Below are positions 1 through 64,000 of a stretch of 64,000 nucleotides of DNA, one piece after another. Within the stretch, counting starts at the first letter, position 1, and every line of letters begins with the position of its first letter. The stretch covers positions 839,115 to 903,114 of the forward strand of contig OZ223264.1 of the NCBI GenBank assembly GCA_965140585.1, in the 5' to 3' direction. The notes beneath the pieces were generated by a model. The model was given only the letters and a program-made list of their open reading frames with translations, was not told the origin of the DNA and did no database searches. This DNA is from Spirochaetia bacterium. Lineage in GTDB: Bacteria; Spirochaetota; Spirochaetia; UBA9216. The position numbers and the translations under genes were made by a program.

Positions 1-7
1 AGGAATT

Positions 8-1270
8 ATGAAAACCAAAGCTGTACGAATATACGGAAAGAACGACCTCAGACTCGAGGAGTTTGAGCTTCCGGCAATGAAAGATGATGAAATACTCGCA
101 ACAGTAATCTCAGACAGTATCTGTATGTCTTCATACAAGGCTGCTATCCAGGGGCCTGAACATAAAAGGGTTCCCAATGATGTTGCGCAGAATCCGACAA
201 TGATCGGCCATGAATTCTGCGGAGAGATTCTTGAAGTAGGTTCAAAATGGGCTGATAAGTTCAAACCTGGCCAGAAGTTTTCAATTCAGCCGGCACTTAA
301 TTATAAGGGAAGCCTTGATGCTCCGGGTTATTCATTTCATTACATAGGCGGTGATGCGACAAATATCTTGATTCCCAACGAGGTAATGGAGATGGACTGT
401 CTTCTTCCTTATGAGGGAGAGGCCTACTTCATGGGATCTCTGAGCGAACCTGTTTCCTGTATTGTCGGAACCTATCACGCCATGTACCATATTCCCCAGG
501 GAACTTATATTCATAATATGGGTATTAAGGAAGGCGGAAACCTTGCAATTATTGCCGGTGTCGGTCCAATGGGCCTCGGTGCCATAGATTACGCCATACA
601 TAATCCGGTCAAGCCCGGACTTCTGGTTGTGACCGATATTGACGACGCAAGGCTTAAAAGAGCCTCCGAGGTTTACAGCGTTGAAGAGGCTGCCAAAAAC
701 GGCGTAAAGCTCATCTATCTGAATACAAAGGATACATCAGATCCTGTTAAGCTTCTTATGGATCAGACCGGCGGAGCAGGCTACGACGATGTACTGGTTA
801 TGGCTCCTGTTAAGCCGCTTATTGAACAGGGAGACTCAATACTTACAAAAGACGGATGTCTGAACTTCTTTGCAGGACCTTCAAATACAGAGTTTAAGGC
901 TGAACTCAATTTTTACAACGTTCACTATGAGTTCCATCACCTTGTAGGAACAAGCGGCGGAAACACAGCTGATATGCGTGAATCACTTGAAATGATGGGC
1001 CGCGGAGAATTGAACCCCGCATCGATGATAACCCATATCGGCGGACTTGATTCCGTTGTCGAGACTACACTTAATCTGCCCAAGATTCCCGGCGGCAAAA
1101 AACTGATTTATGTTCAGAAGAGCATGCCGCTTACAGCAATTGCCGATTTTGAAGAACTCGGCAAGTCAGACCCTGTTTTTGCCGAACTTGATAAGCTCGT
1201 AAAGAAACATAACGGCTTGTGGAACCTTGAAGCCGAAAAATATCTTCTTGCTCACAGTACCTCAATTTAG
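8..1270 (+). CDS. Zn-dependent medium-chain dehydrogenase/reductase, sorbose-1-phosphate-reductase-like (ketose/polyol-phosphate dehydrogenase)
   Basis: 420-aa ORF with an AGGA RBS just upstream of the ATG. MDR motifs GHEFCGEILEVG (zinc region) and AGVGPMGLGAI (Rossmann). Length and layout are typical of SorE-type enzymes. Confidence 0.7.
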   Translation: MKTKAVRIYGKNDLRLEEFELPAMKDDEILATVISDSICMSSYKAAIQGPEHKRVPNDVAQNPTMIGHEFCGEILEVGSKWADKFKPGQKFSIQPALNYKGSLDAPGYSFHYIGGDATNILIPNEVMEMDCLLPYEGEAYFMGSLSEPVSCIVGTYHAMYHIPQGTYIHNMGIKEGGNLAIIAGVGPMGLGAIDYAIHNPVKPGLLVVTDIDDARLKRASEVYSVEEAAKNGVKLIYLNTKDTSDPVKLLMDQTGGAGYDDVLVMAPVKPLIEQGDSILTKDGCLNFFAGPSNTEFKAELNFYNVHYEFHHLVGTSGGNTADMRESLEMMGRGELNPASMITHIGGLDSVVETTLNLPKIPGGKKLIYVQKSMPLTAIADFEELGKSDPVFAELDKLVKKHNGLWNLEAEKYLLAHSTSI

Positions 1271-1279
1271 CGGTAAGGC

Positions 1280-2032
1280 ATGCATAGTTTAACCGAAAGA
1301 GAAAGGCGGATAGTTGAGATCCTGTCTGAAGAGGGCAGGGTCAGCGTCTCGGAGATAAGCGAGCGGCTGAATGTTTCAACCGTGACTGTCAGAAGCGATT
1401 TTAACAGTCTGGTTGAAAAAGGCGTGCTCGTGAAAACCCGGGGCGGGGCTGTTCCGGCAATGCACCCGGAAATCCTTGAGCGTCAGAGGGATATGACTGA
1501 TGTAAAAAGAAGGATTGCAAAGGAAGCTGCTTCAATGGTTGAAGACGGCGATTCCATTATGATATGTGCAGGTACGACAACTGCGTATATCGGGAATTAT
1601 CTCTTGGGCAAAAGAGACATCAGGATAGTTACAAACTCAACCCTGCTTCTTCCGTATGCAAGGATGAACCCTTCAATAAACCTTACCCTTGTAGGCGGAG
1701 AATTCCGTCCGATGGCTGAAGCTGTTGTGGGTCCGGAGCCAATCAGACAGCTGGATGCCTACCATGTGAAAATTGCTTTTATCGGAACGGAAGGATTCTC
1801 ATATCAAAGCGGGATGACCACCCAGCTTGTTGAGAATTCGGAAATAATTAAAAAGATGGTCAGGCAGTCGGAAAAGACGGTTCTTCTTGCTGACTCGGGA
1901 AAATACAACAAGGTGGGCTTTGTGAAAATCCTGCCGCTTGAAAGTACAGACCTGATTATTTCGGATGAGGGATTGGACCAGACGGTCAGGGCTGAAATGG
2001 AAGAAAAAGGACTGAACCTGAAGATAGTTTAA
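1280..2032 (+). CDS. DeoR family transcriptional regulator
   Basis: 250 aa. N-terminal HTH (RERRIVEILSEEGRVSVSEISERLNVSTVTVRSDFNSL) followed by a DeoR-type sugar-phosphate sensor domain. Separated from the upstream stop by a 9-nt gap. Confidence 0.85.
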   Translation: MHSLTERERRIVEILSEEGRVSVSEISERLNVSTVTVRSDFNSLVEKGVLVKTRGGAVPAMHPEILERQRDMTDVKRRIAKEAASMVEDGDSIMICAGTTTAYIGNYLLGKRDIRIVTNSTLLLPYARMNPSINLTLVGGEFRPMAEAVVGPEPIRQLDAYHVKIAFIGTEGFSYQSGMTTQLVENSEIIKKMVRQSEKTVLLADSGKYNKVGFVKILPLESTDLIISDEGLDQTVRAEMEEKGLNLKIV

Positions 2033-2148
2033 ATCGGGAACACATTCGTGTATTTTCGATTTTCAGAAGTTTGAAAGCAAGGCTTTAAAACTTCATTTTT
2101 GAACCTGCCGTCACGGCAGAATGATTGATGTATTATTAGGAGAGAAAT

Positions 2149-3546
2149 ATGGCAACAGCGTTATTGATGCCAAAGCAGGGTAACTCGGTAGAATCCTGTC
2201 TCATTCTTGAATGGATGAAGAAGGAAGGCGACCGGGTTAATGTCGGTGATGTAGTCTGCGAGGCTGAAACCGACAAGGCAACCATAGAAGTTGAATCTAC
2301 TGCTGAAGGTACCATTCTAAAGATTTTTTATGGACCGGATACCGAAGTGCCTGTACAGAAAATGATGGCGGTTATCGGTGACCCCGGTGAAGATATAAGC
2401 AGCTTTGAAGCTGAGTTTGCAGCCTCAGGGGACGGTGCATCCGCACCTGCGGCAGAACCCGCTGCGGAAGCTTCCCCCGCCGAATCAGCTGCTCCGGCAG
2501 CAGCACCTGCGGCAGCCCCGGCTGCAGCTGCGGTTAATACTTCCGGCGGAGACCGCTTTGTTTCTCCAAGGGCAAGAAACCTTGCTGCAGGAAAGGGCTT
2601 TGATGCCTCGGGCCTTGCAGGAAGCGGCCCCGGCGGACGTGTAATTGAGCGCGATGTTGTAAATGCACTTGCCGGAAAGGAACCCCTTACTCCTGCAGCT
2701 GTTGCAGCAGTCATAGAGCAGGGCCTTACTGCCCCGGCAGAGGGCACAGGAATCGGCGGAAGGGTCAGACTTCAGGACCTTTCATCCGCACCCGTTGCTG
2801 CTCCGGCAGCAGGCATTACCGCTTCAGCGTCGGCAGCCCTTCCGTTCCCGGGCGCTTTCAGGGATGAAAAGGTTAAGGGTGTAAGAAAGATTACCGCCGC
2901 TAGGATGATGGAATCGCTTTCAAAGACAGCCCAGCTCACACACAATTTTACAGTAGATGCTACCGAACTTCTTGCCTACCGTGCAAAGTTCAAGAACTCT
3001 CCTGAAGAACTCGGTCTTGGAAAGGTCAGCATAAACGATATCGTAATGTTTGCCGCTTCAAGGGTTCTGAAGCTTCATCCTGAGTTCAACTGCCTCTGGC
3101 TCGGCGACACAATGAGATATTTTGACAGTGTCCATCTCGGTTTCGCATGTGATACACCGAAAGGTCTGCTTGTTCCGGTAATAAAGAATGCCGACAGCCT
3201 CAGCCTGAAGGAACTTTCAGCAGAAGCGGCAAGACTTATTGCAGCCTGCCGTGAAGGAAAGGCCCAGCCTGATGAACTTACAGGAGCCACCTTCACACTA
3301 AGCAATGTAGGCGCTTTTGGAATTGACAGCTTTACTCCGATTATTAATCCGCCGGAGATAGGAATACTTGGTGTCTGCTCAACCCAGCTTAAGCCTGTGA
3401 GAACAGCGAACGGAGTTGAGTATCGAGATCACATCGGCTTCTCACTGACCTATGATCATCAGGCTGCAGACGGTGCACCGGCATCAAAGTTCTGTGCCGA
3501 TATCAGGACTGCAGTTGAGAATATCGGGATCTACCTCGCACTGTAG
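2149..3546 (+). CDS. Dihydrolipoamide acyltransferase (E2) of a 2-oxoacid/acetoin dehydrogenase-type complex
   Basis: Lipoyl domain with ETDKATIEVES, Ala/Pro-rich linkers, a peripheral-subunit-binding domain (SPRARNLAAGKGFD) and a catalytic domain with DHQAADG. Confidence 0.9.
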   Translation: MATALLMPKQGNSVESCLILEWMKKEGDRVNVGDVVCEAETDKATIEVESTAEGTILKIFYGPDTEVPVQKMMAVIGDPGEDISSFEAEFAASGDGASAPAAEPAAEASPAESAAPAAAPAAAPAAAAVNTSGGDRFVSPRARNLAAGKGFDASGLAGSGPGGRVIERDVVNALAGKEPLTPAAVAAVIEQGLTAPAEGTGIGGRVRLQDLSSAPVAAPAAGITASASAALPFPGAFRDEKVKGVRKITAARMMESLSKTAQLTHNFTVDATELLAYRAKFKNSPEELGLGKVSINDIVMFAASRVLKLHPEFNCLWLGDTMRYFDSVHLGFACDTPKGLLVPVIKNADSLSLKELSAEAARLIAACREGKAQPDELTGATFTLSNVGAFGIDSFTPIINPPEIGILGVCSTQLKPVRTANGVEYRDHIGFSLTYDHQAADGAPASKFCADIRTAVENIGIYLAL

Positions 3547-3566
3547 AAATTACTGGAGTTTGAATT

Positions 3567-4892
3567 ATGTTTGATTTGATAGTAGCTGGAGCCGGTCCCG
3601 GAGGCTATGTTGCCGCTGAACGTGCCGGCCATATGGGAAAGAAGGTTCTGCTTGTTGAAAAGGAGAACCTCGGCGGTGTCTGCACAAACCACGGCTGTAT
3701 TCCCACAAAGAGTCTTCTGAATGCCGCAAAGCATTTTACATACGGAAAAGAATCCGCAAAATTCGGCGTTCATTTTGACAATCCGGTCTTCAATTTTTCC
3801 GAGGCCATGGCCTGGAAGAATGAAACTATAGACAGTCTTAGAAAAGGTATTGCCTTTCTGATGAAGCAGGGCAAGGTTGAAGTCGTCTACGGTGAAGCAG
3901 TTTTTCCCGGAGGGAAAAAGGTGCAGGTCGGCGAAACTGTATACGAGGGTGAGAACCTGATTATTGCAACGGGATCTTCAGCCTTTGTTCCGCCTATTCC
4001 CGGATTTGACGGTCCAAATGTGGTAACAAACCGTGAAATACTGGCGCTGGAGGAACTGCCCAAAAAACTGGCAGTTATCGGCGGAGGTGTTATCGGCGTT
4101 GAGTTTGCTTCTTTCTTCAGTAATGTAGGCGTTGAGGTAAGCGTTATTGAGATGATGGATGAAATATGTCCGATGATGGACGGCGAAACCGCAAAACTCC
4201 TGCGCAAGCAAATGGGTGCGGTAAACTTCCTCCTCTCATCAAAGGTCACAGCAATTACAGCTGACGGTGTTGAATATGAAAAGGACGGAAAGAAGGAAAG
4301 CGTAAAGGCAGACCTTGTCCTGATGTCAGTCGGAAGGCGGCCGAATGTCGGAGGCTTTGAAAATCTAGGTATTGACTACAGCCCGAAGGGTGTTGTAGTT
4401 GATGAGCGGATGCGAACCAATATTCCCGGTATCTACGCCGTTGGTGATGTAACAGGTGAGAGCCTGCTTGCCCACTCGGCATCAAGGATGGGTGAAGTTG
4501 CCGTGATGAATATGTTCGGAACCGGCGGAATAATGAGATACAACGCGGTCCCCTGGGCTGTTTACTCACTGCCTGAGGTTGCCGGATGCGGCTACACAGA
4601 AAAGGATGCAAAGGCTGCCGGATACAATGTGAAATCTGCCGCTATGCAGATGCGCGCCAACGGCCGCTTTCTCGCCGAACACGGAAAGGAAGCCGGTATG
4701 TGCAAGGTTATTGCTGATGCCGATACCGACATGATTCTCGGCGTTCACATGATCGGCGCTGTATGTTCGGAGATGATAGGTACAGCCGCTGCAGCAATTG
4801 AAGCGGAACTTCGTACAAAGGATATGAGAGAAATTATCTTCCCGCACCCGAGCGTGTCGGAAATTATCAAAGATGTATGCTGGATGCTTTAA
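3567..4892 (+). CDS. lpd: Dihydrolipoyl dehydrogenase (E3)
   Basis: GAGPGGY FAD motif, redox-active disulfide GGVCTNHGCIPTK, second Rossmann motif GGGVIGVEFA, and C-terminal FPHPSVSE interface motif. Confidence 0.9.
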   Translation: MFDLIVAGAGPGGYVAAERAGHMGKKVLLVEKENLGGVCTNHGCIPTKSLLNAAKHFTYGKESAKFGVHFDNPVFNFSEAMAWKNETIDSLRKGIAFLMKQGKVEVVYGEAVFPGGKKVQVGETVYEGENLIIATGSSAFVPPIPGFDGPNVVTNREILALEELPKKLAVIGGGVIGVEFASFFSNVGVEVSVIEMMDEICPMMDGETAKLLRKQMGAVNFLLSSKVTAITADGVEYEKDGKKESVKADLVLMSVGRRPNVGGFENLGIDYSPKGVVVDERMRTNIPGIYAVGDVTGESLLAHSASRMGEVAVMNMFGTGGIMRYNAVPWAVYSLPEVAGCGYTEKDAKAAGYNVKSAAMQMRANGRFLAEHGKEAGMCKVIADADTDMILGVHMIGAVCSEMIGTAAAAIEAELRTKDMREIIFPHPSVSEIIKDVCWML

Positions 4893-4921
4893 TCCGGTGC
4901 TAAGTTATAAGGAGTTATCAA

Positions 4922-7381
4922 ATGCCTAAAATACTTGAAATAAGGCCGGAAGAAGTTAGAAAGCCCGGCACCATCAAAATAAAGGATATACCGGTAAACC
5001 AGTATAAGCCTGATATTAAGAAAGAACTTAAGCTGTACGGAAAAGACGGCCTTATCGGCATGTACTATGACATGCTTATTATCCGCGAGTTTGAAACCAT
5101 GCTCGATCTCATCAAGAAGGAAGGTTCCTACAACGGACTTGAATACAACCACAAGGGGCCTGCACACCTTTCTGCCGGTCAGGAGTCCGCATCAGTCGGT
5201 CAGTGCGCCGTCCTTGATACAGACGACTTTATCTTCGGTTCCCACCGAAGCCACGGTGAAATACTTGCAAAGTGTTTTTCCGCTATCAAGAAGCTTGATG
5301 AAGCAAGCCTGAAATCAACAATGGAAGGCTTCATGAACGGCGAAGCTCTGGGAATCGTTGATAAGCACCACAAGGGCGATAACGTAAAAGACCTTGCAGA
5401 GAACTTCGTTCTATATGGAGCACTCGCCGAGATTTTCGCCAGAGCCCCCGGTTTCAACAGAGGCCTCGGCGGTTCAATGCACACCTTCTTTGCCCCCTTC
5501 GGCAGCATGCCCAATAACGCAATTGTAGGCGGAAGTGCCGACATCAGCGTCGGTTCTGCCCTTTACAAGAGAATCAACCGGAAGCCCGGTATCGTAATTG
5601 CCAACATAGGCGACGGATCAATGGCTTGTGGTCCTGTGTGGGAAGGTCTTATGCTTGCAGCAATGGACCAGTACAACACCCTCTGGGACAAGGATCTCGG
5701 CGGAGCTCCTCCAATTATGGTTAATATCTTCAACAACTTCTACGCAATGGGCGGACAGACAAACGGTGAAACAATGGGTTACAAGGAGCCCGCCAGAATC
5801 GGCGCCGGTGTTAATCCCGACAATATGCATGCAGAGCGTGTAGACGGATTCAATCCGCTCGCAGTTGCAGATGCAATGACCAGGAAGAAAAAACTCCTGC
5901 TGGAAGGCAAGGGTCCTGTATTGATGGATACAATCACCTACAGACTCTCCGGCCACTCACCCTCAGATGCTTCATCATACAGAAGCAAGGAGGAGATGGA
6001 TGCCTTCAGGGACGCTGATGTAATTCAGAACTTTGAAAAGTACCTCATTGAGAATGATGTTCTTGATCAGAAAACTTCCGAGAGCCTCAAAGAGAAGGTT
6101 ACCGGAAAGATTACCAATACAATGCGTATTGCAATTGACGACAATATTTCAAAGCATGTAGACGGCAAGTTCATCGAATCTGTGATGTTCTCAAATACAA
6201 AGATGGAAAAACTCGATGACCGCGAGCCCGAAGTTCTTATGCCGCTTGAGGAAAACCCGAGAGTAAAGGCAAACGCCAGAAAGAGAAGATACGCCTTCGA
6301 TGAAGCAGGAAACAAGCTTCCGGCTTCAAAGCAGTTTGTATACCGTGATGCGCTTTTTGAAGCGGCCGTTCATGGTTTTTATACCGATCCGACATTGGTC
6401 GCATATGGTGAAGAAAACCGTGACTGGGGCGGAGCTTTTGCCGTTTACCGCGGTCTTACTGAAGCTCTTCCGTACCACAGACTGTTCAACTCACCGATCT
6501 CAGAAGGTTCAATTGTAGGCTCGGCTGTAGGTTACGCTATGAGCGGCGGACGTGCAATGGTTGAACTCATGTACTGCGATTTCCTCGGAAGGGCAGGTGA
6601 TGAAGTATTCAACCAGATGCCCAAGTGGCAGTCAATGTCCGGAGGCGAGCTCAGAATGCCGCTTGTCCTTCGTGTTTCTGTCGGAAACAAATACGGCGCC
6701 CAGCACTCACAGGACTGGTCGGCTCTTGTTGCCCATATTCCCGGACTCAAGGCAATGTTCCCTGCAACTCCGTATGATGCAAAGGGGATGCTTAACCTGG
6801 CGCTCAGTGGAACAGACCCTGTTATCTTTTTTGAAAGCCAGAAACTTTACGGTATCGGCGAAGAGTTTGAGAAAGCCGGTGTTCCTGAAGGATACTATGA
6901 AATCGAAGAAGGCGAACCTGCAGTTAGAAGAACCGGAAGTGATGTAACAATTATCACCATCGGGGCTACTCTCTATGAAGCAGTCAAGGCTGCCGATGAG
7001 CTTCAGGAAAAATACGGAATGAGCGCCGAGGTTATCGACCTCAGATTCATCAATCCGCTCAACTATGACAAGATCATCGAGTCTGTTAAGAAGACCGGTA
7101 AGGTGGTTCTTTCATCAGACGCAAGCGAGAGGGGTTCATACCTGCACAACATAGCATCAAATATCAGCAGACTGGCATTCGATTACCTCGATGCGCCACC
7201 GGTAGTAGTCGGTTCAAAGAACTGGATTACTCCGCCGGCAGAAATGGAAGACTACTTCTTCCCGACATCAAAGTGGATCATTGATGCCATTGATGAAAAC
7301 ATAATTCCGCTTTCCGGCCACAGCCCTTCATCTGTTCAGACCAACGGAGAGCTCCTCAGATCCCAGAGGGAAGGTGTATGA
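4922..7381 (+). CDS. TPP-dependent dehydrogenase E1 component, fused alpha-beta subunits
   Basis: 819 aa. The N-terminal half is E1-alpha-like ([20 protein letters not shown] motif [14 protein letters not shown]). The C-terminal half, from about aa 470, is E1-beta/transketolase-like ([27 protein letters not shown]). Confidence 0.85.
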
Positions 7382-8715
7382 TAAATACCGATCCCGGAAA
7401 AGTATTATCAGAGCAACTCAACAGCAGCAGCCGGACCGAGCGTCTGGCTGCTGCTTCTGCAATAGGGGATATGATTAAAAGCGGGAAGCTCTCAAACGGG
7501 CAGACCGATGAGGTCAACAATCATATCCATACAATTTATTCCTTCAGCCCTTATTCACCTTCAAAGGCCGCATTTATGGCCTGGGCATCAGGACTGAAGG
7601 CTGCGGGCAGTGTTGACCATGACAGCATCGGGGCGGCCGCGGAGATGGTTGAAGCATGTAAGTCCATAGGCATAGGTTCGACAACCGGCTTTGAGCTGAG
7701 AGTCAACTTCAGCGGCACTTCACTTGAAACCAGAAAGATAAACAACCCCGACACCATAAACAGTGCATACATCTGTATTCACGGCGTTCCCCACGGTCGC
7801 TTTGCTGAGGTTGCGGAATTTATCAAGCCGATAAGAGATGAGCGGAATATCAGAAACCGGACGGAGGTTGAAAAGCTCAACAGCATCCTTCCTCAGGGAG
7901 TTTTTGAAACCCTGGATTTTGAGAAGGATGTGCTTGCAATTTCAGAATCTGCAGACGGGGGAGGTGTTACCGAGCGTCATATCCTCTACGCCTTAAGCCA
8001 TAAGATAATCGAGGCTGCCGGAAAGGGGGAGGGCACGGTTGATTTGGTAACTGATAAACTCGGCATACCTTTGACTGATAAAATCAAAGGCTTCCTGCTT
8101 GATACTGAAAATCCCCATTATGTTTACGATCTGCTCGGCATACTCAAAAGCAATCTTGTACCGTCTTTTTTCATACAGCCGAATGAGGTTGAATGTCCGG
8201 CTGCAGATAAGGTTGTGGCATTTGCCAACAGCATCAATGCTATTCCTTCGTATGCCTACCTCGGAGATGTTGCCGAAAGTCCTACCGGAGACAAGAAGGC
8301 TGAAAAATTCGAGGATGACTATCTTGATGAACTGTTTGAAATATTGAAAAAGACCGGCTTCAAGGCAGTAACATACATGCCGCCGAGAAACACTGTTAAG
8401 CAGCTTCTTCGGGTACAGGCTCTCTGCGATAAGCATGCGTTCATGCAGATCAGCGGTGTGGATATAAACTCCTCCAGACAGGTTTTCAGATGTCCGGAAA
8501 TTCTTCAGCCCGAGTTTACACATCTTATCGATGCAACATGGACGCTTATTGCTCATGAGCATCTTGCCTCTGCCGACGAATCTTATGCGCTTTTCAATCC
8601 TCAAGGAAAATTCGCGTCAAAGCCGCTTTCCGAAAGAATGAAGCTCTATGCTGAGGCCGGTAAAAAGATGGATCTTTTTAATCCTGAAAATATAATCGAT
8701 TTAATAGGAGCATAA
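7378..8715 (+). CDS. PHP-domain metal-dependent phosphoesterase-like protein, function unknown
   Basis: 445 aa. [15 protein letters not shown]...AAGSVDHDS fits the HxH...DH ligand pattern at PHP N-termini. ATGA start/stop overlap with the E1 gene. Confidence 0.55.
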
Positions 8716-8716
8716 A

Positions 8717-9814
8717 ATGAGCATAAAAGCAGAAGCTATAGCACCGCTTATCCGCGGGCTTACATATAACGGTGAAACAGGGGCAACTGTAACCTTCAGT
8801 CCTGAGAGGAAATCCGGACCGGGTGTGCTTTCTGTTAAGGATGCTGAAGCTTTTTTTGAGAATCCCGGTACTGCATACAGTGAGTATCTGTTAGTAAACA
8901 AGAATATTCCTGAAGCCGTTTCGGTGGAAGGCTTGGGGTCTTTTGCTGTCAGTACAGCACTGCGCGACGGCTGGCCTTCAGTACTAGCCGGTAAGATTGC
9001 AGTAGTAACCGGCGGGGCCCAGGGCTTTGGAGCAGGCATTGTCGAGCAGCTTGTGAAAAAGGACATCTTTGTCTTTGTTGCCGACATGAACCTTAAGGGT
9101 GCGCAGGAGTTTGCCGCACAGACTAATAAGTCTATCGGTAGAGAATGCTGCGACGCCGTCGAGGTCAATGTTGCTGATGAAGCTTCTGTTGAACAGATGA
9201 TGAATACCATTGCCCTGAAGAAGGGCGGAATTGATATCTTTATAAATAACGCCGGTGTGCTTAAGGCCGGTAGCGTTAAAGAGATGAATCTCGGAGATTT
9301 TGAGTTTGTGACAAAGGTAAACTACACCGGCTACTTCATCTGCACCAAGTTCGCCTCACGCCTTATGGCTGAGCAGAACCGGGGTGCTGAATCAATCGGC
9401 AAAAACTATTACTCCGATGTTATCCAGATAAACTCAAAGTCAGGGCTTGAGGGATCAAACAAGAACGGTGCATATGCCGGCGGCAAGTTCGGCGGAATCG
9501 GCCTTACCCAGAGTTTCGCTCTTGAACTGATAAGCGACAATATCAAGGTTAACTCAATATGTCCGGGGAACTTCTTTGAAGGCCCTCTCTGGTCGGATCC
9601 GGAAAGGGGACTTTTTGTTCAATATTTAAACGCTGGAAAGGTTCCGGGTGCGAAGACAATTGCGGATGTGAAGGAGTTCTATGAGGCAAAGGTTCCAATG
9701 GGCCGCGGCTGTAATCCTGTCGATGTATCAAAGGCTGTTTTTTACCTTGTAGAGCAGAAATATGAAACAGGACAGGCCCTCCCGGTAACCGGCGGCCAGA
9801 TAATGTTAAAATAA
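8717..9814 (+). CDS. Short-chain dehydrogenase/reductase with an N-terminal extension of about 90 aa
   Basis: VVTGGAQGFGAG (TGxxxGxG), NNAG, and catalytic YAGGK (YxxxK). Starts 1 nt after the upstream stop. Confidence 0.85.
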   Translation: MSIKAEAIAPLIRGLTYNGETGATVTFSPERKSGPGVLSVKDAEAFFENPGTAYSEYLLVNKNIPEAVSVEGLGSFAVSTALRDGWPSVLAGKIAVVTGGAQGFGAGIVEQLVKKDIFVFVADMNLKGAQEFAAQTNKSIGRECCDAVEVNVADEASVEQMMNTIALKKGGIDIFINNAGVLKAGSVKEMNLGDFEFVTKVNYTGYFICTKFASRLMAEQNRGAESIGKNYYSDVIQINSKSGLEGSNKNGAYAGGKFGGIGLTQSFALELISDNIKVNSICPGNFFEGPLWSDPERGLFVQYLNAGKVPGAKTIADVKEFYEAKVPMGRGCNPVDVSKAVFYLVEQKYETGQALPVTGGQIMLK

Positions 9815-9829
9815 GGGAGCGGTTGATTT

Positions 9830-11245
9830 ATGAGGAAGTTTATAGCTGTAGACCTGGGAGCATCAAGCGGCAGGGTGATTGTCGGGGATCTCTACGGAAT
9901 AGAGATAATGACAAGATTTCCAAGCCGGATTGTCAGGATTAAAGACACAATATACTGGGATTTTCTTGCCCTTTTCACAGATATTAAAAAGGGTCTGAAG
10001 GAAGCCTTTGATAAATACGGAAGCCAGATTAAAAGTATCGGGATAGATACCTGGGGCGTTGATTATGCTCTGCTTGATAAAAACGGAGATCTCATCTCCA
10101 ACCCATACCACTACCGCGACAGCAGAACAGATGGTATGGAGGAGGAGTTTTTCAAGCTTGTTCCTAAAGAGGATATATACAAGGAAACCGGTATTCAGTT
10201 CATGCAGCTCAATACCATCTTCCAGCTGCTTGCTCACAGCAGAAAATCTCCTGAAACGGTTGCCGCTGCAAGGCATTTTCTTACCGTACCGGACCTGCTG
10301 AACTACTGGCTGACAGGCGTAATCAGCAACGAGTTTTCCGAAGCCTCAACGACCCAGCTGCTCAATCCCGAGACTCGCAAGTGGTCTGAAAGACTGATAA
10401 CCGCAGCCGGGTTTAAGCCTGAAATATTCAGTGATGTTGTCCTTCCGGGCGCCGTAATTGGAAAGCTCCTGCCGGAAGAGGCGGCCGAAATAGGGGCTCC
10501 TTCCGATGTTGTTGTAACGGCACCGGCCTGTCACGATACCGCATCAGCGGTTGCCGCAATGCCATATACCGGCAGCGGGAATGCAGCATACCTGAGTTCC
10601 GGTACCTGGTCTCTGCTCGGTATTGAACTTGAGAAACCCATTATCAATGATCTTAGCTTCAAGTATAATTTTACCAATGAAGGCGGCCGTGAAGGTCTTA
10701 TTACATACCTTAAGAATATAATGGGGCTCTGGGTAATTCAGGAATGCAAGGCCGACTGGGACAAGAGCGGGAACGAACTAGGCTGGGGTGAGATTGTGAG
10801 TCTTGCAGAGAAAGCCCGGACAGCGGAATGGCCTGTGGATCTCGATGATCCGCTGTTTTTGAAATCAAGTCTTACAGACGGCAGCATGCCCGGCCGCATC
10901 ATTCAGTACTGTAAGGATGCCGGAACTGATGTGCCTGCAAACCCGGGTGAGGTTGCTGCATGTGTATTCAGAAATCTTGCTGATAAGTATGCAAAAACTG
11001 TTGGAAAGCTTGAAGAAATAACCGGTAAGCGGGTGGAGCAGCTTAATATTATCGGCGGCGGCTGTCAGAATGATCTTATAAATAAATGGACTGCCGAAGC
11101 TCTTAAAAGACCTGTTCTGGCCGGACCGGTAGAGGCGACAGCCCTTGGAAATATTCTGATTCAGGCTGTATCTGCCGGTGAAGTTTCCTCCTATGAAGAA
11201 GGCAGAAAACTGATCGCTCAGAACTTCGAAATCAGAGAGTACTAA
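9830..11245 (+). CDS. FGGY-family carbohydrate kinase, rhamnulokinase-like
   Basis: 471 aa. AVDLGASSGRV phosphate-1 motif typical of rhamnulokinase-type FGGY kinases, GIDTWGVDY, and C-terminal IIGGGCQNDL. Confidence 0.75.
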   Translation: MRKFIAVDLGASSGRVIVGDLYGIEIMTRFPSRIVRIKDTIYWDFLALFTDIKKGLKEAFDKYGSQIKSIGIDTWGVDYALLDKNGDLISNPYHYRDSRTDGMEEEFFKLVPKEDIYKETGIQFMQLNTIFQLLAHSRKSPETVAAARHFLTVPDLLNYWLTGVISNEFSEASTTQLLNPETRKWSERLITAAGFKPEIFSDVVLPGAVIGKLLPEEAAEIGAPSDVVVTAPACHDTASAVAAMPYTGSGNAAYLSSGTWSLLGIELEKPIINDLSFKYNFTNEGGREGLITYLKNIMGLWVIQECKADWDKSGNELGWGEIVSLAEKARTAEWPVDLDDPLFLKSSLTDGSMPGRIIQYCKDAGTDVPANPGEVAACVFRNLADKYAKTVGKLEEITGKRVEQLNIIGGGCQNDLINKWTAEALKRPVLAGPVEATALGNILIQAVSAGEVSSYEEGRKLIAQNFEIREY

Positions 11246-11335
11246 AGCATAATAGAATTAAAAAGCTTCAGTTTTTTAATTCTTACCATAGATTTACACA
11301 CATAATATTTTTTTGAAAAAAAAAATTATGCAAAA

Positions 11336-11369
11336 ACACCGGGAAACCCGTACCGGGGCATCCCGGTGT
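11336..11369 (+). other. Strong nested stem-loop in the intergenic region
   Basis: ACACCGGGA (11336-11344) pairs with TCCCGGTGT (11361-11369). The loop contains a second CCCG/CGGG stem. Confidence 0.5.
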
Positions 11370-11404
11370 TTCATCCATCAAGAAGCGGGTGGAGATTTCT
11401 TTTG

Positions 11405-11431
11405 GCCGGCAGCCGATGCCGGTCTTTTTTT
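11405..11431 (+). terminator. Rho-independent terminator
   Basis: GCCGGCA-gccga-TGCCGGT stem-loop, then C and a run of seven T (11425-11431). Confidence 0.65.
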
Positions 11432-11534
11432 GCTGTACAGAATGATCATAAAAAATAGAATATAGTAAAACATATATAGACAAATAGAAATATAGCGTGT
11501 ATCCTGTGGTTAATAATTGAATGGAGAATCTGTA

Positions 11535-12050
11535 ATGAAATCCTCAAATCGTATAACCTCATTTTTTACTTCTAAAAGGAGATGGATACAGCTGCTTGCC
11601 GGTGCGGGGATGTTTGCCGCAGTATTTTACCTGCATATCAGCCTTTTGTATGTTCTCGGCGTCGGGGCTTTGGCAGGAATAATATTTGGAAAGGTTTTCT
11701 GCCGCTGGATCTGCCCGATGGGTTTTATCAAGGAGCTTCTAACCGGTTCAGTTCCCGATGAAGATAAGTTTATACAGACATACCAGTATCACAAAATGGG
11801 ATGCCCAATTGCCTGGGTTTCCGGATTCCTCAACAGGTTTTCATTGTTCAGGATAAAACTGGACCGGGACTCATGTAAAAACTGCGGAGTCTGCGACAGG
11901 GCCTGCTACCTATCTACACTGGAGTCAGAGACTTACAGTTTATATAAAGAAGATAAAAAGATTCCCGGAGAAGCATTCGCCTGTTCCAAATGTCTTAAAT
12001 GTGTTGAAGCCTGTCCTTCAGGATGTCTGAGCTACAGTCCGGGCAGATAG
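11535..12050 (+). CDS. Membrane-anchored 4Fe-4S ferredoxin-type protein
   Basis: Hydrophobic N-terminal segment, then CRWICPMG, CKNCGVCDRAC and CSKCLKCVEACP cysteine clusters. GGAGA RBS 7 nt upstream of ATG 11535; the ORF opens at TTG 11517. Confidence 0.7.
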   Translation: MKSSNRITSFFTSKRRWIQLLAGAGMFAAVFYLHISLLYVLGVGALAGIIFGKVFCRWICPMGFIKELLTGSVPDEDKFIQTYQYHKMGCPIAWVSGFLNRFSLFRIKLDRDSCKNCGVCDRACYLSTLESETYSLYKEDKKIPGEAFACSKCLKCVEACPSGCLSYSPGR

Positions 12051-12129
12051 CCGGAAGCATTAGAAAAACACTACTTGAAATTGCTGTCTCCAGCAAATAG
12101 AATGATGGAACTTTTTAAACGGGGTTCAT

Positions 12130-13053
12130 ATGGGCAATATCTTATCTTCTGTTTTCAGCGTGGTACCGATTTTCATCCTGATAATTTTCGGGATAATTCT
12201 CCGGCGTTTCAATTTTCTGAATGATGATTTTATTAAAAAATCCAATAAGATAATTTTTACATTTGCACTGCCGGCGACCCTTTTTCAGAAGATGCGCTCT
12301 ATTGAATCAGTACCATCCGAACTGCTTGGGGGGATTGGTGTCTTTCTTGCTGCAACCATCACCACAGTTTTTGTAACATGGCTCATCCTTCGTAGATACG
12401 AGCACCCTATGAGGGCAAGTGCACTGCAGGGGGCATTCCGCAGCAATGTTGCTATTGTAGGCCTTGCAGTTGTGCAGAATCTGCTGTCTGATTCCGGTGT
12501 TGCTGTGGCCATCGTAATTATAGCTTTTACTATGCCTGTTTATAATATACTTTGTATCATTGTTCTTGGGGATCACTCAGAACAGAAACCGTATCAGATT
12601 GTATTGAATGTAATTATAAAATTAATAAAAAATCCGCTGTTTTTGAGTCTTGCCGCCGGTTTATTGTTTTCGCTGATTAAAATCCCTGTACATTCGGTGA
12701 TTGATTCATCGTTGAATTATCTTTCCAGAATGACTCTGCCGCTTGCACTGCTTTGTGTAGGAGGTTCACTTCAGCTTTCCAGCCTTATTCATGGCAGGGT
12801 TTTATGGGGTGTAAGTTCATTCATGAAGCTTGTTCTTCTTCCGCTGCTTGTCTTTACTGCCTGCAGGCTTCTGAACTATTCGAATGAAATGACAGCTGTT
12901 CTTGTGCTTCTCGCAGGCAACCCGACTGCAGTTTCAACCTTTGCAATGGCAGACGGGTTCGGGGCTGATACAAGGCTTGCGGGTGAAATAATATCGGTGA
13001 CAACTATTTTTTCTATAATCACCATGTCGCTCTGGATTGTAGTTTTAATCTGA
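12130..13053 (+). CDS. AEC (auxin efflux carrier) family permease
   Basis: 307 aa, highly hydrophobic, with about 10 predicted TM segments in two halves as in AEC transporters. Confidence 0.7.
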   Translation: MGNILSSVFSVVPIFILIIFGIILRRFNFLNDDFIKKSNKIIFTFALPATLFQKMRSIESVPSELLGGIGVFLAATITTVFVTWLILRRYEHPMRASALQGAFRSNVAIVGLAVVQNLLSDSGVAVAIVIIAFTMPVYNILCIIVLGDHSEQKPYQIVLNVIIKLIKNPLFLSLAAGLLFSLIKIPVHSVIDSSLNYLSRMTLPLALLCVGGSLQLSSLIHGRVLWGVSSFMKLVLLPLLVFTACRLLNYSNEMTAVLVLLAGNPTAVSTFAMADGFGADTRLAGEIISVTTIFSIITMSLWIVVLI

Positions 13054-13382
13054 GTCATCGGTCGGCCGCTGTGAGGGCTAAGAGGGAGCATTCTTTTTAC
13101 TTCCGCGAGGATATTATTCCAGTCTGTCCGGCTGTCTTCAAGAAGTATTCCCAGCGGCTCAGTATATTCATGAAATAAGCTGAAAAACTTATTAACCGTC
13201 TGATTAAAGCTTGTTTCAAGAGCCTCTCCTGTGACCGGGTTTTTATAAGTTATGAGTCCATTCACAAAAGCTTCCTTAAGTCCCTCCGCAGCCTTCTTCC
13301 CGTAAAGCAAATGTTTCACGCGTACACTCAATCTGTGAATAGAATTCCTGATATGTACGGGAATGAGTTCAGGATAAACCAT
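12876..13382 (-). CDS. Hypothetical protein; the 3' third is probably not real coding sequence
   Basis: 168-aa ORF. The last 178 nt overlap the convergent AEC gene on the opposite strand. No recognisable motif. It lies downstream of the methyltransferase, in a different frame from ORF 13414-13617. Confidence 0.3.
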   Translation of the reverse strand: MVYPELIPVHIRNSIHRLSVRVKHLLYGKKAAEGLKEAFVNGLITYKNPVTGEALETSFNQTVNKFFSLFHEYTEPLGILLEDSRTDWNNILAEVKRMLPLSPHSGRPMTQIKTTIQSDMVIIEKIVVTDIISPASLVSAPNPSAIAKVETAVGLPARSTRTAVISFE

Positions 13383-13413
13383 CTAAGACGGATATCTATT
13401 TCAGTTTCCAGTG

Positions 13414-13617
13414 CTATGTCCATCCTTCGATGCTATTAACTGTTTTCTTTCCGGTACCGTGCTTATAATTGAAAACGGAATCTGGAACCATTGCCCCGGT
13501 CATAAAGATATTAGGACTCGATTCAATGAGCTTTGAAAGCTGTTTAAGTTCCTTACGTGATTTAAGATATTCTCTCAGTCTGAAGTTAAGATAAATATGA
13601 GATGATTCCTTGGGCAA
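13414..13617 (-). CDS. Hypothetical small protein (67 aa), possibly the 5' piece of a disrupted gene
   Basis: Starts 24 nt after the methyltransferase stop. Separated by 31 nt and a frame change from ORF 12876-13382. Confidence 0.3.
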   Translation of the reverse strand: MPKESSHIYLNFRLREYLKSRKELKQLSKLIESSPNIFMTGAMVPDSVFNYKHGTGKKTVNSIEGWT

Positions 13618-13641
13618 AACAGGCCTCCTGCGGCAATTGTA

Positions 13642-15492
13642 TTATCTGAGTTCTGAACGGATATATTCGGTTTCTTTTACCGAAATACCATAATAATCAT
13701 ATAATATATCTTCTGTATTACTCTGCCCAGGATTAAGAAGCTTCCTGCCCTGCTCAATAGCTTCGGGTTCAGGTAACGGCAACGCTTCAAGATTTTTACG
13801 AAGAACTTTCAGGGCATTAAAACGCTTCTGGTAGATGAAATTATATAGGTCTGTATTAAATATTTCAGTCAGTAATCTGCAGCTGATAAATGACTCATCC
13901 GGGATGATTATATTTGCGCTGTTCAGTGTCAGGCTGCTGCATGTATCAACTGCGCATATCAGTTTTTTTGAAATGAAACGATACACAATTTTTTCGGGTT
14001 TCCTGTAAAGTTCTTCTGCAGCGGCCTGCTGAAGCCTGTCTTTTTCGAAAATTATAAATTTGGATGCTGGTTTTATAAATCCGGGATAAATATCAGACCC
14101 TGTTATTACCGGTTCTGCATTATCGGATTCTCTGCTGCGAAGATACCTGCGGTTATCACCGGTAACAATACCAAGTGCCCATTCTGCATTCCCTGTAAGT
14201 GTCTCCGCGGCTTTTTTCTCAATCTTTTGAATTATGGCGGAATCTTCTGATTTCAGGTAAAAATCAAAGATATAATCTGCATTTCCAAGATACCTGCTGC
14301 TTTGAGCATTTCTTTCCGGGATTGTTTTTTTTCTGAACTCGAGACTAACCACCGATGTAAAAACATTTTTAAATATGCGGCCGTGATTTATTATTGAAGT
14401 TATTTCAGCATTCTCAAGTATCTCTTTTCTGGCAGTTTTATGCTTTTTTATATTAGTAACAGATTCTGGTAAAAGCATTGAGACCATGCCTCCCTCAGAG
14501 ACAAGACGGCAGCTGAGTTTGAGGAAACTTGAAAAACTGTCTTCACCTTTGCTCTGTTTAAGCTCGGCGCCCCAGGGCGGGTTTGTTACTATAATATCCG
14601 GTTTGCTGCCGATAAGCTCATGCATTTTTTGGGCTGTCATCTCTAGCGCATCAGTGCAAATAATCTTCGGAGAGAAATCAATTTCAGGAAATCTTGCCAT
14701 CAGGTTGGCTTTCGCTATCCTGACGGCTATGGGGTCTGAATCAAATCCGATTATATTTTCAGGTGATGCACCTGCCTCTGCAAACGACAGCAGAAACTGT
14801 CCGGAACCGCAGCATGGATCCAGAAACAGTAGCTTTTCTGCTGTATTTCCTTTGTCTGCTTTTAACCCTGCAACAGCAGATGATGTCATTTCTTCTGCTG
14901 TGATTCCGGGTGTATAGAAAGAGCCTTTAACAGCCATTTCCCCTCGCTGCAGCATTGCCTGATAGATACAGCCTGCCGGATCTTCTATCTGTAGCTCCGG
15001 GATCATATGAAGGTAAGAAGAGAACGGGATTGTTGTCAGAGCTGTTTCGGCATACCAGGATGAGATGAACGCTTTGACAGCAGGATGCCGGAACTCAGTT
15101 TCAATGTAGCCCCGGAGATTTCCGTCTGCTGCCATATTAATAAGTCCGGCTTTCTGAAGCTGTTTCAGTACTGCAGTAAAAATCACTGTGTTAAGATCTG
15201 TATCATCGGGGGGGCACTTCTTTAAAAAAGCTTTCAGAGCAGCCGCGTCAGTTTTCTGCAGAATATGCCCGGAGGGATTGGTTGTCCCGGAAGCCTGTTT
15301 TTTATTTGCCCTGCTGCTGAGTCTGCTGACAGTTCCGTTTTTGATGCTCTTCAGCAGTTCATTCACTTCGGAAGCCGCAAATTTGCCGTCCATTCTAACC
15401 AGAAGACTATGTTTTTCCCAGTTTTTTATACTGGCTTTTGTAATCCCGAGTATCTCAGCTGTTTCTTCTGCGGAAATAAGTTCATCGTTCAT
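13642..15492 (-). CDS. N6-adenine DNA methyltransferase (gamma-class, Eco57I/TaqI-like) with an N-terminal MerR/excisionase-type HTH
   Basis: 616 aa. AdoMet motif LDPCCGSGQF precedes the catalytic motif TNPPWG. N-terminus is ISAEETAEILGITKASIKNWEKH. The C-terminal third is consistent with a target-recognition domain. Confidence 0.85.
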   Translation of the reverse strand: MNDELISAEETAEILGITKASIKNWEKHSLLVRMDGKFAASEVNELLKSIKNGTVSRLSSRANKKQASGTTNPSGHILQKTDAAALKAFLKKCPPDDTDLNTVIFTAVLKQLQKAGLINMAADGNLRGYIETEFRHPAVKAFISSWYAETALTTIPFSSYLHMIPELQIEDPAGCIYQAMLQRGEMAVKGSFYTPGITAEEMTSSAVAGLKADKGNTAEKLLFLDPCCGSGQFLLSFAEAGASPENIIGFDSDPIAVRIAKANLMARFPEIDFSPKIICTDALEMTAQKMHELIGSKPDIIVTNPPWGAELKQSKGEDSFSSFLKLSCRLVSEGGMVSMLLPESVTNIKKHKTARKEILENAEITSIINHGRIFKNVFTSVVSLEFRKKTIPERNAQSSRYLGNADYIFDFYLKSEDSAIIQKIEKKAAETLTGNAEWALGIVTGDNRRYLRSRESDNAEPVITGSDIYPGFIKPASKFIIFEKDRLQQAAAEELYRKPEKIVYRFISKKLICAVDTCSSLTLNSANIIIPDESFISCRLLTEIFNTDLYNFIYQKRFNALKVLRKNLEALPLPEPEAIEQGRKLLNPGQSNTEDILYDYYGISVKETEYIRSELR

Positions 15493-15669
15493 AGATTAAT
15501 ATTCAGGAATAATATCATTTTTACCTGAGGGTGTAAAATCAGGTTCAAAATTAAATTTCATGGATAACAATTAAGAAAGATCAGGGTCTTTAGATCCATG
15601 GAGGCATCTATTTGCTTTTAGAGCTTGATCTGTTAAATGATAAACAATATTATGAATTGATATTAATAT

Positions 15670-16341
15670 ATGGCTGAATACGAATCCGGTAAAATTACCA
15701 AGTTAAAAATCCTAAATGCATATAAGCAATTGTTTTACCTTCAGGGATATAAAAAAACCACATACAAGGATGTTTTTAATCTTACCGGATTGAATCAAGG
15801 GCTTATCACATACCATTACAAGTCAAAACGAGCAATAGCCGGTCAAATTCATACTGAATTCAGAATAAACATCAAGAACACTGTAAAACAATATTTTCAA
15901 TCTAAAAGTATAAAGTACGATCTTCGTGTAGCATCGGCTTTGGAACAGATTATTTATAGTCAAATAAAATTTAGTGATGAAAATTTGAAACGTTTTGTAT
16001 ATGAAATTTCCATGGAAGGTATTTTTATGGAATATGAAATTTCCGAATTAAAATTTTTTTGGGACTTACATGTAAAAGAGTATAATCTGGATTTAAGTGA
16101 TTCTGAAATAAGAATGATTCAGGTAGAGAATTCTTCCGTAACATGGGGAATAACAACCAAGATGATTGAAGGGTATCTTGATATTTCAAAAGATGAGTAT
16201 GCTGATCTTAGAACAAGACTTATGTACAGATCCATGGGGCTTTCTGATCAGGAAATTGATAAAATACTGGAAGAAAGCTATTTGCATTACGGTCAGATAG
16301 ATATTTCTTTGGTCGAATTTTTTAGAATTAGTATAAATTGA
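15670..16341 (+). CDS. TetR family transcriptional regulator
   Basis: 223 aa. The N-terminal HTH region (KILNAYKQLFYLQGYKKTTYKDVFNLTGLNQGLITYHYKSK) matches the TetR_N pattern. AT-rich gene. Confidence 0.75.
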   Translation: MAEYESGKITKLKILNAYKQLFYLQGYKKTTYKDVFNLTGLNQGLITYHYKSKRAIAGQIHTEFRINIKNTVKQYFQSKSIKYDLRVASALEQIIYSQIKFSDENLKRFVYEISMEGIFMEYEISELKFFWDLHVKEYNLDLSDSEIRMIQVENSSVTWGITTKMIEGYLDISKDEYADLRTRLMYRSMGLSDQEIDKILEESYLHYGQIDISLVEFFRISIN

Positions 16342-16363
16342 AGTAAATTTTTTTCTCCATAGA

Positions 16364-16401
16364 TTATGTATACATAAATTTAGGTAAACATAAATTTATG
16401 T
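16364..16401. promoter_or_regulatory. Two 14-bp perfect palindromes (candidate TetR operators)
   Basis: TTATGTATACATAA (16364-16377) and ACATAAATTTATGT (16388-16401) share the half-site ACATAA/TTATGT and abut the -35 box. Confidence 0.55.
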
Positions 16402-16402
16402 G

Positions 16403-16432
16403 TTGACAAAATAGAATTCCCAATGAGATAAT
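16403..16432 (+). promoter_or_regulatory. Sigma70-like promoter of the 16484 gene
   Basis: TTGACA (16403-16408), an 18-nt spacer, then GATAAT (16427-16432). Confidence 0.5.
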
Positions 16433-16483
16433 TTTCTAAATATAAAACAAAGAATCCCAATTAGGGAAAAGGATGAGAGAGGA

Positions 16484-18031
16484 ATGTATATAAAAAAAAC
16501 CAATGGAATTAAGCTGAATGTCAAACCTGTATTTATTGCTTTTTATCATGAATATGTATTTGAAGGGCCTTGTCGTTTCGGAATGGAAGAAGAACTTACA
16601 AAAGAATATGATATGAAGGGCAGCGCTGCGGCATACAAGAAGTTTCAGGAAGAACTTGAACAGTATATGCCTGAAGGAGTAAATGTTCTTGCTCCCGTAT
16701 ATGTGGAGAGAAACGAGGAACTCCGGATACAGGAAGATCTTCTTGAGAAAATCGGCGAAGGTAGTGATGAAGCGGATGTTTATCTGTTCGGTGAAAAGGG
16801 CCGCGGATACGATATCATCGTAGAATTTGCACAGCGCTACGGAAAGCCCATCATGTTCACAGAAAACCCGTTATATAATTCAATAACTGGTGCAGCTCTG
16901 CTTGCAAGGGGCCTTGAGGCATATCCAACAATGACCTGGGAAGATACTGTTGAAACTCTGAAGGTTTTACGGGTAAGAAAAGTTCTAAAAGAGACGAGGG
17001 TTTTGCTTGCTCCAAGAGAGAATTCAAACATTTCTTTCAGCACGACCGATTCTTTTTTATCACTTGAAGATGTTACTGCAAAGCTGGGCATCAGGTTTAG
17101 GTATATTAATGCACATGAACTGCTGGATCAGTTGCATGATAGCGACCCGGAAAACAATTATACTCTGCCCAGAAAGAAAGGCTTGAATCCTACATCGGAA
17201 GATCTGAAGGAGATCGGCAAGATCACTGATGATTTTATTGCGGGCGCTGTGGAGTGCGATATGAAACGGGATGATGTATTTAAATCTGTTAATGCATTTC
17301 ATACCGTAAAAAGACTTATGGCCGATAATCAATGCAGCGCCTTCTCTATGCCCTGTCCGGATGTTTGTGCAACCAGGCGTTTGAATCAGGAAGAGATCAC
17401 TTTCTGCCTGACTCATTCGTTGCTAAATGAAGAAGGGATTCCATCATCATGTGAATATGATATCCCGGCGCTTCTTTCTCTGATAGTGCTTATGAATTTC
17501 TCCGATTCGGCGCCGTATATGGGAAATACAGTTCCCATGATGATAAAAGATGGTAAGCGCCAATTGGGAACTTCACACCTATTCAGATCCAGGGAATCGC
17601 TTGAAGTTGATATTCCAAATCTTGGAGATACTGCTAATGTTATTCTTACCTTTCATGCTGTTCCTAACCGTAAAATGAAGGGATTTGATAAAGTCCCCGG
17701 TCCTTATGCAATCAGGCCTTTTGCCAGGGCAGGTAAATGGGGTGCAACAATACGCTATGACTTTAATAAAGACAAAGGCCAGGTGATAACCATGTGCCGT
17801 TTCGACCCGTCATGCAGAAAATTGTTTCTTGCAAAAGGCACCATAGTCGGCGGAATAGGCTATCATGATGAAAACTGCAGTGAAGGGGTATTTTTTACGG
17901 TAAAAGACGATAAAGATTTCTACAATAAGCAGGTTGCATTTGGTAATCATGTTCCGCTTGTTTATGGAGACTACTTTTCTCAGGTAAAAAGGTTAGGTGA
18001 AATTCTTGGGCTTGAAGTCGTGACTTCCTAA
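16484..18031 (+). CDS. Hypothetical protein, possibly of the fucose/arabinose-isomerase-like superfamily
   Basis: 515-aa ORF with a GAGAGGA RBS. The general layout and the C-terminal GNHVPLVYGDY...LG motif are reminiscent of FucI/AraA-like proteins. This is only a recollection-level match. Confidence 0.35.
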   Translation: MYIKKTNGIKLNVKPVFIAFYHEYVFEGPCRFGMEEELTKEYDMKGSAAAYKKFQEELEQYMPEGVNVLAPVYVERNEELRIQEDLLEKIGEGSDEADVYLFGEKGRGYDIIVEFAQRYGKPIMFTENPLYNSITGAALLARGLEAYPTMTWEDTVETLKVLRVRKVLKETRVLLAPRENSNISFSTTDSFLSLEDVTAKLGIRFRYINAHELLDQLHDSDPENNYTLPRKKGLNPTSEDLKEIGKITDDFIAGAVECDMKRDDVFKSVNAFHTVKRLMADNQCSAFSMPCPDVCATRRLNQEEITFCLTHSLLNEEGIPSSCEYDIPALLSLIVLMNFSDSAPYMGNTVPMMIKDGKRQLGTSHLFRSRESLEVDIPNLGDTANVILTFHAVPNRKMKGFDKVPGPYAIRPFARAGKWGATIRYDFNKDKGQVITMCRFDPSCRKLFLAKGTIVGGIGYHDENCSEGVFFTVKDDKDFYNKQVAFGNHVPLVYGDYFSQVKRLGEILGLEVVTS

Positions 18032-18434
18032 ATCCTGTTATTGATAAGGGGCTGACTTAATAATCGCAGGATCATGGAACCTCTGTGATATTTTTCTCCC
18101 AAAGAATTTGAAATGATGTATTATGAACAGGAAGAAAGTCTGGCTGTAAGTGCCGGACTCAAATAAAACCGTCTCCGGGATTCTCGGGGCGGTTCAATTG
18201 CGTTTCTTTTGAATTTCGCGTCATACCGACGTCTCTTTTTCTCACTAATAGTTAATATCTCATTCTATTTGAATTTGGTCTTAACTACACTCCGGAGAAT
18301 CGAGGCAGGAGCAACCTCAACTTATAATACCAATTTAAATGTTTAGAATTGTGAAAAATCATATACTGTATAACTTCACATGGACTTTCCTCATTATGAT
18401 ATTATATGTAAGTTATTCATAGTCATAAAATTTA

Positions 18435-19623
18435 GGACGCCTCTAAAAACTAAAGGAATTTCAAAAGATTCAAAATCTGATATTCTATTACTTTGGGAGG
18501 AATAAATGTCAAAGCAGAAAGGTTTTTTCATAGAAGATTTAAGACTATCAGAATTATCACAGCACGGAGATCCCTTGCAGAGATTGAGTGCAATGATTCC
18601 ATGGGAAAACTTTCGGCATAAATTAAATCGTATCTTTGTAAAAGAAGCAAAAGGCCCTGGAGGAATACCTCCATACGATTATGTGATGATGTTTAAAATC
18701 CTCGTATTGCAGAGAATTTATAATCTATCCGATTCGCAAATGCAGTACCAGATCATGGATCGATTATCATTTATGAGATTTCTCGGTTTGAATCTTGATG
18801 ACAAAGTACCCGATGAAAAAACAATCTGGCACTTTAGAGAAGAACTTGTTGAATCAAGGAAACTTGAAATACTATTTGAACAGTTCAGGAATTATCTGAT
18901 AAAAGAAGGAATACTGCTTGAGTCGGGGACAATTGTCGATGCTTCTTTTGTTGAAGTACCAAAACAAAGAAATAATAAAGATGAAAATAAAGAGATAAAA
19001 GAGGGCGAAACTCCTAAAGAGTGGTCAGACAATAAATTAAGACAAAAAGATGTGGATGCAAGATGGGTAACAAAAGGCGGGCAACGCCATTATGGCTACA
19101 AAAATCACATAAAAATTTATCGTAAATCCAAGCTTATTAAAAATTATGTAGTAACCAGTGCTGCAGTTCATGACTCGCAAGTAATAGAAGGAATTTTAGA
19201 AGAAGCTGATTCGCATCATGAATTATATGCTGATAGTGCTTATTGCGGAGCTCCAATAAAAGAAATATTGTCGGAATTGAAAATTAGAAACCGGATACAT
19301 GAAAAAGGTTATCGAAATAGCCCGTTGACTGAGAAACAAAAAGAGCGGAATCGAAAAAAGTCGAAGACGCGGGCGAGAGTAGAACATGTATATGGATTTA
19401 TGGTTAATTCGATGCAAGGTGATTTTATCAGGTACATAGGTCAGAAAAGAGCTGAAGCAGTGATAGGATTAAGTAACCTTGTTTATAATATGATGAGGTA
19501 TATCTATATATGTCCTGCTTGACGGTGGGATGATTGAATGAAGGCTGTATCGGCTGGCTGGTACAATGATAAAAAGGCTGCAGATGTTTTATGCAGCATA
19601 GCTGAAGGTTTTTAGAGGCGTCC
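18435..19623 (+). mobile_element. IS5-family insertion sequence, copy A
   Basis: 1189 bp. Perfect 16-bp terminal IRs GGACGCCTCTAAAAAC (18435-18450) and GTTTTTAGAGGCGTCC (19608-19623). TTA direct repeats at 18432-18434 and 19624-19626. Confidence 0.9.
18506..19522 (+). CDS. IS5-family DDE transposase
   Basis: 338 aa. InsH-type N-terminal domain (PPYDYVMMFKILVLQRIYNLSDSQ). Candidate DDE residues in IVDASF, YADSAY and VEHVYGF. Confidence 0.9.
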   Translation: MSKQKGFFIEDLRLSELSQHGDPLQRLSAMIPWENFRHKLNRIFVKEAKGPGGIPPYDYVMMFKILVLQRIYNLSDSQMQYQIMDRLSFMRFLGLNLDDKVPDEKTIWHFREELVESRKLEILFEQFRNYLIKEGILLESGTIVDASFVEVPKQRNNKDENKEIKEGETPKEWSDNKLRQKDVDARWVTKGGQRHYGYKNHIKIYRKSKLIKNYVVTSAAVHDSQVIEGILEEADSHHELYADSAYCGAPIKEILSELKIRNRIHEKGYRNSPLTEKQKERNRKKSKTRARVEHVYGFMVNSMQGDFIRYIGQKRAEAVIGLSNLVYNMMRYIYICPA

Positions 19624-19627
19624 TTAA

Positions 19628-19646
19628 GTTATAGGCAATAAGCGCT
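19628..19646. repeat. Left arm of the inverted repeat flanking the GFA gene
   Basis: GTTATAGGCAATAAGCGCT. The 13-nt core GGCAATAAGCGCT is the perfect reverse complement of 20175-20187. Confidence 0.8.
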
Positions 19647-19695
19647 TTAGCTTTTGATAAAAAGAGCCACCTCAGCGGCTTAGATTGGAGGAAAA

Positions 19696-20100
19696 ATGAA
19701 ACATTCAGGTTCGTGTCTTTGTGGAAATATTAAATATGAAATAAGAGGAAATTTTGAAAACTTTTTTTTCTGTCACTGTAAATCTTGTCGTAAAGATACT
19801 GGGTCAGTTCATGCTTCAAATCTTTTTTCAACAACTGCAACTTTGAAATGGTTGAAAGGAGAGGAAAAAGTTAAAACGTATAACCATAATAATTCAGGAC
19901 ACATAAAGAGCTTTTGTCCTAACTGTGGTTCTGCACTACCTAATATTCAAATGGATGATAAACTACTTGTTGTTCCCGCAGGAAGCCTAGATTCAGATAT
20001 AGAGATGGTTCCAACCGGTCACATCTATTTAAATGAAAAAGCTAATTGGGATCACAATCTCGAGATGATTCCCCATTATGAGGATTTCCCAAAAGAATAA
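19696..20100 (+). CDS. GFA (glutathione-dependent formaldehyde-activating / CENP-V-like) family zinc protein
   Basis: 134 aa. Cys motifs CLCGNIKYEI, CHCKSCRK and CPNCGS. GGAGG RBS. Confidence 0.8.
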   Translation: MKHSGSCLCGNIKYEIRGNFENFFFCHCKSCRKDTGSVHASNLFSTTATLKWLKGEEKVKTYNHNNSGHIKSFCPNCGSALPNIQMDDKLLVVPAGSLDSDIEMVPTGHIYLNEKANWDHNLEMIPHYEDFPKE

Positions 20101-20174
20101 AATGCGTAGAAAACCTGAATTTATCAGAAGTCGAGCATTGTTAACCGGCATGGCTCATTACATTACAACATACC

Positions 20175-20193
20175 AGCGCTTATTGCCAATAAC
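20175..20193. repeat. Right arm of the inverted repeat flanking the GFA gene
   Basis: AGCGCTTATTGCCAATAAC, which matches the reverse complement of the left arm at 18 of 19 positions. Confidence 0.8.
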
Positions 20194-20288
20194 AGTGTTT
20201 ATATGCGGCGCCTACGGCTTGGGCTTCGTCACATTTGCCTACGGCAAACGTCACATAATTCCGGGACGTTAGATGTAATGTCCCGATT

Positions 20289-21372
20289 GTCAAACCAGGA
20301 CATGGGTAACGATTTAACTTCAAGACATAGGTAACACTTAGCAGGGAATAATTCGTAAAATTCTTCTAAGGAGGATTTTAGAAATGCCCTGGAAGGAGAC
20401 TTATGTTATGGAACAGAGAAAAATGTTTGTACTTGAAGCAATGGATCCTCTTTGCAATTTTACTAGGCTTTGCAGCAAATACGGGATTTCAACTAAAACC
20501 GGATATAAATGGAAAAGCCGATTTATCCAGGAAGGGTTTGTTGGTTTATACGATCAATCAAGAAGACCAGATAATTCCCTTACACAAATATCTGAAGATG
20601 TAATGCTTGAGATAATTAGATTAAAGATCAAAAGGAAACATTGGGGACCAAAGAAGATAAGAGAAGTTTTTAAAAAGAATAACCCACAAGAAACTATTCC
20701 ATGTACAACCAGTGTTGAAAGGATTTTAAGAAAAGCTGGTTTAGTTGAGAAAAGAAAACGGAGAAGAACTGGAAAAGGTGTTCGAATACAGGATTCAGCA
20801 TTAGCAAAGAAGCCCAATGATGTGTGGACGGTTGATTTCAAGGGGTGGTGGTATACCCATGATAAAGAGAAAGTAAATCCATTAACCGTAAGAGATGATT
20901 ATTCAAAATACATTTTATGCATAAGAGCTTTAAGAAAAGGCGATACTCCATCAGTAAAAGCGGAATTTGAAATATGGAGAAAATAGTACAACAATGAAAG
21001 ACCGCATGAATCACTGGGGATGAAAACTCCATCAATGGTGTATACAGAATCGGATGAAAAGTATGTTGAAGTGATTGAAGAATTAGAATACCCAGGCAAT
21101 TTTCGGATAAGAATGGTAAATGATAGGGGCTTTATAAGCATAAAAAAAAGAATGTTCTTCATAGGAAATCCATTTTCAGGTTATTATATAGGAATAAGAC
21201 CACAGCCAGATGGTCAACAAAATGTTTGGTTTGGGAATTATTATTTAGGATATCTTGATATAGATACAAGTCTACTGAAGCCTGAACATGTGGTGAGATT
21301 TGAAGAAGGTAATCTTAAAAAACCGTTACCTATGTCTTGAAGGTGTTTTGTTACCCATGTCCTGAAGTTGGA
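20289..21372 (+). mobile_element. Degenerate IS481-family element with an internal deletion
   Basis: Terminal IRs of about 45 bp: 20289-20336 versus the reverse complement of 21325-21372, with shared cores CAGGACATGGGTAAC and CTTCAAGACATAGGTAAC. 7-bp direct repeat CCCGATT at 20282-20288 and 21373-21379. Confidence 0.8.
20384..21340 (+). pseudogene. IS481-type transposase (rve integrase core), disrupted
   Basis: ORF 20384-20986 holds the HTH region and the first catalytic Asp region (WTVDFKG), then stops. YNNERPHESLGMKTP follows within about 15 codons in another frame. About 80 aa are therefore missing, including the second Asp and the Glu. Confidence 0.8.
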
Positions 21373-22123
21373 CCCGATTTTATAACTAATAGAAAACCTC
21401 GCCATCCAGGGTTCGTAGGAAAGAGAGTAAATGAGTAAAAAGAAACAGTCGATTTTGAGAGGGGCCGTGGGATAGTATGAGTTTGTGATATTGAAAATTC
21501 TTCTAAATATTTGAATGATGCAAAGTATGTAGATTACTTAGAGAATTTCTTGATCAGGTTTCATTGGTTTTCTAGAAGAATTGTTGATCCGGCCTTCAAA
21601 AAACGGACACGTAGTTAAGCAACTTAAAAGTCAGTTCCTTGATAGCAAGCTTTTACTGATAATCTAACCCCATACTTCTTCGGCAATTTCCTTCTTCGGT
21701 TGAGGCACATGTCGAATGATAATTTCCCCGTTAAACATGGGGTGATATTCTTAGATCAGACGGTAAATCACCGATTGCCTTATTATTTAATTCAAGATAT
21801 ATATCCTGAAGCTTGTCCGGGTCAACCCCGTCTCCTGTCATCAATTTCCAGAAATCACGGTCGCAGAGCATTCTTCAGGTGCAGTCATCAAGTTTTAAAT
21901 CTCTGCATCCAAGCTTGTAAAAGGCCAGAATTGTTTTACGGTAAGCTTCGCTTATATCGTTGATTAAATCGTTGCAATCGGGATAGATTTCATCCGTTTT
22001 TCCTCGTTTGCCTCCTTGAGTAGTTCGGCGTAGAGTTGCGCGGGTGATAGAATATTCGGACGGGCTACAGCCTTATCACCGGCAGCCTCCTTTAAAAATT
22101 TGTAATTAGCCAAAAAAGGATGA

Positions 22124-22745
22124 GTGTCCGAAAAATGGATTTTTCCGTTTACCCTTGCCGAAGCAGTCCAGGCTCTTTATGTTACACAGCCGGCCCTTAC
22201 CCATGCTATACGGAAACTTGAAGACCAGCTTGAGACAAGGATATGGGCTAAAGACGGCAGGAAAATAAGGCTGACGCAAAGTGGAGTGTTGCTTGAGCTG
22301 GCCGGACGAGTTCTGCCGCAGATGAAATACACTGAATTTCTTATAAAACAGATATTAGCCGGTAAAAGGGGACTCCTGCGAATCGGGATGGAATGTCATC
22401 CCTATTATAAATGGCTTCAGTATGTGCTTACCCCGTTTTTAAAGAACTGGCCCTATGTTGAGGTGGAGCTAAAACAACAGTTCCAGTTTAGCGGAGTTAA
22501 GGCTTTGATGCGTTATGAAGTCGATATATTGATCACACCGGATCCGTATAAAAGCAGCTCCCTCGAGTATGTTCCGGTTTTTGATTACAAACAGGTACTA
22601 GCGGTATCAAAAGAGCACAAGCTCGCCGGCCTGAGGGGGGCTGTCGGATTGGCTGATTAAAGAATACAGAAAGACTCTTCCGTTGACGTCAATAAAACTG
22701 AACAAGACTGGTATCTGCAAAAGTATACATATCGGTGCAAGGTAA
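22124..22745 (+). pseudogene. LysR-family (MetR-like) regulator, truncated at both ends and frameshifted
   Basis: The HTH remnant LYVTQPALTHAIRKLEDQL lacks about the first 10-15 aa. The substrate domain ends at aa 178, against about 300 in intact family members. A further C-terminal-like stretch (LTSIKLNKTGICKSIHIGAR) lies in another frame. Confidence 0.65.
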
Positions 22746-22829
22746 TCGAGGTAGCACCCCGATTACCTGCAAAGTTTTATAAAAACTACCGGTGAAAGCA
22801 GCCTGTCTCTTTTGCGATAGAATGTAAAT

Positions 22830-23378
22830 TCAGCCTGCGGCAGTATCTACCGCCTGATTGAGTATTGTAGGTACAGCCTGAGCATTAAGCGCACGGGCAG
22901 CCATCTCTGAATCATATCTTAAGAGGCCGTTTGAGTCGTCTTTCAGTCTTTTTAGTTTTACCAGAATCTGATTCGCTGTGTCTTCTTCTTCCACTTGTTC
23001 GTTTACATACCACATCAGGAAATTCTCGGTTGCATAATCTTCTATCTTCCTGGAAAGTGTAACCAGTTTATTGATCCGATCGCTTATGTATTCTTCATGT
23101 TTGACAACTGCATCGAATGCTTCTGCATATGAGTTCCATGTTGTATCCGGTGCTTCGATTGCCTTTATTTCACCTCGTCCGCCCCGTTCGTCAAGGAAAT
23201 TGTAGAATTTCATTGCGTGCATTGTTTCTTCCAGGTACTGACATCTCATCCAGTTGGAAAAACCCGGAAGGTCTTCGCTGTCAAACCATGTTGCCATGGA
23301 AAGGTAAAGGTTTGCTGAGAACATCTCCGCATTTATCTGATCATTGATAGCATCCTGCATTTCTTTTTTGATACTCAT
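22830..23378 (-). CDS. ftn: Non-heme ferritin
   Basis: 182 aa. Ferroxidase-centre pattern NAEMFSANLYLSM...YLEETMHAMKFYNFL...EQVEEE. Confidence 0.9.
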   Translation of the reverse strand: MSIKKEMQDAINDQINAEMFSANLYLSMATWFDSEDLPGFSNWMRCQYLEETMHAMKFYNFLDERGGRGEIKAIEAPDTTWNSYAEAFDAVVKHEEYISDRINKLVTLSRKIEDYATENFLMWYVNEQVEEEDTANQILVKLKRLKDDSNGLLRYDSEMAARALNAQAVPTILNQAVDTAAG

Positions 23379-23474
23379 TGAATTCTCCTTGATTAATTAA
23401 AACTTATATTAATAGTAATAATAGAGGTGACATCTTGCAACTGAAAAAGTAAATGTATTAACTTTTTACGTTTG

Positions 23475-24086
23475 TTACTCTTTGCCCGCCTTTATTGCGG
23501 CTTCGGCATCCTCAAGGTTTTCATAACCATACATGTTAACGGTATTGAGAAGAAGCTTTGCGGCAAGGTTTTCATTTCTCTTTTCATGATCACGGAGCCA
23601 TTTAAGAATCAGATAAAGTGTTCTCTCAGAGTAGGTTGAAAGCTCACCTTTCAGATATGTCTGCTTTGATGTTACATATTCTGTGTCCTGGCTTCCTCTT
23701 CCCCTTGATGTTATGGCAGGATATTCAGCTTCAAGCTCAGTATCCCATTGCAGGTAAATTGCTGCAATTTCTTCAACTGCCTGTTTTGCCGGATCAGAAA
23801 CTTCAGGAAGACTGCCCTTTATCTGTTCATATTCCGTCGGGAAGGTATATTCCATCATTCTGGCGTATTTCTCGGTCATCAGGTTTCTTTTGGCAGCCTC
23901 TGCTCTTCTGAGATCTTCAAGCCAGCTCTGCAGAATCTCATCATTATAGATCTCAAACTGGCTGATCCTCATTATTTCAAAGGTTTTTCTGTCGTCCTGG
24001 CAGGTTGCTTTTCCTCCCTGGTTATTCACAGCTGTAAACATCTCAAACTCAATATCGATTATTTTCTCTATTAATGCAGCATTCAT
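23475..24086 (-). CDS. Hypothetical protein (DUF4125-like by recollection)
   Basis: 203-aa ORF separated by a 10-nt gap from the upstream gene on the same strand. No catalytic motif recognised. Confidence 0.5.
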   Translation of the reverse strand: MNAALIEKIIDIEFEMFTAVNNQGGKATCQDDRKTFEIMRISQFEIYNDEILQSWLEDLRRAEAAKRNLMTEKYARMMEYTFPTEYEQIKGSLPEVSDPAKQAVEEIAAIYLQWDTELEAEYPAITSRGRGSQDTEYVTSKQTYLKGELSTYSERTLYLILKWLRDHEKRNENLAAKLLLNTVNMYGYENLEDAEAAIKAGKE

Positions 24087-24096
24087 ATAAGTTCCT

Positions 24097-25011
24097 CTAA
24101 GGTTCGATTTTTAATATAGCAAGCTCTTTGCTGCTTATTCTATCATGGATATCTGCCAGATGATCAATCAGGAAGTCGCTACCGCCGTCTGAAAGACCCT
24201 GATTTTTAATCTCCTCAATAAGTCTGCTGCTTATTGTTTCGATGATGTCGATAACTTCTTTCTTTTCAAAAAGCTTTATGAACAGCGGTGAAAGCTGTTT
24301 TCCGGCTTCGCCGGTGTCAATGAGTCCCCGGTGGAGCCATTTATAGTACGGCGGATATCTGCGGCCAAGGTGGTAGAGCATTTTCATGGCAGATTCGCCG
24401 AAGCGTGAGAGTGCAAGATTCTGCGCCGGTGTATCACCTCTCCTGAAGGCTCTCAGATAATTGTACTGGCCGGACTGTCCGGCTTTGAATGCATATTGGG
24501 CAATGTGCTTGACTCTCACATCCTCAGGCATGGCTGAAAGATATTCCCGGGCTGCAGAGAATACCCCGGGAGAATCAGAAAATACTTCACCGTTGGTGGA
24601 CGCTGCAAGCATGAAATCGGGAATTCCCCACCAATCAAGCACCGTTTTAGGGAGTCTTTTCATGCCTGTGAACTGCTTAAAGAAAGTGCTGATTTCAAAT
24701 ACGCCGGTGCGGGCAGGTGCGCCTGAAAGGCGTGTTTTAAAGCCCTTCCATGTCTGCGGAAGATTTCCATATGCTTCTCTCAGTTCTGTATTTAGGTTAT
24801 CATCCGCGGCAGACTCAATCCAGATACAGAAACCCGGCCCCCAGTCATGATCCCTTGATATCTCATCGTCATAACCGAAACAGTCCGAGCCTTCTCCGAC
24901 CATACCGAAAGCTGCTTTCTCTTCAATATTTGGAAACTGATTTTTTAAGGCAGGCAGCCCCGCTTCGAGAAAGAATTGCTTGGAGATTTTTAAACCTGAC
25001 ATCTGTAACAA
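24097..25011 (-). CDS. Hypothetical protein (DUF4037-like by recollection)
   Basis: 304 aa. MVGEGSDCFGYDDEISRDHDWGPGF resembles the conserved N-terminal block I associate with DUF4037. Confidence 0.5.
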   Translation of the reverse strand: MLQMSGLKISKQFFLEAGLPALKNQFPNIEEKAAFGMVGEGSDCFGYDDEISRDHDWGPGFCIWIESAADDNLNTELREAYGNLPQTWKGFKTRLSGAPARTGVFEISTFFKQFTGMKRLPKTVLDWWGIPDFMLAASTNGEVFSDSPGVFSAAREYLSAMPEDVRVKHIAQYAFKAGQSGQYNYLRAFRRGDTPAQNLALSRFGESAMKMLYHLGRRYPPYYKWLHRGLIDTGEAGKQLSPLFIKLFEKKEVIDIIETISSRLIEEIKNQGLSDGGSDFLIDHLADIHDRISSKELAILKIEP

Positions 25012-25105
25012 AATATATTTATTTATTATACACCCGGCAACATTAAAGTGAATATTTTGTGTTGAATATGGTAGTATTTATAGTATCAAATATGGAGTAA
25101 AAACA

Positions 25106-26017
25106 GTGGTTGAGGTAAAACAGGTATCAAAAAGTTACGGCAGTCTGAAAGCTGTTGATGAGCTTTCATTTTCAATTCAACCGGGGCAGATTTATGGTTT
25201 ACTTGGTCCCAACGGAGCAGGAAAATCAACAACGATCAGGATGATAATGAATATTATCAGCCCTGATTCGGGTGAGATTCTTTTCGATGGAACCCCCATC
25301 AATGAAGGGGACAAGGATCGTATCGGTTATCTTCCTGAAGAGCGGGGGCTGTATAAAAAGGTTGTTGTTGAGGACCTTCTTCTATATCTGGCAGAGCTGA
25401 AAGGTGCCAGTTTATCTAAGGCCAAAAGCGATATGGTTCCGCTTCTAAAAAGATTCGATCTGCTTGATTGGAAAAATAAGAAGACGGATGAGCTGTCAAA
25501 GGGAATGGCTCAGAAAATTCAGTTTATTTCCACCATCCTTCATGACCCGCAGATTATTGTACTTGATGAACCCTTTTCAGGTCTTGATCCCGTAAGTGCC
25601 GATCAGCTAAGTGCTCTTATTGCAGAGCTGAGGGACAGGGGCAAAACTATAATTTTCAGTACCCACGTTATGAGTCATGCCGAACAGATATGCAACCGAA
25701 TCTGCATTATGAAAAAAGGAAAAGTTAAAACATCGGGTTCACTGTCTGAGGTTAAAAAACAGTTCGGGCGGAATACAGTAAGAATAGATTTTGAAGGCAG
25801 TGCAGCCTTTGTGAAAGAGCTGCCCTTTGTCAAGGATATAAACCTCTGGCCAGGCTCATGCGAGGTTGAGCTGATTGAAGATGATAATGCCTCGGATAAA
25901 CTTTTCAGTGCTGTAGCCGGAAAGCTTAAGGTTGCGAGGTTCAAACTTCAGGCCCCAAGCCTGCATAAGATATTTGTTGATCTTGCAGGAGACGGAGATG
26001 AATATGAAAAACAGTAA
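25106..26017 (+). CDS. ABC transporter ATP-binding protein (ABC-2 / NatA-like exporter)
   Basis: Walker A GPNGAGKST, signature LSKGMAQK, Walker B IIVLDEPFSGLD. GTG start with a GGAG RBS. Confidence 0.9.
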   Translation: MVEVKQVSKSYGSLKAVDELSFSIQPGQIYGLLGPNGAGKSTTIRMIMNIISPDSGEILFDGTPINEGDKDRIGYLPEERGLYKKVVVEDLLLYLAELKGASLSKAKSDMVPLLKRFDLLDWKNKKTDELSKGMAQKIQFISTILHDPQIIVLDEPFSGLDPVSADQLSALIAELRDRGKTIIFSTHVMSHAEQICNRICIMKKGKVKTSGSLSEVKKQFGRNTVRIDFEGSAAFVKELPFVKDINLWPGSCEVELIEDDNASDKLFSAVAGKLKVARFKLQAPSLHKIFVDLAGDGDEYEKQ

Positions 26018-27236
26018 ATTATTAACAATGATTAAATTCAATTACCGGCGTACCGCAATGAAGAAGAGCTTTATTGTCATTACAATTATAGGGCCGGTTC
26101 TGATACTTGCAATGACGGTTCTTCCAAGCATTCTGACCGAGAAGAGCCTTGACAGTTTCAGCGGTGCAGAAGTTGAAATCTACGGGGGAAATCCGGTTGT
26201 GGTTGAAGCAATAATGGCCTCAAGTTCCGAGATTCTGACCCTGTCAAAAACAGAGGATCTTGAATCATCCAGGCAGAGAGCAGCAGAGAACGGGATTGAC
26301 GGACTGCTTATTCTGCCTGAGGACCCGCTTAATTCAAATGAGCTTGTATTCTATACATCAAATGCCAGTGATATCATGCTTACCGAGACTGTGCGGAATG
26401 TTGTTGGACAGATTGTCACCTCAATGCGGATAAGCGGAGAAGGGCTTGATCCGGTAAAAGTTGCCTCACTTACAGCAAAACCGCGGCTTGATGTTATTCA
26501 GCTTAAAAAGGGCGGAGAGGAAAAAGAAGCTCAGGATTTTACATCTTTTATATACTCCGCAATTGCATTTATCATGCTTCTGTATATGACAACCCTTCTT
26601 TACAGCCAGATGATCGGCCGTGAAGTAGTAGGAGAGAAAACCAGCAAAACAGTAGAGGTTATGCTTTCTTCAGTTAAACCTGTCACACTGATGCTTGGAA
26701 AGATTCTGGGACTCGGTCTTGCGGGGATTTCACAGTATGTGGTTTGGATAGCTGCGTCGCTCCTGCTTATTAAGGTTGTGGGTCCGGTTTTTAACTTATC
26801 TATGCCTTCGGTCTTTTCAGTTGATATGCTTGGCTACCTTGTTCTGTTCTTTCTGCTTGCCTTCTTTCTCTACTCATGTCTCTATGCCGCAACCGGAGCG
26901 CTGGCGGAGGATGAGCAGAGTATGGGCCAGCTGCAGATGCCTATGCTTATTCCGCTTATTCTTCCGATGGTTATGATTTCATACTTCGTAATGAATCCCG
27001 ATTCCGGTATTTCACTGTTTTTCTCTCTCTTTCCGCTGACATCTCCAATGGTTATGTTTGTAAGACTGATGGTAGGGCAGCCTCCGGTCTGGCAGGTTCT
27101 GCTGTGTGTAGTGATTCTGATAGTTTCTATTGCAGGTGTTGCAATAGCTTCAGGAAAGATTTTCAGGCAGGCCATACTGATGACCGGAAAAGCAAAATCG
27201 CTGAAAGACGGTTTTAAGATGGTGATTGCAAAGTAG
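25998..27236 (+). CDS. ABC-2 type transporter permease (NatB-like)
   Basis: One N-terminal TM segment, a large loop and a C-terminal bundle of about 5 TM segments. ATG 25998 overlaps the ATPase stop; the ORF is open from 25932. Confidence 0.75.
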   Translation: MNMKNSKLLTMIKFNYRRTAMKKSFIVITIIGPVLILAMTVLPSILTEKSLDSFSGAEVEIYGGNPVVVEAIMASSSEILTLSKTEDLESSRQRAAENGIDGLLILPEDPLNSNELVFYTSNASDIMLTETVRNVVGQIVTSMRISGEGLDPVKVASLTAKPRLDVIQLKKGGEEKEAQDFTSFIYSAIAFIMLLYMTTLLYSQMIGREVVGEKTSKTVEVMLSSVKPVTLMLGKILGLGLAGISQYVVWIAASLLLIKVVGPVFNLSMPSVFSVDMLGYLVLFFLLAFFLYSCLYAATGALAEDEQSMGQLQMPMLIPLILPMVMISYFVMNPDSGISLFFSLFPLTSPMVMFVRLMVGQPPVWQVLLCVVILIVSIAGVAIASGKIFRQAILMTGKAKSLKDGFKMVIAK

Positions 27237-27258
27237 TTAACTTAAAATCCAAATTAAG

Positions 27259-27286
27259 GGAGGCTGAAATATTCAGCCTCCTTTTT
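27259..27286 (+). terminator. Rho-independent terminator
   Basis: GGAGGCTGAA-ata-TTCAGCCTCC perfect 10-bp stem followed by TTTTT. Confidence 0.85.
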
Positions 27287-27502
27287 ATTTAATTAAAGTA
27301 ATTTATCAGTGTATTAAAAAATAGATTTGCAACTGCTGAGAGTTGTCATACAATATCTATATTTTTTGCTGTACGCCTGCCTGGACATGCTATTTTGATT
27401 TTAACCGCTAATATATGAAAAACATATTTCGAAAATGAGTCAATAATGGTGAAATAAGATGGGTTTTAGTCTAAATAATGATAAAAAAACCTTAAAAAAT
27501 GA

Positions 27503-27569
27503 AATGGCTATTGCGAAATTAGAAAACTCGTGTTTTAATATTAATAAATAGGAATGGCCATTTCGAAAT
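27503..27569. promoter_or_regulatory. Repeated 17-nt operator-like motif upstream of lyase copy 1
   Basis: AATGGCTATTGCGAAAT (27503-27519) and AATGGCCATTTCGAAAT (27553-27569), 50 bp apart. The second contains the 10-bp palindrome ATTTCGAAAT. A related TTTCGAAA lies at 27427-27434. Confidence 0.45.
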
Positions 27570-28500
27570 ACTAAGGAGTGAATATCGTGACAAAGAAAAA
27601 GCCAGAAGGCATTTTTATCCCAATGGTGACTCCATTCAATGCATCTGATGAATCAATAGATTTTTCAGGTCTGAAGGAAGTGACTGAGTTTCTTGTAAAA
27701 AACGGAGTCGACGGGGTAATCCCCTCCGGAAGTACCGGCGAGTTTGTCGCAATGACAAAAGAAGAGCAGATGAAGGTCAATGCAGCGGTATGTGAATATG
27801 CAGCCGGAAGGATGAAGGTGTTCTGTTCAACAGGCGCTTACCGGACTGCTGATACAATTGAAATGTCACAGAGTGCAGAAGCTGCCGGAGCGGATGGAGT
27901 AATGATAGTAACACCATGGTACATGGCGCCTAACGAGGAAGAGCTTTATGACCACTACAAAGCGATCAGGAAATCGATATCGATACCGGTAATGGTCTAT
28001 CATAATCCGTACTATTCAACCTGTCTGATGACAGACGAGTTTATGGCCCGACTTTATAACGACGGATTGATTGATGCAGTGAAGGAAAGACAGGCTGATG
28101 TCTACAGACAGCAGGATCTGAGAGCCTTGACCGATGACGGCTTCGGCATATTTTACGGATATGACATCTGTCCGGTAGAGAGTGTTTCGATGTGGGCCGA
28201 CGGCTGGGTATGCGGAACAGGAAACCTGTTTCCGAAAGAAAACAAGACTGTCTATGATCTTGCAAAGTCAAGGCAGATAGAAGAAGCCCAGAAATATCAT
28301 TTTGAGAAAATTAGGCCGTATCTTCCCCTGTTTACTGAAAGTACATCAAAGGGACTGCCTTGTCCGTGGTTATCAGTGATAAAGGAAGGCCTTAAGCTTA
28401 GGGGCGTTAATGCGGGAGTTGCAAGGAAACCTGTAATGGAGCTTCCGGATGACGTGATGGTTAAACTGAAAAAAGTTTTAAAGGAATACGGGCATCTTTA
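27545..28500 (+). repeat. 956-bp direct repeat, copy 1 (identical to 33964-34919)
   Basis: Every line I compared matched base for base at an offset of 6419. The sense ORF and two antisense ORF translations are also identical. Identity starts 42 nt upstream of the start codon and ends inside the stop codon. Confidence 0.9.
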
Positions 28501-28501
28501 G
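27587..28501 (+). CDS. DHDPS/N-acetylneuraminate-lyase family class I aldolase/lyase, copy 1
   Basis: PSGSTGEF, VYHNPYY and AVKERQAD (Schiff-base Lys region). AAGGAG RBS 8 nt upstream of GTG 27587; the ORF opens at GTG 27578. Confidence 0.85.
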   Translation: MTKKKPEGIFIPMVTPFNASDESIDFSGLKEVTEFLVKNGVDGVIPSGSTGEFVAMTKEEQMKVNAAVCEYAAGRMKVFCSTGAYRTADTIEMSQSAEAAGADGVMIVTPWYMAPNEEELYDHYKAIRKSISIPVMVYHNPYYSTCLMTDEFMARLYNDGLIDAVKERQADVYRQQDLRALTDDGFGIFYGYDICPVESVSMWADGWVCGTGNLFPKENKTVYDLAKSRQIEEAQKYHFEKIRPYLPLFTESTSKGLPCPWLSVIKEGLKLRGVNAGVARKPVMELPDDVMVKLKKVLKEYGHL

Positions 28502-28524
28502 AAGCAAATTAATATAAGGGGTGT

Positions 28525-29871
28525 ATGATGAAACTGAAAAAGGTAGATGTTTTGGTCGCAGGTGGAGGTACTGCTGGTGCTATCGCCGGTATAGCCGCTG
28601 CCAGAAATGGGGCGAATACCTTGATTGTAGACAGGCAAAGATGTCTGGGTGGACAGTTTACTGCAGGAATGCAGGGCGCCTGGGTAGGATTTAGTGATAA
28701 AGAAAAGCTGATTGTCAAAGGAATTGCGTGGGAAATAAGAAATATTCTCAAGGACAAAAACGCAATAGTTGAAGATGATCCTGACACCGATGTCTGTTTT
28801 CTGTATGACACAGAGGTTGCTAAAGTAGTTCTGGATGAGATGGCTTACAGAGAACCGAATCTAAGCACTTATCTTAATGCTTCTATTCTGGATGTTGTTA
28901 TGGATGGTGATCGAGTAGCCGGCCTGATTGTTCTTTCAGAAATGGAACAGATGGAAATCCGGGCAGATGTTGTAATTGACTGCACTGGAGATGCTGCGGT
29001 TTCTGCGGAGGCTGATGTTCCATTTGAAATAAGACCTAAAAAAGATATACAGCCTATGACACTTATTGGGAAAATGGGCGGTGTGGATATGGATCGTGTT
29101 AAGCAGTATTACCGTGAAAACCCTCCTGTTCACGATGCTTCTGAACCGCCGGCCTGGCATGATTTCAAGACTTTTCCCGGATTCATGCATTTCGGACTGA
29201 AGGATGAACTTGAAAATGTAGAACTTCCGCCTGAACTTGAATACCTGCGTAACTGGCTTGCCATTTTTACATCTACACCAAATCCTGATGAGGTAACGAT
29301 TAACTGTTCCGGAGCTATCGAGGCACATAGTACTGCCGGATTTGAAGACCGGGCAGCCCAGGAATATATTTCACAGAAATGCCTGTATGATGTAGCTGAA
29401 GCCCTTAGGTTATATGTTCCCGGTTTTGAAAAATCATACATCTCTTCAATCGCGGGATTACTGGGAATCCGGGAAAGCCGGCGAATTATAGGTGATTACA
29501 AGGTAACCCTAGATGATTTTCTTGCAGCAAAAGAATTCCCTGACAGTATAGGAAGAGGTGCGATGCCGGCTGGAGCGCATACTGCCGATGGTGTGACAAT
29601 GAATGTATATGATTTGGCACCGGGGAGTTCGATGACTATTCCCTACAGCTGTATGATCCCAAAAGGAAAAGATGGACTTCTTGTTGCAGGACGCTGTGTT
29701 TCATATGAGGCACCAGTCGCTAACTGCATAAGGTGTATGCCTCAGTGCATGGTTATGGGAGAAGCCGCAGGGACCGCGGCTGCCATTGCAGTTAAAAACG
29801 GCACCACACCAAGAAATGTTGATATAAAACTGCTGCAGGAAACATTGATAAAGCAGCAGGTGATTATTTGA
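28525..29871 (+). CDS. FAD-dependent oxidoreductase (FAD_oxidored-type, substrate unknown)
   Basis: 448 aa. VDVLVAGGGTAGAIAGIAAARNGANTLIVDR dinucleotide-binding motif and VIDCTGDAAV. Confidence 0.75.
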   Translation: MMKLKKVDVLVAGGGTAGAIAGIAAARNGANTLIVDRQRCLGGQFTAGMQGAWVGFSDKEKLIVKGIAWEIRNILKDKNAIVEDDPDTDVCFLYDTEVAKVVLDEMAYREPNLSTYLNASILDVVMDGDRVAGLIVLSEMEQMEIRADVVIDCTGDAAVSAEADVPFEIRPKKDIQPMTLIGKMGGVDMDRVKQYYRENPPVHDASEPPAWHDFKTFPGFMHFGLKDELENVELPPELEYLRNWLAIFTSTPNPDEVTINCSGAIEAHSTAGFEDRAAQEYISQKCLYDVAEALRLYVPGFEKSYISSIAGLLGIRESRRIIGDYKVTLDDFLAAKEFPDSIGRGAMPAGAHTADGVTMNVYDLAPGSSMTIPYSCMIPKGKDGLLVAGRCVSYEAPVANCIRCMPQCMVMGEAAGTAAAIAVKNGTTPRNVDIKLLQETLIKQQVII

Positions 29872-29903
29872 TTGAGGTGTGAATTAGATTAGGAGGAACT
29901 ATC

Positions 29904-31241
29904 ATGAAGAATAAAGTGGTTTTTATACTGATTATAGCATTGGTATTAACAACAGTATCGGTATTTGCTGGCGGAAAGCAGGAAATTGAGGAAACTGAAA
30001 AACTAATAATATGGACAAACCTCACTGCTGAAGCTCAAACTGTAGTTTTAACAAAACAATTTAATGAAATCGCAGAAGAGATGGGTATAGATATTGAAAT
30101 GGTTACAGTCTCTTTCGGTGATATGTATACAAAGCTTGCAACTGCAATGCAGTCCGGTGATGTTCCTGATATCATGCATACCAATGAAGGCGGCGTTGCA
30201 TATCTTTATGCCAATGATATGCTGACGCCAATGAATGATGTAATTAAAAATATAGGTAAGGATGATTTTGTTAAATCCTACCTGGATATACTTACAGTTG
30301 ATGGTACCATTTGGGGAGTTCCTGACTGGGCATTACATACCTCTGTCTGGTATAGAAAAGATCTGTTTAAAGAGTATGGTTTAAGCATTCCACGTAATTG
30401 GGATGAATTGATGAAGACTGCAAAGTCATTGAATATTGATAGTGATTCAGATGGTAATATTGATACCTATGGTTTTGCCGTATCAATGTCGGCGGTAAAT
30501 GTTGCTGCGCAGGTTTATTATGAATTTCTGTATTCAGCAGGTGTTTATACATTTGACCCTGTAACCGGTGAATATATTTTTGGAAATAATAAAAAGAAAG
30601 CTACAGAGGTTCTTCAGTATATGATCGACCTCTATCATGCTGCTTCACCACCTTCGAGTATTGAATGGGCATGGAGTGAATTCAGAAATGCGCTTGTAGA
30701 GGGTAATGTTGCAATGACTCAGGATATGGGTGCGGTAATTCTCATGGCGCAGAATAATAATCCTGAATTGGTAGGTAATTTAGGATGTTTTGATTTACCA
30801 GGTATTAATGGTGATAAAAAAGCATCCTTTGGAGGTTCATATAATTTTGTTGCCGGAAACCAGGGCGGCGAGGATAAAGCTGAACTTTCTCAAAAATTTA
30901 TTGAAAAACTCTATACACCTGAACGTGCTGCGGAAAGGGCCCTTTCCCGACCAATGTTTGCATTTCCTTCAATGTATTCTGCTTTCGATCTGTATAAAAA
31001 AGCTGATTCTGTTTCATTGTATCAGGATGAAGTTGATGTAATTTATGATGCATTCCAGAATTCCACATGGTACAGGTACGGCATGGAAGCCGGGTTGAAT
31101 CAGATGGCATCCCAGATTGAGTCTACTACATTTTTTGGAGAAGCTATTCAAAGTGCAGCTCTTGGACAATGGACTGCTGAAAAAGCGGTTGATTATATTG
31201 ATCAGATGCTTCAGGAGCAGCTTGCAGTTATTGGTTATTAA
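29904..31241 (+). CDS. Carbohydrate ABC transporter substrate-binding protein (family 1)
   Basis: 445 aa. N-terminal signal peptide (no lipobox Cys). Typical sugar-SBP length and composition. AGGAGG RBS. Confidence 0.8.
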   Translation: MKNKVVFILIIALVLTTVSVFAGGKQEIEETEKLIIWTNLTAEAQTVVLTKQFNEIAEEMGIDIEMVTVSFGDMYTKLATAMQSGDVPDIMHTNEGGVAYLYANDMLTPMNDVIKNIGKDDFVKSYLDILTVDGTIWGVPDWALHTSVWYRKDLFKEYGLSIPRNWDELMKTAKSLNIDSDSDGNIDTYGFAVSMSAVNVAAQVYYEFLYSAGVYTFDPVTGEYIFGNNKKKATEVLQYMIDLYHAASPPSSIEWAWSEFRNALVEGNVAMTQDMGAVILMAQNNNPELVGNLGCFDLPGINGDKKASFGGSYNFVAGNQGGEDKAELSQKFIEKLYTPERAAERALSRPMFAFPSMYSAFDLYKKADSVSLYQDEVDVIYDAFQNSTWYRYGMEAGLNQMASQIESTTFFGEAIQSAALGQWTAEKAVDYIDQMLQEQLAVIGY

Positions 31242-31378
31242 GTCCGTACCGGGCTGATTTAACCATCAGCTGAAGTGATTCTGTATATGCATGGCGGCAT
31301 TATCGGGTTCATTTGCACATGTTGGATGAATCCGGATAATGCTGTTGTAGTCATAACAGGTTTTGAAGGGAGAGCGAT

Positions 31379-32317
31379 ATGGCAACAGGTGAGATGTCTT
31401 ATTTAATAAAGTCATCAAAACAGAAAATTTCAATTAGAATGAATTTCTATAAAAGAAGACAGTTACTTGGGATTTTATTTATTCTGCCCACAATCTTATT
31501 TTTGGCTGTATTTATTTTATATCCGGTGCTGAGTAATTTAGCCCTCAGTTTTACCGATGCATACCTGATTAAAAAAAACTATAATTTTATTGGATTAAAA
31601 AATTACATAAGTCTTATTACAAACCCCATGTTCCTGAAATATTCATGGAATACATTGTTATGGACTTTCTTCTCGGTTGTCGGTCAACTGGTACTTGGTC
31701 TTGGACTTGCTCTTCTGATTAATCAGAAGCTAAGCGGCGGTCCATTTATAAGAGGATTTCTTTTAATTCCTTATGTAGTTCCGGCTGTAGCTCTTGCCCT
31801 GATAACAAAATGGATTTTCAATGGAGATTACGGAATTGCGAGTAAATGGCTGCAGAGTCTGGGGGTTATTGACTATAAACAGTCTCCGCTTGCTCTTCCT
31901 GGCGGAGCAATGGCTGTAATTGTGATTGTGAATATTTGGCGGTCATATCCTTTTCCAATGCTTATATACTGGGCTGCTTTAAAAGGGATAGATAAAGAGC
32001 TTTATGAAGCCGCAGATGTAGACGGCGCAAACAGATTTCAATCATTCTGGTATATTACGCTCCCTCAACTTAAGAATACGACAATAGTGCTTGCTATTCT
32101 CCGTATAGTCTGGACGGCAACGTATTTTGATTTAATATGGATGGTTACGGGCGGAGGTCCTGCAGGAACAACAACCCATCTTCCGATTATGATTTATCAA
32201 TCCTCATTCGGAACTTTCAGGATCGGCTATGCCTCTGCTATATCCATGATGCTCGGCATTGTGCTGTTTGTCTGTATCATCTACTACGTAAGAAAATCCG
32301 GAGATTTTGCGGATTGA
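31379..32317 (+). CDS. Carbohydrate ABC transporter permease (MalF/UgpA-like)
   Basis: Six TM segments. EAA loop LYEAADVDGANRFQSFWYITLP. The start may be the internal ATG at 31439. Confidence 0.85.
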   Translation: MATGEMSYLIKSSKQKISIRMNFYKRRQLLGILFILPTILFLAVFILYPVLSNLALSFTDAYLIKKNYNFIGLKNYISLITNPMFLKYSWNTLLWTFFSVVGQLVLGLGLALLINQKLSGGPFIRGFLLIPYVVPAVALALITKWIFNGDYGIASKWLQSLGVIDYKQSPLALPGGAMAVIVIVNIWRSYPFPMLIYWAALKGIDKELYEAADVDGANRFQSFWYITLPQLKNTTIVLAILRIVWTATYFDLIWMVTGGGPAGTTTHLPIMIYQSSFGTFRIGYASAISMMLGIVLFVCIIYYVRKSGDFAD

Positions 32318-33179
32318 GGAAAATAAAATGAATTCTACAATTAAATTAGAGAATCAGAATCTGCTGCGCAAGTGTATCCTGGGTGCTGTATCGGCATTCT
32401 TTATATGTGTGGTAGGATTCCCCTTATTATGGATGGTTTTAAGTTCATTAAAGCCGGCCACAGAGCTGTTTAAATCTCCTCCTACAATCTTTCCGGAAAC
32501 GATCACTTTTGAATGGTACCGAAGTGCATTCAGTGATAAAACCGTAGTGAGATATTTTGTAAACAGTTTTATTGTTGCAACCGGTACAACAGCAATAGTG
32601 ATTATAATGGCAACATTCGGAGCTTATGGATTAACCAGGTTTCGATTTTTCGGCAGAAAGGCAATAACTGTAGCTGTGCTTTCCGCTTATTGTATTCCTC
32701 CTATAATGCTGATGATTCCATTATACCGGATTATTGCAAAGATGCATCTGAATGCATCACTGTTTGGTGTTATTATTGGTCACTCAACTGTTACATTTCC
32801 ATTTGCTGTCTGGCTTCTTATTTCCTTTTTCAGGAGTATTCCGCGGGACATAGAAGAAGCTGCACTTGTGAATGGTGCTTCGGATTTGACCATTTTTTTT
32901 AGAATAATTTTACCTCTATGTGTGCCTGGTATTCTTAGTACCGGGATTCTTGTGTTTATACTCTCATGGAATGAATACCTGCTTGCAAGCGTATTGATTT
33001 CCCAGGATTCCATGAAGACTCTGACTGTAGGAATTGCCAACTATATCAGTTCAACAGAAATAAACTGGGGTGTGATAATGGCTCTAGGTACTGCAACTAC
33101 GGTTCCCATTGTTTTAATGTTTACAGCCATTCAGAAATATTTTGTTGAAGGCCTTACTGCAGGGGCTGTAAAAGGGTAA
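32307..33179 (+). CDS. Carbohydrate ABC transporter permease (MalG/UgpE-like)
   Basis: EAA loop IEEAALVNGASDLTIFFRIILP. The start is probably ATG 32328. Confidence 0.85.
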   Translation: MRIEENKMNSTIKLENQNLLRKCILGAVSAFFICVVGFPLLWMVLSSLKPATELFKSPPTIFPETITFEWYRSAFSDKTVVRYFVNSFIVATGTTAIVIIMATFGAYGLTRFRFFGRKAITVAVLSAYCIPPIMLMIPLYRIIAKMHLNASLFGVIIGHSTVTFPFAVWLLISFFRSIPRDIEEAALVNGASDLTIFFRIILPLCVPGILSTGILVFILSWNEYLLASVLISQDSMKTLTVGIANYISSTEINWGVIMALGTATTVPIVLMFTAIQKYFVEGLTAGAVKG

Positions 33180-33191
33180 GCGGGTAGAGTA

Positions 33192-33842
33192 ATGAATATT
33201 TATTCGATTGAAAGTGATGAATTTGCCGTTTATGGTGAAATCCTTGAAGGCATAGACACAAGTGAGTTGTGTTTGGTGATGAAGGAAATAAAAATGCCTG
33301 ATAGGGGAGTATTATATCGCCCCGAGGTGAATGAGCTTGAATCCTGCGCAGTTTTCAATGATTTTCGTGATCTTTTTTTTGGGGGGCTTGAAATCCAAAT
33401 TGGTATGTGCTGGGGCTATAATTCAGTATTGAATTGTCTGGAATATCATCGCAGCAGTGAGATCATTGTAGGTTCCGATGATTTTATTCTCCTGCTTGCA
33501 AGACGTGATGAGCTGGCAGCTAATTCACTGAATACCTCCAAAGTAAAAGGATTCCTGGTTCCTTCAGGTTCTGCTGTTGAGCTGTACTCTTCTACCCTCC
33601 ATTATGCGCCCTGTCATTCTGTTGCTATGCAAGGATTCAGGACTGCTGTTATCCTTCCAAAAGGAACGAATACTGTGCAGCCGTCTTTCAGCCCTGATAG
33701 TATCGGTCAATTCCATCCGTCTGCCATAAATAAGTGGGTGCTGGCACATCCGGAATCTCCGGAGGCTTCTGGTGGTGCAATAATTGGTCTTTTAGGAAAA
33801 AATATTGATATTGGATGCAATAGTCTTGTATATGTGGAATAG
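33192..33842 (+). CDS. Hypothetical protein (DUF4867-like / ureidoglycolate-lyase-fold by recollection)
   Basis: 216-aa ORF separated by a 12-nt gap from the permease stop. No motif that I can assign with certainty. Confidence 0.45.
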   Translation: MNIYSIESDEFAVYGEILEGIDTSELCLVMKEIKMPDRGVLYRPEVNELESCAVFNDFRDLFFGGLEIQIGMCWGYNSVLNCLEYHRSSEIIVGSDDFILLLARRDELAANSLNTSKVKGFLVPSGSAVELYSSTLHYAPCHSVAMQGFRTAVILPKGTNTVQPSFSPDSIGQFHPSAINKWVLAHPESPEASGGAIIGLLGKNIDIGCNSLVYVE

Positions 33843-33922
33843 GCATTCCGTATAATGAAGGTGAAATTGCATTTTTATGTTTCTTTTTTCAAAAATGTAA
33901 TAAATATACTCTCAAAAAACGA

Positions 33923-33988
33923 AATGGGCATTGTAAAAAGTAAAGAGTTGTGTTTAAATTATCTAAATAGGAATGGCCATTTCGAAAT
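33923..33988. promoter_or_regulatory. Operator-like motif pair upstream of lyase copy 2
   Basis: Degenerate AATGGGCATTGTAAAAA (33923-33939) and exact AATGGCCATTTCGAAAT (33972-33988). Confidence 0.4.
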
Positions 33989-34919
33989 ACTAAGGAGTGA
34001 ATATCGTGACAAAGAAAAAGCCAGAAGGCATTTTTATCCCAATGGTGACTCCATTCAATGCATCTGATGAATCAATAGATTTTTCAGGTCTGAAGGAAGT
34101 GACTGAGTTTCTTGTAAAAAACGGAGTCGACGGGGTAATCCCCTCCGGAAGTACCGGCGAGTTTGTCGCAATGACAAAAGAAGAGCAGATGAAGGTCAAT
34201 GCAGCGGTATGTGAATATGCAGCCGGAAGGATGAAGGTGTTCTGTTCAACAGGCGCTTACCGGACTGCTGATACAATTGAAATGTCACAGAGTGCAGAAG
34301 CTGCCGGAGCGGATGGAGTAATGATAGTAACACCATGGTACATGGCGCCTAACGAGGAAGAGCTTTATGACCACTACAAAGCGATCAGGAAATCGATATC
34401 GATACCGGTAATGGTCTATCATAATCCGTACTATTCAACCTGTCTGATGACAGACGAGTTTATGGCCCGACTTTATAACGACGGATTGATTGATGCAGTG
34501 AAGGAAAGACAGGCTGATGTCTACAGACAGCAGGATCTGAGAGCCTTGACCGATGACGGCTTCGGCATATTTTACGGATATGACATCTGTCCGGTAGAGA
34601 GTGTTTCGATGTGGGCCGACGGCTGGGTATGCGGAACAGGAAACCTGTTTCCGAAAGAAAACAAGACTGTCTATGATCTTGCAAAGTCAAGGCAGATAGA
34701 AGAAGCCCAGAAATATCATTTTGAGAAAATTAGGCCGTATCTTCCCCTGTTTACTGAAAGTACATCAAAGGGACTGCCTTGTCCGTGGTTATCAGTGATA
34801 AAGGAAGGCCTTAAGCTTAGGGGCGTTAATGCGGGAGTTGCAAGGAAACCTGTAATGGAGCTTCCGGATGACGTGATGGTTAAACTGAAAAAAGTTTTAA
34901 AGGAATACGGGCATCTTTA
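33964..34919 (+). repeat. 956-bp direct repeat, copy 2
   Basis: See copy 1. The offset is exactly 6419 bp. Confidence 0.9.
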
Positions 34920-34920
34920 A
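34006..34920 (+). CDS. DHDPS/N-acetylneuraminate-lyase family class I aldolase/lyase, copy 2
   Basis: Protein identical to copy 1. Only the stop codon differs (TAA versus TAG). Confidence 0.85.
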   Translation: MTKKKPEGIFIPMVTPFNASDESIDFSGLKEVTEFLVKNGVDGVIPSGSTGEFVAMTKEEQMKVNAAVCEYAAGRMKVFCSTGAYRTADTIEMSQSAEAAGADGVMIVTPWYMAPNEEELYDHYKAIRKSISIPVMVYHNPYYSTCLMTDEFMARLYNDGLIDAVKERQADVYRQQDLRALTDDGFGIFYGYDICPVESVSMWADGWVCGTGNLFPKENKTVYDLAKSRQIEEAQKYHFEKIRPYLPLFTESTSKGLPCPWLSVIKEGLKLRGVNAGVARKPVMELPDDVMVKLKKVLKEYGHL

Positions 34921-34937
34921 TGTTTTAAATACGGAGT

Positions 34938-34973
34938 GGGAAAGGTTCGGACAGACTGAACCTCTCACTTTTT
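34938..34973 (+). terminator. Rho-independent terminator
   Basis: GGGAAAGGTTC...GAACCTCTC imperfect stem followed by a T-run (34969-34973). Confidence 0.65.
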
Positions 34974-35073
34974 CTAATTCTGATTAAAACTGTTAATATA
35001 CTGTTGGTTATTGACTAGCTATGTTAATATGAATTAGAAATAGAAAAGGGTATTTCATATTTATTATGTATAA

Positions 35074-35859
35074 ATGGAGGATTCATTTTTGGAAGAGAAA
35101 TCAAAAGAAAATGTCAAAGCATTGGAAAAGGCTCTTATTATTTTGGAAATGATAAAGGAATCAAAAATTCCTCTGGGAGTAAATGAAATATCCAGACAAT
35201 GCAAGATAAATCTGACGACAGCTTTCAGGATCCTTCAAACATTTAAAAGTAAGGGGTGGGTCTATCAGAATTCAGAAGATAAGTACATTATCGGGATGAA
35301 AGTTTCATTTGTTACTGATAGAAACAATTTCTACCTTGCTCTTAAAGAAATAGCATATTACACAATGGCAAGATTAAGTGCAAAAGTATCTCAAGCCATG
35401 AATTTGATAGTGAGAGAGAATGAAAAGTGCTTTATTCTGCAGCAGTCCCGGACGGATAAAATTGTAGATTATGTTCCTCCTATAGGTACAGTTCTTCCTA
35501 TCTATGCCAGTGCCGGCGGAAAAGTACTGCTGGCTGAACTTCCGGAAATGCTTCTTGAAGAGATTCTGGATATGCTTGATTTTAAACCGCTTACGAAATA
35601 CACAATTATCAGGCGATCAGTTTTTCTTGAAGAGCTTCAGAAAGTTAAAACACTTGGCTATGCAATTGATGAGCATGAATCCCAGGAGGAAGGGTTTTGT
35701 CTTGCTGTTCCGGTAAGAAACCGGGAGAATGAAATAATAGCAGCTTTATCTTTTTCCGGATTTATTGGAACCTTGAATGAAACAGAAATAAAGGATTGCT
35801 ATTTAACTCTTAAAGAAGCTTCCGAAGAGATAACAGGAAATCTTTACAAGTACCAGTAA
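35074..35859 (+). CDS. IclR family transcriptional regulator
   Basis: 261 aa. N-terminal winged HTH (LEKALIILEMIKESKIPLGVNEISRQCKINLTTAFRILQTF) and a C-terminal IclR effector domain. Confidence 0.85.
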   Translation: MEDSFLEEKSKENVKALEKALIILEMIKESKIPLGVNEISRQCKINLTTAFRILQTFKSKGWVYQNSEDKYIIGMKVSFVTDRNNFYLALKEIAYYTMARLSAKVSQAMNLIVRENEKCFILQQSRTDKIVDYVPPIGTVLPIYASAGGKVLLAELPEMLLEEILDMLDFKPLTKYTIIRRSVFLEELQKVKTLGYAIDEHESQEEGFCLAVPVRNRENEIIAALSFSGFIGTLNETEIKDCYLTLKEASEEITGNLYKYQ

Positions 35860-35958
35860 TTTAAAACCGGTGTATTCATTTTGCTTCAGTCAGAAGCTTC
35901 TGCATACCAGTCCACTTAAAACAATCAGCCCCTTCTGTTATAGTAGGAGAGGTTTTTT

Positions 35959-36879
35959 ATGAGATACACAGTAATAGGCACCGGAGCAATAGGCTCCTAC
36001 TACGGCGGACGCTTACAGCAGTCCGGATTAATGGTTAATTACCTGGCCAGAAGTGACTATGAACATCTTAAGAGTTCAGGCATGGTCATTGAGTCAATAA
36101 ACGGTGATTTTAAATTAGAAGATATAGCAGCTTTTAAGAAGGCTGAAGATATTCCTGAAACCGACGTTGTCCTGGTTTCTTTGAAAACAACAGCAAATTC
36201 AAAGCTTCCTGATCTGATAAGGCCGCTGGTACACCGCGGTACAGTTATTCTTGTGCTTCAAAATGGTCTTGATATGGAAGAGGAGCTTCGGACGGCCTTT
36301 CCAGAGGCCAGGGTTATGGGCGGAATGTGTTTTATATGTTCATTCAGGAAGGCTCCTGGGCATATTATGCATGTTGATAAGGGCTCAATACTGGCTGCAC
36401 CTCTGGATCCTGCTGACCTGCCGATTCTGAAACAGATTGAGACTGATTTTATTGCAGCCGGAATTGAGTTTAAAAGCAGTGAAGATCTGAGAACCTCCCG
36501 ATGGAGTAAACTGCTTTGGAATATTCCGTTTAACGGGCTTTCCGTTATTCTGAATGCCACTACAAGCGATATTCTTTCCAGCCGTCAGGGCGAAACAATA
36601 GTTAGAAAGCTAATGTCGGAGGTTGTTCAGGGTGCCAGGGCTGACGGCTGCAGTTTGAATGAAAGCCAGATTGAGCCGATGATTGATTTTACAAGGGTAA
36701 TGACTCCGTATAAGCCGAGTATGAAACTTGATTTTGAATCAGGGAGACCGATGGAAATTGATTACATGTTCCGGAAACCGCTTAAGGCTGCAGAAAAAAA
36801 AGGTATTGAGCTGCCGTCTATTACAATGATTGCGGATCAGCTTGAAATTCTGGAAGGGCTAAATAATCAAGATTGCTGA
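35959..36879 (+). CDS. panE: 2-dehydropantoate 2-reductase family (ApbA/PanE) oxidoreductase
   Basis: 306 aa. N-terminal IGTGAIGSYYGGRL Rossmann motif, LKTTA motif and C-terminal ApbA_C-like region. Confidence 0.75.
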   Translation: MRYTVIGTGAIGSYYGGRLQQSGLMVNYLARSDYEHLKSSGMVIESINGDFKLEDIAAFKKAEDIPETDVVLVSLKTTANSKLPDLIRPLVHRGTVILVLQNGLDMEEELRTAFPEARVMGGMCFICSFRKAPGHIMHVDKGSILAAPLDPADLPILKQIETDFIAAGIEFKSSEDLRTSRWSKLLWNIPFNGLSVILNATTSDILSSRQGETIVRKLMSEVVQGARADGCSLNESQIEPMIDFTRVMTPYKPSMKLDFESGRPMEIDYMFRKPLKAAEKKGIELPSITMIADQLEILEGLNNQDC

Positions 36880-36908
36880 CCTTCGGTTTAAGCAGTGAAA
36901 TAGCAGCG

Positions 36909-36989
36909 ATGGTGAGTGAAAAGAGCAGTCCCGCACCCTTTGTTAAATGGGAAGGCGGAAAGCGGCAGCTGTATAAAGAGCTACCTTAA
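36909..36989 (+). pseudogene. 26-codon N-terminal fragment of a Dam-type methyltransferase
   Basis: Translates to MVSEKSSPAPFVKWEGGKRQLYKELP then a stop. PFVKWEGGKRQL is the N-terminal Dam-family signature. It lies in a different frame from the intact gene 32 nt downstream, which has its own VVKWVGGKRQL. Confidence 0.6.
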
Positions 36990-37020
36990 TTTTTTTTACG
37001 ATATAGAGTACTATTTCACG

Positions 37021-37863
37021 GTGACATATAAAAGAAACAGACTTGTTGCTCCGGTTGTGAAATGGGTCGGTGGAAAACGTCAGTTAATTTCAGAAATTTC
37101 TAAGTATTACCCAAAATTCTCTGGAACATATTTCGAACCATTTTTAGGTGGTGCGGCTGTTTTATTCCATTTCCAGCCAAAAGTAGCTATCGTTAATGAT
37201 AATAATGCAGAATTAGTGAACTTATACAATGTAATAAAGAATAATCCGGAACTCTTGATATCGGATCTGAAGAAGCACATCAATGATAAAGAGTATTTTT
37301 ATGAGATTAGATCACTTGATCGGGATAAAGAAAAGTATGGTCGGCTGACCCCAATTGAGAGAGCCTCCAGAATATTATTCCTTAATAAAACATGTTATAA
37401 CGGTCTTTTTCGGGTAAATAGTTCAGGTGAGTTTAATACGCCTTTTGGAAGATATAAAAATCCGAATATCGTAAATGAAATAACCATTAATGCTGTTAGT
37501 AGATATTTCAATAGTGTGGAAATCTCTATTCTAAATGTAGATTTTGAAAATGCGGTTAAGAATGCAAAAAAAGGGGATTTTGTATATTTTGATCCACCAT
37601 ACGACCCCATTTCTGATAGTTCAAATTTCACTGGTTACACAAAAATTGGATTTGATAGAGCAGAACAACTAAGGTTGAAATACCTGTGTGATGACTTAAA
37701 AAAAAGAGATGTGAAATTTTTGTTATCCAATTCAGCCACAGATTTTATATGGGAACTTTATAAAGACTATAGTAGAACGAAGATAACTGCTACACGTGCT
37801 ATCAATTCAAAAGCTGAAGGCAGAGGTGTTGTTGAAGAGGTTCTTGTGAAAAATTATGACTAA
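37021..37863 (+). CDS. Dam-like (alpha-class) N6-adenine DNA methyltransferase
   Basis: VKWVGGKRQL, FEPFLGGAAV (FxGxG) and FVYFDPPY (DPPY). GTG 37021 gives the typical 280 aa; the ORF is open from 36916. AT-rich gene. Confidence 0.85.
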   Translation: MTYKRNRLVAPVVKWVGGKRQLISEISKYYPKFSGTYFEPFLGGAAVLFHFQPKVAIVNDNNAELVNLYNVIKNNPELLISDLKKHINDKEYFYEIRSLDRDKEKYGRLTPIERASRILFLNKTCYNGLFRVNSSGEFNTPFGRYKNPNIVNEITINAVSRYFNSVEISILNVDFENAVKNAKKGDFVYFDPPYDPISDSSNFTGYTKIGFDRAEQLRLKYLCDDLKKRDVKFLLSNSATDFIWELYKDYSRTKITATRAINSKAEGRGVVEEVLVKNYD

Positions 37864-37885
37864 TGAATTATCTAAAAATGATTAG

Positions 37886-38086
37886 GTGTGGATTAAGATT
37901 TTCGATAAATACAGTATAAATAAAAGATTTAAAGAAGATGGACACTATTTTATTTCAGCTGATCAGATAAATCAGTATAGGGAAGCACGCTTGATGACAA
38001 AATTTGATCATTATAGAAACCTTCCAAATCTTTTAAAAGAGTAAAAAGTTAATATTTTACCGATTTCAAGAGGTTTTTATATAATA
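37886..38086 (+). pseudogene. Fragment of a probable restriction endonuclease gene (nonsense codon, then cut by the IS)
   Basis: GTG-initiated frame MWIKIFDKYS...REARLMTKFDHYRNLPNLLKE, an in-frame TAA (38042-38044), then KVNILPISRGFYII running into the IS5 end at 38087. The RLMTKFD...LP...ILPISRG.Y pattern resembles type II REase N-termini as I recall them. Confidence 0.45.
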
Positions 38087-39277
38087 GGCGCTTCTAAAAA
38101 CTAAAGGAAATTCAATGAATTCAAAAATCTGATATGCTTTTACTTTTGGATGAATAAATGTCAAAGCAGAAAGGTTTTTTCATAGAAGATTTAAAGCTAT
38201 CAGAATTATCACAGCACGGAGATCCCTTGCAGAGATTGAGTGCAATGATTCCATGGGAAAACTTTCGGCATAAATTAAATCGTATCTTTGTAAAAGAAGC
38301 AAAAGGCCCTGGAGGAATACCTCCATACGATTATGTGATGATGTTTAAAATCCTCGTATTACAGAGAATTTATAATCTATCCGATTCGCAAATGCAGTAC
38401 CAGATCATGGATCGATTATCATTTATGAGATTTCTTGGTTTGAATCTTGATGACAAAGTACCCGATGAAAAAACAATCTGGCACTTTAGAGAAGAACTTG
38501 TTGAATCAAGGAAACTTGAAATACTATTTGAACAGTTCAGGAATTATCTGATAAAAGAAGGAATACTGCTTGAGTCGGGGACAATTGTCGATGCTTCTTT
38601 TGTTGAAGTACCAAAACAAAGAAATAATAAAGACGAAAATAAAGAGATAAAAGAGGGCGAAACTCCTAAAGAGTGGTCAGACAATAAATTAAGACAAAAA
38701 GATGTGGATGCAAGATGGGTAACAAAAGGCGGGCAACGCCATTATGGCTACAAAAATCACATAAAAATTTATCGTAAATCCAAGCTTATTAACAATTATG
38801 TAGTAACCAGTGCTGCAGTTCATGACTCGCAAGTAATAGAAGAAATTTTAGAAGAATCTGATTCGCATCATGAATTATATGCTGATAGTGCTTATAGCGG
38901 AGCTCCAATAAAAGAAATATTGTCGGAATTGAAAATCAGGAACCGGATACATGAAAAAGGCTATCGAAATAGCCCGTTAACTAAGAAACAAAAAGAGCGG
39001 AATCGAAAAAAGTCGAAGACGCGGGCGAGAGTAGAACATGTATATGGATTTATGGTTAATTCGATGCAAGGTGATTTTATCAGGTACATAGGTCAGAAAA
39101 GAGCTGAAGCAGTGATAGGATTAAGTAACCTTGTTTATAATATGATGAGGTATATCCAGATATGTTCTGCATGAGCTGGGTAGATTGATGGATGAGGAAT
39201 GTATCGACATGCCGGTACAATGATAAAAAAGCTGATGATGTTTAATACAGCATAGCTGAAGGTTTTTAGAGGCGCCC
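38087..39277 (+). mobile_element. IS5-family insertion sequence, copy B
   Basis: 1191 bp, same orientation as copy A. Right IR GTTTTTAGAGGCGCCC (39262-39277); left IR is degenerate (GGCGCTTCTAAAAAC). Flanks are ATA and TTA, so there is no clean target duplication. Confidence 0.85.
38158..39174 (+). CDS. IS5-family DDE transposase
   Basis: 338 aa, with 8 substitutions relative to copy A. Confidence 0.9.
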   Translation: MSKQKGFFIEDLKLSELSQHGDPLQRLSAMIPWENFRHKLNRIFVKEAKGPGGIPPYDYVMMFKILVLQRIYNLSDSQMQYQIMDRLSFMRFLGLNLDDKVPDEKTIWHFREELVESRKLEILFEQFRNYLIKEGILLESGTIVDASFVEVPKQRNNKDENKEIKEGETPKEWSDNKLRQKDVDARWVTKGGQRHYGYKNHIKIYRKSKLINNYVVTSAAVHDSQVIEEILEESDSHHELYADSAYSGAPIKEILSELKIRNRIHEKGYRNSPLTKKQKERNRKKSKTRARVEHVYGFMVNSMQGDFIRYIGQKRAEAVIGLSNLVYNMMRYIQICSA

Positions 39278-39707
39278 TTAAGAAAAAGCCAATTCTTTAT
39301 GAATTCAACAACCACTATTACAGAGCCAGCTGATCTAATATGGAAAACTTGCGTCATTCCCATAGGCGAGGTATATCCTCATCTTGATGAAATCCAAAAT
39401 ATTTCATTTTTGACTTAGAAAAAGCTGATTATCAGATATCAACACCGGTCCAAAACTGTAGGAAGCACCATAAAGAGGCTTCATGATCGAGCTAATTTAA
39501 CTTTCGCATATTAAATTGTCAGTAAGGGATGCCAAAGATATTAAATGTATTAATGTGCACAAAGTACATTTCTTGCACAGGATAATGTGCGCTTCTTATA
39601 AAGCTTAAAAAGCAGATACAGTTTTTTATTCTGAATAATTAAAAAGCGTGTTAGGCTAATTACGGTTTTAAATTTTGTTGGATAAATATAAAACAGGAGC
39701 AAGAATA

Positions 39708-42614
39708 GTGAATATATGGGCGCGTGAATCTTTATTTTTAAAAGGCTGTGACGGCTGCAGGCTGGCAGTAGATATATATAAACCACTGTCAGGGCATGGT
39801 CTGAAACAACTGCCTGTAATTCTTCACACCGGATACAATCCCCGACGAAGCGCATATAAAAAATTCAGTGTATTCATTGATAAGTTGATATCGGAAGGAT
39901 ACATTGTTGTGATTGCAGAACCGAGGGGCGTAGGTGCATCTTTCGGACGTCACGACGGGTTCTGGAGCCGGAAAGATGCCAGAGATATGAAGTGCATAAT
40001 TGATCAGATTGGGAAGATGCCTTGGTGTAACGGCCGAGTTGGAATGTTCGGCAGTTCGAATTGCGGGATGATCCAACTGCTGACGGCGGCAGAAAAACCA
40101 GAGCATCTTAAAGCGATAATTCCATGTGATAATAATTCTGATTTTTATTACCAGAATTTCCCTAACGGGGCCTCTGCATTACCATACCTTCCAGAGACTC
40201 ATAAAGATGCTTCTTCTGAAGTTGTGCCCGTGGATGAAGATAGTGCACCGGATTTTCCTCTGGCAAAAAGCGTGCAAAACGCACATCTTAACAACGGAAG
40301 GTTTCTGAGTCAGTATGAACCGAATATGTTTCGGGATTCTTTCAATCAGGTTCTTGGGTATGCCCCTAACCAGGAAGTGCCTGCATGGGAGAGAGTGGAG
40401 AACATAAAATATTCCGATATCAGAGTTTATTCTAACGCATCCTGGTTTGACTCAAGCTGTACCGGTGGGGTTATCGGATATAAAGCCTACGGCGATAAAT
40501 TATTAATAGGTCCATGGACTCATAGTCAAATGCACACAGGTGTATCTGCACTGGATAACGGAACCCATGACTGGATGAGTGATCATCTAAGGTTTTTCGA
40601 CGCCTGTTTAAAGGGTGAGGAGAACTCTGTCTTTAACGAACCGCCTGTGCGTTATTATATGTGTAATGGCAAGTCCGGTAATGAGTGGCGGTGGTCGGCC
40701 GATTTCCCTCTGGATAATCAGGTTCTTACTGACCTTTACCTGTCAAGTCCATCCGAATCAGATGTTTCTTCCGATGGAACTGCATATCTGACAAGTCAGA
40801 TGCCGAGGTCGGGTAAGCTTGAGTACAAAGTTGAAAAATCGGTGAATTTCTTCAACGAAACCGGAAAGATGAATAGAAGAATTGAGAGTGATCTGTCATC
40901 TCTGGACAGCCGGACTCTTGTTTTTACTTCAGAGCCGTTATCTCGCGACATTGAATTGATGGGGCTACCGTCTGTAAGTCTATGGGTAACATCTACATAT
41001 GAAGACGGAAATTTTATTGCGGTTTTGGAAGAAGTTAATGAAAACGGTGAATCCCGTTACCTGACAGACGGTGCAGGCAGAGCTTCACACTCGAAAATTA
41101 CCCCGCACAGTGTATGGAATTCTTTAGGTCTGGCCTATCACTCCAGTCTGGAAAAAGATGCTGTAAAGCTTTCATCCGAGACACCGTTGAACCTCGTTTT
41201 CAATCTGGATGCTTTGTCGTCCTGTGTGAATGCTGGGTATCGATTGCGGTTAAGGATTATGTGTGCCGAGGAGGCAATGTACCAGCAGCCGAATGGGTTT
41301 CCTGCCCCCCCCCCTACAATCACCCTCTATACAGGTTCTGAGACGGCATCTTTTTTAAGGCTTCCTGTCATAAAGCCTGATTTGAACGAATTTAGCGACG
41401 GAGAGATTTCGGTATATACCTTTAAAAGGGGTGTTTATTTTAATAAAGCCGGAAATTGGACTTACCATAAAAACGTTCAGGTTTATTCTAAGGATGATGA
41501 AATCCGTTATGTGACGGAAGCCTTCACCGCTATTAAGAAAACAAATGGAAATACAGTGCAGCTTGGAATTGAAACGCCGGAATTCATTTTCAAAGCCTCC
41601 GGAAACCTTCCAGAAACGGGATATCTCTCCGAGAATTCTATGGAATTGAAGTTGTTAAAACCGGATAGTTCATTCGGAAAGAATAAATCTTCTATAGAAC
41701 CGGATTTCAAGAATATCTATCTTGCTACTGTTCCGGTAAAGGCCGGGCAAAAGGGCATGCCTAATATTCAGCCCTTCTCTACTTTGGATCTTTTTATTGA
41801 TGTTGCATTGCCGGATACCGGAATGGAGAAGTATCCATGTATTGTTAATATTCACGGATATAGTGGTAGTCATCATGATTTTGGTTATCTGGCTGAACCG
41901 CTTTTAAAAAGCGGGTATGCCATTGCTTCAATTGACTACAGGGTTTATCCACCAAATATCTGGCCTGCACCGATGCATGATGTAAAGGCTGCTATTAGAT
42001 TCTTAAAGGCCAATTCGAAGAAATACAAGCTCGATCCGGAACGTTTCGGGGTAATGGGCGGTTCGGCCGGCGGCCATCTGTCTGCAATTGTGGCGGCGAC
42101 AAACGGTAAGCCAGAATTTGAAGGAGACATTGCTGGCAACAATGATTTTACAAGCACCGTAAAGGCTGCGGCAATATATTTCCCATGGACTGATATCTTC
42201 AGTTTTGGAGATGATCAGAGCATAAAATACTCAGGAAATTCTGAGAAGGTAATGATGGCAGACGGGCCTTATTCGCCGCTTGGTGCAATGGTGGGGTATT
42301 CCGGACCAGGAAAAGGGATGGGAAAATTAAAAAAACATCTTCATGATGAAAGCCCATTTTATAAAACCCTGATTGCTAAATCGATTGAAGCAAGTCCTGT
42401 CTCTCATGTTGATGAAAACAGCGCGCCATCCGTGTTTGTTCACGGGATTTTTGAAGGCGGGGTTGAAATACCTATGCAGCAGAGTATTCGCATGTTTGAA
42501 CGGCTTACGGAGAAGGGTGTGAAATCACTTCTGCTTTGTAACAATAATTGTTTCTACGGTGAAGATCCGGAAGTCCGGATGGCAGTGCTGGAATTTATAA
42601 AGCTCAGAGTCTGA
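39708..42614 (+). CDS. Two-domain hydrolase: N-terminal CocE/NonD (S15 X-Pro dipeptidyl-peptidase-like) domain fused to a C-terminal alpha/beta-hydrolase esterase
   Basis: N-terminal half: VVIAEPRGVGASFG and GMFGSSNCG (a GxSxxG nucleophile elbow as in CocE). C-terminal 280 aa: VNIHGYSGSH, IASIDYRV, GVMGGSAGGHLSA. AGGAG RBS 10 nt upstream of GTG 39708; the ORF opens at TTG 39675. Confidence 0.7.
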   Translation: MNIWARESLFLKGCDGCRLAVDIYKPLSGHGLKQLPVILHTGYNPRRSAYKKFSVFIDKLISEGYIVVIAEPRGVGASFGRHDGFWSRKDARDMKCIIDQIGKMPWCNGRVGMFGSSNCGMIQLLTAAEKPEHLKAIIPCDNNSDFYYQNFPNGASALPYLPETHKDASSEVVPVDEDSAPDFPLAKSVQNAHLNNGRFLSQYEPNMFRDSFNQVLGYAPNQEVPAWERVENIKYSDIRVYSNASWFDSSCTGGVIGYKAYGDKLLIGPWTHSQMHTGVSALDNGTHDWMSDHLRFFDACLKGEENSVFNEPPVRYYMCNGKSGNEWRWSADFPLDNQVLTDLYLSSPSESDVSSDGTAYLTSQMPRSGKLEYKVEKSVNFFNETGKMNRRIESDLSSLDSRTLVFTSEPLSRDIELMGLPSVSLWVTSTYEDGNFIAVLEEVNENGESRYLTDGAGRASHSKITPHSVWNSLGLAYHSSLEKDAVKLSSETPLNLVFNLDALSSCVNAGYRLRLRIMCAEEAMYQQPNGFPAPPPTITLYTGSETASFLRLPVIKPDLNEFSDGEISVYTFKRGVYFNKAGNWTYHKNVQVYSKDDEIRYVTEAFTAIKKTNGNTVQLGIETPEFIFKASGNLPETGYLSENSMELKLLKPDSSFGKNKSSIEPDFKNIYLATVPVKAGQKGMPNIQPFSTLDLFIDVALPDTGMEKYPCIVNIHGYSGSHHDFGYLAEPLLKSGYAIASIDYRVYPPNIWPAPMHDVKAAIRFLKANSKKYKLDPERFGVMGGSAGGHLSAIVAATNGKPEFEGDIAGNNDFTSTVKAAAIYFPWTDIFSFGDDQSIKYSGNSEKVMMADGPYSPLGAMVGYSGPGKGMGKLKKHLHDESPFYKTLIAKSIEASPVSHVDENSAPSVFVHGIFEGGVEIPMQQSIRMFERLTEKGVKSLLLCNNNCFYGEDPEVRMAVLEFIKLRV

Positions 42615-42714
42615 GAATGAGAAATTGTAAAGAATATCAATTCTACTCCCGCATGCGGATGAGTATAGAGTTTTTATATACAGGAAATATTAAAAGAATT
42701 TGGAGGAATAATTA

Positions 42715-43647
42715 ATGCTGGGTTTCATTGTAAAGCGTATTCTTATGCTTATCCCAATATTGATAGCTGTATCAATATTACTATTTATTTTAATGTCGTT
42801 TACGCCGGGTGATCCTGCGAAGCTCATTTTAGGTTTAAATGCTTCCGATGAGAAAGTTGCGGCTCTTAGAGCCGATATGGGGTTGGATGATCCAATTCCG
42901 GTCAGGTATTTAGTATACCTAAAGGGTGTAGTAACCAGGTTTGATCTGGGAACATCCTATATTACCGGTCGCAGTGTTACTCACGAAGTAAAGGAGCGCT
43001 TGCCTTACACCCTTCTGGTGGCCTCCTTCAGCATAGTGATAGCATTGGTTTTTGGAATTCCGCTGGGTTTTATTGCTGCAACAAATCAGAATACGTGGAA
43101 GGATAATGCGGCCATGTTTCTTTCCCTGTTTTTTATATCTATGCCGGCGTTTTGGTTTGCCCTGATTCTTGTAATGATATTTGCGATTAATCTGCATCTA
43201 CTTCCCGTTGTCGGCATTTCAAGCTGGAAAGGCTTCATTCTGCCAGTAGTTTCTCTTGCTCTGGGCGCTACGGCTGGAATTGCGCGGCAGACAAGATCCA
43301 GTATGCTCGAGGTTATCCGCCAAGATTATATTTCCACCGCCGCCGCCAAAGGCCAGACAGATTTCAAAGTAAAAACAAATCATGTCCTTCGTAATTCATT
43401 AATTCCAATTATTGTCTATGCAGGGTCAGGACTGGGCAGAGCAATGGGCGGGGCTCTAATTGCTGAGAATATATTTTCAATACCGGGTATGGGAACGTAT
43501 ATGGTTAGTGCTATCGCCAGACGTGATTATCCGGTAATAATGGGCGGGGTTCTGGTCATTTCCGTATGCTTTTGCCTGATAATGCTGGCTGTGGATGTAA
43601 TTATGGCATACGTGGATCCCAGGATGAGAGCTCAGATTGTCAAATAA
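42715..43647 (+). CDS. Peptide/nickel-type ABC transporter permease (DppB/OppB-like)
   Basis: 310 aa, 6 TM segments, typical N-terminal MLGFIVKRILMLIPILIAVS and a BPD_transp_1 core. Confidence 0.85.
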   Translation: MLGFIVKRILMLIPILIAVSILLFILMSFTPGDPAKLILGLNASDEKVAALRADMGLDDPIPVRYLVYLKGVVTRFDLGTSYITGRSVTHEVKERLPYTLLVASFSIVIALVFGIPLGFIAATNQNTWKDNAAMFLSLFFISMPAFWFALILVMIFAINLHLLPVVGISSWKGFILPVVSLALGATAGIARQTRSSMLEVIRQDYISTAAAKGQTDFKVKTNHVLRNSLIPIIVYAGSGLGRAMGGALIAENIFSIPGMGTYMVSAIARRDYPVIMGGVLVISVCFCLIMLAVDVIMAYVDPRMRAQIVK

Positions 43648-44545
43648 TATAATGGAGGATGATTATAATATGGGAAACTCTGTCGATTTATCGCAGATTA
43701 AAAAAAGATCTGCAGTTAAAATATTTTTTAAAAGGCTGGCAAAAAACAAACTTGCCGTAGCTGGCCTGGTAATTATTGCATTATTAGTTCTTTTAGCTTT
43801 GTTCGGACCATTAATTGCACCGTACAGTTATAAAGAGCAGGATCTCAACAATACGTTCGCAAGGTCAAGCCTGGAGCATCCCCTAGGTACTGACAATCTA
43901 GGTCGTGACGAGTTGAGTCGGCTGATCTATGGAACAAGACAATCCCTGAGAATTGGATTCATGTCCGTGCTGCTTGCATCGTTTCTGGGTACATTTTTTG
44001 GTGTAATTGCTGGTTATTACGGCGGCCTTGTGGACAATCTCCTTATGAGAATTCTAGATGTCTATCAATCAATTCCAGGGCTGATACTATGTATCGTTCT
44101 TGCAGTAACGCTTGGGCCGGGACTCGGCAACGCGATAATTGCTTTAGGCATTGGTACTATGCCTGTTTATGCGAGGATTGTCAGGGCTCCGATGCTTCAA
44201 ATTCGGAGTATGGAGTATATTGAAGCAGCTAAGGCCATAAACGCCAGCGATCGGCGCATAATTCTGAGATACGGTCTTCCCAACGCTATTGCGCCCTTGA
44301 TTATCCAGATAACTATGAGTGTAGGACTCTCCATTTTAGCAGCAGCCATGCTTAGTTTTATCGGTCTTGGTGCTCAGCCCCCGCTTGCTGAGTGGGGTGC
44401 CATGCTGACGGATGGGAAAGGGTACATCAGAGACCATGGTTACCTTATTACCTATCCGGGCATAGCTATTGTCATAAGTGTGCTTGCTTTCAATTTATTC
44501 GGCGATGGCTTGCGGGATGCGCTTGATCCCCGCCTTAAAAACTAA
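43637..44545 (+). CDS. Peptide/nickel-type ABC transporter permease (DppC/OppC-like)
   Basis: Typical HPLGTDNLGRDELSRLIYG motif. The real start is probably ATG 43652 or 43670 (GGAGGA RBS at 43654-43659). Confidence 0.85.
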   Translation: MSNNIMEDDYNMGNSVDLSQIKKRSAVKIFFKRLAKNKLAVAGLVIIALLVLLALFGPLIAPYSYKEQDLNNTFARSSLEHPLGTDNLGRDELSRLIYGTRQSLRIGFMSVLLASFLGTFFGVIAGYYGGLVDNLLMRILDVYQSIPGLILCIVLAVTLGPGLGNAIIALGIGTMPVYARIVRAPMLQIRSMEYIEAAKAINASDRRIILRYGLPNAIAPLIIQITMSVGLSILAAAMLSFIGLGAQPPLAEWGAMLTDGKGYIRDHGYLITYPGIAIVISVLAFNLFGDGLRDALDPRLKN

Positions 44546-44563
44546 AAGGAATAAGGTGTTTTA

Positions 44564-45550
44564 ATGATTATGGATTCTGATAAGGACATATTACTAGAGG
44601 TTAAAGACCTGTTTGTTGAATATAAATCTGATGATGAGATTCTTCATGCGGTTAACGGTATCTCTTTCGATATTAAAAAGGGAGAAACTCTCGGGTTGGT
44701 CGGCGAAACCGGAGCTGGAAAAACCACGATCGCCAAATCGATTCTGCGAATTCTGCCCAAACTGCAATCGACCATAAAAAACGGTTCTATTCATTTTTCC
44801 GGCAGACAACTTCTGAACCTTGGCGAACGTGAAATGCAGGGCATACGTGGGAATAAAATTTCAATGATATTTCAGGACCCGATGTCGGCTCTCAACCCTG
44901 TTATGTCCATAGGTGCACAGATAGAAGAGTCAATTAAGCTTCACCGCAATTTATCCCGGAAGGACAGGGAGAAACTTGTGGTGGAAATTCTGGAAAAGGT
45001 TGGGATCCCGGGTTCAAGGAAAAGTGAGTATCCGCATCAGTTTTCCGGGGGCATGAAACAGCGTGTAGTTATTGCAATTGCTCTTGCCTGCAGTCCCAGT
45101 CTGCTTTTGGCGGATGAACCTACTACTGCGCTTGACGTTACAATTCAGGCGCAGGTTCTGGACATGATTGAAAAACTGAAATCCGAATTCCACATGTCCA
45201 TGCTGCTTATAACTCATGATCTTGGTATTGTCGCGGAAACATGCGACAGGGTCGCAATTATCTATGCGGGTGAGATAGTGGAGTTAGGAGAGGTCGAACA
45301 GGTTTTCGATCATCCGCTTCATCCATATACAATAGGCCTTTTCGGTTCACTCCCAAGTATAGAAGATTCAGCTTCAGACAGGCTGAAGCCAATCAACGGA
45401 CTTATGCCGAACCCCCTGGCGCTTCCTGTCGGCTGCAAGTTTGCGTCGCGATGTCCGAGGGTTACTGACTTATGCAGGGAAAATGATCCGGAAAGCAGAT
45501 TATTTAAAGGGCATTATGTCAGCTGCCATCATGCTGAAGGGGGAGAATAA
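44564..45550 (+). CDS. Oligopeptide-type ABC transporter ATP-binding protein (DppD/OppD-like)
   Basis: Walker A GETGAGKT, signature FSGGMKQR, Walker [13 protein letters not shown], and a C-terminal oligo_HPY-like tail (HPYT). Confidence 0.9.
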
Positions 45551-46500
45551 TGGCGCCAATTTTACAGGTAGAAAATCTAAAGAAGTATTTTAAATCCCCG
45601 AAGGGAAATTTACATGCAGTTGATAATGTGAGTTTTACTATTGAAAAAGGTGAGACTCTTGGTGTTGTTGGTGAATCAGGTTGCGGTAAATCCACATTGG
45701 GTAGGACTCTGATGCACCTTGTTGAAAATACCGGCGGAAAGATTATTTTCGACGGCGAAGATATTACAAAGGTAAGCAAGCAAAAACTGAGAAAAATTCG
45801 TGAAAACATGCAGATTATTTTTCAGGATCCTCTTTCCTCTCTGAACCCCAGGATGACTGTGATTCAGACCATCAGCGAACCATTTTATATTCAAGGTATA
45901 AAAACCAGAAAAGAAATAGAGTATGAAACACAAAAACTCATGGATACAGTCGGTCTGTCACGGGAGTTCGCCTATGCCTATCCACATGAACTGGATGGCG
46001 GACGCTGTCAGCGAATAGGGATCGCACGAGCCCTTACTCTGGAGCCGAAGTTTATTGTTTGTGATGAACCTGTTTCTGCACTTGATGTATCGATACAGGC
46101 CCAGGTTTTGAACCTGATTCAGGATTTGCAGGAAGAAAAAGAACTGACCTATCTTTTTATTACCCATGACTTATCGGTTGTAAAACATATATCTGATCAT
46201 ATATGCGTAATGTATCTGGGCGAGATCGTGGAGAAGGCAACTTCCCGGGATTTATTCAAAAAACCGTTACATCCGTATACCAGGGCGCTGCTCTCGGCAA
46301 TTCCTGTGCCCAATGTGCATTTTAAAAAGGAGCGGATTCTGATAGAGGGCGAAATTACATCTCCAATAGAACCTCCGGAGGGATGCCGTTTTGCTGCCAG
46401 ATGCATATATGCATCGGAAGAATGCAGGAAAAAGCAGCTTCTTACTGAGGTGGAACCGGAGCACTTTGTGCTGTGTTCAAAAGTCAAGGAATTCATGTAG
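45550..46500 (+). CDS. Oligopeptide-type ABC transporter ATP-binding protein (DppF/OppF-like)
   Basis: Walker [10 protein letters not shown], Walker [21 protein letters not shown] tail. The start overlaps the upstream stop. Confidence 0.9.
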
Positions 46501-46576
46501 AGAGCCCTTTAAAAACAGTTCTAAAGCTGACCTGTTATTCTGAATATCGGTACAGCATATTATAAGGAGGCATATT

Positions 46577-48121
46577 ATGCAGAAAAAAATTCGATTACTG
46601 TTGTTAATTGTAGTATTAGCATTCAGTATGTTGGCATGCGGAGGCAAAGGCAGCGATGCAGATTCCGCCAAATCAGCAGGAGAGGCAGAACTCTCAAAAT
46701 TGGTGGTAGCAATACCGGATGATCCCGGTACTTTAACCTTTCTTTCAGCAATGGGTTCGCAATCCTATTACAATATTGTAGGGCAGATGTATGACTGCCT
46801 GTTCGAATATGGTGTTAATAATGAGATGACCCCTGAACTTGCTGAATCCTGGGAAAAGGTAGACGATTTACACTACATTTTTAATCTGCGCAAAGATGTA
46901 AAATTTTCAGACGGGCGTGAATTTACAGTTGAGGATGTTGTTTTTTCCATGAATATTGCAGCTACAGACCCCGCACAAAGCCAGGCGGTTGCAGGTATTG
47001 TATTGGAGGATCTCAAGATTATCGATGACTATACGATTGAGGTTCCCTTAAAAACAGCGTCTCTCCCTAACTTTGTAAATATCGGATCTGTAAGGATAAC
47101 CAAAGAAGTAGCGTACAACGAGAGTCCTGATCAGCTGAAGACATCTACCTACGGTACCGGTGCCTATATGCTGAAATCATACAAACCCGGTAACTCTGTT
47201 ACACTGGTTAAAAACCCCTACTATTGGGGAGAAGAGCCGTCCATTGATGAAGTTGAGATGAAGATAATATCAGATCCTTCACAGCGAACAAATGCTCTTG
47301 TAGCAGGCGATGTCGATATAATTCAGAATCCATCAATCAATGATCTAACGTATTTTAAAGAAGAGGAAAATTTTGAAGTTAACAGTCTTATTACCTGGAA
47401 ATCAGATGGTTTCTTTTTTAATACTACTTCAAACTCTCCATGTGAAGATGTGCATTTAAGAAGAGCAATTGCCTATGCCATCGACAAAGAAGGAATTCTC
47501 AATACCGTATTCTACGGATTCGGATCGCCTTCTGTATCTCCCTTTACTGAAACTTTCATTGACTTTGATGAGGCCTATATTGCCGACGGTTACTATGATT
47601 ATAATGTTGAAAAAGCTAAAGAGGAGCTTGCCAAAGCTAATATTCCTGCGGACATGATGCTTAAAATAATCATCAATAATTCAGCTGATAGTCAGTCCGT
47701 ATCCCAGATAATACAGTCGCTACTGTCTACAGTAGGGATTGTATCTGAGATTGTCTCATACGATTCAGCAGTCTATTTCGGTACAATGAGAGATTCTTCC
47801 AGCGGCTGGGATATTGCCTTGAACTATACAACCTGCCCCAGCGGTCTGGCTTCAGACCTTGTAAACGCCTGGGTACTTCACCTTGGTATTTCCGGGTACA
47901 GAGATCCGGATATGGTAGGTGCTATCGATACTGCGCTTCAGCTGGGTAATGTAGATGAAATGGCCCCTTCAACTGAAGTTGTGTATAAAAAAGTAATCGA
48001 TGATTTGCCGTTCTTTTCTTATATCCAGACTGCAGTTAATATTGCATACAACAGCAAGGTTGAGGATTTTGACTGGTGGGGTCGAGGGAATATGAAATTC
48101 CGTCTGTATTCAGTAGAATAA
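46577..48121 (+). CDS. ABC transporter substrate-binding lipoprotein, family 5 (peptide/oligosaccharide)
   Basis: 514 aa. Signal peptide with lipobox LACGG. Typical family-5 SBP size and motifs (FSDGREFTVEDVVFS). Confidence 0.85.
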   Translation: MQKKIRLLLLIVVLAFSMLACGGKGSDADSAKSAGEAELSKLVVAIPDDPGTLTFLSAMGSQSYYNIVGQMYDCLFEYGVNNEMTPELAESWEKVDDLHYIFNLRKDVKFSDGREFTVEDVVFSMNIAATDPAQSQAVAGIVLEDLKIIDDYTIEVPLKTASLPNFVNIGSVRITKEVAYNESPDQLKTSTYGTGAYMLKSYKPGNSVTLVKNPYYWGEEPSIDEVEMKIISDPSQRTNALVAGDVDIIQNPSINDLTYFKEEENFEVNSLITWKSDGFFFNTTSNSPCEDVHLRRAIAYAIDKEGILNTVFYGFGSPSVSPFTETFIDFDEAYIADGYYDYNVEKAKEELAKANIPADMMLKIIINNSADSQSVSQIIQSLLSTVGIVSEIVSYDSAVYFGTMRDSSSGWDIALNYTTCPSGLASDLVNAWVLHLGISGYRDPDMVGAIDTALQLGNVDEMAPSTEVVYKKVIDDLPFFSYIQTAVNIAYNSKVEDFDWWGRGNMKFRLYSVE

Positions 48122-48202
48122 TTTAATTTAGCTTCTTTTAATATATATCCGCCGGCAGTTTAATCTGGTCGGCGGAATAATTGTCATGCAGGAGATCATT
48201 CA

Positions 48203-48997
48203 ATGGCATCAATCAGTTGTACTTTCTATTCAGAAATTTTGGAAAAAGAGGTGCAGGCGTTTGTTTTTCTCCCTGCGTTTACTTTCAAGGACAAAGGATT
48301 CCCGGAAGAAGAAAGATATTTCAAAAAACGTAAATTTAAAACTCTTGTATTATTGCATGGTTATTCGGGAACCTTTTCATCCTGGCAAAGAAATACCCGG
48401 CTTGAATATTATGCCGAACAAAATGATTTGGCGGTTATCTGTCCCGACGGTAATAACGGACATTACAGCGACTGGGAAAGTGGTCCAAGGTATCTGAGCT
48501 TTCTTAATGATGAATTTTTACCTGCTACTCGCTCAATGTTTCCGCTTTCAACTGAAAAAGAGGATAATTTTATCGGTGGTTATTCAATGGGCGGCTACGG
48601 TGCGGTAAAATGGGCTTTTACATATCCCGATATTTTTTCCCATGTAATAAATTTTTCCGGCGGTCTGAACATTTTACCGCGGATTGAGTATTACAAAAAA
48701 ATGATAGGTGTTGAACAGACAAAAGCGGTTTTCGGAAATCTAGACGAAATAGAAAACAGCCGTCATGATATTTACTGGCTTATGCAGGAATATATGAAAA
48801 ATGATAATTCCCGATTGCGCATTTACTCCTGTTCAGGTACGGAGGACCTTCCTGCAACGGAAGCACATATGTTATTTGTAAGAATCGCCGAGAAACTTGG
48901 CTATGATATTACTACTTTCACTGGTCCGGGAGGACATGATTTTGATTTTTGGGATGAGGTATTAAAAAAAGTGATTTATCAGTGGCTTCCGCTCTAA
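48203..48997 (+). CDS. Esterase-D / putative-esterase family serine hydrolase
   Basis: 264 aa. LLHGYSGT, GGYSMGGYGA (GxSxG), and C-terminal GGHDFDFW. Confidence 0.75.
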   Translation: MASISCTFYSEILEKEVQAFVFLPAFTFKDKGFPEEERYFKKRKFKTLVLLHGYSGTFSSWQRNTRLEYYAEQNDLAVICPDGNNGHYSDWESGPRYLSFLNDEFLPATRSMFPLSTEKEDNFIGGYSMGGYGAVKWAFTYPDIFSHVINFSGGLNILPRIEYYKKMIGVEQTKAVFGNLDEIENSRHDIYWLMQEYMKNDNSRLRIYSCSGTEDLPATEAHMLFVRIAEKLGYDITTFTGPGGHDFDFWDEVLKKVIYQWLPL

Positions 48998-49027
48998 AAC
49001 CTTAAAAGATTTCAGGACTTACAATAA

Positions 49028-49621
49028 ATGAACATTACTGACAGAATAATAAAACACGTATACAGCACAGATTTTAAGGATATTCCAGAGGCAGTGATAA
49101 ATATTCAGAAGAAAGCACTAATCGATGCTGTTGCTGTATCCTTTGCCGCCTCTTCAAAAGGCGAGAGTTGCGGTGAATTCATCGGGCTTGCTAAAGATCT
49201 TGGAGGAGCGGAGTCTTGTGTAGTGATAGGCTGCGGGTTTAAAGCTTCTCCCGTTGGAGCGGCTCTTGCAAACGGTGCAATGGCTCATGCGATGGATTAT
49301 GAGGATGCGCATGATCTTTCCTGTATACATTCCAACGCAGTCTCTACAGCGGCAGCACTTACGATGGCGGATCTTAAAAGGCCGGATGTCCGGAAAGGAT
49401 TTTCTTGCTGCACTGACATTAGTAAGCGATATCTCCATAAAATAACGGATGTTTTCTATATGCCGGTAGATATTCCTGAAAATTGCTCGCCGGTTATCGT
49501 TGAACCTGAAAATCCAAAATTCAATGAGATAAATAATTATATAGAAAAGATTACAAGAGCAGAAAACATTGATACGGAATTTACTGTTTGCGGTAACGAA
49601 ATAAAGATTAATCTGAAATAA
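49028..49621 (+). pseudogene. MmgE/PrpD-family remnant (N-terminal ~120 aa intact, then frameshift and deletion)
   Basis: The N-terminus ...ALIDAVAVSFAASS...ALANGAMAHAMDYEDAH... is PrpD-like. The continuation SGKDFLAALTLVSDISIK lies in another frame (ORF 49254-49445). The total of 197 aa compares with about 450 in intact members. Confidence 0.6.
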
Positions 49622-49641
49622 TATTTTAGGGAGGATTTGAT

Positions 49642-50442
49642 ATGGGGTTCTTCAGATATACATTTTTATCGGTAATTCTGGAATGTACAACATCAATTAC
49701 CGTTACATTACCAGATTTTGAGCGGCAGCATAGGGATAAATCCCTTGATGATATTTATCTCGAAGGTGTCAAACTGCCCACCATTTACCTGCTTCACGGC
49801 GGAAGTGGTGATTCTTCTGATTGGTTAAGAAAGACTCAGATAGAGCTGCTATCGAATGAAATGGGTTTCATGACCGTCTCGATTGATGCTTTGGAGAGTT
49901 TTTACTCCGATATGATACATGGCAGGGATTATTTTACCTATCTGACTGAAGAAGTCCCCCGGATAGTTCAGCGACTGTTCCCCTCGTCTCCGTACAGGAA
50001 AGATAACTATATTGCCGGTTTTTCTATGGGCGGACACGGTGCCATGAAAGTAGCATTAAGGTGTCCCGAAAAATTTACAGCAGTTCTGGCCCTCTCCGGA
50101 GCCAAAGACATGGTGAAGATGGCAAAGCTTGCCGAAGAAATGGGGATCATTGCGTCTAACAGCACTGTAGACGAGGCCTTCGGCTCGATTGACAATATCT
50201 ATGACTCAGAGAATGATCTCTTGTTTCTGGCAAAAGAATTAAAGAAGTCAGGAAAACAGCAGCCTGAGATCTTTCTGGGCTGCGGTACCGAAGACTATGG
50301 TTATGAATTATGCCGTGAATACAGTTCTTTTCTGAAAAAAACAGGCTTGAAAAATGAGTTCATTTCCATTCCGGGAAAGCATGATTATTTTTTCGTCAAT
50401 CAGATGATAACCAAAGCAGTTAAAGAATTATTTAAATTATGA
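49642..50442 (+). CDS. Esterase-D / putative-esterase family serine hydrolase (second copy, diverged)
   Basis: 266 aa. LLHGGSGDSSDW, AGFSMGGHGA (GxSxG), GKHDYFF. Confidence 0.75.
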   Translation: MGFFRYTFLSVILECTTSITVTLPDFERQHRDKSLDDIYLEGVKLPTIYLLHGGSGDSSDWLRKTQIELLSNEMGFMTVSIDALESFYSDMIHGRDYFTYLTEEVPRIVQRLFPSSPYRKDNYIAGFSMGGHGAMKVALRCPEKFTAVLALSGAKDMVKMAKLAEEMGIIASNSTVDEAFGSIDNIYDSENDLLFLAKELKKSGKQQPEIFLGCGTEDYGYELCREYSSFLKKTGLKNEFISIPGKHDYFFVNQMITKAVKELFKL

Positions 50443-51629
50443 CAGATTCTGACAAACTGTTTTCTAGAGACTATATTCTTATATCCATTCTGGGCCTGCT
50501 TATTAGATTCAGCATGTTTATTAAGATGACTATTCAGCCGCTTTACCTTATTAATCTCTTTTCATCCAAAACTGTAGCGGGATTGGCTGTGACTGTATTC
50601 ACAATATCCGCACTGGTGCTCCGGCCTCTGTCCGGGAGAATAATCGATAAATACGGACGAAGGAATATGTTTTTTTGGGGGACAGTAACCTTTTCGCTGA
50701 CAACTCTACCTTTGGGTTTTATCGACAATCTTTTTATAATATATATCTTCCAGGCAGTTGGAGGAATCGCTTTTTCAATTCAATCAGTCGCCGACACAAC
50801 GATGGTCACGGATGTTGTTCCTGAATCAAAACTGACACAGGGTCTCGGATATTATGGATTAACGGCAACTCTTGCACAGGCTCTGGGACCCTCCGTAGGG
50901 CTATTGTTAATTTCAGCTTATAATTACAGTATTAGCTTCCTTATAACCGGAGCAATTAATCTTATTTCAATATTTCTTGTATTTTTAATAGCTTATGAAA
51001 AACAACCTGCTTATATTCGTTCAGTTGCGGAACGAATACGGAACAGGAGTGATGTTAAACGGACATTTCTTGACAATCTTATAGCAAGAAGTGCGGCATA
51101 TCCTTCCCTGTATATTGGCATTCTTTCTTTTATCGGTGCCTCAATAGGTACTTTTCTTGTGCCGTATGCAAAGCTGTCAGGAATACCAAGCATCGGTCTA
51201 TACTTTTCATTCAGAGCCATTGGTGTTGCATTGTCGCGGATGTTTGTCAGCCGGGTAACAGATGCTTTGGGAAAATTCAAATCATTGATTCTAAGTATGC
51301 TCCTGATTGTATTCGGGACAACAGGAATCCTTTTCATGAGTAATATTTTTATGGTGGTACTGGTAGCGCTTTTATATGGTATCGGATTTGGAATAGCCTC
51401 GGTGGTGTTAAACGTAGGTGCAGTAATTAACACTCCTCAAGTCAATAGAGCCGCCGCAAATGCAACCTTCTTTTTGATGATAGATGCGGGTATTGGATTA
51501 GGCTCGGTAACATGGGGTATTATAGGCGATACTCTGGGAATTAGCAGTATATTTATTGGTTCAGCCATTATGTCACTTTTCGTTTTTATAGTATTTGCAG
51601 GAATGAAGAAAAGTCGTGAGATATTCTGA
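50439..51629 (+). CDS. MFS transporter
   Basis: 396 aa, about 12 TM segments. MFS loop motif GRIIDKYGRR. ATGA overlap with the esterase gene. Confidence 0.85.
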   Translation: MTDSDKLFSRDYILISILGLLIRFSMFIKMTIQPLYLINLFSSKTVAGLAVTVFTISALVLRPLSGRIIDKYGRRNMFFWGTVTFSLTTLPLGFIDNLFIIYIFQAVGGIAFSIQSVADTTMVTDVVPESKLTQGLGYYGLTATLAQALGPSVGLLLISAYNYSISFLITGAINLISIFLVFLIAYEKQPAYIRSVAERIRNRSDVKRTFLDNLIARSAAYPSLYIGILSFIGASIGTFLVPYAKLSGIPSIGLYFSFRAIGVALSRMFVSRVTDALGKFKSLILSMLLIVFGTTGILFMSNIFMVVLVALLYGIGFGIASVVLNVGAVINTPQVNRAAANATFFLMIDAGIGLGSVTWGIIGDTLGISSIFIGSAIMSLFVFIVFAGMKKSREIF

Positions 51630-51679
51630 TTTTGAAGATTTTACTGTTCGTTTGTTTTTTACATATTCAAGCACATGAG

Positions 51680-52409
51680 TTATTTTTTTACATCTTTAAT
51701 CACTTGATCGATAATAATGGTGGTGTATGTGTCGGTTTGATTCGCTGAAGCTCGCTATATTCTGTTTCATCTGCTCAAAGGTTGATGCCCCTGAAAGGTT
51801 CCATTACCCATACAGGTATTTTATAATGTTTAAGCAGCTCCACCTTAGCTTCAGCATCCTGGAAGGACCAGTCAACATAGTTAAGCTGCAGCTGACCGAA
51901 TTCCATATGCTCGCCATAGGCTTCAAGAAAACGTTTTATCACTTCGTAACTTCCATGTGCTGAAAAACCGAGGTGTTTTATTCTTCCGTTTTTTTTCTGC
52001 TCAAGAAGGTACTTAAGAATACCCTATCTTTCATTGAGATAGGCATCGATATTAATTTCGCAGACATTATGAAAGAGGTAGAAATCAAAATATTCAACAC
52101 CGCATTTTTTCAGCTGTTCTTCGAAGATTTCCTCCACCTTATCCATGTTGGACAGATCGTATACGGAGAATTTTGTTGCAAGATAAAATTTATTCCTGGG
52201 ATAGTTGCCCAGGATTCGGCCTATTACTGTTTCTGACTGTCCGTCATGATAGCCGCATGCAGTATCAAAATAATTAACTCCATTATCAAATGCATATTTA
52301 ACCATATCAGCGGCTGCCTGCTCATCTATCTGACCGTCATTACCGGCAGTCTCATTGTTCCCATACCCAGAAGGGACAGATCCTTGTCTTTAAATTTCCT
52401 GTAGATCAT
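51680..52409 (-). pseudogene. Aldo/keto reductase with multiple lesions
   Basis: MIYRKFKDKDLSLLGMGTMRLP, then a frameshift, then NDGQIDEQAAADMVKYAFDNGVNYFDTA. An in-frame TAG lies at 52024-52026 between ...AYLNER and GILKYLLEQKKNGRIKHLGFSAHG. The frame ends early after EPFRG. A C-terminal remnant EQMKQNI... follows directly, implying an internal deletion of about 100 aa. Confidence 0.8.
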
Positions 52410-53156
52410 TTATTTAACCTCGTTGATGCAGCGTAAGGCATTAAGACTTCTGGGATAGCCTATAAAAGGAAGACACCGCGACAGAATCTTAATAAGAAAT
52501 GCTTTATCATTTCCTACGTTAATGTTGCCGGCCACATGCCCCATAAGCTGAGGTTCGCATCCGCCCTGGGCAGCAAGGAAACAGAAGGTGATCATTTCTC
52601 TTTGCGCAAGATCAAGGCCTGTTCTTGTGTAATAATCACCGAAACAGTTATCTGCAAGCCAGCGGTTTATATGTCTGCTTTCTTCGGGGCCGGATTTCCA
52701 GAAATCTTTCATCTGTTCACCGAAGATCTCAACCTGAGCCTGGCTTCCGGCGGGGAGTCTTGTATCAGAGTCGGTTGTAGCCTGAGGAGGCAGGGGCAGT
52801 TCAATTCCATGCTGTGACAGGATTTCATTGACTGCTTTAAGAAATGGCTGTACCCGTCCTATGCCGAGGTAGGCTGTGGCCTGATACACTGTTTCCTTGA
52901 CTTCAACCGGTGTAACTCCGAAATTCAGCGCAGCGGGCAGCATTACCTTAAACTCATCAATTCCCTGGCAGCCGAGAAGGGCTGCAAGAATAGCAAGCAT
53001 TCTGGTTTTATCATCAAGATTATCAGTGTTTACAACTTCATCAAAGGCAAAATTGTTAAAAATCTCAACAAACTCAGGATCTGTTTTCATTAAATCCGGA
53101 GTAATGCCAGGAAGCATTCTTTCATGGTATTCTTTTGCTTTACTTGTAATAGACAT
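52410..53156 (-). CDS. Carboxymuconolactone decarboxylase (AhpD-like) family protein, two-domain
   Basis: 248 aa. Two CMD-like repeats (DDKTRMLAILAALLGCQG...; AQREMITFCFLAAQGGCEPQL). Its stop abuts the AKR start codon. Confidence 0.75.
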   Translation of the reverse strand: MSITSKAKEYHERMLPGITPDLMKTDPEFVEIFNNFAFDEVVNTDNLDDKTRMLAILAALLGCQGIDEFKVMLPAALNFGVTPVEVKETVYQATAYLGIGRVQPFLKAVNEILSQHGIELPLPPQATTDSDTRLPAGSQAQVEIFGEQMKDFWKSGPEESRHINRWLADNCFGDYYTRTGLDLAQREMITFCFLAAQGGCEPQLMGHVAGNINVGNDKAFLIKILSRCLPFIGYPRSLNALRCINEVK

Positions 53157-53165
53157 AATTATTCC

Positions 53166-53570
53166 TTATTTCAGTTTGCTGTAATGTTCATCGTCAACAG
53201 CTTCAAGCCATTCTGTTTTTCCGTTTACTCCCGGAATCTCAACTGCAATATGGACAAACCAGCTGTCTTTAGCCGCACCATGCCAGTGTTTAACTCCCTG
53301 GGGAATATTTACAACATCACCTGCCTGAAGTTCCTGTGCTTCCTTTCCTTCTTCCTGGTACCATCCGCGGCCGCCGGTAACAAGCAGAATCTGTCCGCCC
53401 TTTTTATCGGCCATGTGAATGTGCCAGTTATTTCTGCATCCGGGTTCGAAAGTTACATTGGCAGTAATAAGTCCGTCTCTGGTCCGCAGTTTTAAATAGC
53501 TTTTGCCAATAAAATAATCTCCGAAGGGATTAATTTCACTATAAAAATTGCCTATTCCTCCGAAATGCAG
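53166..53570 (-). CDS. Cupin-domain protein (canonical start codon missing)
   Basis: Cupin core GCRNNWHIH...GDVVNIPQGVKHWHGA. The first ATG (53414) lies in the middle of the domain. The frame is open for 52 more codons back to CTG 53570, which follows a GAGG RBS. No ATG, GTG or TTG exists in that stretch. Confidence 0.6.
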   Translation of the reverse strand: MHFGGIGNFYSEINPFGDYFIGKSYLKLRTRDGLITANVTFEPGCRNNWHIHMADKKGGQILLVTGGRGWYQEEGKEAQELQAGDVVNIPQGVKHWHGAAKDSWFVHIAVEIPGVNGKTEWLEAVDDEHYSKLK

Positions 53571-53640
53571 GACTATTTACCTCTAAAACAGCTTAATTTA
53601 TGCTTAATATCTTATTACAGTCAGTTAATGAGGTGAAAAT

Positions 53641-54522
53641 ATGGGCACAGGAACCGAACAAATGAAAAAACTGCTTCTTGAATATCTTCCAAAAGAGAAA
53701 GCTGTTGATACTGCAATAAGGGGAGTCAGAATCTTCAGGCGTGATGAGCCCTATGATCCGAAGCCTCTTATATATAAGCCCCAGATTATTATCCTGGCCC
53801 AGGGACGGAAGGACCTTTACATTGGTGATAGGAAATATACCTATGATGCTGATAACTACATAGTTTTGACTGTACCTCTTCCTGTTGTCTGTGAAGCAAT
53901 TATAAAGAAGGGAGAACCGATGCTCGGAATGGTGATAGAAATAGAACCGCAGATTATCGGAGAGATCCTTTATGAGATGGATGTGGAGCCTGTGAAGAAG
54001 CCGGTGCTGAATAACAGCATGTATCAGGCTGCAGTGTCGGATGAGATTATTGATGCTGCTTTACGGCTTTTAAAGACCCTCAGATCAAAAAATGAAACTA
54101 GAATTCTTGGTCAGATCTATGTGAAAGAAATTCTGTTCAAAGTTCTTAACGGTGAGCATGGGGAGATTCTGAAGGAACTTGCTTTCAATAACAGGAGCCT
54201 TTACCAGATTTCAAGAGCTATAAACAGGATTCATGAAGATTTTCCCAAGCCTCTTGAGGTTCAGACTCTGGCAAAGGAAGCGGGAATGAGTGTTTCCACC
54301 TTCCACAGCAACTTTAAAGATATTACCAGTACCTCGCCTCTTCAGTATATAAAGAATATCCGGCTACATAAGGCCAAGGAACTGATTCAGCAGGAAGGTG
54401 AGAAGGTATACGAAGCCGCTGTAAGAGTGGGCTATGAGAGTTCTTCCCAGTTCAACAGGGAGTATAAACGGCTTTTTGGAATTACACCGGCAAAGGATAG
54501 TGTTGCCAGTCCGGTTCATTAA
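53641..54522 (+). CDS. AraC family transcriptional regulator
   Basis: 293 aa. C-terminal double HTH (LAKEAGMSVSTFHSNFKDITSTSPLQYIKNIRLHKAKELI...SSSQFNREYKRLFGITP). Divergent from the cupin-CMD-AKR unit. Confidence 0.85.
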   Translation: MGTGTEQMKKLLLEYLPKEKAVDTAIRGVRIFRRDEPYDPKPLIYKPQIIILAQGRKDLYIGDRKYTYDADNYIVLTVPLPVVCEAIIKKGEPMLGMVIEIEPQIIGEILYEMDVEPVKKPVLNNSMYQAAVSDEIIDAALRLLKTLRSKNETRILGQIYVKEILFKVLNGEHGEILKELAFNNRSLYQISRAINRIHEDFPKPLEVQTLAKEAGMSVSTFHSNFKDITSTSPLQYIKNIRLHKAKELIQQEGEKVYEAAVRVGYESSSQFNREYKRLFGITPAKDSVASPVH

Positions 54523-54580
54523 AAAAACTTTTAATTTAACCCGCTGTGAAATACATGATAATATAGCTCAGGAGTGAAAC

Positions 54581-55303
54581 ATGAAACAGCCGCATATATT
54601 ATGTGATTCAGAAGATGTAGCAGAAAGAGTTCTTCTGCCCGGAGATCCTGCCCGTGTGTTCAGGGTAGCAGAGCTCCTTGATAATGTCCGTGAGATTGCA
54701 TTCAATAGGGAGTTCAGGACTGTAACCGGAAGCTATAGGGGGACTCCTGTGACAGTTACTTCAACTGGTATAGGCGGGGCATCGGCAGTTATTGCAGTTG
54801 AAGAACTTGCAGCCTGCGGGGCAAAGTCCTTCATCAGAATTGGCAGCTGCGGAGCCTGTCAGCCGGGAATTGCCCTTGGTGATCTGGTTATTTCAACCGG
54901 TTCCGTACGTGAGGACGGGGCTTCCGTGATGTACGCCCCGAAAGAGTTTCCGGCTGTTCCTGACTTCTCACTTTTATCGGCTCTTGTTAAAGCCTGTTCC
55001 GATGCCGGTTATTCTTATCATACCGGGATTACACGCAGCCATGATTCCTTCTATATAGATCATGAGGCTGAGCTGATGCGCAGGTGGAACAGTCTGGGAG
55101 TTATGGCCTCGGACATGGAAACCTCTGCACTCTTTACGCTTGCATCAATCCGCCGGGTTCGGGCGGCATCAATCCTTAATAATGTTGTATTGTATGAGGG
55201 CGATGTGAAGGAAGGAGTCGGTGACTATGTTGATGAAGCTGCCGCAGCCGCTGAGGGAGAAAAGAAGGAAATCCTTGCAGCACTGAATGCCTTGGTAATC
55301 TGA
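54581..55303 (+). CDS. Nucleoside phosphorylase (PNP/UDP family 1; uridine or purine nucleoside phosphorylase)
   Basis: 240 aa. LLPGDPARV, TSTGIGGAS, MASDMETSALFTLA. Confidence 0.8.
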   Translation: MKQPHILCDSEDVAERVLLPGDPARVFRVAELLDNVREIAFNREFRTVTGSYRGTPVTVTSTGIGGASAVIAVEELAACGAKSFIRIGSCGACQPGIALGDLVISTGSVREDGASVMYAPKEFPAVPDFSLLSALVKACSDAGYSYHTGITRSHDSFYIDHEAELMRRWNSLGVMASDMETSALFTLASIRRVRAASILNNVVLYEGDVKEGVGDYVDEAAAAAEGEKKEILAALNALVI

Positions 55304-55305
55304 AC

Positions 55306-55608
55306 TCATCCTCCGCCGAGCAGAACCTTGAAGATAATCTTCTCACCATCTGAAACTTCAGTCCTGTCCAGTGCATAGGGGCCGATCACCTCACCCATAT
55401 ACTCGGTTTTAATCGGATGCCGCATCATTTTCCTGTTATGATCGAATATTTTATCCCAAAGTTCCGGAGTCTCTTTATAAAGACTGGTAATAATATCAGC
55501 GATTGAGTCTCCTGAATTAAACTTGGTTTTTACAGTATAGGGGCCGGGTTTTTCTGTCTGAAAGTGATAGGAAAGAGGCGGATAAATCTGAACTTCGGCT
55601 TTAGGCAT
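55306..55608 (-). CDS. MoaD/ThiS-family beta-grasp (ubiquitin-like sulfur-carrier-type) protein
   Basis: 100 aa ending ...SDGEKIIFKVLLGGG then a stop. The pattern (YPPL... GDSIADIITSLYKETPEL ... DG[DE]x[IV] ... GG-COOH) matches the MoaD family. Confidence 0.6.
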   Translation of the reverse strand: MPKAEVQIYPPLSYHFQTEKPGPYTVKTKFNSGDSIADIITSLYKETPELWDKIFDHNRKMMRHPIKTEYMGEVIGPYALDRTEVSDGEKIIFKVLLGGG

Positions 55609-55709
55609 TTCTGATATCTCCGGTGAGTTATCATACCAAACTTTATTAAATTTTTCATCATTAGCTATTGTTTATTAATACTCCTGAATATAGATTCAAA
55701 TTATATATT

Positions 55710-56939
55710 ATGAACAGACCTACATATTTAAATATACTTATGGCTGCTACATTTCTATTCAGCCTGGCAACCGGAATGGTTAGTTTTGCAATTGTTTTTT
55801 ACGTAAAGCAGCGTTTTGATGCTGATCATACTATGATAGGTATGATTACTTCAGGACAAACTCTTTTCTATATAATAGGAGTTCTTGCTTTTTCCCTTAA
55901 TAAAAATACGCATCCAAGGTATTTTCTCGGTTTTTCCGCCCTTGGTATGGCTGTATTGTTAACTGTCTACCAGATTTTTCCATACTGGCGTCTCACCCTT
56001 ATTTGCGGATGTCTGTACGGACTCTTTATGGCTCTTTTCTGGCCGCGAATTTCAGGCTGGGTATCCTGGGGTCTTGAGGGTAATAACCTGAGTAAAACCA
56101 TGTCCCAGTATAATTTTTCGTGGTCTACTGGGGGAATTATTGCTCCGGCAGTCAGTGGTTTTCTTACCGAGCGAAATATTGTTCTACCATTTATTTCAAC
56201 TATATTTATGCTGCTGTTTATAGGACTGCTTCTTTTTATATTTTCACGTATCTATCCGGAAATGAGAAAGGGGCAGGCGGAAATCAGAAAAGCAAGAGTA
56301 AAGGCTCTGGAAGTGGGTGAAGAACCTGCCGATACAGATCCGGAAATCGGAACCACTCAGATGACTCCGCTCAGGTTTCCTGCGAGGCTTGGTGTGATTT
56401 CGACCTTTGTAATTTCCGGGATGATAGTTTTTATTTTTCCGGCATATATGAGGGAAAGTCTTGGCTACCGGGAAGGGATAATCGGTTTTTTCCTTCTGTT
56501 CAGACAGATCTTTTCAACTGCGGGCTTTATTCTCTGGGGGAAATGGAAGGGCTGGCATTTTAAGCCGCGACTGATTCTTTTTAATCAGATACTCACTGTA
56601 CTGACACTTGCCCTGCTTATGGTATCCAGGACTCCTGCAGCCCTGCTTGTTTTCTTCGGTGTGATGGGATTTAATCTCAGCTTTTCCTATACTCTGGGAC
56701 AGTTTTACGGAGCAACCGGAAGTACCAACCGGGAACGCAGTATGGCTATGCATGAGGGAGTGATTAACCTGGGAATAATTGTAGGAACGTTCTTCGGCGG
56801 AATAATCAGTGACGGGAAGGGCATGTCTGTGACGCTTTTTTCTTTCCTTATTGTCTGCACTGCCTTGCTAATCGCCCAGTTCATTCTTTTGAGATATTTT
56901 AAGAAAAAAGGACTTCTTGTATTTGTAGACATGGTATGA
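55710..56939 (+). CDS. MFS transporter
   Basis: About 12 TM segments. ATG 55710 is preferred; the ORF opens at TTG 55668. Confidence 0.8.
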   Translation: MNRPTYLNILMAATFLFSLATGMVSFAIVFYVKQRFDADHTMIGMITSGQTLFYIIGVLAFSLNKNTHPRYFLGFSALGMAVLLTVYQIFPYWRLTLICGCLYGLFMALFWPRISGWVSWGLEGNNLSKTMSQYNFSWSTGGIIAPAVSGFLTERNIVLPFISTIFMLLFIGLLLFIFSRIYPEMRKGQAEIRKARVKALEVGEEPADTDPEIGTTQMTPLRFPARLGVISTFVISGMIVFIFPAYMRESLGYREGIIGFFLLFRQIFSTAGFILWGKWKGWHFKPRLILFNQILTVLTLALLMVSRTPAALLVFFGVMGFNLSFSYTLGQFYGATGSTNRERSMAMHEGVINLGIIVGTFFGGIISDGKGMSVTLFSFLIVCTALLIAQFILLRYFKKKGLLVFVDMV

Positions 56940-56940
56940 T

Positions 56941-57807
56941 GTGAAGAGTATGAAGCTCCAGCATTACTATCTTTTTCACAGGGAGAATCTCTATAAGGAC
57001 GATATCTCATCAATTACCCTTCTTGGTGATCTGGTATGCACCCCTGACTACTACCGGGAACCGCATCATCACAGTGAGGATATTGAAATCTGCCTGATAA
57101 CTGCCGGAAAAGGAAGCTTTATAATAGAAGATACCGAATATAAAGTGAAACAGGGAGACCTGTTTTTTGCCATGCCTTACCAGGTTCATCATTCAATTGC
57201 TGATCCCCACGATCCATACCGGATGTATTATCTTGCCTTTCGACTCTTTGATGATCCGGTATATAAAAAACTTTATGACGAGATGTCACATGTTACACAG
57301 CACGTGTTTACCGATCAATTCAACCTGCCTCAATATTTCAGTGCACTTATTGAAGAAGTTCTGAATAATTTTACAGCCAGAAACAAGGCTATTGAAAGTC
57401 TGTTTCATTCTATCGTTATTTTTCTTCACCGTAACTGCCTGGTCGATAAGGCAGGAATAGTCCGGGAATACAGCAGCAAGCAGCTTCTTATCCAGAAGAT
57501 TACGACATACATCGATTCTAATATACACCAGAAATTCTACCTCGATGACATAGCAAATGAACTGGGCTACTCCTCATACTACATCAGCCGTGTTTTTAAA
57601 GAGCAGATGGATATGCCGCTTTCGGGATACTGGAACAGGGCCAAGATCCTGAGAGCCCGATACCTGCTTAAAAATAATCCTGAAATGACGCTGCTTGAGG
57701 CTTCTGAACGGGTCGGTATCGATGACTATCACTACTTTTCAAGACTATACAAGCAGATTACCGGACTTTCACCCACAGCCGACCGCAAAATAATCCAAGA
57801 AACCTGA
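56941..57807 (+). CDS. AraC family transcriptional regulator (cupin sensor plus HTH)
   Basis: N-terminal cupin (HHHSEDIEICLITAGKGSF). C-terminal HTH (IANELGYSSYYISRVFKEQM...YHYFSRLYKQITGLSP). Starts 1 nt after the MFS stop; an alternative ATG is at 56950. Confidence 0.85.
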   Translation: MKSMKLQHYYLFHRENLYKDDISSITLLGDLVCTPDYYREPHHHSEDIEICLITAGKGSFIIEDTEYKVKQGDLFFAMPYQVHHSIADPHDPYRMYYLAFRLFDDPVYKKLYDEMSHVTQHVFTDQFNLPQYFSALIEEVLNNFTARNKAIESLFHSIVIFLHRNCLVDKAGIVREYSSKQLLIQKITTYIDSNIHQKFYLDDIANELGYSSYYISRVFKEQMDMPLSGYWNRAKILRARYLLKNNPEMTLLEASERVGIDDYHYFSRLYKQITGLSPTADRKIIQET

Positions 57808-57897
57808 CAAAACAGTCTAACGACAACCCGCAGATCCTGAACGATAATTAAACTAAATAATGAAATAATTGTTAAGAATGCAGTCCGGAGGCGAGGT

Positions 57898-59760
57898 ATG
57901 AGCGAAATAGAGGTGTGGAAGGATCTTATAGGGGATGCCGATTCCGGCAATTCTGTTTATATAAACAGGGTTAGAAAATGCTTCACTGATATGGACAATA
58001 AGCAGACTGTGAATATAAGCCTGCTTTTAACTGCTCTTGAAGGTGAAAACCGCTCACGCTTTGATATAATTCTGCCGGATCCCGAAGCAGTGGAATCTGA
58101 GTTGGCAGATCTATCCCGCCGTTATCTGTACGCTGAAGTCTATAATATCCTTTCGTCACTTGGCGGCAGAATGCTTGAGATCTTCTATGACAAGGCAAAC
58201 CGCAGCCTTGATGCTCTGTGCTCCTCACTTGATGAGGCCTTCGGCATCAGTTTAAGCCGGAAAGACAGGCCTGGTTACGGCAGATGCGTAAATGTAATTG
58301 ACCGCATGCTTGCCGCCCTTTCTTCAGATAATGAGCGTTTCAGTTTTGTTTATTCGGATATCAGCACTCTCGGTAATCCATCACCTGTATCTTCTGAATC
58401 CGGCAGAGAATCAGGGCTTGTTATATTCAGACGAGCTGTCGATGGCCTTGAGGGAAAGCTGCTCTGCGGAATTGATGTAGGCGGGACCGATATCAAGCTG
58501 GCCGTTGTCTATGACGGACGGGTGATTGCTTTCAAAGAATACGACTGGTTTCCGGCTGTTTTTAAACAGTCGAAGCAGCTTGTTGAACCTGTAGTCCTGC
58601 TTACAAGAATGCTCCGTAATATTTTCATACTTACTCATGTGCATGATAAAGTCCCGGTCGAGCTCAAGGTTCGAATTGCCGATGTTCTCAGACGCGAAGC
58701 TTCGGAGACGGAAATGTCTGTATTTTGTGATGATGCCGAATCCTTTCTGAAGGATCACATCATTAACTTTGACGGAATAGGCCTTTGCTTTCCTGATGTC
58801 GTAATCAGGGACAAGGTTGTAGGCGGTGAGGTCTACAAGACCAGAGGAATAAGGAATAACCCCGAGATAGATTATGAGGATGATTTTACAAGCCTTACGG
58901 ATCTTAATGTGCGGCTTGAGCAGTACTGCTCAAAGCCCGGGGCTGTCAGCATGATAAATGACGGACCGATGGCGGCCTTCACTGCTGCCGTTGAAATGGC
59001 TGCTTCGGATAAGGCTCCGATGGTTGAAAAGGGTGTATTTGCCCATACTCTTGGAACAGAGCTTGGTACAGGCTGGGTCCGTGAGGATGGTACAATACCT
59101 GATATACCGCTTGAAGTGTACAACTTTATAATCGATCTCGGATGTGTACCGGAACAGCAGTACCATCCGGACGATCTTAGAAGTGTGAATAATTTCAACA
59201 CAGGGCTTTCCGGAACGCTTCAGAAATATACAAGCCAGAGCGGTGTCTTCAGGCTGGCGGTAAAATACTTTCCGGCAGAACGTCCCGACCTTTACAGGGA
59301 GCTTGAAGAAAAGGGCTATGTACAGGCTGTTCAGATTGACGGGGAAAGCAGACTGATTGTTCCAACTGAGCCGGAAGATATGAGAAAGGCTTTTCTTGAG
59401 CACATGATGATGCTTGCAGAAAGGGAAAAAGATGAAACCAACCGTAAAATCTGGCTTGAAATTGGTTCTGCACTTGGAGTCACCTGGATTGAAACCGAAC
59501 GTATCCTGCACCCGGCTGCAAAAACGCGGTTTCAGTTCGGCCGTCTTGTTAAACGGAAGGTTTGCTATGACCTTCTTCTGGAGGGAGCAAAAACAATTGT
59601 TCCGGAGATTGAGTTTGAAATAGCAGACTCAACTCTGGCCAATACAAGCCTTATGAAACAGCTTGAGGAGGATCGGGACTATACGGTTGCCCAGTTTGCA
59701 CAGGCTGTTGGAGCAATTTATTATGCCAATGAATGCCTGACCGGAAAAGGCCTGGTATAA
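57898..59760 (+). CDS. Atypical 620-aa ASKHA-superfamily (ROK/hexokinase-like) ATPase, putative sugar kinase
   Basis: GIDVGGTDIKLAVV (phosphate-1), INDGPMAAFTAAVE and HTLGTELGTGWV (phosphate-2/adenosine-like) lie in the central part. There is an N-terminal extension of about 190 aa with no motif I recognise. I do not see the ROK zinc-Cys motif. Confidence 0.55.
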   Translation: MSEIEVWKDLIGDADSGNSVYINRVRKCFTDMDNKQTVNISLLLTALEGENRSRFDIILPDPEAVESELADLSRRYLYAEVYNILSSLGGRMLEIFYDKANRSLDALCSSLDEAFGISLSRKDRPGYGRCVNVIDRMLAALSSDNERFSFVYSDISTLGNPSPVSSESGRESGLVIFRRAVDGLEGKLLCGIDVGGTDIKLAVVYDGRVIAFKEYDWFPAVFKQSKQLVEPVVLLTRMLRNIFILTHVHDKVPVELKVRIADVLRREASETEMSVFCDDAESFLKDHIINFDGIGLCFPDVVIRDKVVGGEVYKTRGIRNNPEIDYEDDFTSLTDLNVRLEQYCSKPGAVSMINDGPMAAFTAAVEMAASDKAPMVEKGVFAHTLGTELGTGWVREDGTIPDIPLEVYNFIIDLGCVPEQQYHPDDLRSVNNFNTGLSGTLQKYTSQSGVFRLAVKYFPAERPDLYRELEEKGYVQAVQIDGESRLIVPTEPEDMRKAFLEHMMMLAEREKDETNRKIWLEIGSALGVTWIETERILHPAAKTRFQFGRLVKRKVCYDLLLEGAKTIVPEIEFEIADSTLANTSLMKQLEEDRDYTVAQFAQAVGAIYYANECLTGKGLV

Positions 59761-59773
59761 GGAGGAATCAGCA

Positions 59774-62164
59774 ATGAACAGCAATGACAGAAGCAGATAT
59801 GTAAAAGAAATAAAGGGTCTGGACTTATCAGGACGGATAGGAAAGTTAAAAGAATTGATGCTCGATGAACCGCGTTATCTTTCCATAGAACAGGCCCTGA
59901 TTGTTACCTCTGTTTACAAGAAAAATGAGGATAAACCGGTAGAAATTAAACGGGCTATGGCGCTAGCTGCAGCCCTCGAAAAGATTGATATAAGAATTGA
60001 TGTAGGTGAGCTTATAGTTGGAAACCGCACCGCAGGTGTCCGGGCCGGAGTTGTTTCTCCTGATGCAGGAATTTCCTGGATAGACCGTGAAATAGAGCAT
60101 CTGCACGACCGGCCACAGGACCGCTTTAATGTTCACCCTGAAGATATTGAATTGTTCAGAAAAGAGATTTTGCCCTACTGGAAGGGCAGGAGTCTTGAAG
60201 ATCTTATTTACAGCAGTATCGGGGACGAGGTTTCGGCTATCGGTAAGGTTGCAAAGATAAACCAGAAAGATCACGCCCAGGGCCATATATGCCCGGATAC
60301 TGAAAACTGGATTGCCAGAGGGCCTGCAGGGCTGCTTGAAGAAGCAAGGCTTAATGCCATGAATGCTTCCGATAAAAACAGGAATTTTTATACAGCAGTC
60401 GAAACTGTACTTACTGGCACTATCAGTTTTATTCTCCGTTATGCGGATGAGGCTGAGAGGCTGGCCTCTGAAGCTTCCGATGGAAAGATTAAGGCTGATT
60501 TTGCAGAAGTTGCACGAATCTGCCGTAAACTTGCATCTGAACCGGCTGGCAGCTTTCATGAGGCGCTTCAGTCTATGTGGTTTCTGTATGTAATACTTCA
60601 GATGGAATCAAATGCCTCATCCTTCTCTCCCGGCCGCGCCGATCAGTATCTCTACCCCTACTGGAAAAAGGATATGGACAAGGGTGATATTGATTACGCA
60701 CGATCTCTTGAACTGGTTGAGGCGCTCTGGCTGAAGTTTAATCAGATTGTATACCTGCGTAATTCAGGGAGTGCCCGCTACTTCGCCGGATTCCCAATAG
60801 GGTTTAATGTAGCTCTGGGCGGACAGACCTCTTCCGGTGAGGACTCATCCAATGAGCTTTCGTTCCTGTTTCTGAAGGCGCAGGAACATATCGGCCTTCC
60901 CCAGCCGAACCTCTCTGCCAGGCTGTTCAAGGGCAGTCCCGATGACCTGGTTGATGAGTGTGCCAGGGTAATAGGGAAGGGCAGCGGAATGCCCCAGATC
61001 TTCAATGATGAAAGCATTATCCTGGCACTGATGAACCAGGGGATTGAACCCGATGATGCCAGAAATTACGCTATTGTCGGCTGCGTTGAGCTAACGACTC
61101 ACGGCAACAACCTTGGCTGGAGTGATGCCGCGATGTTTAATCTGAACAAGGCTCTGGAACTTACGCTCAACAACGGCATCTGTCTTTTAACCGGTGATAA
61201 AATCGGTATGGACCTCGGTTCACTTGCTGATTATAAAACCTATGAAGAGCTGGAGGCTGCGTATACAAAGCAGCTTGATTATTTTATAGACCGGATGATG
61301 CTGATGTGCGATCGGGTTGACCGTTTTCATGCAGAGGTTGTCCCCTCGGCGTTTCTGTCCTCTGTGATCGATAACTGCCTGGAAAAGGGAGTGGATGTCA
61401 CTGCGGGAGGAGCCCGCTACAACCTGTCAGGTATTCAGGCCATCCAGGTAGCAAACCTTGCCGACAGCTTTGCAGTAATCAAGAAGCTTGTTTATGATGA
61501 AAAAAGCGTAAGCGGTGAGCAGCTGCTGAAAGCACTTCAGACCAACTGGGAATCCGACGAGGTTCTCAGGCAGAGAGTTCTCAACAGGGTTCCGAAATAT
61601 GGAAATGATGAAGAATGGGTTGATGCAATAGGCGCCAAATGGGTTAATTACTTTGCCGGCCGTATGGGAGAGTTTACCAATGCCCGCGGCGGCCGATATC
61701 ATACCGGTTTGTATACAGTTTCGGCCCATGTCCCGATGGGGCAGAATGTAGGAGCATCACCGGACGGGCGCCTTGCAAAGGATCCACTTGCAGACGGAGG
61801 CATGTCGGCAATGTACGGCCGCGACATCGAGGGCCCCACAGCCCTGCTGAAGTCTGTATCAAGAATACCCGCAGCCTGCGGAAGCAACGGAACCCTGCTT
61901 AATATGAAATTCCTTCCGGAGTTTTTTCATACTGAGGACGGCATCAGAAAGTTCAACGGCTTTCTGAGAACCTTCGTCCGGCTGAATATAAACCACATCC
62001 AGTTCAACGTTCTGCGGAAGGAAGACCTGATAGCCGCCAGGGAGACTCCCGAGAAGTACCGGAGCATGACTGTCCGTGTAGCCGGCTATACAGCCTATTT
62101 TACCGAGCTTGCCGGCGACCTCCAGGAGGAGATAATAGCCCGTACAAGCTACGGTGATGCATAG
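59774..62164 (+). CDS. Glycyl-radical enzyme, PFL2/glycerol-dehydratase-like (eliminase-type)
   Basis: 796 aa. C-terminal glycyl-radical fingerprint TVRVAGYTAYF. Active-site loop IVGCVELT (Cys-x-Glu, not the Cys-Cys of PflB). GGAGGA RBS, with a 13-nt gap after the upstream stop. Confidence 0.9.
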   Translation: MNSNDRSRYVKEIKGLDLSGRIGKLKELMLDEPRYLSIEQALIVTSVYKKNEDKPVEIKRAMALAAALEKIDIRIDVGELIVGNRTAGVRAGVVSPDAGISWIDREIEHLHDRPQDRFNVHPEDIELFRKEILPYWKGRSLEDLIYSSIGDEVSAIGKVAKINQKDHAQGHICPDTENWIARGPAGLLEEARLNAMNASDKNRNFYTAVETVLTGTISFILRYADEAERLASEASDGKIKADFAEVARICRKLASEPAGSFHEALQSMWFLYVILQMESNASSFSPGRADQYLYPYWKKDMDKGDIDYARSLELVEALWLKFNQIVYLRNSGSARYFAGFPIGFNVALGGQTSSGEDSSNELSFLFLKAQEHIGLPQPNLSARLFKGSPDDLVDECARVIGKGSGMPQIFNDESIILALMNQGIEPDDARNYAIVGCVELTTHGNNLGWSDAAMFNLNKALELTLNNGICLLTGDKIGMDLGSLADYKTYEELEAAYTKQLDYFIDRMMLMCDRVDRFHAEVVPSAFLSSVIDNCLEKGVDVTAGGARYNLSGIQAIQVANLADSFAVIKKLVYDEKSVSGEQLLKALQTNWESDEVLRQRVLNRVPKYGNDEEWVDAIGAKWVNYFAGRMGEFTNARGGRYHTGLYTVSAHVPMGQNVGASPDGRLAKDPLADGGMSAMYGRDIEGPTALLKSVSRIPAACGSNGTLLNMKFLPEFFHTEDGIRKFNGFLRTFVRLNINHIQFNVLRKEDLIAARETPEKYRSMTVRVAGYTAYFTELAGDLQEEIIARTSYGDA

Positions 62165-62176
62165 GAAGCCGTTTTA

Positions 62177-62929
62177 TCAGCCGCCCATATGCTGCGGGGT
62201 AAGCGATTCAAGCTCTATGCCCCTGTTCACTGCTTCTGCTGCATCTGTCAGGATAGCGGCGGTTGCAGTGGCTCCGGCCCGTATTACACCGATTGAGCGG
62301 ACGTAAAGAAGGTCTTTCAGGGTTCTGACTCCGCCTGCAGCCTTTATCTGAATGCTGCTGTCTGTGTTCGCCCGCATCAGTTTCAGATGAGCTTCGGTGG
62401 CGCCCTTGTAGGTGTAGAATCCGTTGTCCTGTTTTACAAATCCGTAGCCGGTACTTGTTTTTACAAAGGCAGGTTTAACTTCACTGCAGATCCGGCAGAG
62501 CTGAATTATCGTTTCATCATCAAGATAATCGTTCTCAAAAATCACTTTCAGATACGCGCCACCGGTTACCGCAGCCTCATTAACAGCGGCAATTTCATCT
62601 TTTACAAAGCTCCATTCTTTGCCCAGGGCCTTGCCGATATTTATTACCATGTCAATTTCTGCAGCTCCATCGGCACATGCTCGGGCTGTTTCAGCAACCT
62701 TGATTTCAGTACTGCTGTTTCCATGGGGGAAGCCGATTACAGTTCCGACGGCCACATCTGTGTCCGCAAGTATTTCAACCGCGAGTGAAACTGCATACGG
62801 CTTGATGCATACCGATGCGGTATCATAATTTGCTGCAACTTCGCATTCTTTTCTTAGTATTTCATCAGTCATTGTCGGGTGAAGCAGTGAGTGGTCTATC
62901 ATCTTTGCCAGATCTTTTACACTTATCAT
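62177..62929 (-). CDS. deoC: Deoxyribose-phosphate aldolase family (class I aldolase)
   Basis: 250 aa. DHSLLHPTMTDEI, ASVCIKPY, Schiff-base lysine context FVKTSTGY. Convergent with the GRE, with 12 nt between the stops. Confidence 0.85.
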   Translation of the reverse strand: MISVKDLAKMIDHSLLHPTMTDEILRKECEVAANYDTASVCIKPYAVSLAVEILADTDVAVGTVIGFPHGNSSTEIKVAETARACADGAAEIDMVINIGKALGKEWSFVKDEIAAVNEAAVTGGAYLKVIFENDYLDDETIIQLCRICSEVKPAFVKTSTGYGFVKQDNGFYTYKGATEAHLKLMRANTDSSIQIKAAGGVRTLKDLLYVRSIGVIRAGATATAAILTDAAEAVNRGIELESLTPQHMGG

Positions 62930-62982
62930 CTATATCCTCCGGTATAGTATTAATAATATCGGTACTCTTTTAAATCGAGAAT

Positions 62983-63906
62983 GTGCAGACAGGAAAATGG
63001 CATATCAATTCGGGCAAAACGGGTTATAATGAGTTGATGGTTGCCGAGATAAATAATTTTTACAGAAAAGACTATGTTCGCAGAGCCGGTGTTGTGGATA
63101 TGTATAAGGAGATAAAGCCGTCTTTTCTTGATTTTCACAGAATGACGGTCAGCAGGGATTATGAATATCCGGGACATCAGCATGAAAATTATGAGCTTAT
63201 CTGGGTTGAGCACGGACCCTATATGTTCAGTCTCAATCATCAGGAGCTTGAAATAAGAAATAATATGTTTGTTGTAATCAAGCCCGGTGATCTTCATCAG
63301 GATCATCTGAAAAAAGGTCAGTCTCACTTTGTACTCCATTTTTCTCTCAACGAACCACTTTTTTCTCCCCTGGTAACAGCTCCGGAGCAGATAGGTGCTT
63401 CGATCCTTGACGGAGCTGCGAGTATCCTGAATGATATGGAGCAGGAAGCCTCTGTTTCAGGAAATACCGACCGCTTTTCCGGAGCTCTTCAGGATTCCCT
63501 GTTGGAAACCCTCTTCTGGCACATCGCGAGAATTTTGCCTGAAACATCCCTGTCTGAGGTGTTTAGAAATTATTCAGACCGGCAGCTTTTTGTTTCCAGA
63601 CTGTATTCTGTTTTCAAAGAAAAACTGAATCAACCGTTGGGAGTTGAAGAGATAGCCGGGAAAATGGGCATTTCAAAAAGGGCATTGTCGATGAAATGCA
63701 GTGAGTACCTCAACAGTTCACCGGCCCGGCTGTATCTGGAATCACGATTTCAGAAGGCGGAGACTCTTCTGAGGCATAGTGATAAAACAGTTAAAGAAAT
63801 AAGTATTGAGCTGGGATTTGATTCTCCGTTTAACTTTACACGTGCATATAAGCGGGTGAGGGGCCTTACACCTTCCGAGTTCAGGGAACTGAATGATTTT
63901 TCCTGA
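62983..63906 (+). CDS. AraC family transcriptional regulator (cupin sensor plus HTH)
   Basis: Cupin (YEYPGHQHENYELIWVEHG). C-terminal HTH (IAGKMGISKRALSMKCSEYL...FNFTRAYKRVRGLTPSEF). The true start may be an internal ATG. Confidence 0.8.
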   Translation: MQTGKWHINSGKTGYNELMVAEINNFYRKDYVRRAGVVDMYKEIKPSFLDFHRMTVSRDYEYPGHQHENYELIWVEHGPYMFSLNHQELEIRNNMFVVIKPGDLHQDHLKKGQSHFVLHFSLNEPLFSPLVTAPEQIGASILDGAASILNDMEQEASVSGNTDRFSGALQDSLLETLFWHIARILPETSLSEVFRNYSDRQLFVSRLYSVFKEKLNQPLGVEEIAGKMGISKRALSMKCSEYLNSSPARLYLESRFQKAETLLRHSDKTVKEISIELGFDSPFNFTRAYKRVRGLTPSEFRELNDFS

Positions 63907-64000
63907 TAAGCATTAAGTATCAACAATAAATTTAAAGAAGCGCTGAACTCTTTCTTTTGATTATCTCCCTGGCCGTTGCTTCATCGGTTATCAGAGATTT

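Follow-up and report, generated by a model that had tools for sequence, protein, structure and literature searches.

Organization of the locus

The window, i.e., the whole 64-kb stretch of DNA analyzed here, begins with eight genes on the forward strand, in the order MDR, DeoR, E2, E3, fused E1, PHP-fold protein, SDR, and FGGY kinase. The first gene (8–1270) encodes an MDR zinc dehydrogenase of 420 aa with the Pfam domains ADH_N and ADH_zinc_N, which belongs to the SorE/YggP family and is a predicted ketose-1-phosphate reductase. The second (1280–2032) encodes a DeoR-family repressor, in which Pfam and NCBIfam recognized an HTH_DeoR domain and a DeoRC sugar-phosphate sensor domain. A 116-nt spacer follows on the same strand (2033–2148); it contains the perfect 6-bp inverted repeat CTGCCG-TCA-CGGCAG, matched no family in an Rfam search, and is likely the promoter/operator region of the operon that starts with the E2 gene.

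This operon comprises six genes (2149–11245). The dihydrolipoyl acyltransferase E2 (2149–3546) has lipoyl, E3-binding, and catalytic domains in Pfam, and is followed by the dihydrolipoyl dehydrogenase E3 (3567–4892) and by a thiamine-diphosphate-dependent E1 of 819 aa (4922–7381), in which the alpha and beta parts are fused (Pfam E1_dh, Transket_pyr, and Transketolase_C). Next come a PHP-fold metal-dependent protein of 445 aa (7378–8715), whose gene shares 4 nt with the end of the E1 gene, an SrlD/RhaW-like SDR dehydrogenase of 365 aa with an N-terminal extension of about 90 aa (8717–9814), and a rhamnulokinase-like FGGY kinase of 471 aa (9830–11245). A GGAG-type ribosome-binding site precedes every start codon in the operon. 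The ORF list exactly reproduced the predicted gaps of 20, 29, −4 (an ATGA overlap), 1, and 15 nt, and coordinates and domains confirmed that the DeoR and SorE-like MDR genes lie directly upstream of the six genes. The prediction that a convincing terminator is found only past the kinase gene also held, as the top terminator-like site within positions 1–13,500 was at 11404–11424 (8-bp stem with six G-C pairs, followed by T7), within the strong intrinsic terminator (11404–11434, forward strand) that closes the operon, and candidates inside the operon were weak. A glycyl radical enzyme is also encoded in the window.

Conservation of the block and its lipoamide complex

The gene set recurs, mostly in the same order, in dozens of loci. 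These span at least five groups of anaerobic bacteria (Spirochaetota, Kiritimatiellota, Lentisphaeria, Atribacterota, and Verrucomicrobiota), including the cultured Gracilinema caldarium. Conservation was counted over 36 related loci with long flanks, which were picked by PHP similarity, so the counts are biased to close relatives: E1 and SDR were kept in 31, MDR in 29, and DeoR in 28. The downstream genes do not vary freely, as PHP, SDR, and MDR remain with E1 in 25–31 of the 36 loci and across phyla; MDR adjoins SDR in 29, DeoR stands directly upstream of E2 in 28, and the E1 gene lies directly 5′ of the PHP gene in most. The block is a conserved arrangement, beyond a chance neighborhood. 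It is highly improbable that these are two unrelated neighboring units, with sugar genes located downstream of a housekeeping 2-oxoacid dehydrogenase. The KSB3 locus, with DeoR-E2-E3-E1 and no PHP, SDR, or MDR, and Oceanispirochaeta, where the complex and the sugar-gene part are 17 kb apart, would suit such a reading; however, the 4-nt overlap of the E1 and PHP genes, the co-occurrence maintained across phyla, and the DeoR sugar-phosphate regulator heading the E2 gene all argue against it.

In most cases, rhamnose or fucose genes adjoin the module. Recurring neighbors were RhaA, RhaM, FucI, FucU, RhaE-like aldolases, RhaB-like kinases, ribose-type ABC transporters, and transketolase. The neighboring RhaA is bona fide (655 bits, cut-off 572), and this company bears out the predicted link to 6-deoxyhexoses. 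In 10 loci, which represent two phyla, the module is followed by the gene for a true transketolase (956 bits against a cut-off of 682), which fits a tetrose-phosphate product. In Atribacterota, one operon (L052) reads FucU-FucI-E2-E1-PHP-SDR-MDR-PfkB and has no aldolase. In locus L029, the gene for an MtlD-like hexitol-phosphate dehydrogenase is inserted, and in L033 such an enzyme forms a fusion protein with PHP. The hosts of the module are fermentative anaerobes.

With regard to the complex, E3 passed the Lpd model TIGR01350 (484 bits, cut-off 409). Among NCBIfam models, E2 matched the PDH acetyltransferase best, with 296 bits (cut-off 445), and the AcoC model matched it in the lipoyl region only (78 bits, cut-off 307). 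The fused E1 fell under the cut-offs of all curated NCBIfam PDH E1 models, with 175 bits against 394 for E1 alpha and 232 against 321 for E1 beta. It belongs to a distinct clade of proteins of about 820 aa, with 64–84% identity across phyla, whereas ordinary fused E1 proteins share only 31–39% identity with it. Its nearest annotated relatives (52–54% identity) are alphaproteobacterial and lie in sugar clusters, where they are followed by a lipoyl protein and an AcoC-type alpha/beta-hydrolase, i.e., an acetoin-type E2, and adjoin xylB-like kinases, a mannitol-dehydrogenase-family gene, a sugar-phosphate isomerase, FucU, and sugar-phosphate-type regulators. These observations agree with the original suspicion that the complex might not be a housekeeping PDH, and support it being part of a conserved DeoR-headed sugar module. 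It shares the three components and domain families with the heterotetrameric-E1 type of pyruvate dehydrogenase complex, but differs from it in the fused E1, in E1 and E2 scores below the cut-offs, and in being DeoR-headed and set among sugar genes in fermentative anaerobes.

Acetoin dehydrogenase (AcoA/AcoB/AcoC/AcoL), found in anaerobes such as Pelobacter, converts a methyl alpha-hydroxyketone to acetyl-CoA plus an aldehyde. The module has in common with it a thiamine-diphosphate E1, a lipoyl E2, and an E3, and the AcoC-type partner of its closest E1 relatives. In contrast, its E1 alpha and beta are fused and carry an N-terminal extension, its E2 has the classical catalytic domain, acoR, acoX, and butanediol genes are absent from it, and a sugar phosphate is proposed as its substrate instead of acetoin. 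The complex might instead cleave a non-deoxy ketose phosphate or another keto compound, for instance in an oxidative transketolase-like reaction to glycolyl-CoA, the deoxy-sugar neighbors being one of several feeders. Locus L014, with D-lyxose isomerase, MtlD, and PfkB in place of deoxy-sugar genes, the Marispirochaeta and KSB3 loci, with no deoxy-sugar genes nearby, and the xylB-like kinases and mannitol-dehydrogenase-family gene of the alphaproteobacterial relatives are consistent with this. Nevertheless, ordinary ketose-6-phosphates reach glycolysis without such a complex, and the identifiable feeders are mostly RhaA, RhaM, FucI, FucU, and RhaB-like kinases, so we regard this substrate as distinctly unlikely.

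Candidate enzymes of sugar-phosphate conversion

The MDR shared 51–54% identity, over 99–100% of its length, with annotated sorE (L-sorbose 1-phosphate reductase; 51–52%) and E. coli yggP, as expected from its prediction as a sorbose-1-phosphate-reductase-like enzyme. The SDR was closest to SrlD, with 35–37% identity to annotated srlD, and scored 223 bits (cut-off 307) for the NCBIfam sorbitol-6-P dehydrogenase. In the sorbose route, SorE-type reduction comes first and SDR oxidation by SorD/SrlD second, and the substrates of SrlD-type enzymes are hexitol phosphates. Together, MDR and SDR match this SorE-plus-SorD pair and its logic of ketose-1-P to hexitol-P to ketose-6-P, a precedent that favors MDR reduction ahead of SDR oxidation and speaks against the predicted action of the MDR after the cleavage. 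The module differs from the sorbose pathway in having no sorbose PTS and a RhaB-like kinase; moreover, the product of a 6-deoxy substrate would be barred from glycolysis, and a C-C cleavage step would be needed.

The FGGY kinase most resembled rhamnulokinase, with 461 bits for TIGR02627 (cut-off 528). It was present in 19 of the 36 long-flank loci, with a PfkB kinase sometimes in its place, and is thus an accessory member of the module: the RhaB-like match of the predicted kinase stood, at a score below the cut-off, and its fixed place in the route did not.

RhaE-like class II aldolases, unforeseen in the original prediction, were found in 11 loci, two of which (L032 and L033) encode an aldolase-SDR fusion. 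With about 230 bits, this fusion stays below the RhaEW cut-offs of 568–1014. The N-terminal extension of the SDR aligns with the middle region of RhaEW-type aldolase-SDR fusions and, judging from this alignment, is a remnant of it. Since these fusions share the architecture of RhaEW, the bifunctional L-rhamnulose-1-P aldolase/L-lactaldehyde dehydrogenase of rhamnose clusters, the SDR could be a lactaldehyde dehydrogenase. However, most module loci, including the window, have no aldolase part, and E1/E2/E3, PHP, and SorE-like genes are absent from RhaEW clusters.

The aldolases keep alive a reading through lactaldehyde and pyruvate, in which a RhaE-like aldolase would yield DHAP and L-lactaldehyde, a RhaW-like SDR would form L-lactate, lactate or DHAP would go to pyruvate, and E1/E2/E3 would be a sugar-induced pyruvate dehydrogenase making acetyl-CoA. 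The canonical phosphorylated routes (RhaA-RhaB-RhaD and FucI-FucK-FucA) end in DHAP and lactaldehyde, which is converted to propanediol or lactate, and isomerases, mutarotases, and RhaB-like kinases adjoin the module as well. The aldolase-SDR fusions and split RhaEW-like pairs, the PDH components as best family matches of E1 and E2, and the true Lpd character of E3 agree with this extended pathway, as do the in vitro products of RhaEW, DHAP and L-lactate (Rodionova et al. 2013, PMC3870299). Yet the conserved SorE-family MDR and PHP would be left without a role, as would the lipoamide complex in the canonical pathways, most loci lack the aldolase, among them the fucose-type operon L052, E1 and E2 are far under the PDH cut-offs, and the sister E1 clade is paired with an AcoC-type E2. 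Furthermore, no lactate dehydrogenase-type gene was found, by Pfam or reading, among the 38 of 44 neighbor families (present in at least three loci) that were annotated. The conversion of lactaldehyde to acetyl-CoA via lactate and pyruvate gives three NADH each, a burden on fermenters. We therefore consider this pathway rather unlikely.

The 445-aa protein itself had no Pfam match, but its homologues carry PF02811. Its AlphaFold model (pLDDT 90) matched the PHP phosphoesterases 3o0f, 2yb1, and 9etk in Foldseek, with a TM of about 0.7 on the target. Two of the three third-metal ligands of PHP phosphatases are lost (S-F-S for S-D-G and D-I-N for D-x-H), so a simple phosphatase role is doubtful. 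The predicted PHP phosphoesterase is hence sustained as to fold, and its role in processing the C4 phosphate is not.

A predicted route to acetyl-CoA

We infer the following chemical steps. An isomerase encoded elsewhere and the RhaB-like kinase would generate L-rhamnulose-1-P or L-fuculose-1-P, whose C2 keto group would be reduced by the SorE-family MDR to a 6-deoxyhexitol-1-phosphate. The SrlD-like SDR would then oxidize C5, completing the carbonyl shift known from the L-sorbose route, and, because C6 is a methyl group, its product would be a 1-deoxy-ketohexose-6-phosphate (CH3-CO-CHOH-...). Cleavage of this methyl alpha-hydroxyketone by the fused E1 would resemble that of acetoin by acetoin dehydrogenase, with E2 and E3 yielding acetyl-CoA and NADH, and the tetrose-4-phosphate released would pass to pentose-phosphate enzymes. 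PHP, whose translation is coupled to that of E1, is probably active on either the substrate or the product of this enzyme.

In the order originally predicted, the SDR would oxidize C5 of the 6-deoxyketose-1-P directly to a 2,5-diketone, E1/E2/E3 would remove acetyl-CoA, and MDR and PHP would process the four-carbon keto-aldehyde phosphate. The gene set and central cleavage are the same as in the route with prior MDR reduction, SorE chemistry would also accommodate the reduction of a C4 product that resembles a ketose-1-P, and the PHP gene directly follows E1. Nonetheless, this order is unlikely, given the sorbose precedent, the action of SrlD-type enzymes on hexitol phosphates, the reactivity of a free 2,5-diketone phosphate, and the ligands missing from PHP. 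As the C-C cleavage step of a deoxy-sugar route, the complex is thus backed by its context, that is, conservation and rhamnose/fucose neighbors, and the predicted step order and PHP role are not.

Several points count against the route with prior MDR reduction. Stereochemical reasoning predicts D-threose-4-P or L-erythrose-4-P as the tetrose, rather than D-erythrose-4-P, and an additional isomerase would therefore be needed. E2 and E3 are ordinary PDH-type proteins, L014 has D-lyxose isomerase and MtlD, and no RhaA, FucI, or aldolase gene was found in the window. On balance, chances are about even that the eight genes, under the control of DeoR, make up a module for the catabolism of ketose-1-phosphates from 6-deoxyhexoses (L-rhamnose, L-fucose), ending in cleavage by E1/E2/E3 to acetyl-CoA and a tetrose-4-phosphate. 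Since the aldehyde carbon would derive from the original C4, the routes from rhamnose and fucose would meet in one product. We found no published description of such a pathway in the literature, and the sequence suggests that the operon probably encodes an undescribed splitting of deoxy-sugars into acetyl-CoA and a four-carbon sugar phosphate.

Organization and conservation of the operon

The operon under study comprises eight consecutive genes on the + strand. According to the ORF map, these encode an MDR dehydrogenase (8-1270), a DeoR regulator (1280-2032), the E2 (2149-3546), E3 (3567-4892), and fused E1 (4922-7381) proteins of a PDH-like lipoamide complex, a 445-aa PHP-fold protein (7378-8715), an SDR (8717-9814), and an FGGY kinase (9830-11245). 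The successive junctions measured 9, 116, 20, 29, -4 (an ATGA overlap), 1, and 15 nt, and a GGAG-like ribosome-binding site preceded each start codon. The coordinates, gaps, and gene calls of the original prediction, made from the sequence alone, all matched this map. The sole strong terminator-like hairpin within 1-13500 was located at 11404-11424 and was followed by seven T. The 116-nt spacer between DeoR and E2 contained a perfect 6-bp inverted repeat, CTGCCG-TCA-CGGCAG (2105-2121), with no T-run after it, which may serve as an operator or form an RNA hairpin. Positions 1-14000 gave no match to a riboswitch or to any other Rfam family.

To define the distribution of the module, a PHP-profile scan was run on one genome per species. 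It gave more than 580 confirmed loci, and the best 80, a sample biased to close PHP relatives, were analyzed with the window proteins as tblastn queries and by clustering ORFs de novo. The order DeoR-E2-E3-E1-PHP-SDR-MDR(-FGGY) recurred in Spirochaetota, Kiritimatiellota (Pontiella, Tichowtungia), Lentisphaeria, Atribacterota, and Verrucomicrobiota, and also in single MAGs that carry the labels Anaeromyxobacter and 'proteobacterium'. The conservation of neighborhood that the original prediction proposed to check was found among these best 80 loci. The cultured Gracilinema caldarium carries DeoR-E2-E3-E1-PHP-SDR-FGGY-MDR. When only loci with long flanks were counted (36 with 8 kb or more before PHP and 6 kb or more after it), E1 and SDR were each present in 31, E2 in 30, MDR in 29, DeoR in 28, E3 in 27, and FGGY in 19. 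Cross-phylum identity was higher for E1 (64-84%) than for PHP (53-67%) or E2 (41-69%). There were exceptions: a KSB3 locus with DeoR and E2-E3-E1 only, one Kiritimatiellales group with DeoR-E2-E3-E1-PHP and neither SDR nor MDR nearby, and Oceanispirochaeta, where 17 kb separate E2-E3-E1 from a downstream PHP...SDR-MDR-FGGY-HAD-TK on one contig.

Other features of the window were also recorded. Just downstream of the operon were a Type IIG/Eco57I-like N6-adenine DNA methyltransferase, whose specificity domain is TaqI-like, and a DDE transposase (13642-15492, - strand; 18506-19522, + strand). In L001, the related locus of a near-identical MAG, no tblastn match to the AEC transporter of the window was obtained in the stretch that follows the ferredoxin-like gene. 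A 979-aa protein with S15 X-Pro dipeptidyl-peptidase-like and BD-FAE/alpha-beta-hydrolase domains (39675-42614, + strand) was found amid ABC transporter genes. A PFL2/glycerol-dehydratase-family glycyl radical enzyme (59774-62164, + strand) scored 777 bits against TIGR01774 (cut-off 678) and reached no substrate-specific equivalog; it marks the source organism as an anaerobe. Beside it (62177-62929 on the - strand, 56941-57807, and 62983-63906) were a deoxyribose-phosphate aldolase, regulators of the AraC type, an MFS transporter, and a 620-aa protein that matched no family.

The lipoamide complex and its alphaproteobacterial relatives

The E2 protein contained lipoyl, E3-binding, and catalytic domains, and the fused E1 joined E1_dh, Transket_pyr, and Transketolase_C within 819 residues. 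When compared with the PDH complex, E3 passed the curated dihydrolipoyl dehydrogenase model TIGR01350 (484 bits, cut-off 409), whereas the curated scores for E1 alpha, E1 beta, and E2 were not reached. The E1 protein gave 175 bits with TIGR03182 (cut-off 394), 232 bits with NF006667 (cut-off 321), and 229 bits with NF008854 (cut-off 454), and E2 gave 296 bits with the acetyltransferase model TIGR01349 (cut-off 445). Among PDB structures, E1 was equidistant from PDH (196-200 bits) and BCKDH (178-196 bits), which favors neither assignment. The acetoin dehydrogenase system (AcoABCL) also differed from the window complex, as it has an AcoC-type E2, and the window E2 matched the AcoC model NF011457 in the lipoyl region alone (78 bits, cut-off 307). 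No acoR, acoX, or butanediol dehydrogenase gene was present among the annotated recurrent neighbor families of the 82 clustered loci.

Two database searches each returned at least 8000 E1 homologues at E <= 0.001, and all the named proteins among the matches listed carried generic or automatic names. These matches included at least ~25 groups, at 50% clustering, of full-length fused E1 proteins of ~800 aa with 33-64% identity; ordinary fused E1 proteins of 650-680 aa were 31-39% identical to the window E1 and aligned in three pieces. In the fused clade, the GDG...NN thiamine-diphosphate motif had a spacing of ~38 residues (window 5600-5760, E1 residues ~228-280), the usual spacing being 25-30, and no member of the clade matched the pattern GDG-X(20-35)-NN. 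The Arg position of the E2 active-site motif DHRxxDG was occupied by R, Q, C, or A in the E2 genes of the related loci L001-L082, and the motif reads DHQAADG in the window E2.

The nearest annotated E1 relatives, 52-54% identical over the full length, were encoded on alphaproteobacterial plasmids: Rhizobium johnstonii pRL8 (L087, 73151-99547), Agrobacterium pAt15955 (L088), and Pleomorphomonas pSM30-1 (L089). In these clusters, the genes after E1 encode a lipoyl protein of 78 aa, a hydrolase of the alpha/beta fold (annotated as acoC in one record), and a SorC/DeoR-type sugar-binding regulator. The surroundings comprise a kinase of the FGGY or PfkB type, a gene of the mannitol-dehydrogenase family, a sugar-phosphate isomerase/epimerase, FucU, ABC transporters for sugars, and lipA. 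An alpha/beta-hydrolase E2 is a hallmark of acetoin dehydrogenase systems, and the aerobic hosts own a separate chromosomal PDH besides. Because the sister E1 is paired with an AcoC-type hydrolase within sugar clusters, in hosts that have their own PDH, we argue that the entire fused E1 clade cleaves sugar-derived ketols and not pyruvate. The plasmid clusters resemble a sister system whose hosts are amenable to genetics; a transcriptome paper on pRL8 did not treat the E1 cluster. SDR-pdhA and SDR-FGGY neighbors on Neorhizobium and Caballeronia plasmids were rejected, as the SDRs were of the ordinary 250-aa kind and the clusters were unrelated.

Sugar-phosphate enzymes, neighboring genes, and the PHP protein

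The FGGY kinase was closest, by a wide margin, to the rhamnulokinase family TIGR02627 (461 bits, cut-off 528), and gave 402 bits with the RhaB model NF007925 (cut-off 639). The MDR enzyme, which had been called SorE-like in the original prediction, was indeed 51-54% identical over 99-100% of its length to annotated sorE (L-sorbose 1-phosphate reductase) of Serratia, Klebsiella, and Citrobacter, and to E. coli yggP. The catalytic-zinc motifs Cys39 and GHE could be read from its sequence, and a PDB sequence search found distant polyol dehydrogenases only. It is a SorE/YggP-like protein and a predicted ketose-1-phosphate reductase. The best family for the SDR was sorbitol-6-phosphate dehydrogenase NF009050, the closest model and not an equivalog (223 bits, cut-off 307), and the SDR core showed 35-37% identity to annotated srlD genes.

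The window SDR has an N-terminal extension of ~90 residues. This, and a longer one in Atribacterota, aligned with the middle region of proteins in which a class II aldolase is fused N-terminally to the SDR. Such fusions were found in L032 (11336-13297, 653 aa), a related locus that is arranged as FGGY-RhaA-PHP-(aldolase-SDR)-MDR and lacks E1/E2 in its vicinity, and in L033 (11329-13299, 656 aa). Since the extension corresponds to this middle region, the module SDR is a split relative of RhaEW. While RhaEW is an aldolase fused to an SDR, the window protein keeps just a 90-aa remnant; moreover, the L032 and L033 fusions scored ~230 bits with RhaEW models whose cut-offs are 568-1014, and therefore belong to a separate family. 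RhaEW, an aldolase/lactaldehyde dehydrogenase, converts rhamnulose-1-P into DHAP and L-lactate (PMC3870299). This kinship leaves room for a reading where the SDR acts on lactaldehyde and the complex is a pyruvate dehydrogenase, and the SDR may have a role in the conversion of lactaldehyde to lactate. The alphaproteobacterial clusters argue in the other direction for the fused E1, and we consider this reading unlikely. The 2013 rhamnose regulon paper mentions neither pyruvate dehydrogenase nor spirochaetes (PMC3870299).

The neighbors of the module point to 6-deoxyhexoses. A bona fide L-rhamnose isomerase (655 bits, cut-off 572), an AraC regulator, and a class II aldolase of 360-400 aa adjoin it in seven spirochaete loci and L032. 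A RhaM mutarotase and a ribose-type ABC transporter lie upstream in Sphaerochaeta and Atribacterota, and L-fucose isomerase and FucU in other loci. One Atribacterota operon reads ABC-RhaM-aldolase-FGGY-E2-E1-PHP-SDR-MDR; another, FucU-FucI-E2-E1-PHP-SDR-MDR-PfkB, has no aldolase. In ten loci, drawn from two phyla, the next gene set after the module included a true transketolase (956 bits, cut-off 682), at times with a HAD phosphatase of the hexitol-phosphatase type before it, and Pontiella loci had an additional fructose-6-phosphate-aldolase-type gene and a second SDR. An MtlD-like hexitol-phosphate dehydrogenase lies between PHP and SDR in the related locus L029, and in L033 it is fused to PHP (8810-11332, 840 aa). 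No gene for RhaA, FucI, the aldolase, or the transketolase was found in the 64-kb window. In the related locus L014, a D-lyxose isomerase takes the place of the deoxy-sugar genes, and the feeders are therefore not exclusively deoxy-sugar genes.

The 445-aa protein had no Pfam match of its own, and its homologues, at least 7934 at E <= 0.001 in a database search, carry PF02811. An AlphaFold model built on 20 homologues had a pLDDT of 90 and a pTM of 0.90. Foldseek matched it to 3o0f, 2yb1, and 9etk with probability 1.00, target TM of 0.69-0.72, and 14-17% identity, the best structural matches being the phosphoesterases BAD_1165, Cv1693 (pAp phosphatase), and RNase AM; a PDB sequence search with the PHP profile gave a 60-residue N-terminal match only. 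The PHP (beta/alpha)7 barrel fold of these phosphoesterases was thus present in the predicted model, but the trinuclear ligand set was incomplete. The family alignment showed H49, H51, D80, H81, E106, H135, and D362 as invariant. Cog0613-type phosphoesterases (pAp phosphatase, RNase AM) have the trinuclear set HxH, D, H, E, H, H, DxH, whereas throughout the family of the 445-aa protein the Asp after HxH is replaced (S55-F56-S57 for S-D-G), as is the His of the final DxH (D362-I-N364). In characterized PHP phosphatases (histidinol-phosphate phosphatase, cog0613), it is these two residues, along with the DH-motif His, that bind the third metal. Hence, two of the three third-metal ligands are replaced (F56 for Asp, N364 for His), and because of this we infer that the site is binuclear. 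The family also differs from the 280-aa cog0613 enzymes in an extra insertion of ~150 residues. Judging by these residues, the protein may perform a chemistry other than simple phosphomonoester hydrolysis; given its coupling to E1 and its altered metal site, we speculate that it is a candidate tetrose-phosphate isomerase/epimerase.

A proposed route for 6-deoxyhexose phosphates

In the L-sorbose pathway, SorE and SorD shift the carbonyl of L-sorbose-1-P from C2 to C5, giving fructose-6-P. As a SorE-type reductase, an SrlD-type dehydrogenase, and a lipoamide complex all belong to the conserved core, an explanation of the module must assign a role to each. Equivalent steps by the SorE-like and SrlD-like enzymes on L-rhamnulose-1-P or L-fuculose-1-P would produce CH3-CO-CHOH-CHOH-CHOH-CH2OP, a 1-deoxy-ketohexose-6-phosphate. 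We know of no processing of this compound by phosphofructokinase and aldolase. It would be a methyl alpha-hydroxyketone, the kind of molecule that acetoin-type E1 enzymes cleave. The acetoin dehydrogenase system turns such ketones into acetyl-CoA and an aldehyde, and by analogy E1/E2/E3 would yield acetyl-CoA, NADH, and a tetrose-4-phosphate, in a formal reversal of the DXP synthase reaction. Since C4 would become the aldehyde carbon, the rhamnose and fucose routes would converge. The carbonyl shift would be redox neutral and six of six carbons would be kept, which would be attractive for fermenters. Fischer-projection reasoning indicates that the tetrose would be D-threose-4-P (or L-erythrose-4-P) and not D-erythrose-4-P, so an isomerase or epimerase would still be required.

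We give an even chance to the general model, an oxidative ketol cleavage of a deoxy-sugar phosphate. The order in the original prediction, with the SDR acting first and the MDR after cleavage, would lead to the same products as the carbonyl shift; the SorE/SorD precedent supports reduction at C2 before cleavage, and we regard the earlier order as quite improbable. That the complex acts on other substrates is about equally improbable. Further readings, in which E1 acts on methylglyoxal or hydroxyacetone, or the MDR acts on DHAP while PHP dephosphorylates glycerol phosphate, were dropped as wasteful or toxic and unsupported by context.

The full proposal is held more tentatively, somewhat below an even chance. 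It states that many anaerobic sugar fermenters of the Spirochaetota, Kiritimatiellota, Lentisphaeria, Atribacterota, and Verrucomicrobiota possess an undescribed L-fucose/L-rhamnose route that avoids lactaldehyde and propanediol. The route would combine a C2 to C5 carbonyl shift, an acetoin-dehydrogenase-like split, and a binuclear PHP protein that converts the tetrose phosphate to a usable one, and the sister system with an AcoC-type E2 in rhizobia and agrobacteria would perform related chemistry. Full-text searches of the literature turned up no account of this set of genes. The enzyme families involved are all known already, and acetoin dehydrogenase is the precedent for the cleavage; we rate as new the pathway and the substrate class, sugar phosphates, for such complexes, and the system as widespread.

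Among cultured Atribacterota, Caldatribacterium species ferment fucose and rhamnose with acetate and H2 as the sole reported end products (PMC13408713), and Atribacter laminatus grows on rhamnose (PMC7736352). Acetate and H2 alone are unexpected for a lactaldehyde/propanediol route, and the pathway is not discussed in these papers (PMC13408713, PMC7736352). Acetate and H2 from fucose or rhamnose are what the model predicts, and we take this as a lead only; the matches listed in a search with an atribacterial E1 included no Caldatribacterium-named E1.

Fucose and rhamnose are major constituents of the fucoidans of algae, the pectins of plants, mucins, and the surface polymers of bacteria. In their textbook anaerobic breakdown, half of the carbon is lost as 1,2-propanediol, or B12-dependent or glycyl-radical microcompartments are needed. 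If the proposed route is true, the fermentation products would be acetate and H2 and not propanediol and propionate, with altered ATP yields and altered cross-feeding in sediments, in guts, and in the subsurface. In addition, 2-oxoacid-dehydrogenase-type complexes would gain sugar phosphates as a substrate class, and a function could be assigned to large unannotated families, with at least 7934 PHP and at least 8000 E1 homologues at E <= 0.001.

Follow-up and report, generated by a model that had tools for sequence, protein, structure and literature searches.

Two identical copies of a DHDPS-family gene bracketing an operon of a Spirochaetia bacterium: a duplication probably maintained by gene conversion

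The stretch of Spirochaetia DNA analyzed here (64,000 nucleotides, referred to as the window) contains two direct copies of the first gene of a predicted catabolic operon, one at each end of a 5.46-kb cassette. Sequence comparison suggests, at a probability of about two in three, that this two-copy arrangement is real and derived, and that it goes back to an older duplication of the operon's first gene whose copies have been kept identical by gene conversion.

Extent of the repeat and its path through independent contigs

Direct string comparison showed that positions 27545–28500 and 33964–34919 are identical at 956/956 positions, at an offset of 6419, and that the identity cannot be extended by even one base on either side. 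The preliminary description, which had reported two identical 956-bp copies at this offset, was thus borne out with zero mismatches. Its limits were likewise correct: the tract opens 42 nt upstream of the GTG start codons (27587 and 34006) and closes two bases into the stop codon (TAG versus TAA). In the 50–500 nt beyond the repeat, ungapped identity is 27–43% upstream and 23–29% downstream. Each copy includes a candidate proximal operator, and copy 1 continues through the 5′ UTR, the ribosome-binding site, and the coding sequence to the second base of the stop codon. The copies are separated by 5463 bp (28501–33963), and all features described here lie on the plus strand.

Such a pair could also be an assembly artefact, produced either from one genomic copy by a mis-join or from similar copies collapsed to one consensus that was written twice; we share the concern of the preliminary description that assembly problems have to be ruled out. 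As an independent assembly we used the Logan contigs of a public run (X1), in which 99% of the sampled words were present, so that the evidence for the path through the repeat consists of contigs rather than single reads or read pairs spanning a copy. One 956-bp contig sits exactly on 27545–28500 and shares its ends with the repeat. Its depth is 26.9, about twice that of its neighbors (left flank, 14.9; cassette, 13.9; right flank, 9.5) and close to the sum of left flank and cassette (28.8). Only four joins involve the repeat: it is entered from the left flank and from the cassette, and it leads out into the cassette and into the right flank. The cassette contig ends in 30 nt of the repeat on either side, and both junctions of copy 2, with the cassette and with the right flank, were found. 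With these two ways into the repeat and two ways out, and no others, every possible placement of the cassette has a copy of the repeat on each side.

In favor of an artefact, the data are short-read contigs in which variants are dropped and the 956-bp tract is a single graph node. Depth in the window is also uneven: the 18.1–34 kb stretch as a whole has about 1.6–1.8 times the depth of the outer flanks, and an alternative left flank joins the window near 18.06–18.12 kb, which together point to several strains in the sample. Given this excess and the unbalanced depths of the two flanks, the sample must be regarded as heterogeneous, with the route through both copies unproven for any one molecule. 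Against an artefact stand the two entries and two exits, the repeat sequence at both ends of the cassette contig, the additive depth, and the length of the window's source contig (946 kb). Moreover, two IS5-family copies within the same window, which are 95.6% identical and serve as an internal control, were kept distinct, indicating that the given assembly separates diverged repeats. Collapse to a single copy or a mis-join is therefore unlikely. The copies described as exactly identical may in truth be nearly identical: variants are lost from contigs, a node shared by two loci is written out twice by a graph assembler, and a few real SNPs between the copies are therefore possible. Bubble popping in graph assembly could also mask a few SNPs. 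Their presence would leave the biology unchanged.

The operon and its predicted regulation

The duplicated gene encodes a 304-aa protein, and the same protein is specified by copy 1, at the head of the operon (27587–28501), and by copy 2 (34006–34920). The GTG start is backed by AAGGAG at 27573–27578 and by 304-aa homologues starting with MTKKKPEG. The protein matches PF00701 over its full length (profile positions 2–288 of 289) at 203 bits, against a cut-off of 22.1. In BLASTP alignment with E. coli DapA, the equivalents of K161 and Y133 are kept (AVKER pairs with GIKEA, and VYHNP with LYNVP), and the position of Arg138, which binds aspartate semialdehyde, is occupied by Tyr (PYYST versus PSRTG); this residue numbering depends on the E. 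coli DapA sequence used for the alignment. Several narrower assignments were rejected: a true DapA (TIGR00674; 187.3 bits, below the cut-off of 206.15, with Tyr at the Arg138 position), N-acetylneuraminate lyase (TIGR00683, 114.8 against 382; NF003164/PRK04147, 138.8 against 281), and KdgD and HpaI, for which the gene scores under the NCBIfam cut-offs. Judged from its sequence, the gene is a member of the DHDPS/N-acetylneuraminate-lyase (DHDPS/NAL) family and not a true DapA; the earlier label "lyase" is right at the level of this family, and in any narrower sense stays a family-level guess. With NanA and DapA it shares the PF00701 fold family, the Schiff-base lysine, and the catalytic tyrosine, but it falls under the curated cut-offs, and its partners are a PF12831 flavoprotein or, in a sister clade, a BNR_2 protein.

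Downstream of copy 1 lie genes for an FAD-dependent oxidoreductase (28525–29871; PF12831, 343.6 bits), an ABC substrate-binding protein of the carbohydrate-uptake type (29904–31241; profile match to SBP_bac_1), two ABC permeases (31379–32317 and 32307–33179, together 31379–33179; BPD_transp_1/PF00528 in both), and a DUF4867 cupin protein (33192–33842; PF16161, 230 bits; PDB 9gyy, E = 1e-42). The labels given earlier to this segment (FAD-oxidoreductase, ABC, and DUF4867-like) are right at the family level. The AlphaFold model of the oxidoreductase has a pLDDT of 88.6, and its PDB matches are to generic flavoprotein folds only (TM about 0.45–0.5). No ATPase gene for the importer was found within the cluster; the related loci L036–L039 have a MalK-type ATPase gene 3′ of the second permease. 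An IclR-family regulator with HTH_IclR and IclR_C domains is encoded beyond copy 2 (35074–35859). By gene content, this is a sugar-type catabolic operon under predicted IclR control. Its substrate is probably a small carbohydrate-derived compound, which the ABC system would import, the flavoprotein would oxidize or reduce, and the DHDPS-family enzyme would cleave or dehydrate. The gene of copy 2 looks monocistronic, with its own putative promoter and a terminator-like hairpin followed by a T-run (AGGTTCGGACAGACTGAACCT then CTCACTTTTT; 34943–34975). The locus lies within a low-GC stretch containing two IS5-family copies, an IS481 remnant, and two DNA methylase genes.

Operator-like sites occur at −170, −86, and −36 from the start codon in both copies. 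Upstream of copy 1, the first site, GAAAAACATATTTC (27417–27430), has one mismatch to GRAATN4ATTYC, and the second, GAAATGGCTATTGC (27501–27514), overlaps the −35 element of a putative operon promoter (27511–27539; TTGCGA, a 17-nt spacer, and TGT-TTTAAT as an extended −10), which was placed by homology with TTGACA-17-TATAAT promoters 5′ of the operator in relatives. The candidate proximal IclR-type operator, GGAATGGCCATTTC (27551–27564), matches the palindrome exactly and lies inside the identical tract; the "ATTTCGAAAT palindrome" reported earlier within the tract corresponds more plausibly to the right half of this 14-bp operator together with its flank. Upstream of copy 2, a perfect first site, GGAATAGGCATTCC (33836–33849), overlaps the DUF4867 stop codon. 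It is followed by the second site, GAAATGGGCATTGT, and a putative promoter (TTGTAA, a 17-nt spacer, and TGT-TTAAAT; together 33921–33959) suggested by alignment with copy 1 and with the related locus L040, and then by the proximal operator at 33970–33983. The middle sites were placed by alignment, GAAATGGCTATTGC of copy 1 pairing with GAAATGGGTATTGC of L040 and GAAATGGGCATTGT of copy 2, and lie within one mismatch of the palindrome in copy 1 and two in copy 2. The shared upstream motif GAAATGGnnATTG, to which the middle site corresponds, was found as previously described, at 27501–27513 and 33921–33933.

An equivalent of the proximal operator is present 5′ of the orthologous gene in 23/23 related operons (21 at −34 to −67, and two at −83/−113), and in 0/4 loci where the same gene clade is linked to BNR_2 under LacI or AraC regulators. 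GRAATN4ATTYC is enriched 20-fold in the operon loci (6.2 hits/kb, against a background of 0.32), and an IclR gene adjoins the module in most related loci with flanking sequence. The IclR-family regulator is presumed, from these sequence patterns, to be a repressor at both promoters. A further operator-like site, GAAAAGGGTATTTC (35043–35056), lies 31 nt 5′ of the IclR start codon and could serve autoregulation; L040 has GGGAACAGCCATTTC at the same place. As in IclR repressor/operator systems of the KdgR, PcaR/PobR, and AllR types, the regulator combines HTH_IclR with IclR_C, a palindromic site coincides with the promoter of the neighboring operon or follows it closely, and an operator-like site precedes the regulator gene; the best NCBIfam similarity of the regulator is to PcaR/BhcR/KdgR, under their cut-offs. 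Unlike in those systems, the operator consensus (GGAAT-N4-ATTCC) comes from comparison alone, the sites being predictions, and the regulator gene is located downstream of the operon rather than divergent from it.

Ancestral arrangement and origin of the identity

A DHDPS-family gene, a PF12831 flavoprotein, a sugar-type ABC importer, and an adjacent IclR regulator make up a widespread module. About 25 distinct related loci, at least 14 of which extend at least 2.3 kb downstream, have a single copy of the DHDPS-family gene, always at the operon head. On the question, raised earlier, of whether one or two copies are ancestral, this favors one. The closest architecture is that of L040, which is collinear with the window at 74.5% nucleotide identity over a segment that opens 88 nt 5′ of the start codon and closes with the second permease. 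Collinearity resumes at IclR, where the two regulators are 75% identical, and the window has about 1.87 kb more in between. Because the second permease of L040 runs directly to IclR, the second DHDPS-family copy and the DUF4867 gene are derived. No relative has a DUF4867 gene at this operon position, and the nearest homologues of the protein are 69% identical, followed by ≤59%; by this comparison, the DUF4867 gene is a lineage-specific addition to the operon.

Immediately upstream of the identical tract, the two promoter regions are homologous but clearly diverged. Aligned locally with gaps over about 67 nt, they scored 39, against 20.1 ± 2.8 for shuffled sequences, and 0/1000 shuffles reached this score. 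The similarity of the upstream sequence claimed in the preliminary description is therefore real, with its extent corrected from about 60% to about 67% (45/67). Shared regulatory constraint, instead of common descent, could account for part of it. Differences between the copies number 0/956 in the tract and 22/67 directly upstream (Fisher p = 2e-28), and this sharp boundary speaks for gene conversion and against a single recent duplication of 956 bp. Purifying selection does not explain the identity: the orthologue in L033, the only sister sequence (a 2.35-kb contig), encodes a 99%-identical protein with 74 synonymous and 4 nonsynonymous codon differences, indicating that synonymous sites are free to vary.

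Of the two origins offered earlier, an older duplication with conversion is thus favored by the 67% identity of the promoters beside a tract without differences. The other, a single very recent duplication of exactly 956 bp (operator, UTR, and gene) with no conversion, would account simply for the zero differences and agrees with the single-copy relatives, which make the second copy derived. It is nevertheless improbable, since the sequence upstream of copy 2 is a homologous, 33%-diverged operon promoter with three equally spaced operator-like sites, and a fresh 956-bp insertion would not fall behind such a ready-made promoter; mobile-element ends and target duplications are also absent around the tract.

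Under the favored reading, the ancestral order would have been promoter and operators, DHDPS-family gene, PF12831 flavoprotein, substrate-binding protein, two permeases, and IclR. Comparison with the relatives suggests that a unit of at least about 1.09 kb, comprising the entire three-operator promoter region and the DHDPS-family gene, was copied to the other end of the operon, where it now sits after the added DUF4867 gene and before IclR. The promoter regions would later have diverged to 67% identity, while RecA-type gene conversion homogenized the tract from just past the −10 box to the stop codon; its limits would be set by the end of homology on the 3′ side and would lie at 27545/33964 on the 5′ side, where the sharp boundary points to conversion. 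That the duplication stopped precisely at the stop codon is neat and unexplained, and counts against this explanation.

Copy 2 and its promoter, perhaps together with DUF4867, might instead have been acquired by horizontal transfer from a lineage with the same type of operon, and homogenized later. Consistent with transfer, the promoter of copy 2 is no nearer to copy 1 (45/67) than to L040 (50/68; the remaining pair gives 46/68), no close relative of DUF4867 occupies this position, its next homologue being 69% identical, and the surrounding low-GC stretch holds the insertion-sequence and methylase genes noted above. The promoter samples are short and near saturation, however, and no donor-like locus with DUF4867 followed by a DHDPS-family gene was found, so that we regard transfer as unlikely. 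As its last step would still require gene conversion, it modifies the favored reading and is no real competitor to it.

Known systems and biological meaning

The tufA and tufB genes of Salmonella and E. coli are the textbook case of concerted evolution of duplicated genes by gene conversion, which proceeds by RecA-dependent non-reciprocal recombination. They resemble the present pair in being identical or near-identical protein-coding copies with diverged flanks, whose identity ends where homology ends. The tuf copies are, however, distant and inverted and encode an essential housekeeping protein, whereas the copies described here are direct, lie 6.4 kb apart, bracket their own accessory catabolic operon, and include an operator in the tract. 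On the favored reading, the locus is a case of ordinary concerted evolution and not a new kind of system.

Long direct repeats are recombination substrates in bacterial duplication and amplification, as in tandem amplifications flanked by IS elements or rrn operons and in the amplifiable units of Streptomyces. Here too, perfect direct repeats of about 1 kb enclose a cassette of a few kilobases that unequal crossing-over could delete or amplify, but the repeats are a functional gene and not a mobile element. Recombination between the repeats would be a side-effect of the arrangement rather than a designed switch. The preliminary description went further and saw a built-in copy-number switch; the 956-bp direct repeats make one physically possible, and no result of this analysis points to it. 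If selection kept the repeats because reversible, RecA-dependent amplification of the cassette or its loss as a circle pays, the operator-bearing enzyme gene would be both the recombination substrate and the part always left behind, and such heterogeneity would have left its mark in run X1 as the excess depth of 18.1–34 kb. Perfect repeats 5.46 kb apart are good substrates, and a cassette depth of 13.9, between those of the flanks (14.9 and 9.5), allows a minority of variants. Nevertheless, the contigs of run X1 contained no cassette-specific depth step and no deletion or amplification junction, although contigs built of 31-letter words are blind to junctions across a 956-bp repeat. The arrangement is missing from the approximately 25 related loci, so that selection for it is not indicated; a deletion would be irreversible, and the dosage of the repeated enzyme offers a simpler benefit. 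We consider a selected switch very improbable.

With an identical proximal operator and ribosome-binding site in front of each gene copy, the operon and the stand-alone copy should be switched on together by one IclR repressor. Under this predicted control, the extra copy would raise the amount of the Schiff-base aldolase/dehydratase-type enzyme about twofold in relation to the transporter and the flavoprotein.

Two identical enzyme genes

By direct string comparison, positions 27545-28500 and 33964-34919 were identical at 956 of 956 positions, at an offset of 6419, and the identity could not be extended by one base at either end. The repeat begins 42 nt upstream of a GTG start codon (27587 in copy 1, 34006 in copy 2), with AAGGAG at 27573-27578, and stops two bases into the stop codon (copy 1, TAG; copy 2, TAA); homologues are 304 aa long and start with MTKKKPEG. 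The two identical copies of the preliminary description, with this offset and these ends, were thus borne out. Outside the repeat, ungapped identity was 27-43% upstream and 23-29% downstream, and when the full window was searched for repeats, the sole further long pair was an IS5-family element of 1.2 kb.

We assigned genes with Pfam and NCBIfam. The DHDPS/NAL-family gene (27587-28501) is followed by a PF12831 FAD-dependent oxidoreductase (28525-29871), a carbohydrate-type substrate-binding protein (29904-31241), two ABC permeases (31379-33179), DUF4867 (33192-33842) and the second DHDPS-family copy (34006-34920); beyond a terminator-like hairpin (34943-34975) lie an IclR-family regulator (35074-35859) and a PanE/ApbA-type reductase (35959-36879). 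The repeated enzyme scored below the curated NCBIfam cut-offs for dapA, nanA, KdgD and HpaI. In alignment with E. coli DapA, the Schiff-base lysine and the catalytic tyrosine are conserved, and Tyr occupies the position of DapA Arg138. These features point to a class-I aldolase or dehydratase-type enzyme, for which "lyase" serves as a family-level label.

Searches of the PDB by sequence returned only generic DapA/NAL matches for this enzyme and no informative relative among solved structures for the flavoprotein, whose AlphaFold model (pLDDT 88.6) best matched generic two-domain flavoenzymes in Foldseek (TM about 0.45-0.5). Exact-protein look-up gave no record for the DHDPS-family protein with either start or for the DUF4867 protein of the window, a function search in a plasmid collection gave no match above 35% identity, and the literature on PF12831 and on the module's gene combination offered no functional clue. 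Neither a tRNA nor an Rfam family was found within the window. The DUF4867 query had a sole relative, at 38%, in the genome collection, and the protein matched PDB entry 9gyy. DUF4867 is a cupin metalloprotein of solved structure, whose role its authors call "enigmatic", proposing a ketose ring-opening or mutarotase-type function (PMC11968277).

Support for the assembly and sample heterogeneity

That the repeat might be an assembly artefact was examined in the public sequencing run X1, which was used as Logan contigs only and contained 99% of the sampled words of the region. The left-flank contig ended at 27574 (depth 14.9), a 956-bp contig corresponded exactly to 27545-28500 (26.9), a 5523-bp cassette contig covered 28471-33993 (13.9), and the right-flank contig started at 34890 (9.5). 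In close-up, exactly three contigs met at each repeat end, indicating that the repeat has two entries (left flank and cassette), two exits (cassette and right flank) and no other connection. At each of its ends the cassette contig included 30 nt of the repeat; each cassette copy in the sample is therefore repeat-flanked on both sides. The depth of the repeat approximated the summed depth of its two entries. These results make collapse onto a single copy, or mis-joining to foreign DNA, unlikely. The given assembly is also favoured by its 946-kb contig and by its having kept apart the IS5-family copies, which are 95.6% identical. Alternatively, chromosomes of the form left flank-repeat-right flank may be mixed with repeat-cassette circles, and deletion or amplification variants may be present as a minority. 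A few SNPs between the copies may also have been masked through bubble popping, or if a graph assembler wrote a single node twice. For users of genomes, perfect 1-kb repeats are the spots where short-read assemblies deserve least trust.

Depth in the X1 contigs was 7.9 at 5.6-18.1 kb, about 14-15 at 18.1-34 kb, 9.5 at 34.9-38.2 kb, 8.5 at 39.1-43.1 kb and about 5 beyond 43.1 kb (steps followed over 5641-54800). A second left flank joined near 18.06-18.12 kb, together with a T>A variant (18057-18124), and flow through the repeat was unbalanced, with 28.8 in and 23.4 out. The sample is strain-heterogeneous and contains more than one variant of the region. No other right flank was present in the X1 contigs, even at 80% likeness. 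A circular or tandem form that would link the repeat end with 18.1 kb was sought as an account of the depth excess, and no such joint was found; the sole apparent back-joint was the end of IS5 copy 2 matching copy 1.

Single-copy relatives and the history of the duplication

Relatives were collected by a metagenome scan with the flavoprotein and by look-ups of its closest database homologues, yielding about 25 distinct loci. Each has a single DHDPS-family gene at the operon head, followed by the flavoprotein, binding protein and two permeases. An IclR gene adjoins the module in most loci with flanking sequence, usually divergent upstream and sometimes downstream. A second copy was absent from all of at least 14 loci extending 2.3 kb or more past the second permease. 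The closest operon architecture, that of locus L040, was collinear with the window at 74.5% nucleotide identity over a stretch that starts 88 nt upstream of the start codon and runs through the second permease. Amino acid identities were 87% for the enzyme, 80% for the flavoprotein, 84% for the binding protein, 80% and 85% for the permeases and 75% for IclR. After the second permease, a 106-nt spacer leads L040 directly into a same-strand IclR gene; at this point the window carries a surplus of about 1.87 kb (DUF4867, promoter region, copy 2 and terminator), indicating that the two-copy state is derived. The comparison with relatives called for in the preliminary description thus identifies one copy as ancestral.

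L033, a contig of 2.35 kb belonging to a different run, encodes the enzyme at 99% amino acid and 91% nucleotide identity, with an adjoining flavoprotein at 95% amino acid identity. It represents a sister lineage that shares the head-of-operon junction. The contig starts 4 nt inside the left repeat boundary, yet passes the 3' end of the repeat unbroken into the flavoprotein gene; its start position may hint at a branch, and hence at a second copy, in that lineage.

The alignable 67 nt directly upstream of the two copies agreed at 45 positions, and this similarity exceeded chance (score 39 versus 20.1 ± 2.8; reached in 0 of 1000 shuffles). The promoters matched that of L040 at 46 of 68 (copy 1) and 50 of 68 (copy 2) positions, the copies being no closer to each other. 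Because the upstream region is homologous, the duplicated unit would once have measured at least about 1.09 kb, reaching from -170 or beyond to the stop codon and taking in the entire promoter region, and its promoter part appears to have since diverged by one third. The tract itself showed 0 differences in 956 positions, against 22 in the adjoining 67 (p = 2e-28). The coding sequence differed from that of L033 by 74 synonymous and 4 nonsynonymous codons, and hence the identity of the copies does not come from selection freezing it. We infer that the tract, which bears the signature of a recombination boundary, was recently homogenised by gene conversion. Its 3' end is the end of homology, the downstream flanks of the two copies having no similarity, and its 5' end falls in the interval separating the -10 box from the proximal operator, so that operator, UTR and gene would be homogenised while the promoters drift.

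Of the two origins proposed in the preliminary description, the contrast between 22/67 and 0/956 favours the older duplication with gene conversion. One fresh duplication of only these 956 bp would account for the identity itself, but is improbable, as it leaves the homologous yet diverged promoter of copy 2 unexplained. It is unlikely that copy 2 came from another lineage and was homogenised with the resident copy afterwards. Under the favoured reading of older duplication with conversion, the mechanism resembles the concerted evolution of tufA and tufB.

The closest enzyme homologues (88-90% amino acid identity) were found in L003, L004, L034 and L035, where the gene (at about 10001-10924 or 4774-5697) stands immediately 5' of a cytoplasmic-looking BNR_2 (sialidase-fold) gene, with no flavoprotein operon; the regulators of these loci are LacI or AraC, and glycoside hydrolases (GH123, GH35/42) lie near the enzyme gene in some. 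The family forms two clades of 69-75% mutual identity, either of which may head the flavoprotein operon. The window enzyme shares 88-90% with the BNR_2-linked clade versus 71-75% with enzymes of the closest flavoprotein operons, and displacement of the operon-head gene by this foreign clade was suspected; it was dropped as a special event, since in another locus, L040, an operon of the same type is also headed by the BNR_2-linked clade. In L036-L039, which have the closest flavoprotein (about 84% amino acid identity), a TauE/SafE-type sulfite-exporter-family gene adjoins IclR, and past the permeases comes a MalK-type ATPase gene; neither is present at these positions in the window. DUF4867 is known from sulfoquinovose clusters, and together with the TauE/SafE neighbour it weakly hints at a possible sulfonated substrate. 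A 515-aa ORF at 16484-18031 had no Pfam match and a faint NCBIfam likeness to the sulfoquinovose isomerase SftI (E = 1e-6; 27.8 bits against a cut-off of 700).

Predicted operators, neighbours and significance

A GRAATN4ATTYC palindrome was present 5' of the DHDPS-family gene in all 23 of 23 operon loci, lying 34-67 nt before the start codon in 21 and at -83 or -113 in the other two, usually directly 3' of a TTGACA-17-TATAAT-like promoter. Its density was 6.2 hits/kb upstream versus 0.32 across whole loci, and it was absent from 4 of 4 loci pairing the same enzyme clade with BNR_2 under LacI or AraC. In both copies GGAATGGCCATTTC, the proximal site, is found at -36 and forms part of the identical tract. 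The palindrome first reported, ATTTCGAAAT, does lie inside the repeat; it proved to be the right half plus flank of GGAATGGCCATTTC, and the decamer alone was not enriched in the window. Further operator-like sites occur at -86 (GAAATGGCTATTGC in copy 1, GAAATGGGCATTGT in copy 2) and at -170 (GAAAAACATATTTC and GGAATAGGCATTCC, respectively), the copy-2 site at -170 overlapping the DUF4867 stop codon. This three-site layout is common to L040 and both copies, and an additional operator-like site lies 31 nt 5' of the IclR start codon. A sigma-70 promoter scan performed no better than on shuffled sequence. The IclR protein is predicted to repress both promoters and probably its own gene too, a regulation resembling that of IclR/KdgR-type operons. 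Induction would then derepress the operon and the stand-alone copy together, so that the enzyme would be made in excess of its operon partners and its supply would be independent of operon polarity.

The IS5-family element (1.2 kb; 338-aa DDE transposase; ends GGACGCCTCTAAAAAC and complement) has two direct copies, at 18433-19639 and 38085-39293, 19.65 kb apart with the whole operon region between them, a layout like that of a composite transposon. TTA apparently stands on both sides of copy 1; the two sides of copy 2 differ. At 20296-21364, a 1.07-kb remnant within 40-nt inverted repeats (88% complementary) has a 200-aa ORF with IS481-type HTH domains and only the beginning of an integrase core, which marks it as a truncated IS481-family element. 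A LysR-type-like ORF of 178 aa (22124-22660), without its N-terminal part and with an early stop, is probably a gene remnant. Two DNA methyltransferase genes, both within the low-GC stretch, encode a 616-aa protein with N6_Mtase, Eco57I and TaqI_C domains (13642-15492, minus strand) and a 315-aa Dam-type D12 methylase (36916-37863, plus strand) directly 5' of IS5 copy 2.

In layout, the repeats and cassette resemble repeat-flanked amplifiable units, and the direct repeats would be substrates for unequal crossing-over. After a deletion between them, the importer, flavoprotein and DUF4867 would be gone, with promoter 1, one enzyme gene, the terminator and IclR still in place; amplification would raise the copy number of the cassette. 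The X1 contigs, whose 31-letter words are too short to reveal junctions across a 956-bp repeat, gave no sign of deletion or amplification above background, and the relatives gave no sign of selection for the two-copy layout; the copy-number "switch" suggested earlier is therefore not supported.

The two-copy operon is a fresh instance of kinds already known, offering a clean, datable case of gene conversion within one operon. More useful than the duplication itself are two by-products, the uncharacterised enzyme-flavoprotein-importer module and its operator. The module, which combines a DHDPS-family enzyme and a PF12831 flavoprotein with an ABC importer of sugar type and with an IclR regulator whose operator is GGAAT-N4-ATTCC, is widespread, hundreds of metagenome contigs carrying it. 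Its enzyme shows unusual conservation, at 61-90% identity over contigs with very different gene neighbourhoods.

Follow-up and report, generated by a model that had tools for sequence, protein, structure and literature searches.

In Ruminococcus gnavus, the nan cluster for 2,7-anhydro-Neu5Ac comprises a solute-binding protein (SBP), two permeases, the oxidoreductase NanOx and the lyase NanA. The Amadori-compound operon frlBONMD of Bacillus subtilis uses the shared ATPase MsmX, and D-hydroxyproline catabolism pairs an FAD dehydrogenase with a DHDPS-type pyrroline-hydroxycarboxylate deaminase. Members of the DHDPS family always act on a pyruvate-type moiety and also include dehydratases and deaminases, so that release of pyruvate by the lyase described here is not assured.

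The present locus lies in a window of 64,000 nt from a spirochaete genome (G000; 4.85 Mb, 98.5% complete, with three FlaA matches). All coordinates are positions within this window, and the genes of the string, like the repeats, hairpins and operator-like sites given below, are on the + strand. A first-pass annotation had described an uncharacterised module that places a Schiff-base lyase and a flavoenzyme together with a CUT1-type importer under an IclR regulator, without a pathway that could be named, and this description is supported. The lyase, flavoenzyme, SBP and IclR regulator reach none of the NCBIfam equivalog cut-offs, a characterised ortholog was found for none of the enzymes, and an operon of such composition was not found in the literature. 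Nor did database and literature searches return a characterised operon to which the cluster as a whole is orthologous.

Gene content, boundaries and duplication

ORF calls and profile searches recover all eight genes with the families first assigned to them. The string opens with a class I lyase of the DHDPS/NAL family (27587–28501, ORF open from 27578; PF00701, 203 bits), for which the annotated GTG at 27587, 8 nt after an AGGAG, is probably the true start; the alternative GTG at 27578 overlaps the ribosome-binding site. It is followed by a cytoplasmic flavoenzyme (28525–29871; PF12831 FAD_oxidored, 343.6 bits against a cut-off of 27), an SBP matching the SBP_bac_1 profile and carrying a Cys-less signal peptide (29904–31241), and two CUT1-type permeases with BPD_transp_1 domains, the first UgpA/MalF/GlcT-like (31379–32317) and the second MalG/GlcU/UgpE-like (32307–33179). 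A 216-residue DUF4867 cupin metalloprotein of the SftX/SqvB family (33192–33842; PF16161, 230 bits), a second copy of the lyase (34006–34920, ORF open from 33997) and an IclR-family regulator (35074–35859) complete the string, the latter with an N-terminal HTH_IclR domain (41.5 bits) and an IclR_C effector domain at its C-terminus (124.4 bits).

These genes, from lyase copy 1 through IclR, occupy an island of ~8.7 kb (27241–35914) that the spirochaete gained horizontally. In a sister species of the same genus (G001) the site is empty, with the matches to window positions 22830–27236 (94% identity) and 35915–36869 (93%) lying ~45 bp apart. The island has a GC content of 0.404, versus 0.43 in the flanks, and a search of 40 relatives gave no ortholog. 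The flavoenzyme is 83% identical to those of Bacillota/Oscillospiraceae MAGs, as against 75–76% for Sphaerochaetaceae. A 7-bp direct repeat, CTTAAAA, is found at the island ends (27241–27247 and 35915–35921, where homology to the sister species resumes) and in a single copy at the empty site in the junction alignment; it may be a target-site duplication, microhomology or a chance match. An ABC_tran gene (25106–26017) in the native flank is part of an ABC-2 exporter. A strong terminator-like hairpin (27256–27284; 13-pair stem, then a run of T) closes this upstream unit.

Both lyase genes reported initially are present, but the second proves to be a perfect copy of the first and no paralogue: the genes are base-for-base identical, the proteins agree at 307/307 positions, and an exact 956-bp direct repeat (27545–28500 and 33964–34919, 100% identical), which has only these two copies genome-wide, encloses the stretch from the flavoenzyme gene through that for DUF4867. 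Complete identity over 956 bp with sharp edges could also be produced by an assembly artefact, or could be a snapshot of tandem amplification, as opposed to a fixed A-B-A structure. This we consider very unlikely, because the downstream sequence differs between the copies, the contig is continuous through both, and the 70-bp operator regions upstream of the two copies are only ~70% identical to each other, a divergence that an artefact would not create. With its own operator pair, the second copy doubles the dosage of the lyase and leaves a repeat that is prone to recombination; exact duplication together with diverged operators makes the locus a small natural example of within-operon gene conversion and dosage tuning.

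Lyase copy 1 is preceded by a pair of operator-like sites (27501–27569), GAAATGGCTATTGCGAAAT at 27501–27519 and GGAATGGCCATTTCGAAAT at 27551–27569, 50 bp apart. A corresponding pair, ~50 bp apart, precedes lyase copy 2 (33921–33988), and a weak copy of the motif is found upstream of IclR (35043–35056). Across the 4.85-Mb genome, the operator-like 19-mer occurs only at the module promoters; the motif is not conserved at distant loci. Hairpin prediction places a terminator-like structure after lyase copy 2 (34943–34963).

A conserved unit of six genes

When all neighbouring ORFs were clustered, six genes recurred: IclR, lyase, flavoenzyme, SBP and the two permeases. The DUF4867 gene and the second lyase copy, which had been counted as part of the module, fall outside this core, as does PanE. 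The unit is found in at least 45 species representatives from Oscillospiraceae, Christensenellaceae, Lachnospiraceae, Anaerolineae and Sphaerochaetaceae, with flavoenzymes that are 68–83% identical. The order lyase, flavoenzyme, SBP, permease 1, permease 2 is kept in 45 loci from distinct species, and IclR is found wherever the contig extends far enough, in most genomes divergently upstream of the lyase as opposed to downstream here. The flanks vary between genomes and include housekeeping genes; a TauE-type exporter adjoins the unit in only 4 of the 45 loci, and an MR_MLE/DGOK/DHDPS operon does so in locus L016. The hosts, which include Oscillospiraceae MAGs from human gut, animal gut and rumen as well as Christensenellaceae MAGs, all appear to be anaerobes, and an electron acceptor or donor partner is not encoded in the unit.

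The combination of SBP_bac_1 with MalF-like and MalG-like permeases identifies the importer as CUT1 type. Among solved structures the best relative of the SBP is YcjN (8VQK), at only 1e-17. The profile search confirmed that the string holds no ABC ATPase gene, and the earlier suggestion of a borrowed ATPase is consistent with a candidate MalK/MsmX-type gene elsewhere in the genome (G000:C1:787561-788595; ABC_tran, OB_MalK, TOBE_2) and with a MalK/MsmX-type ATPase encoded in cis in L016, directly after the permeases. The ligand of the SBP, once identified, would probably reveal the pathway and name a nutrient of poorly cultured anaerobes.

DUF4867 (IPR032358) corresponds to SftX/SqvB (also written SqvD) of sulfoquinovose clusters. 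The description of the 216-residue protein as a member of a little-studied family holds in that its function is unassigned, but structures exist (9GYY, 9GYZ) and identify it as a metalloprotein (PMC11968277). It matches the family profile over the full length and 9GYY at 1.2e-42, and the ligands of the 2His-2Glu metal site (E84, H86, E90, H137) are kept. The gene is present in a single copy in the host genome and occurs near the module in only 2 of 46 loci, here and in L042, and is a local accessory gene; in L093 it sits within an MR_MLE/DHDPS/Fe-ADH operon. The local cupin probably acts on the sugar part in one of its ring or anomeric forms. A sulfoglycolysis cluster (sulfo-SFT, sulfo-EMP, sulfo-TK or sulfo-ED) was rejected, since the signature families are absent from the island.

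Flavoenzyme, lyase and candidate substrates

As first annotated, the flavoenzyme belongs to a family without an assigned substrate: none could be found for PF12831, nor a characterised relative, and clustering of the family at 50% identity gives ~16,000 representatives. The profile match is full-length (positions 1–416 of 416) with the GxGxxG dinucleotide fold present, and because the protein begins directly with this motif it is without a signal peptide. The model (pLDDT 94.9) has a two-domain GR2-type fold that matches generic flavoprotein folds only, and solved structures do not match the enzyme beyond its FAD-binding N-terminus. Reductases predominate among the nearest folds (FixC, geranylgeranyl reductase, fumarate reductase and urocanate reductase), so the redox step could run in either direction. 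Residues Arg316, Glu317, Arg319, His352, Arg390 and Arg403 are conserved family-wide, which suggests an anionic substrate. Some distant PF12831 paralogues adjoin CUT1 importers and some are fused to CBM32-like, CBM9 or BNR/sialidase domains, which points to carbohydrate substrates; others adjoin betaine-type, TRAP or peptide/opine-type importers, and the family is thus not restricted to sugars.

The lyase has the residues of the PF00701 superfamily, with the Schiff-base Lys169 and the two catalytic tyrosines, Tyr115 and Tyr141, unchanged across 25 orthologs. Within the carboxylate-binding GSTGE segment (51–55), Gly51, Ser52 and Gly54 are likewise invariant and Thr53 is kept in 24 of the 25. 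An assignment to DapA was rejected, as the lyase scores 187.3 bits against the TIGR00674 equivalog cut-off of 206.15 and has Tyr146 (Tyr in 24/25 orthologs) where Arg138 of DapA aligns (E. coli numbering), the residue that binds aspartate semialdehyde; the true DapA of the host is encoded elsewhere (G000:C4:169352-170200, 385 bits). NanA (138.8 versus 281 for NF003164, 114.8 versus 382 for TIGR00683) and KdgD, 5-dehydro-4-deoxyglucarate dehydratase (111.8 versus 278 for NF002958, 100.3 versus 374 for TIGR03249), were rejected as well.

The reading that we favour, with a confidence of about 0.55, is that the six core genes form a complete unit devoted to a single imported nutrient, a carboxylated sugar derivative that is converted by the flavoenzyme and from which the lyase frees pyruvate, under control of IclR. 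We infer the following order of steps. The SBP and permeases, driven by an ATPase of the MalK/MsmX type from elsewhere in the genome, would bring in a derivative of a sugar in which a carboxylate is present or can arise. The cytoplasmic flavoenzyme would then oxidise or reduce this compound to create or uncover a 2-oxo-acid moiety of the pyruvate type, and Lys169 of the lyase would form a Schiff base with that moiety to give pyruvate and a fragment for general metabolism. Repression of the unit by IclR, acting through the paired operators, would be lifted once the substrate or an intermediate is present. An acid-sugar theme, provided by the MR_MLE operons of L016 and L093, agrees with such a pathway. 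Counting against it are the lack of characterised orthologs, the predominance of reductases among the folds nearest to the flavoenzyme, the missing electron partner, the absence of the operator motif from distant loci, the betaine-type, TRAP or peptide/opine-type importers beside some distant paralogues, and the range of reactions within the DHDPS family.

With just two enzymes conserved in a unit that is mobile between phyla, the products must enter universal metabolism. This would also be satisfied if the imported sugar carried a three-carbon acid, as a MurNAc-type lactyl ether or as a pyruvyl ketal derived from polymers of the cell wall or from exopolysaccharides, and if the flavoenzyme dehydrogenated or activated this substituent for the Schiff-base lyase to take as pyruvate, freeing the plain sugar. 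We consider this unlikely: we know of no biochemical precedent for cleavage of an ether or ketal by a DHDPS-family enzyme, and the genes linked to the unit include neither a glycosidase nor a sugar kinase, although the constant handling of a pyruvate-type moiety by the lyase family is in its favour. PF12831 paralogues further occur as bare regulator-permease-permease-SBP-FAD units, and the same sub-cluster, with a protein annotated only as 'FAD-dependent oxidoreductase', adjoins a PL8 lyase that frees pyruvylated mannose in a xanthan-utilisation region; there, however, a DHDPS gene is not reported and the FAD protein, identified by its annotation, is a possible member of PF12831 (PMC12772297). 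It is a doubtful proposition that the PF12831 flavoenzyme and a Tyr146-type lyase form an undescribed two-enzyme route by which gut, rumen and digester anaerobes strip lactyl ethers or pyruvyl ketals from bacterial cell-wall or exopolysaccharide sugars to obtain pyruvate and an ordinary sugar. If true, it would give part of PF12831 its first substrate class and the DHDPS family a new reaction type.

The parallel in architecture with the R. gnavus cluster, the NanA-like GSTGE and YGYD segments of the lyase, and a distant PF12831 paralogue (P0243) fused to a BNR/sialidase-like domain could instead indicate salvage of ulosonic or nonulosonic acids. Neu5Ac, KDN or Kdo in an anhydro, unsaturated or other modified form would be imported and turned into the free keto acid by the flavoenzyme, as a functional analogue of NanOx, for NanA-like cleavage. 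Such salvage is improbable given the lyase scores below both NanA cut-offs and the Val or Ile that follows YGYD, in place of what is presumably the sugar-binding Glu of NanA. Moreover, a NanE/AGE-type epimerase for the use of ManNAc (PF04131, PF07221) was found neither in the host genome nor in the complete chromosome G401, G403 has only a PF04131 match below cut-off, and sialidase, NanK and NanE are linked in 0 of the 45 loci.

Oxidation of a C–N bond has little likelihood in our view. Here, an amino acid that is cyclic or carries an N-substituent (similar to opines, Amadori compounds or hydroxyproline) would be converted to an imine or 2-oxo acid by the flavoenzyme and processed by the DHDPS-family enzyme as a deaminase, dehydratase or aldolase, in the manner of the enzyme pair of D-hydroxyproline catabolism. 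Clostridial PF12831 paralogues do adjoin BCCT, OpuAC and SBP_bac_5 importers and aldehyde dehydrogenase, and glycine, sarcosine and opine oxidoreductases are among the structural neighbours, at Z ~17 within the generic tail. The importer, however, is of the CUT1 sugar type, and clustering of the neighbouring ORFs links neither an epimerase nor a semialdehyde dehydrogenase to the unit. The D-hydroxyproline pathway itself was rejected, as the flavoenzyme is PF12831 and not DAO, and an epimerase and KGSA dehydrogenase are not recurrent near the unit.

PF12831 is a very large orphan family, and this module is an unusually clean entry point to it, with a tight flavoenzyme orthogroup, constant lyase, importer and regulator partners, and mobility between phyla.

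Comparison with described operons

Like the island, the R. gnavus nan cluster and E. coli YjhBC link a binding-protein importer of the sugar type to a cytoplasmic oxidoreductase that readies the substrate for a DHDPS/NAL-family lyase. NanOx is an NAD-dependent Gfo/Idh/MocA enzyme, whereas the island enzyme is a PF12831 flavoprotein; the island also differs in a lyase that fails the NanA cut-offs, in its IclR regulator, and in the lack of linked nanE, nanK and sialidase genes, with NanE/AGE not detected in most hosts tested. In E. coli yagEF and yjhHG, and in the MR_MLE/DHDPS operons of L016 and L093, a DHDPS-family class I aldolase similarly releases pyruvate, and the unit also includes an importer and a regulator of the IclR or GntR type. 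These non-phosphorylative acid-sugar operons make the 2-keto-3-deoxy acid by a dehydratase (IlvD/EDD or enolase superfamily), in place of which the island unit has the flavoenzyme.

The 216-residue protein shares the profile and all four metal ligands with SftX/SqvB proteins, but unlike sulfoquinovose clusters the island is without a GH31 sulfoquinovosidase, SQ isomerase, SF- or KDSG-cleaving enzyme and SLA reductase or dehydrogenase, and in the published sequence-similarity network of DUF4867 there is no mention of neighbourhoods with DHDPS or PF12831 genes (PMC11968277). With frlBONMD, the island has in common a CUT1 importer without its own ATPase and cytoplasmic processing of a modified sugar. 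The processing enzymes of frlBONMD are a kinase and a deglycase, under a GntR-type regulator, whereas those of the island are a flavoenzyme and a Schiff-base lyase.

Gene string and putative local regulation

ORF and family-profile analysis recovered every gene listed by the first-pass annotation, all on the plus strand at 27.5–35.9 kb. The string opens with a DHDPS-family lyase (copy 1; ORF from 27578, likely start GTG at 27587, 8 nt after AGGAG) and continues with a PF12831 flavoprotein (28525–29871, 343.6 bits), an SBP_bac_1 binding protein (29904–31241), two BPD_transp_1 permeases (31379–32317 and 32307–33179), a DUF4867 protein (33192–33842), a second lyase copy ending at 34920, and an IclR regulator (35074–35859). 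The annotation had also reported that an ABC ATPase gene is missing, and this holds, the ABC_tran gene at 25106–26017 being part of an ABC-2 exporter in the native flank. Its description of an uncharacterised catabolic module is supported, and can now be made sharper. Apart from papers on DUF4867 and one xanthan locus, literature searches for this combination of genes found nothing relevant.

Terminator-like hairpins precede the unit (27256–27284) and follow lyase copy 2 (34943–34963), so that the transcription unit begins and ends with a lyase gene. A 19-mer containing a near-perfect palindrome, GGAATGGCCATTTCGAAAT, is found genome-wide only before the two lyase copies, and the putative regulon is thus local. 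At copy 1 it is preceded at 50 bp by a partner with three mismatches (pair at 27501–27569), at copy 2 a more diverged partner lies ~49 bp upstream (pair at 33921–33988), and a weak copy of the motif precedes the IclR gene. Distant loci do not share the operator 14-mer in their IclR–lyase intergenic regions, and their IclR proteins are only ~50% identical.

The binding protein has a signal peptide without Cys, and its best solved relative, E. coli YcjN, matches at only 1e-17. A MalK/MsmX-type ATPase gene is found ~51 kb upstream of the window; in L016, a locus of another genome carrying module orthologs, a MalK-type ATPase (15020–16270) directly follows the permeases. That the importer is of the sugar type weakens a route based on C–N oxidation, for which the follow-up enzymes are also missing.

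The lyase pair

The two lyases (ORFs 27578–28501 and 33997–34920) are identical at 307 of 307 residues, with equal profile scores, and are encoded in an exact direct repeat of 956 bp (27545–28500 and 33964–34919) that begins 33 nt 5' of the ORF and stops within its stop codon. These are the only copies in the whole host genome. Homology continues 5' of the exact repeat for ~70 bp at ~70% identity, and includes an operator-like pair ~50 bp apart. An assembly artefact would not generate the distinct upstream and downstream contexts of the pair. An older duplication, the coding part of which was recently homogenised by gene conversion, best accounts for the pair, given that a diverged promoter region lies beside a coding region free of substitutions.

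The Schiff-base Lys169, Tyr115, Tyr141 and the GSTGE motif are kept, and are conserved across 25 orthologs. In profile scoring, the lyase fell under the cut-offs for DapA, NanA, KdgD, and the HpaI-type and archaeal KDG aldolases. A role as housekeeping DapA was rejected on this score, and because Tyr146 occupies the position of DapA Arg138 and the host genome has a true DapA at another locus. That the lyase misses the NanA cut-offs also counts against salvage of a sialic-acid type, as does the finding that three of five genomes carrying the unit lack NanE or AGE; on the same grounds, canonical sialic-acid catabolism was rejected.

Insertion site and distribution of the unit

The host has genes for three FlaA sheath proteins, which are absent from all 14 control genomes and identify it as a spirochaete. 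In a genome of the same genus (G001), the segments homologous to 22830–27236 (94% identity) and 35915–36869 (93%) are contiguous, ~45 bp apart, so that, compared with the sister species, 27241–35914 is an insertion of 8.7 kb. CTTAAAA is present at both ends of this island (27241–27247 and 35915–35921) and in single copy in the empty site, and may reflect a target-site duplication or microhomology. The GC content is 0.404 in the island compared with 0.43 in the flanks, and no integrase or transposase was found inside it. Outside the island lie the Dam methylase, the IS and the PanE-like gene; the last (PanE/ApbA, 35959–36879) was rejected as a module member since it belongs to the native flank and is present in G001.

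The surroundings show further features. A 1.2-kb IS is present in two direct copies (18433–19628 and 38085–39282, 96% identical), the only ones in the genome, which flank 18.5 kb of native genes together with the island. The element encodes a 338-residue transposase (DDE_Tnp_1 plus DUF772) between terminal inverted repeats of ~17 bp, and has no match in G001. A gene for a Dam-family N6-adenine methyltransferase (36916–37863; TIGR00571, 297 bits) separates the native PanE-like gene from the IS and was probably acquired independently, as the syntenic match to G001 stops at 36869. Just beyond the G001-shared block, a LysR-type ORF of 178 residues (22124–22660) looks truncated, its substrate-binding domain ending at profile position 100 of 209.

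No ortholog of the flavoenzyme was found among 40 related genomes. Orthologs in public data are 68–95% identical, and a scan with one genome per species gave 45 ortholog loci, from Oscillospiraceae, Christensenellaceae, Lachnospiraceae, Butyricicoccaceae, Anaerolineae, Sphaerochaetaceae and one bin labelled Bacteroidetes. The order lyase–FAD–SBP–perm1–perm2 is kept, with a divergent IclR gene upstream of the lyase wherever the contig extends far enough; the exceptions are two loci with the FAD gene after the permeases, and one with IclR downstream, as in the window. Clustering of all ORFs at these loci showed the six unit genes to be the only recurring ones, in variable flanks that include the housekeeping genes for PBP, HisS and AspS. 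Exporter genes occur nearby in ~17 of the 45 loci (MatE 8, TauE 4, EamA 3, Mem_trans 2), but were not counted as members because their families and positions differ. In L016 (397–6489), the closest of the relatives for which context is available, the module lies next to a TauE-type exporter and an acid-sugar operon (cyclase-like, DHDPS, DGOK kinase, 2-hydroxyacid dehydrogenase, Fe-ADH and MR_MLE). The window flavoenzyme is 83% identical to those of Bacillota MAGs, 75–76% to those of Sphaerochaetaceae, from the host's own phylum, and 68–70% to those of other Oscillospiraceae; the higher identity to Bacillota than to Sphaerochaetaceae shows transfer between phyla. Collectively, the data support a self-contained, mobile, IclR-controlled unit that imports one sugar-derived compound.

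Flavoenzyme, DUF4867 and the predicted route

The GxGxxG motif of the flavoenzyme begins at residue 13, and the protein is therefore cytoplasmic. In a library of representatives at 50% identity, the orthogroup forms one cluster (898 bits), with the next relative at 396 bits. A first AF2 model from 21 near-identical orthologs (pLDDT 69) was superseded by one from a 92-sequence alignment (pLDDT 94.9, pTM 0.95). Both models gave only generic flavoprotein folds. For the second, Foldseek and VIA-align detected the generic two-domain fold alone; the nearest neighbours, FixC (Z 22.4) and geranylgeranyl reductase (Z 21.8), are followed by a flat tail (Z 17–20) of fumarate and urocanate reductases, halogenases and amine oxidases. 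Searches of the PDB by sequence and by profile matched nothing beyond the dinucleotide-binding N-terminus, and every cluster retrieved from the ESM Atlas bore the name "FAD-dependent oxidoreductase". Arg316, Arg319, His352, Arg390 and Arg403 are conserved family-wide in the 92-sequence alignment, a pattern that would be compatible with an anionic substrate.

Matches in a plasmid collection were limited to distant paralogues (≤34% identity). Some distant paralogues adjoin CUT1 importers in Microvirga; in Paenibacillus the neighbours are CUT1, GH130 and esterases. Others adjoin BCCT, OpuAC, TRAP or SBP_bac_5 importers. Several distant PF12831 paralogues (P0243, P0245–P0250) are fused to F5/8-type-C (CBM32-like) modules, one of them with CBM9 and P0243 with a BNR/sialidase-like propeller; these fusions suggest a carbohydrate-active branch within this orphan flavoenzyme family.

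The DUF4867 protein matches the SqvB structure 9GYY (1.2e-42) and retains its 2His–2Glu metal site; published work assigns the family no function (PMC11968277). The nearest homolog is 69% identical, and a metagenome scan gave no close relatives. Among ortholog loci, DUF4867 lies near the module only in the window and in L042 (57–3659), where it follows a DAO/BFD-like flavoprotein, a Pyr_redox_2 protein and DUF1667, a set that resembles anaerobic glycerol-3-phosphate dehydrogenase-like systems. Sulfoglycolysis was rejected, its sole link being this non-core gene. A 51% identical relative in another spirochaete from a same-class sample ends an acid-sugar operon (L093, G200:C25:46000-65000, ~9200–17100) of SBP_bac_1, two permeases, GntR, MR_MLE dehydratase, DHDPS-family aldolase, Fe-ADH and DUF4867. 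This type of neighbourhood, missing from the published DUF4867 network, connects the cupin with non-phosphorylative acid-sugar or deoxy-sugar catabolism.

In the proposed route, the flavoenzyme and the Schiff-base lyase alone would feed the imported compound into central metabolism, with pyruvate as the expected product. Removal of a substituent from lactyl or pyruvyl sugars suits a unit with just two enzymes and agrees with a lead from the xanthan locus (PMC12772297), but no biochemical precedent for it is known. As regards its overall organisation, the unit is a binding-protein-dependent operon of the acid-sugar type. It has the class I aldolase in common with the usual acid-sugar operons, whereas the dehydratase found in those is replaced here by an uncharacterised flavoenzyme.
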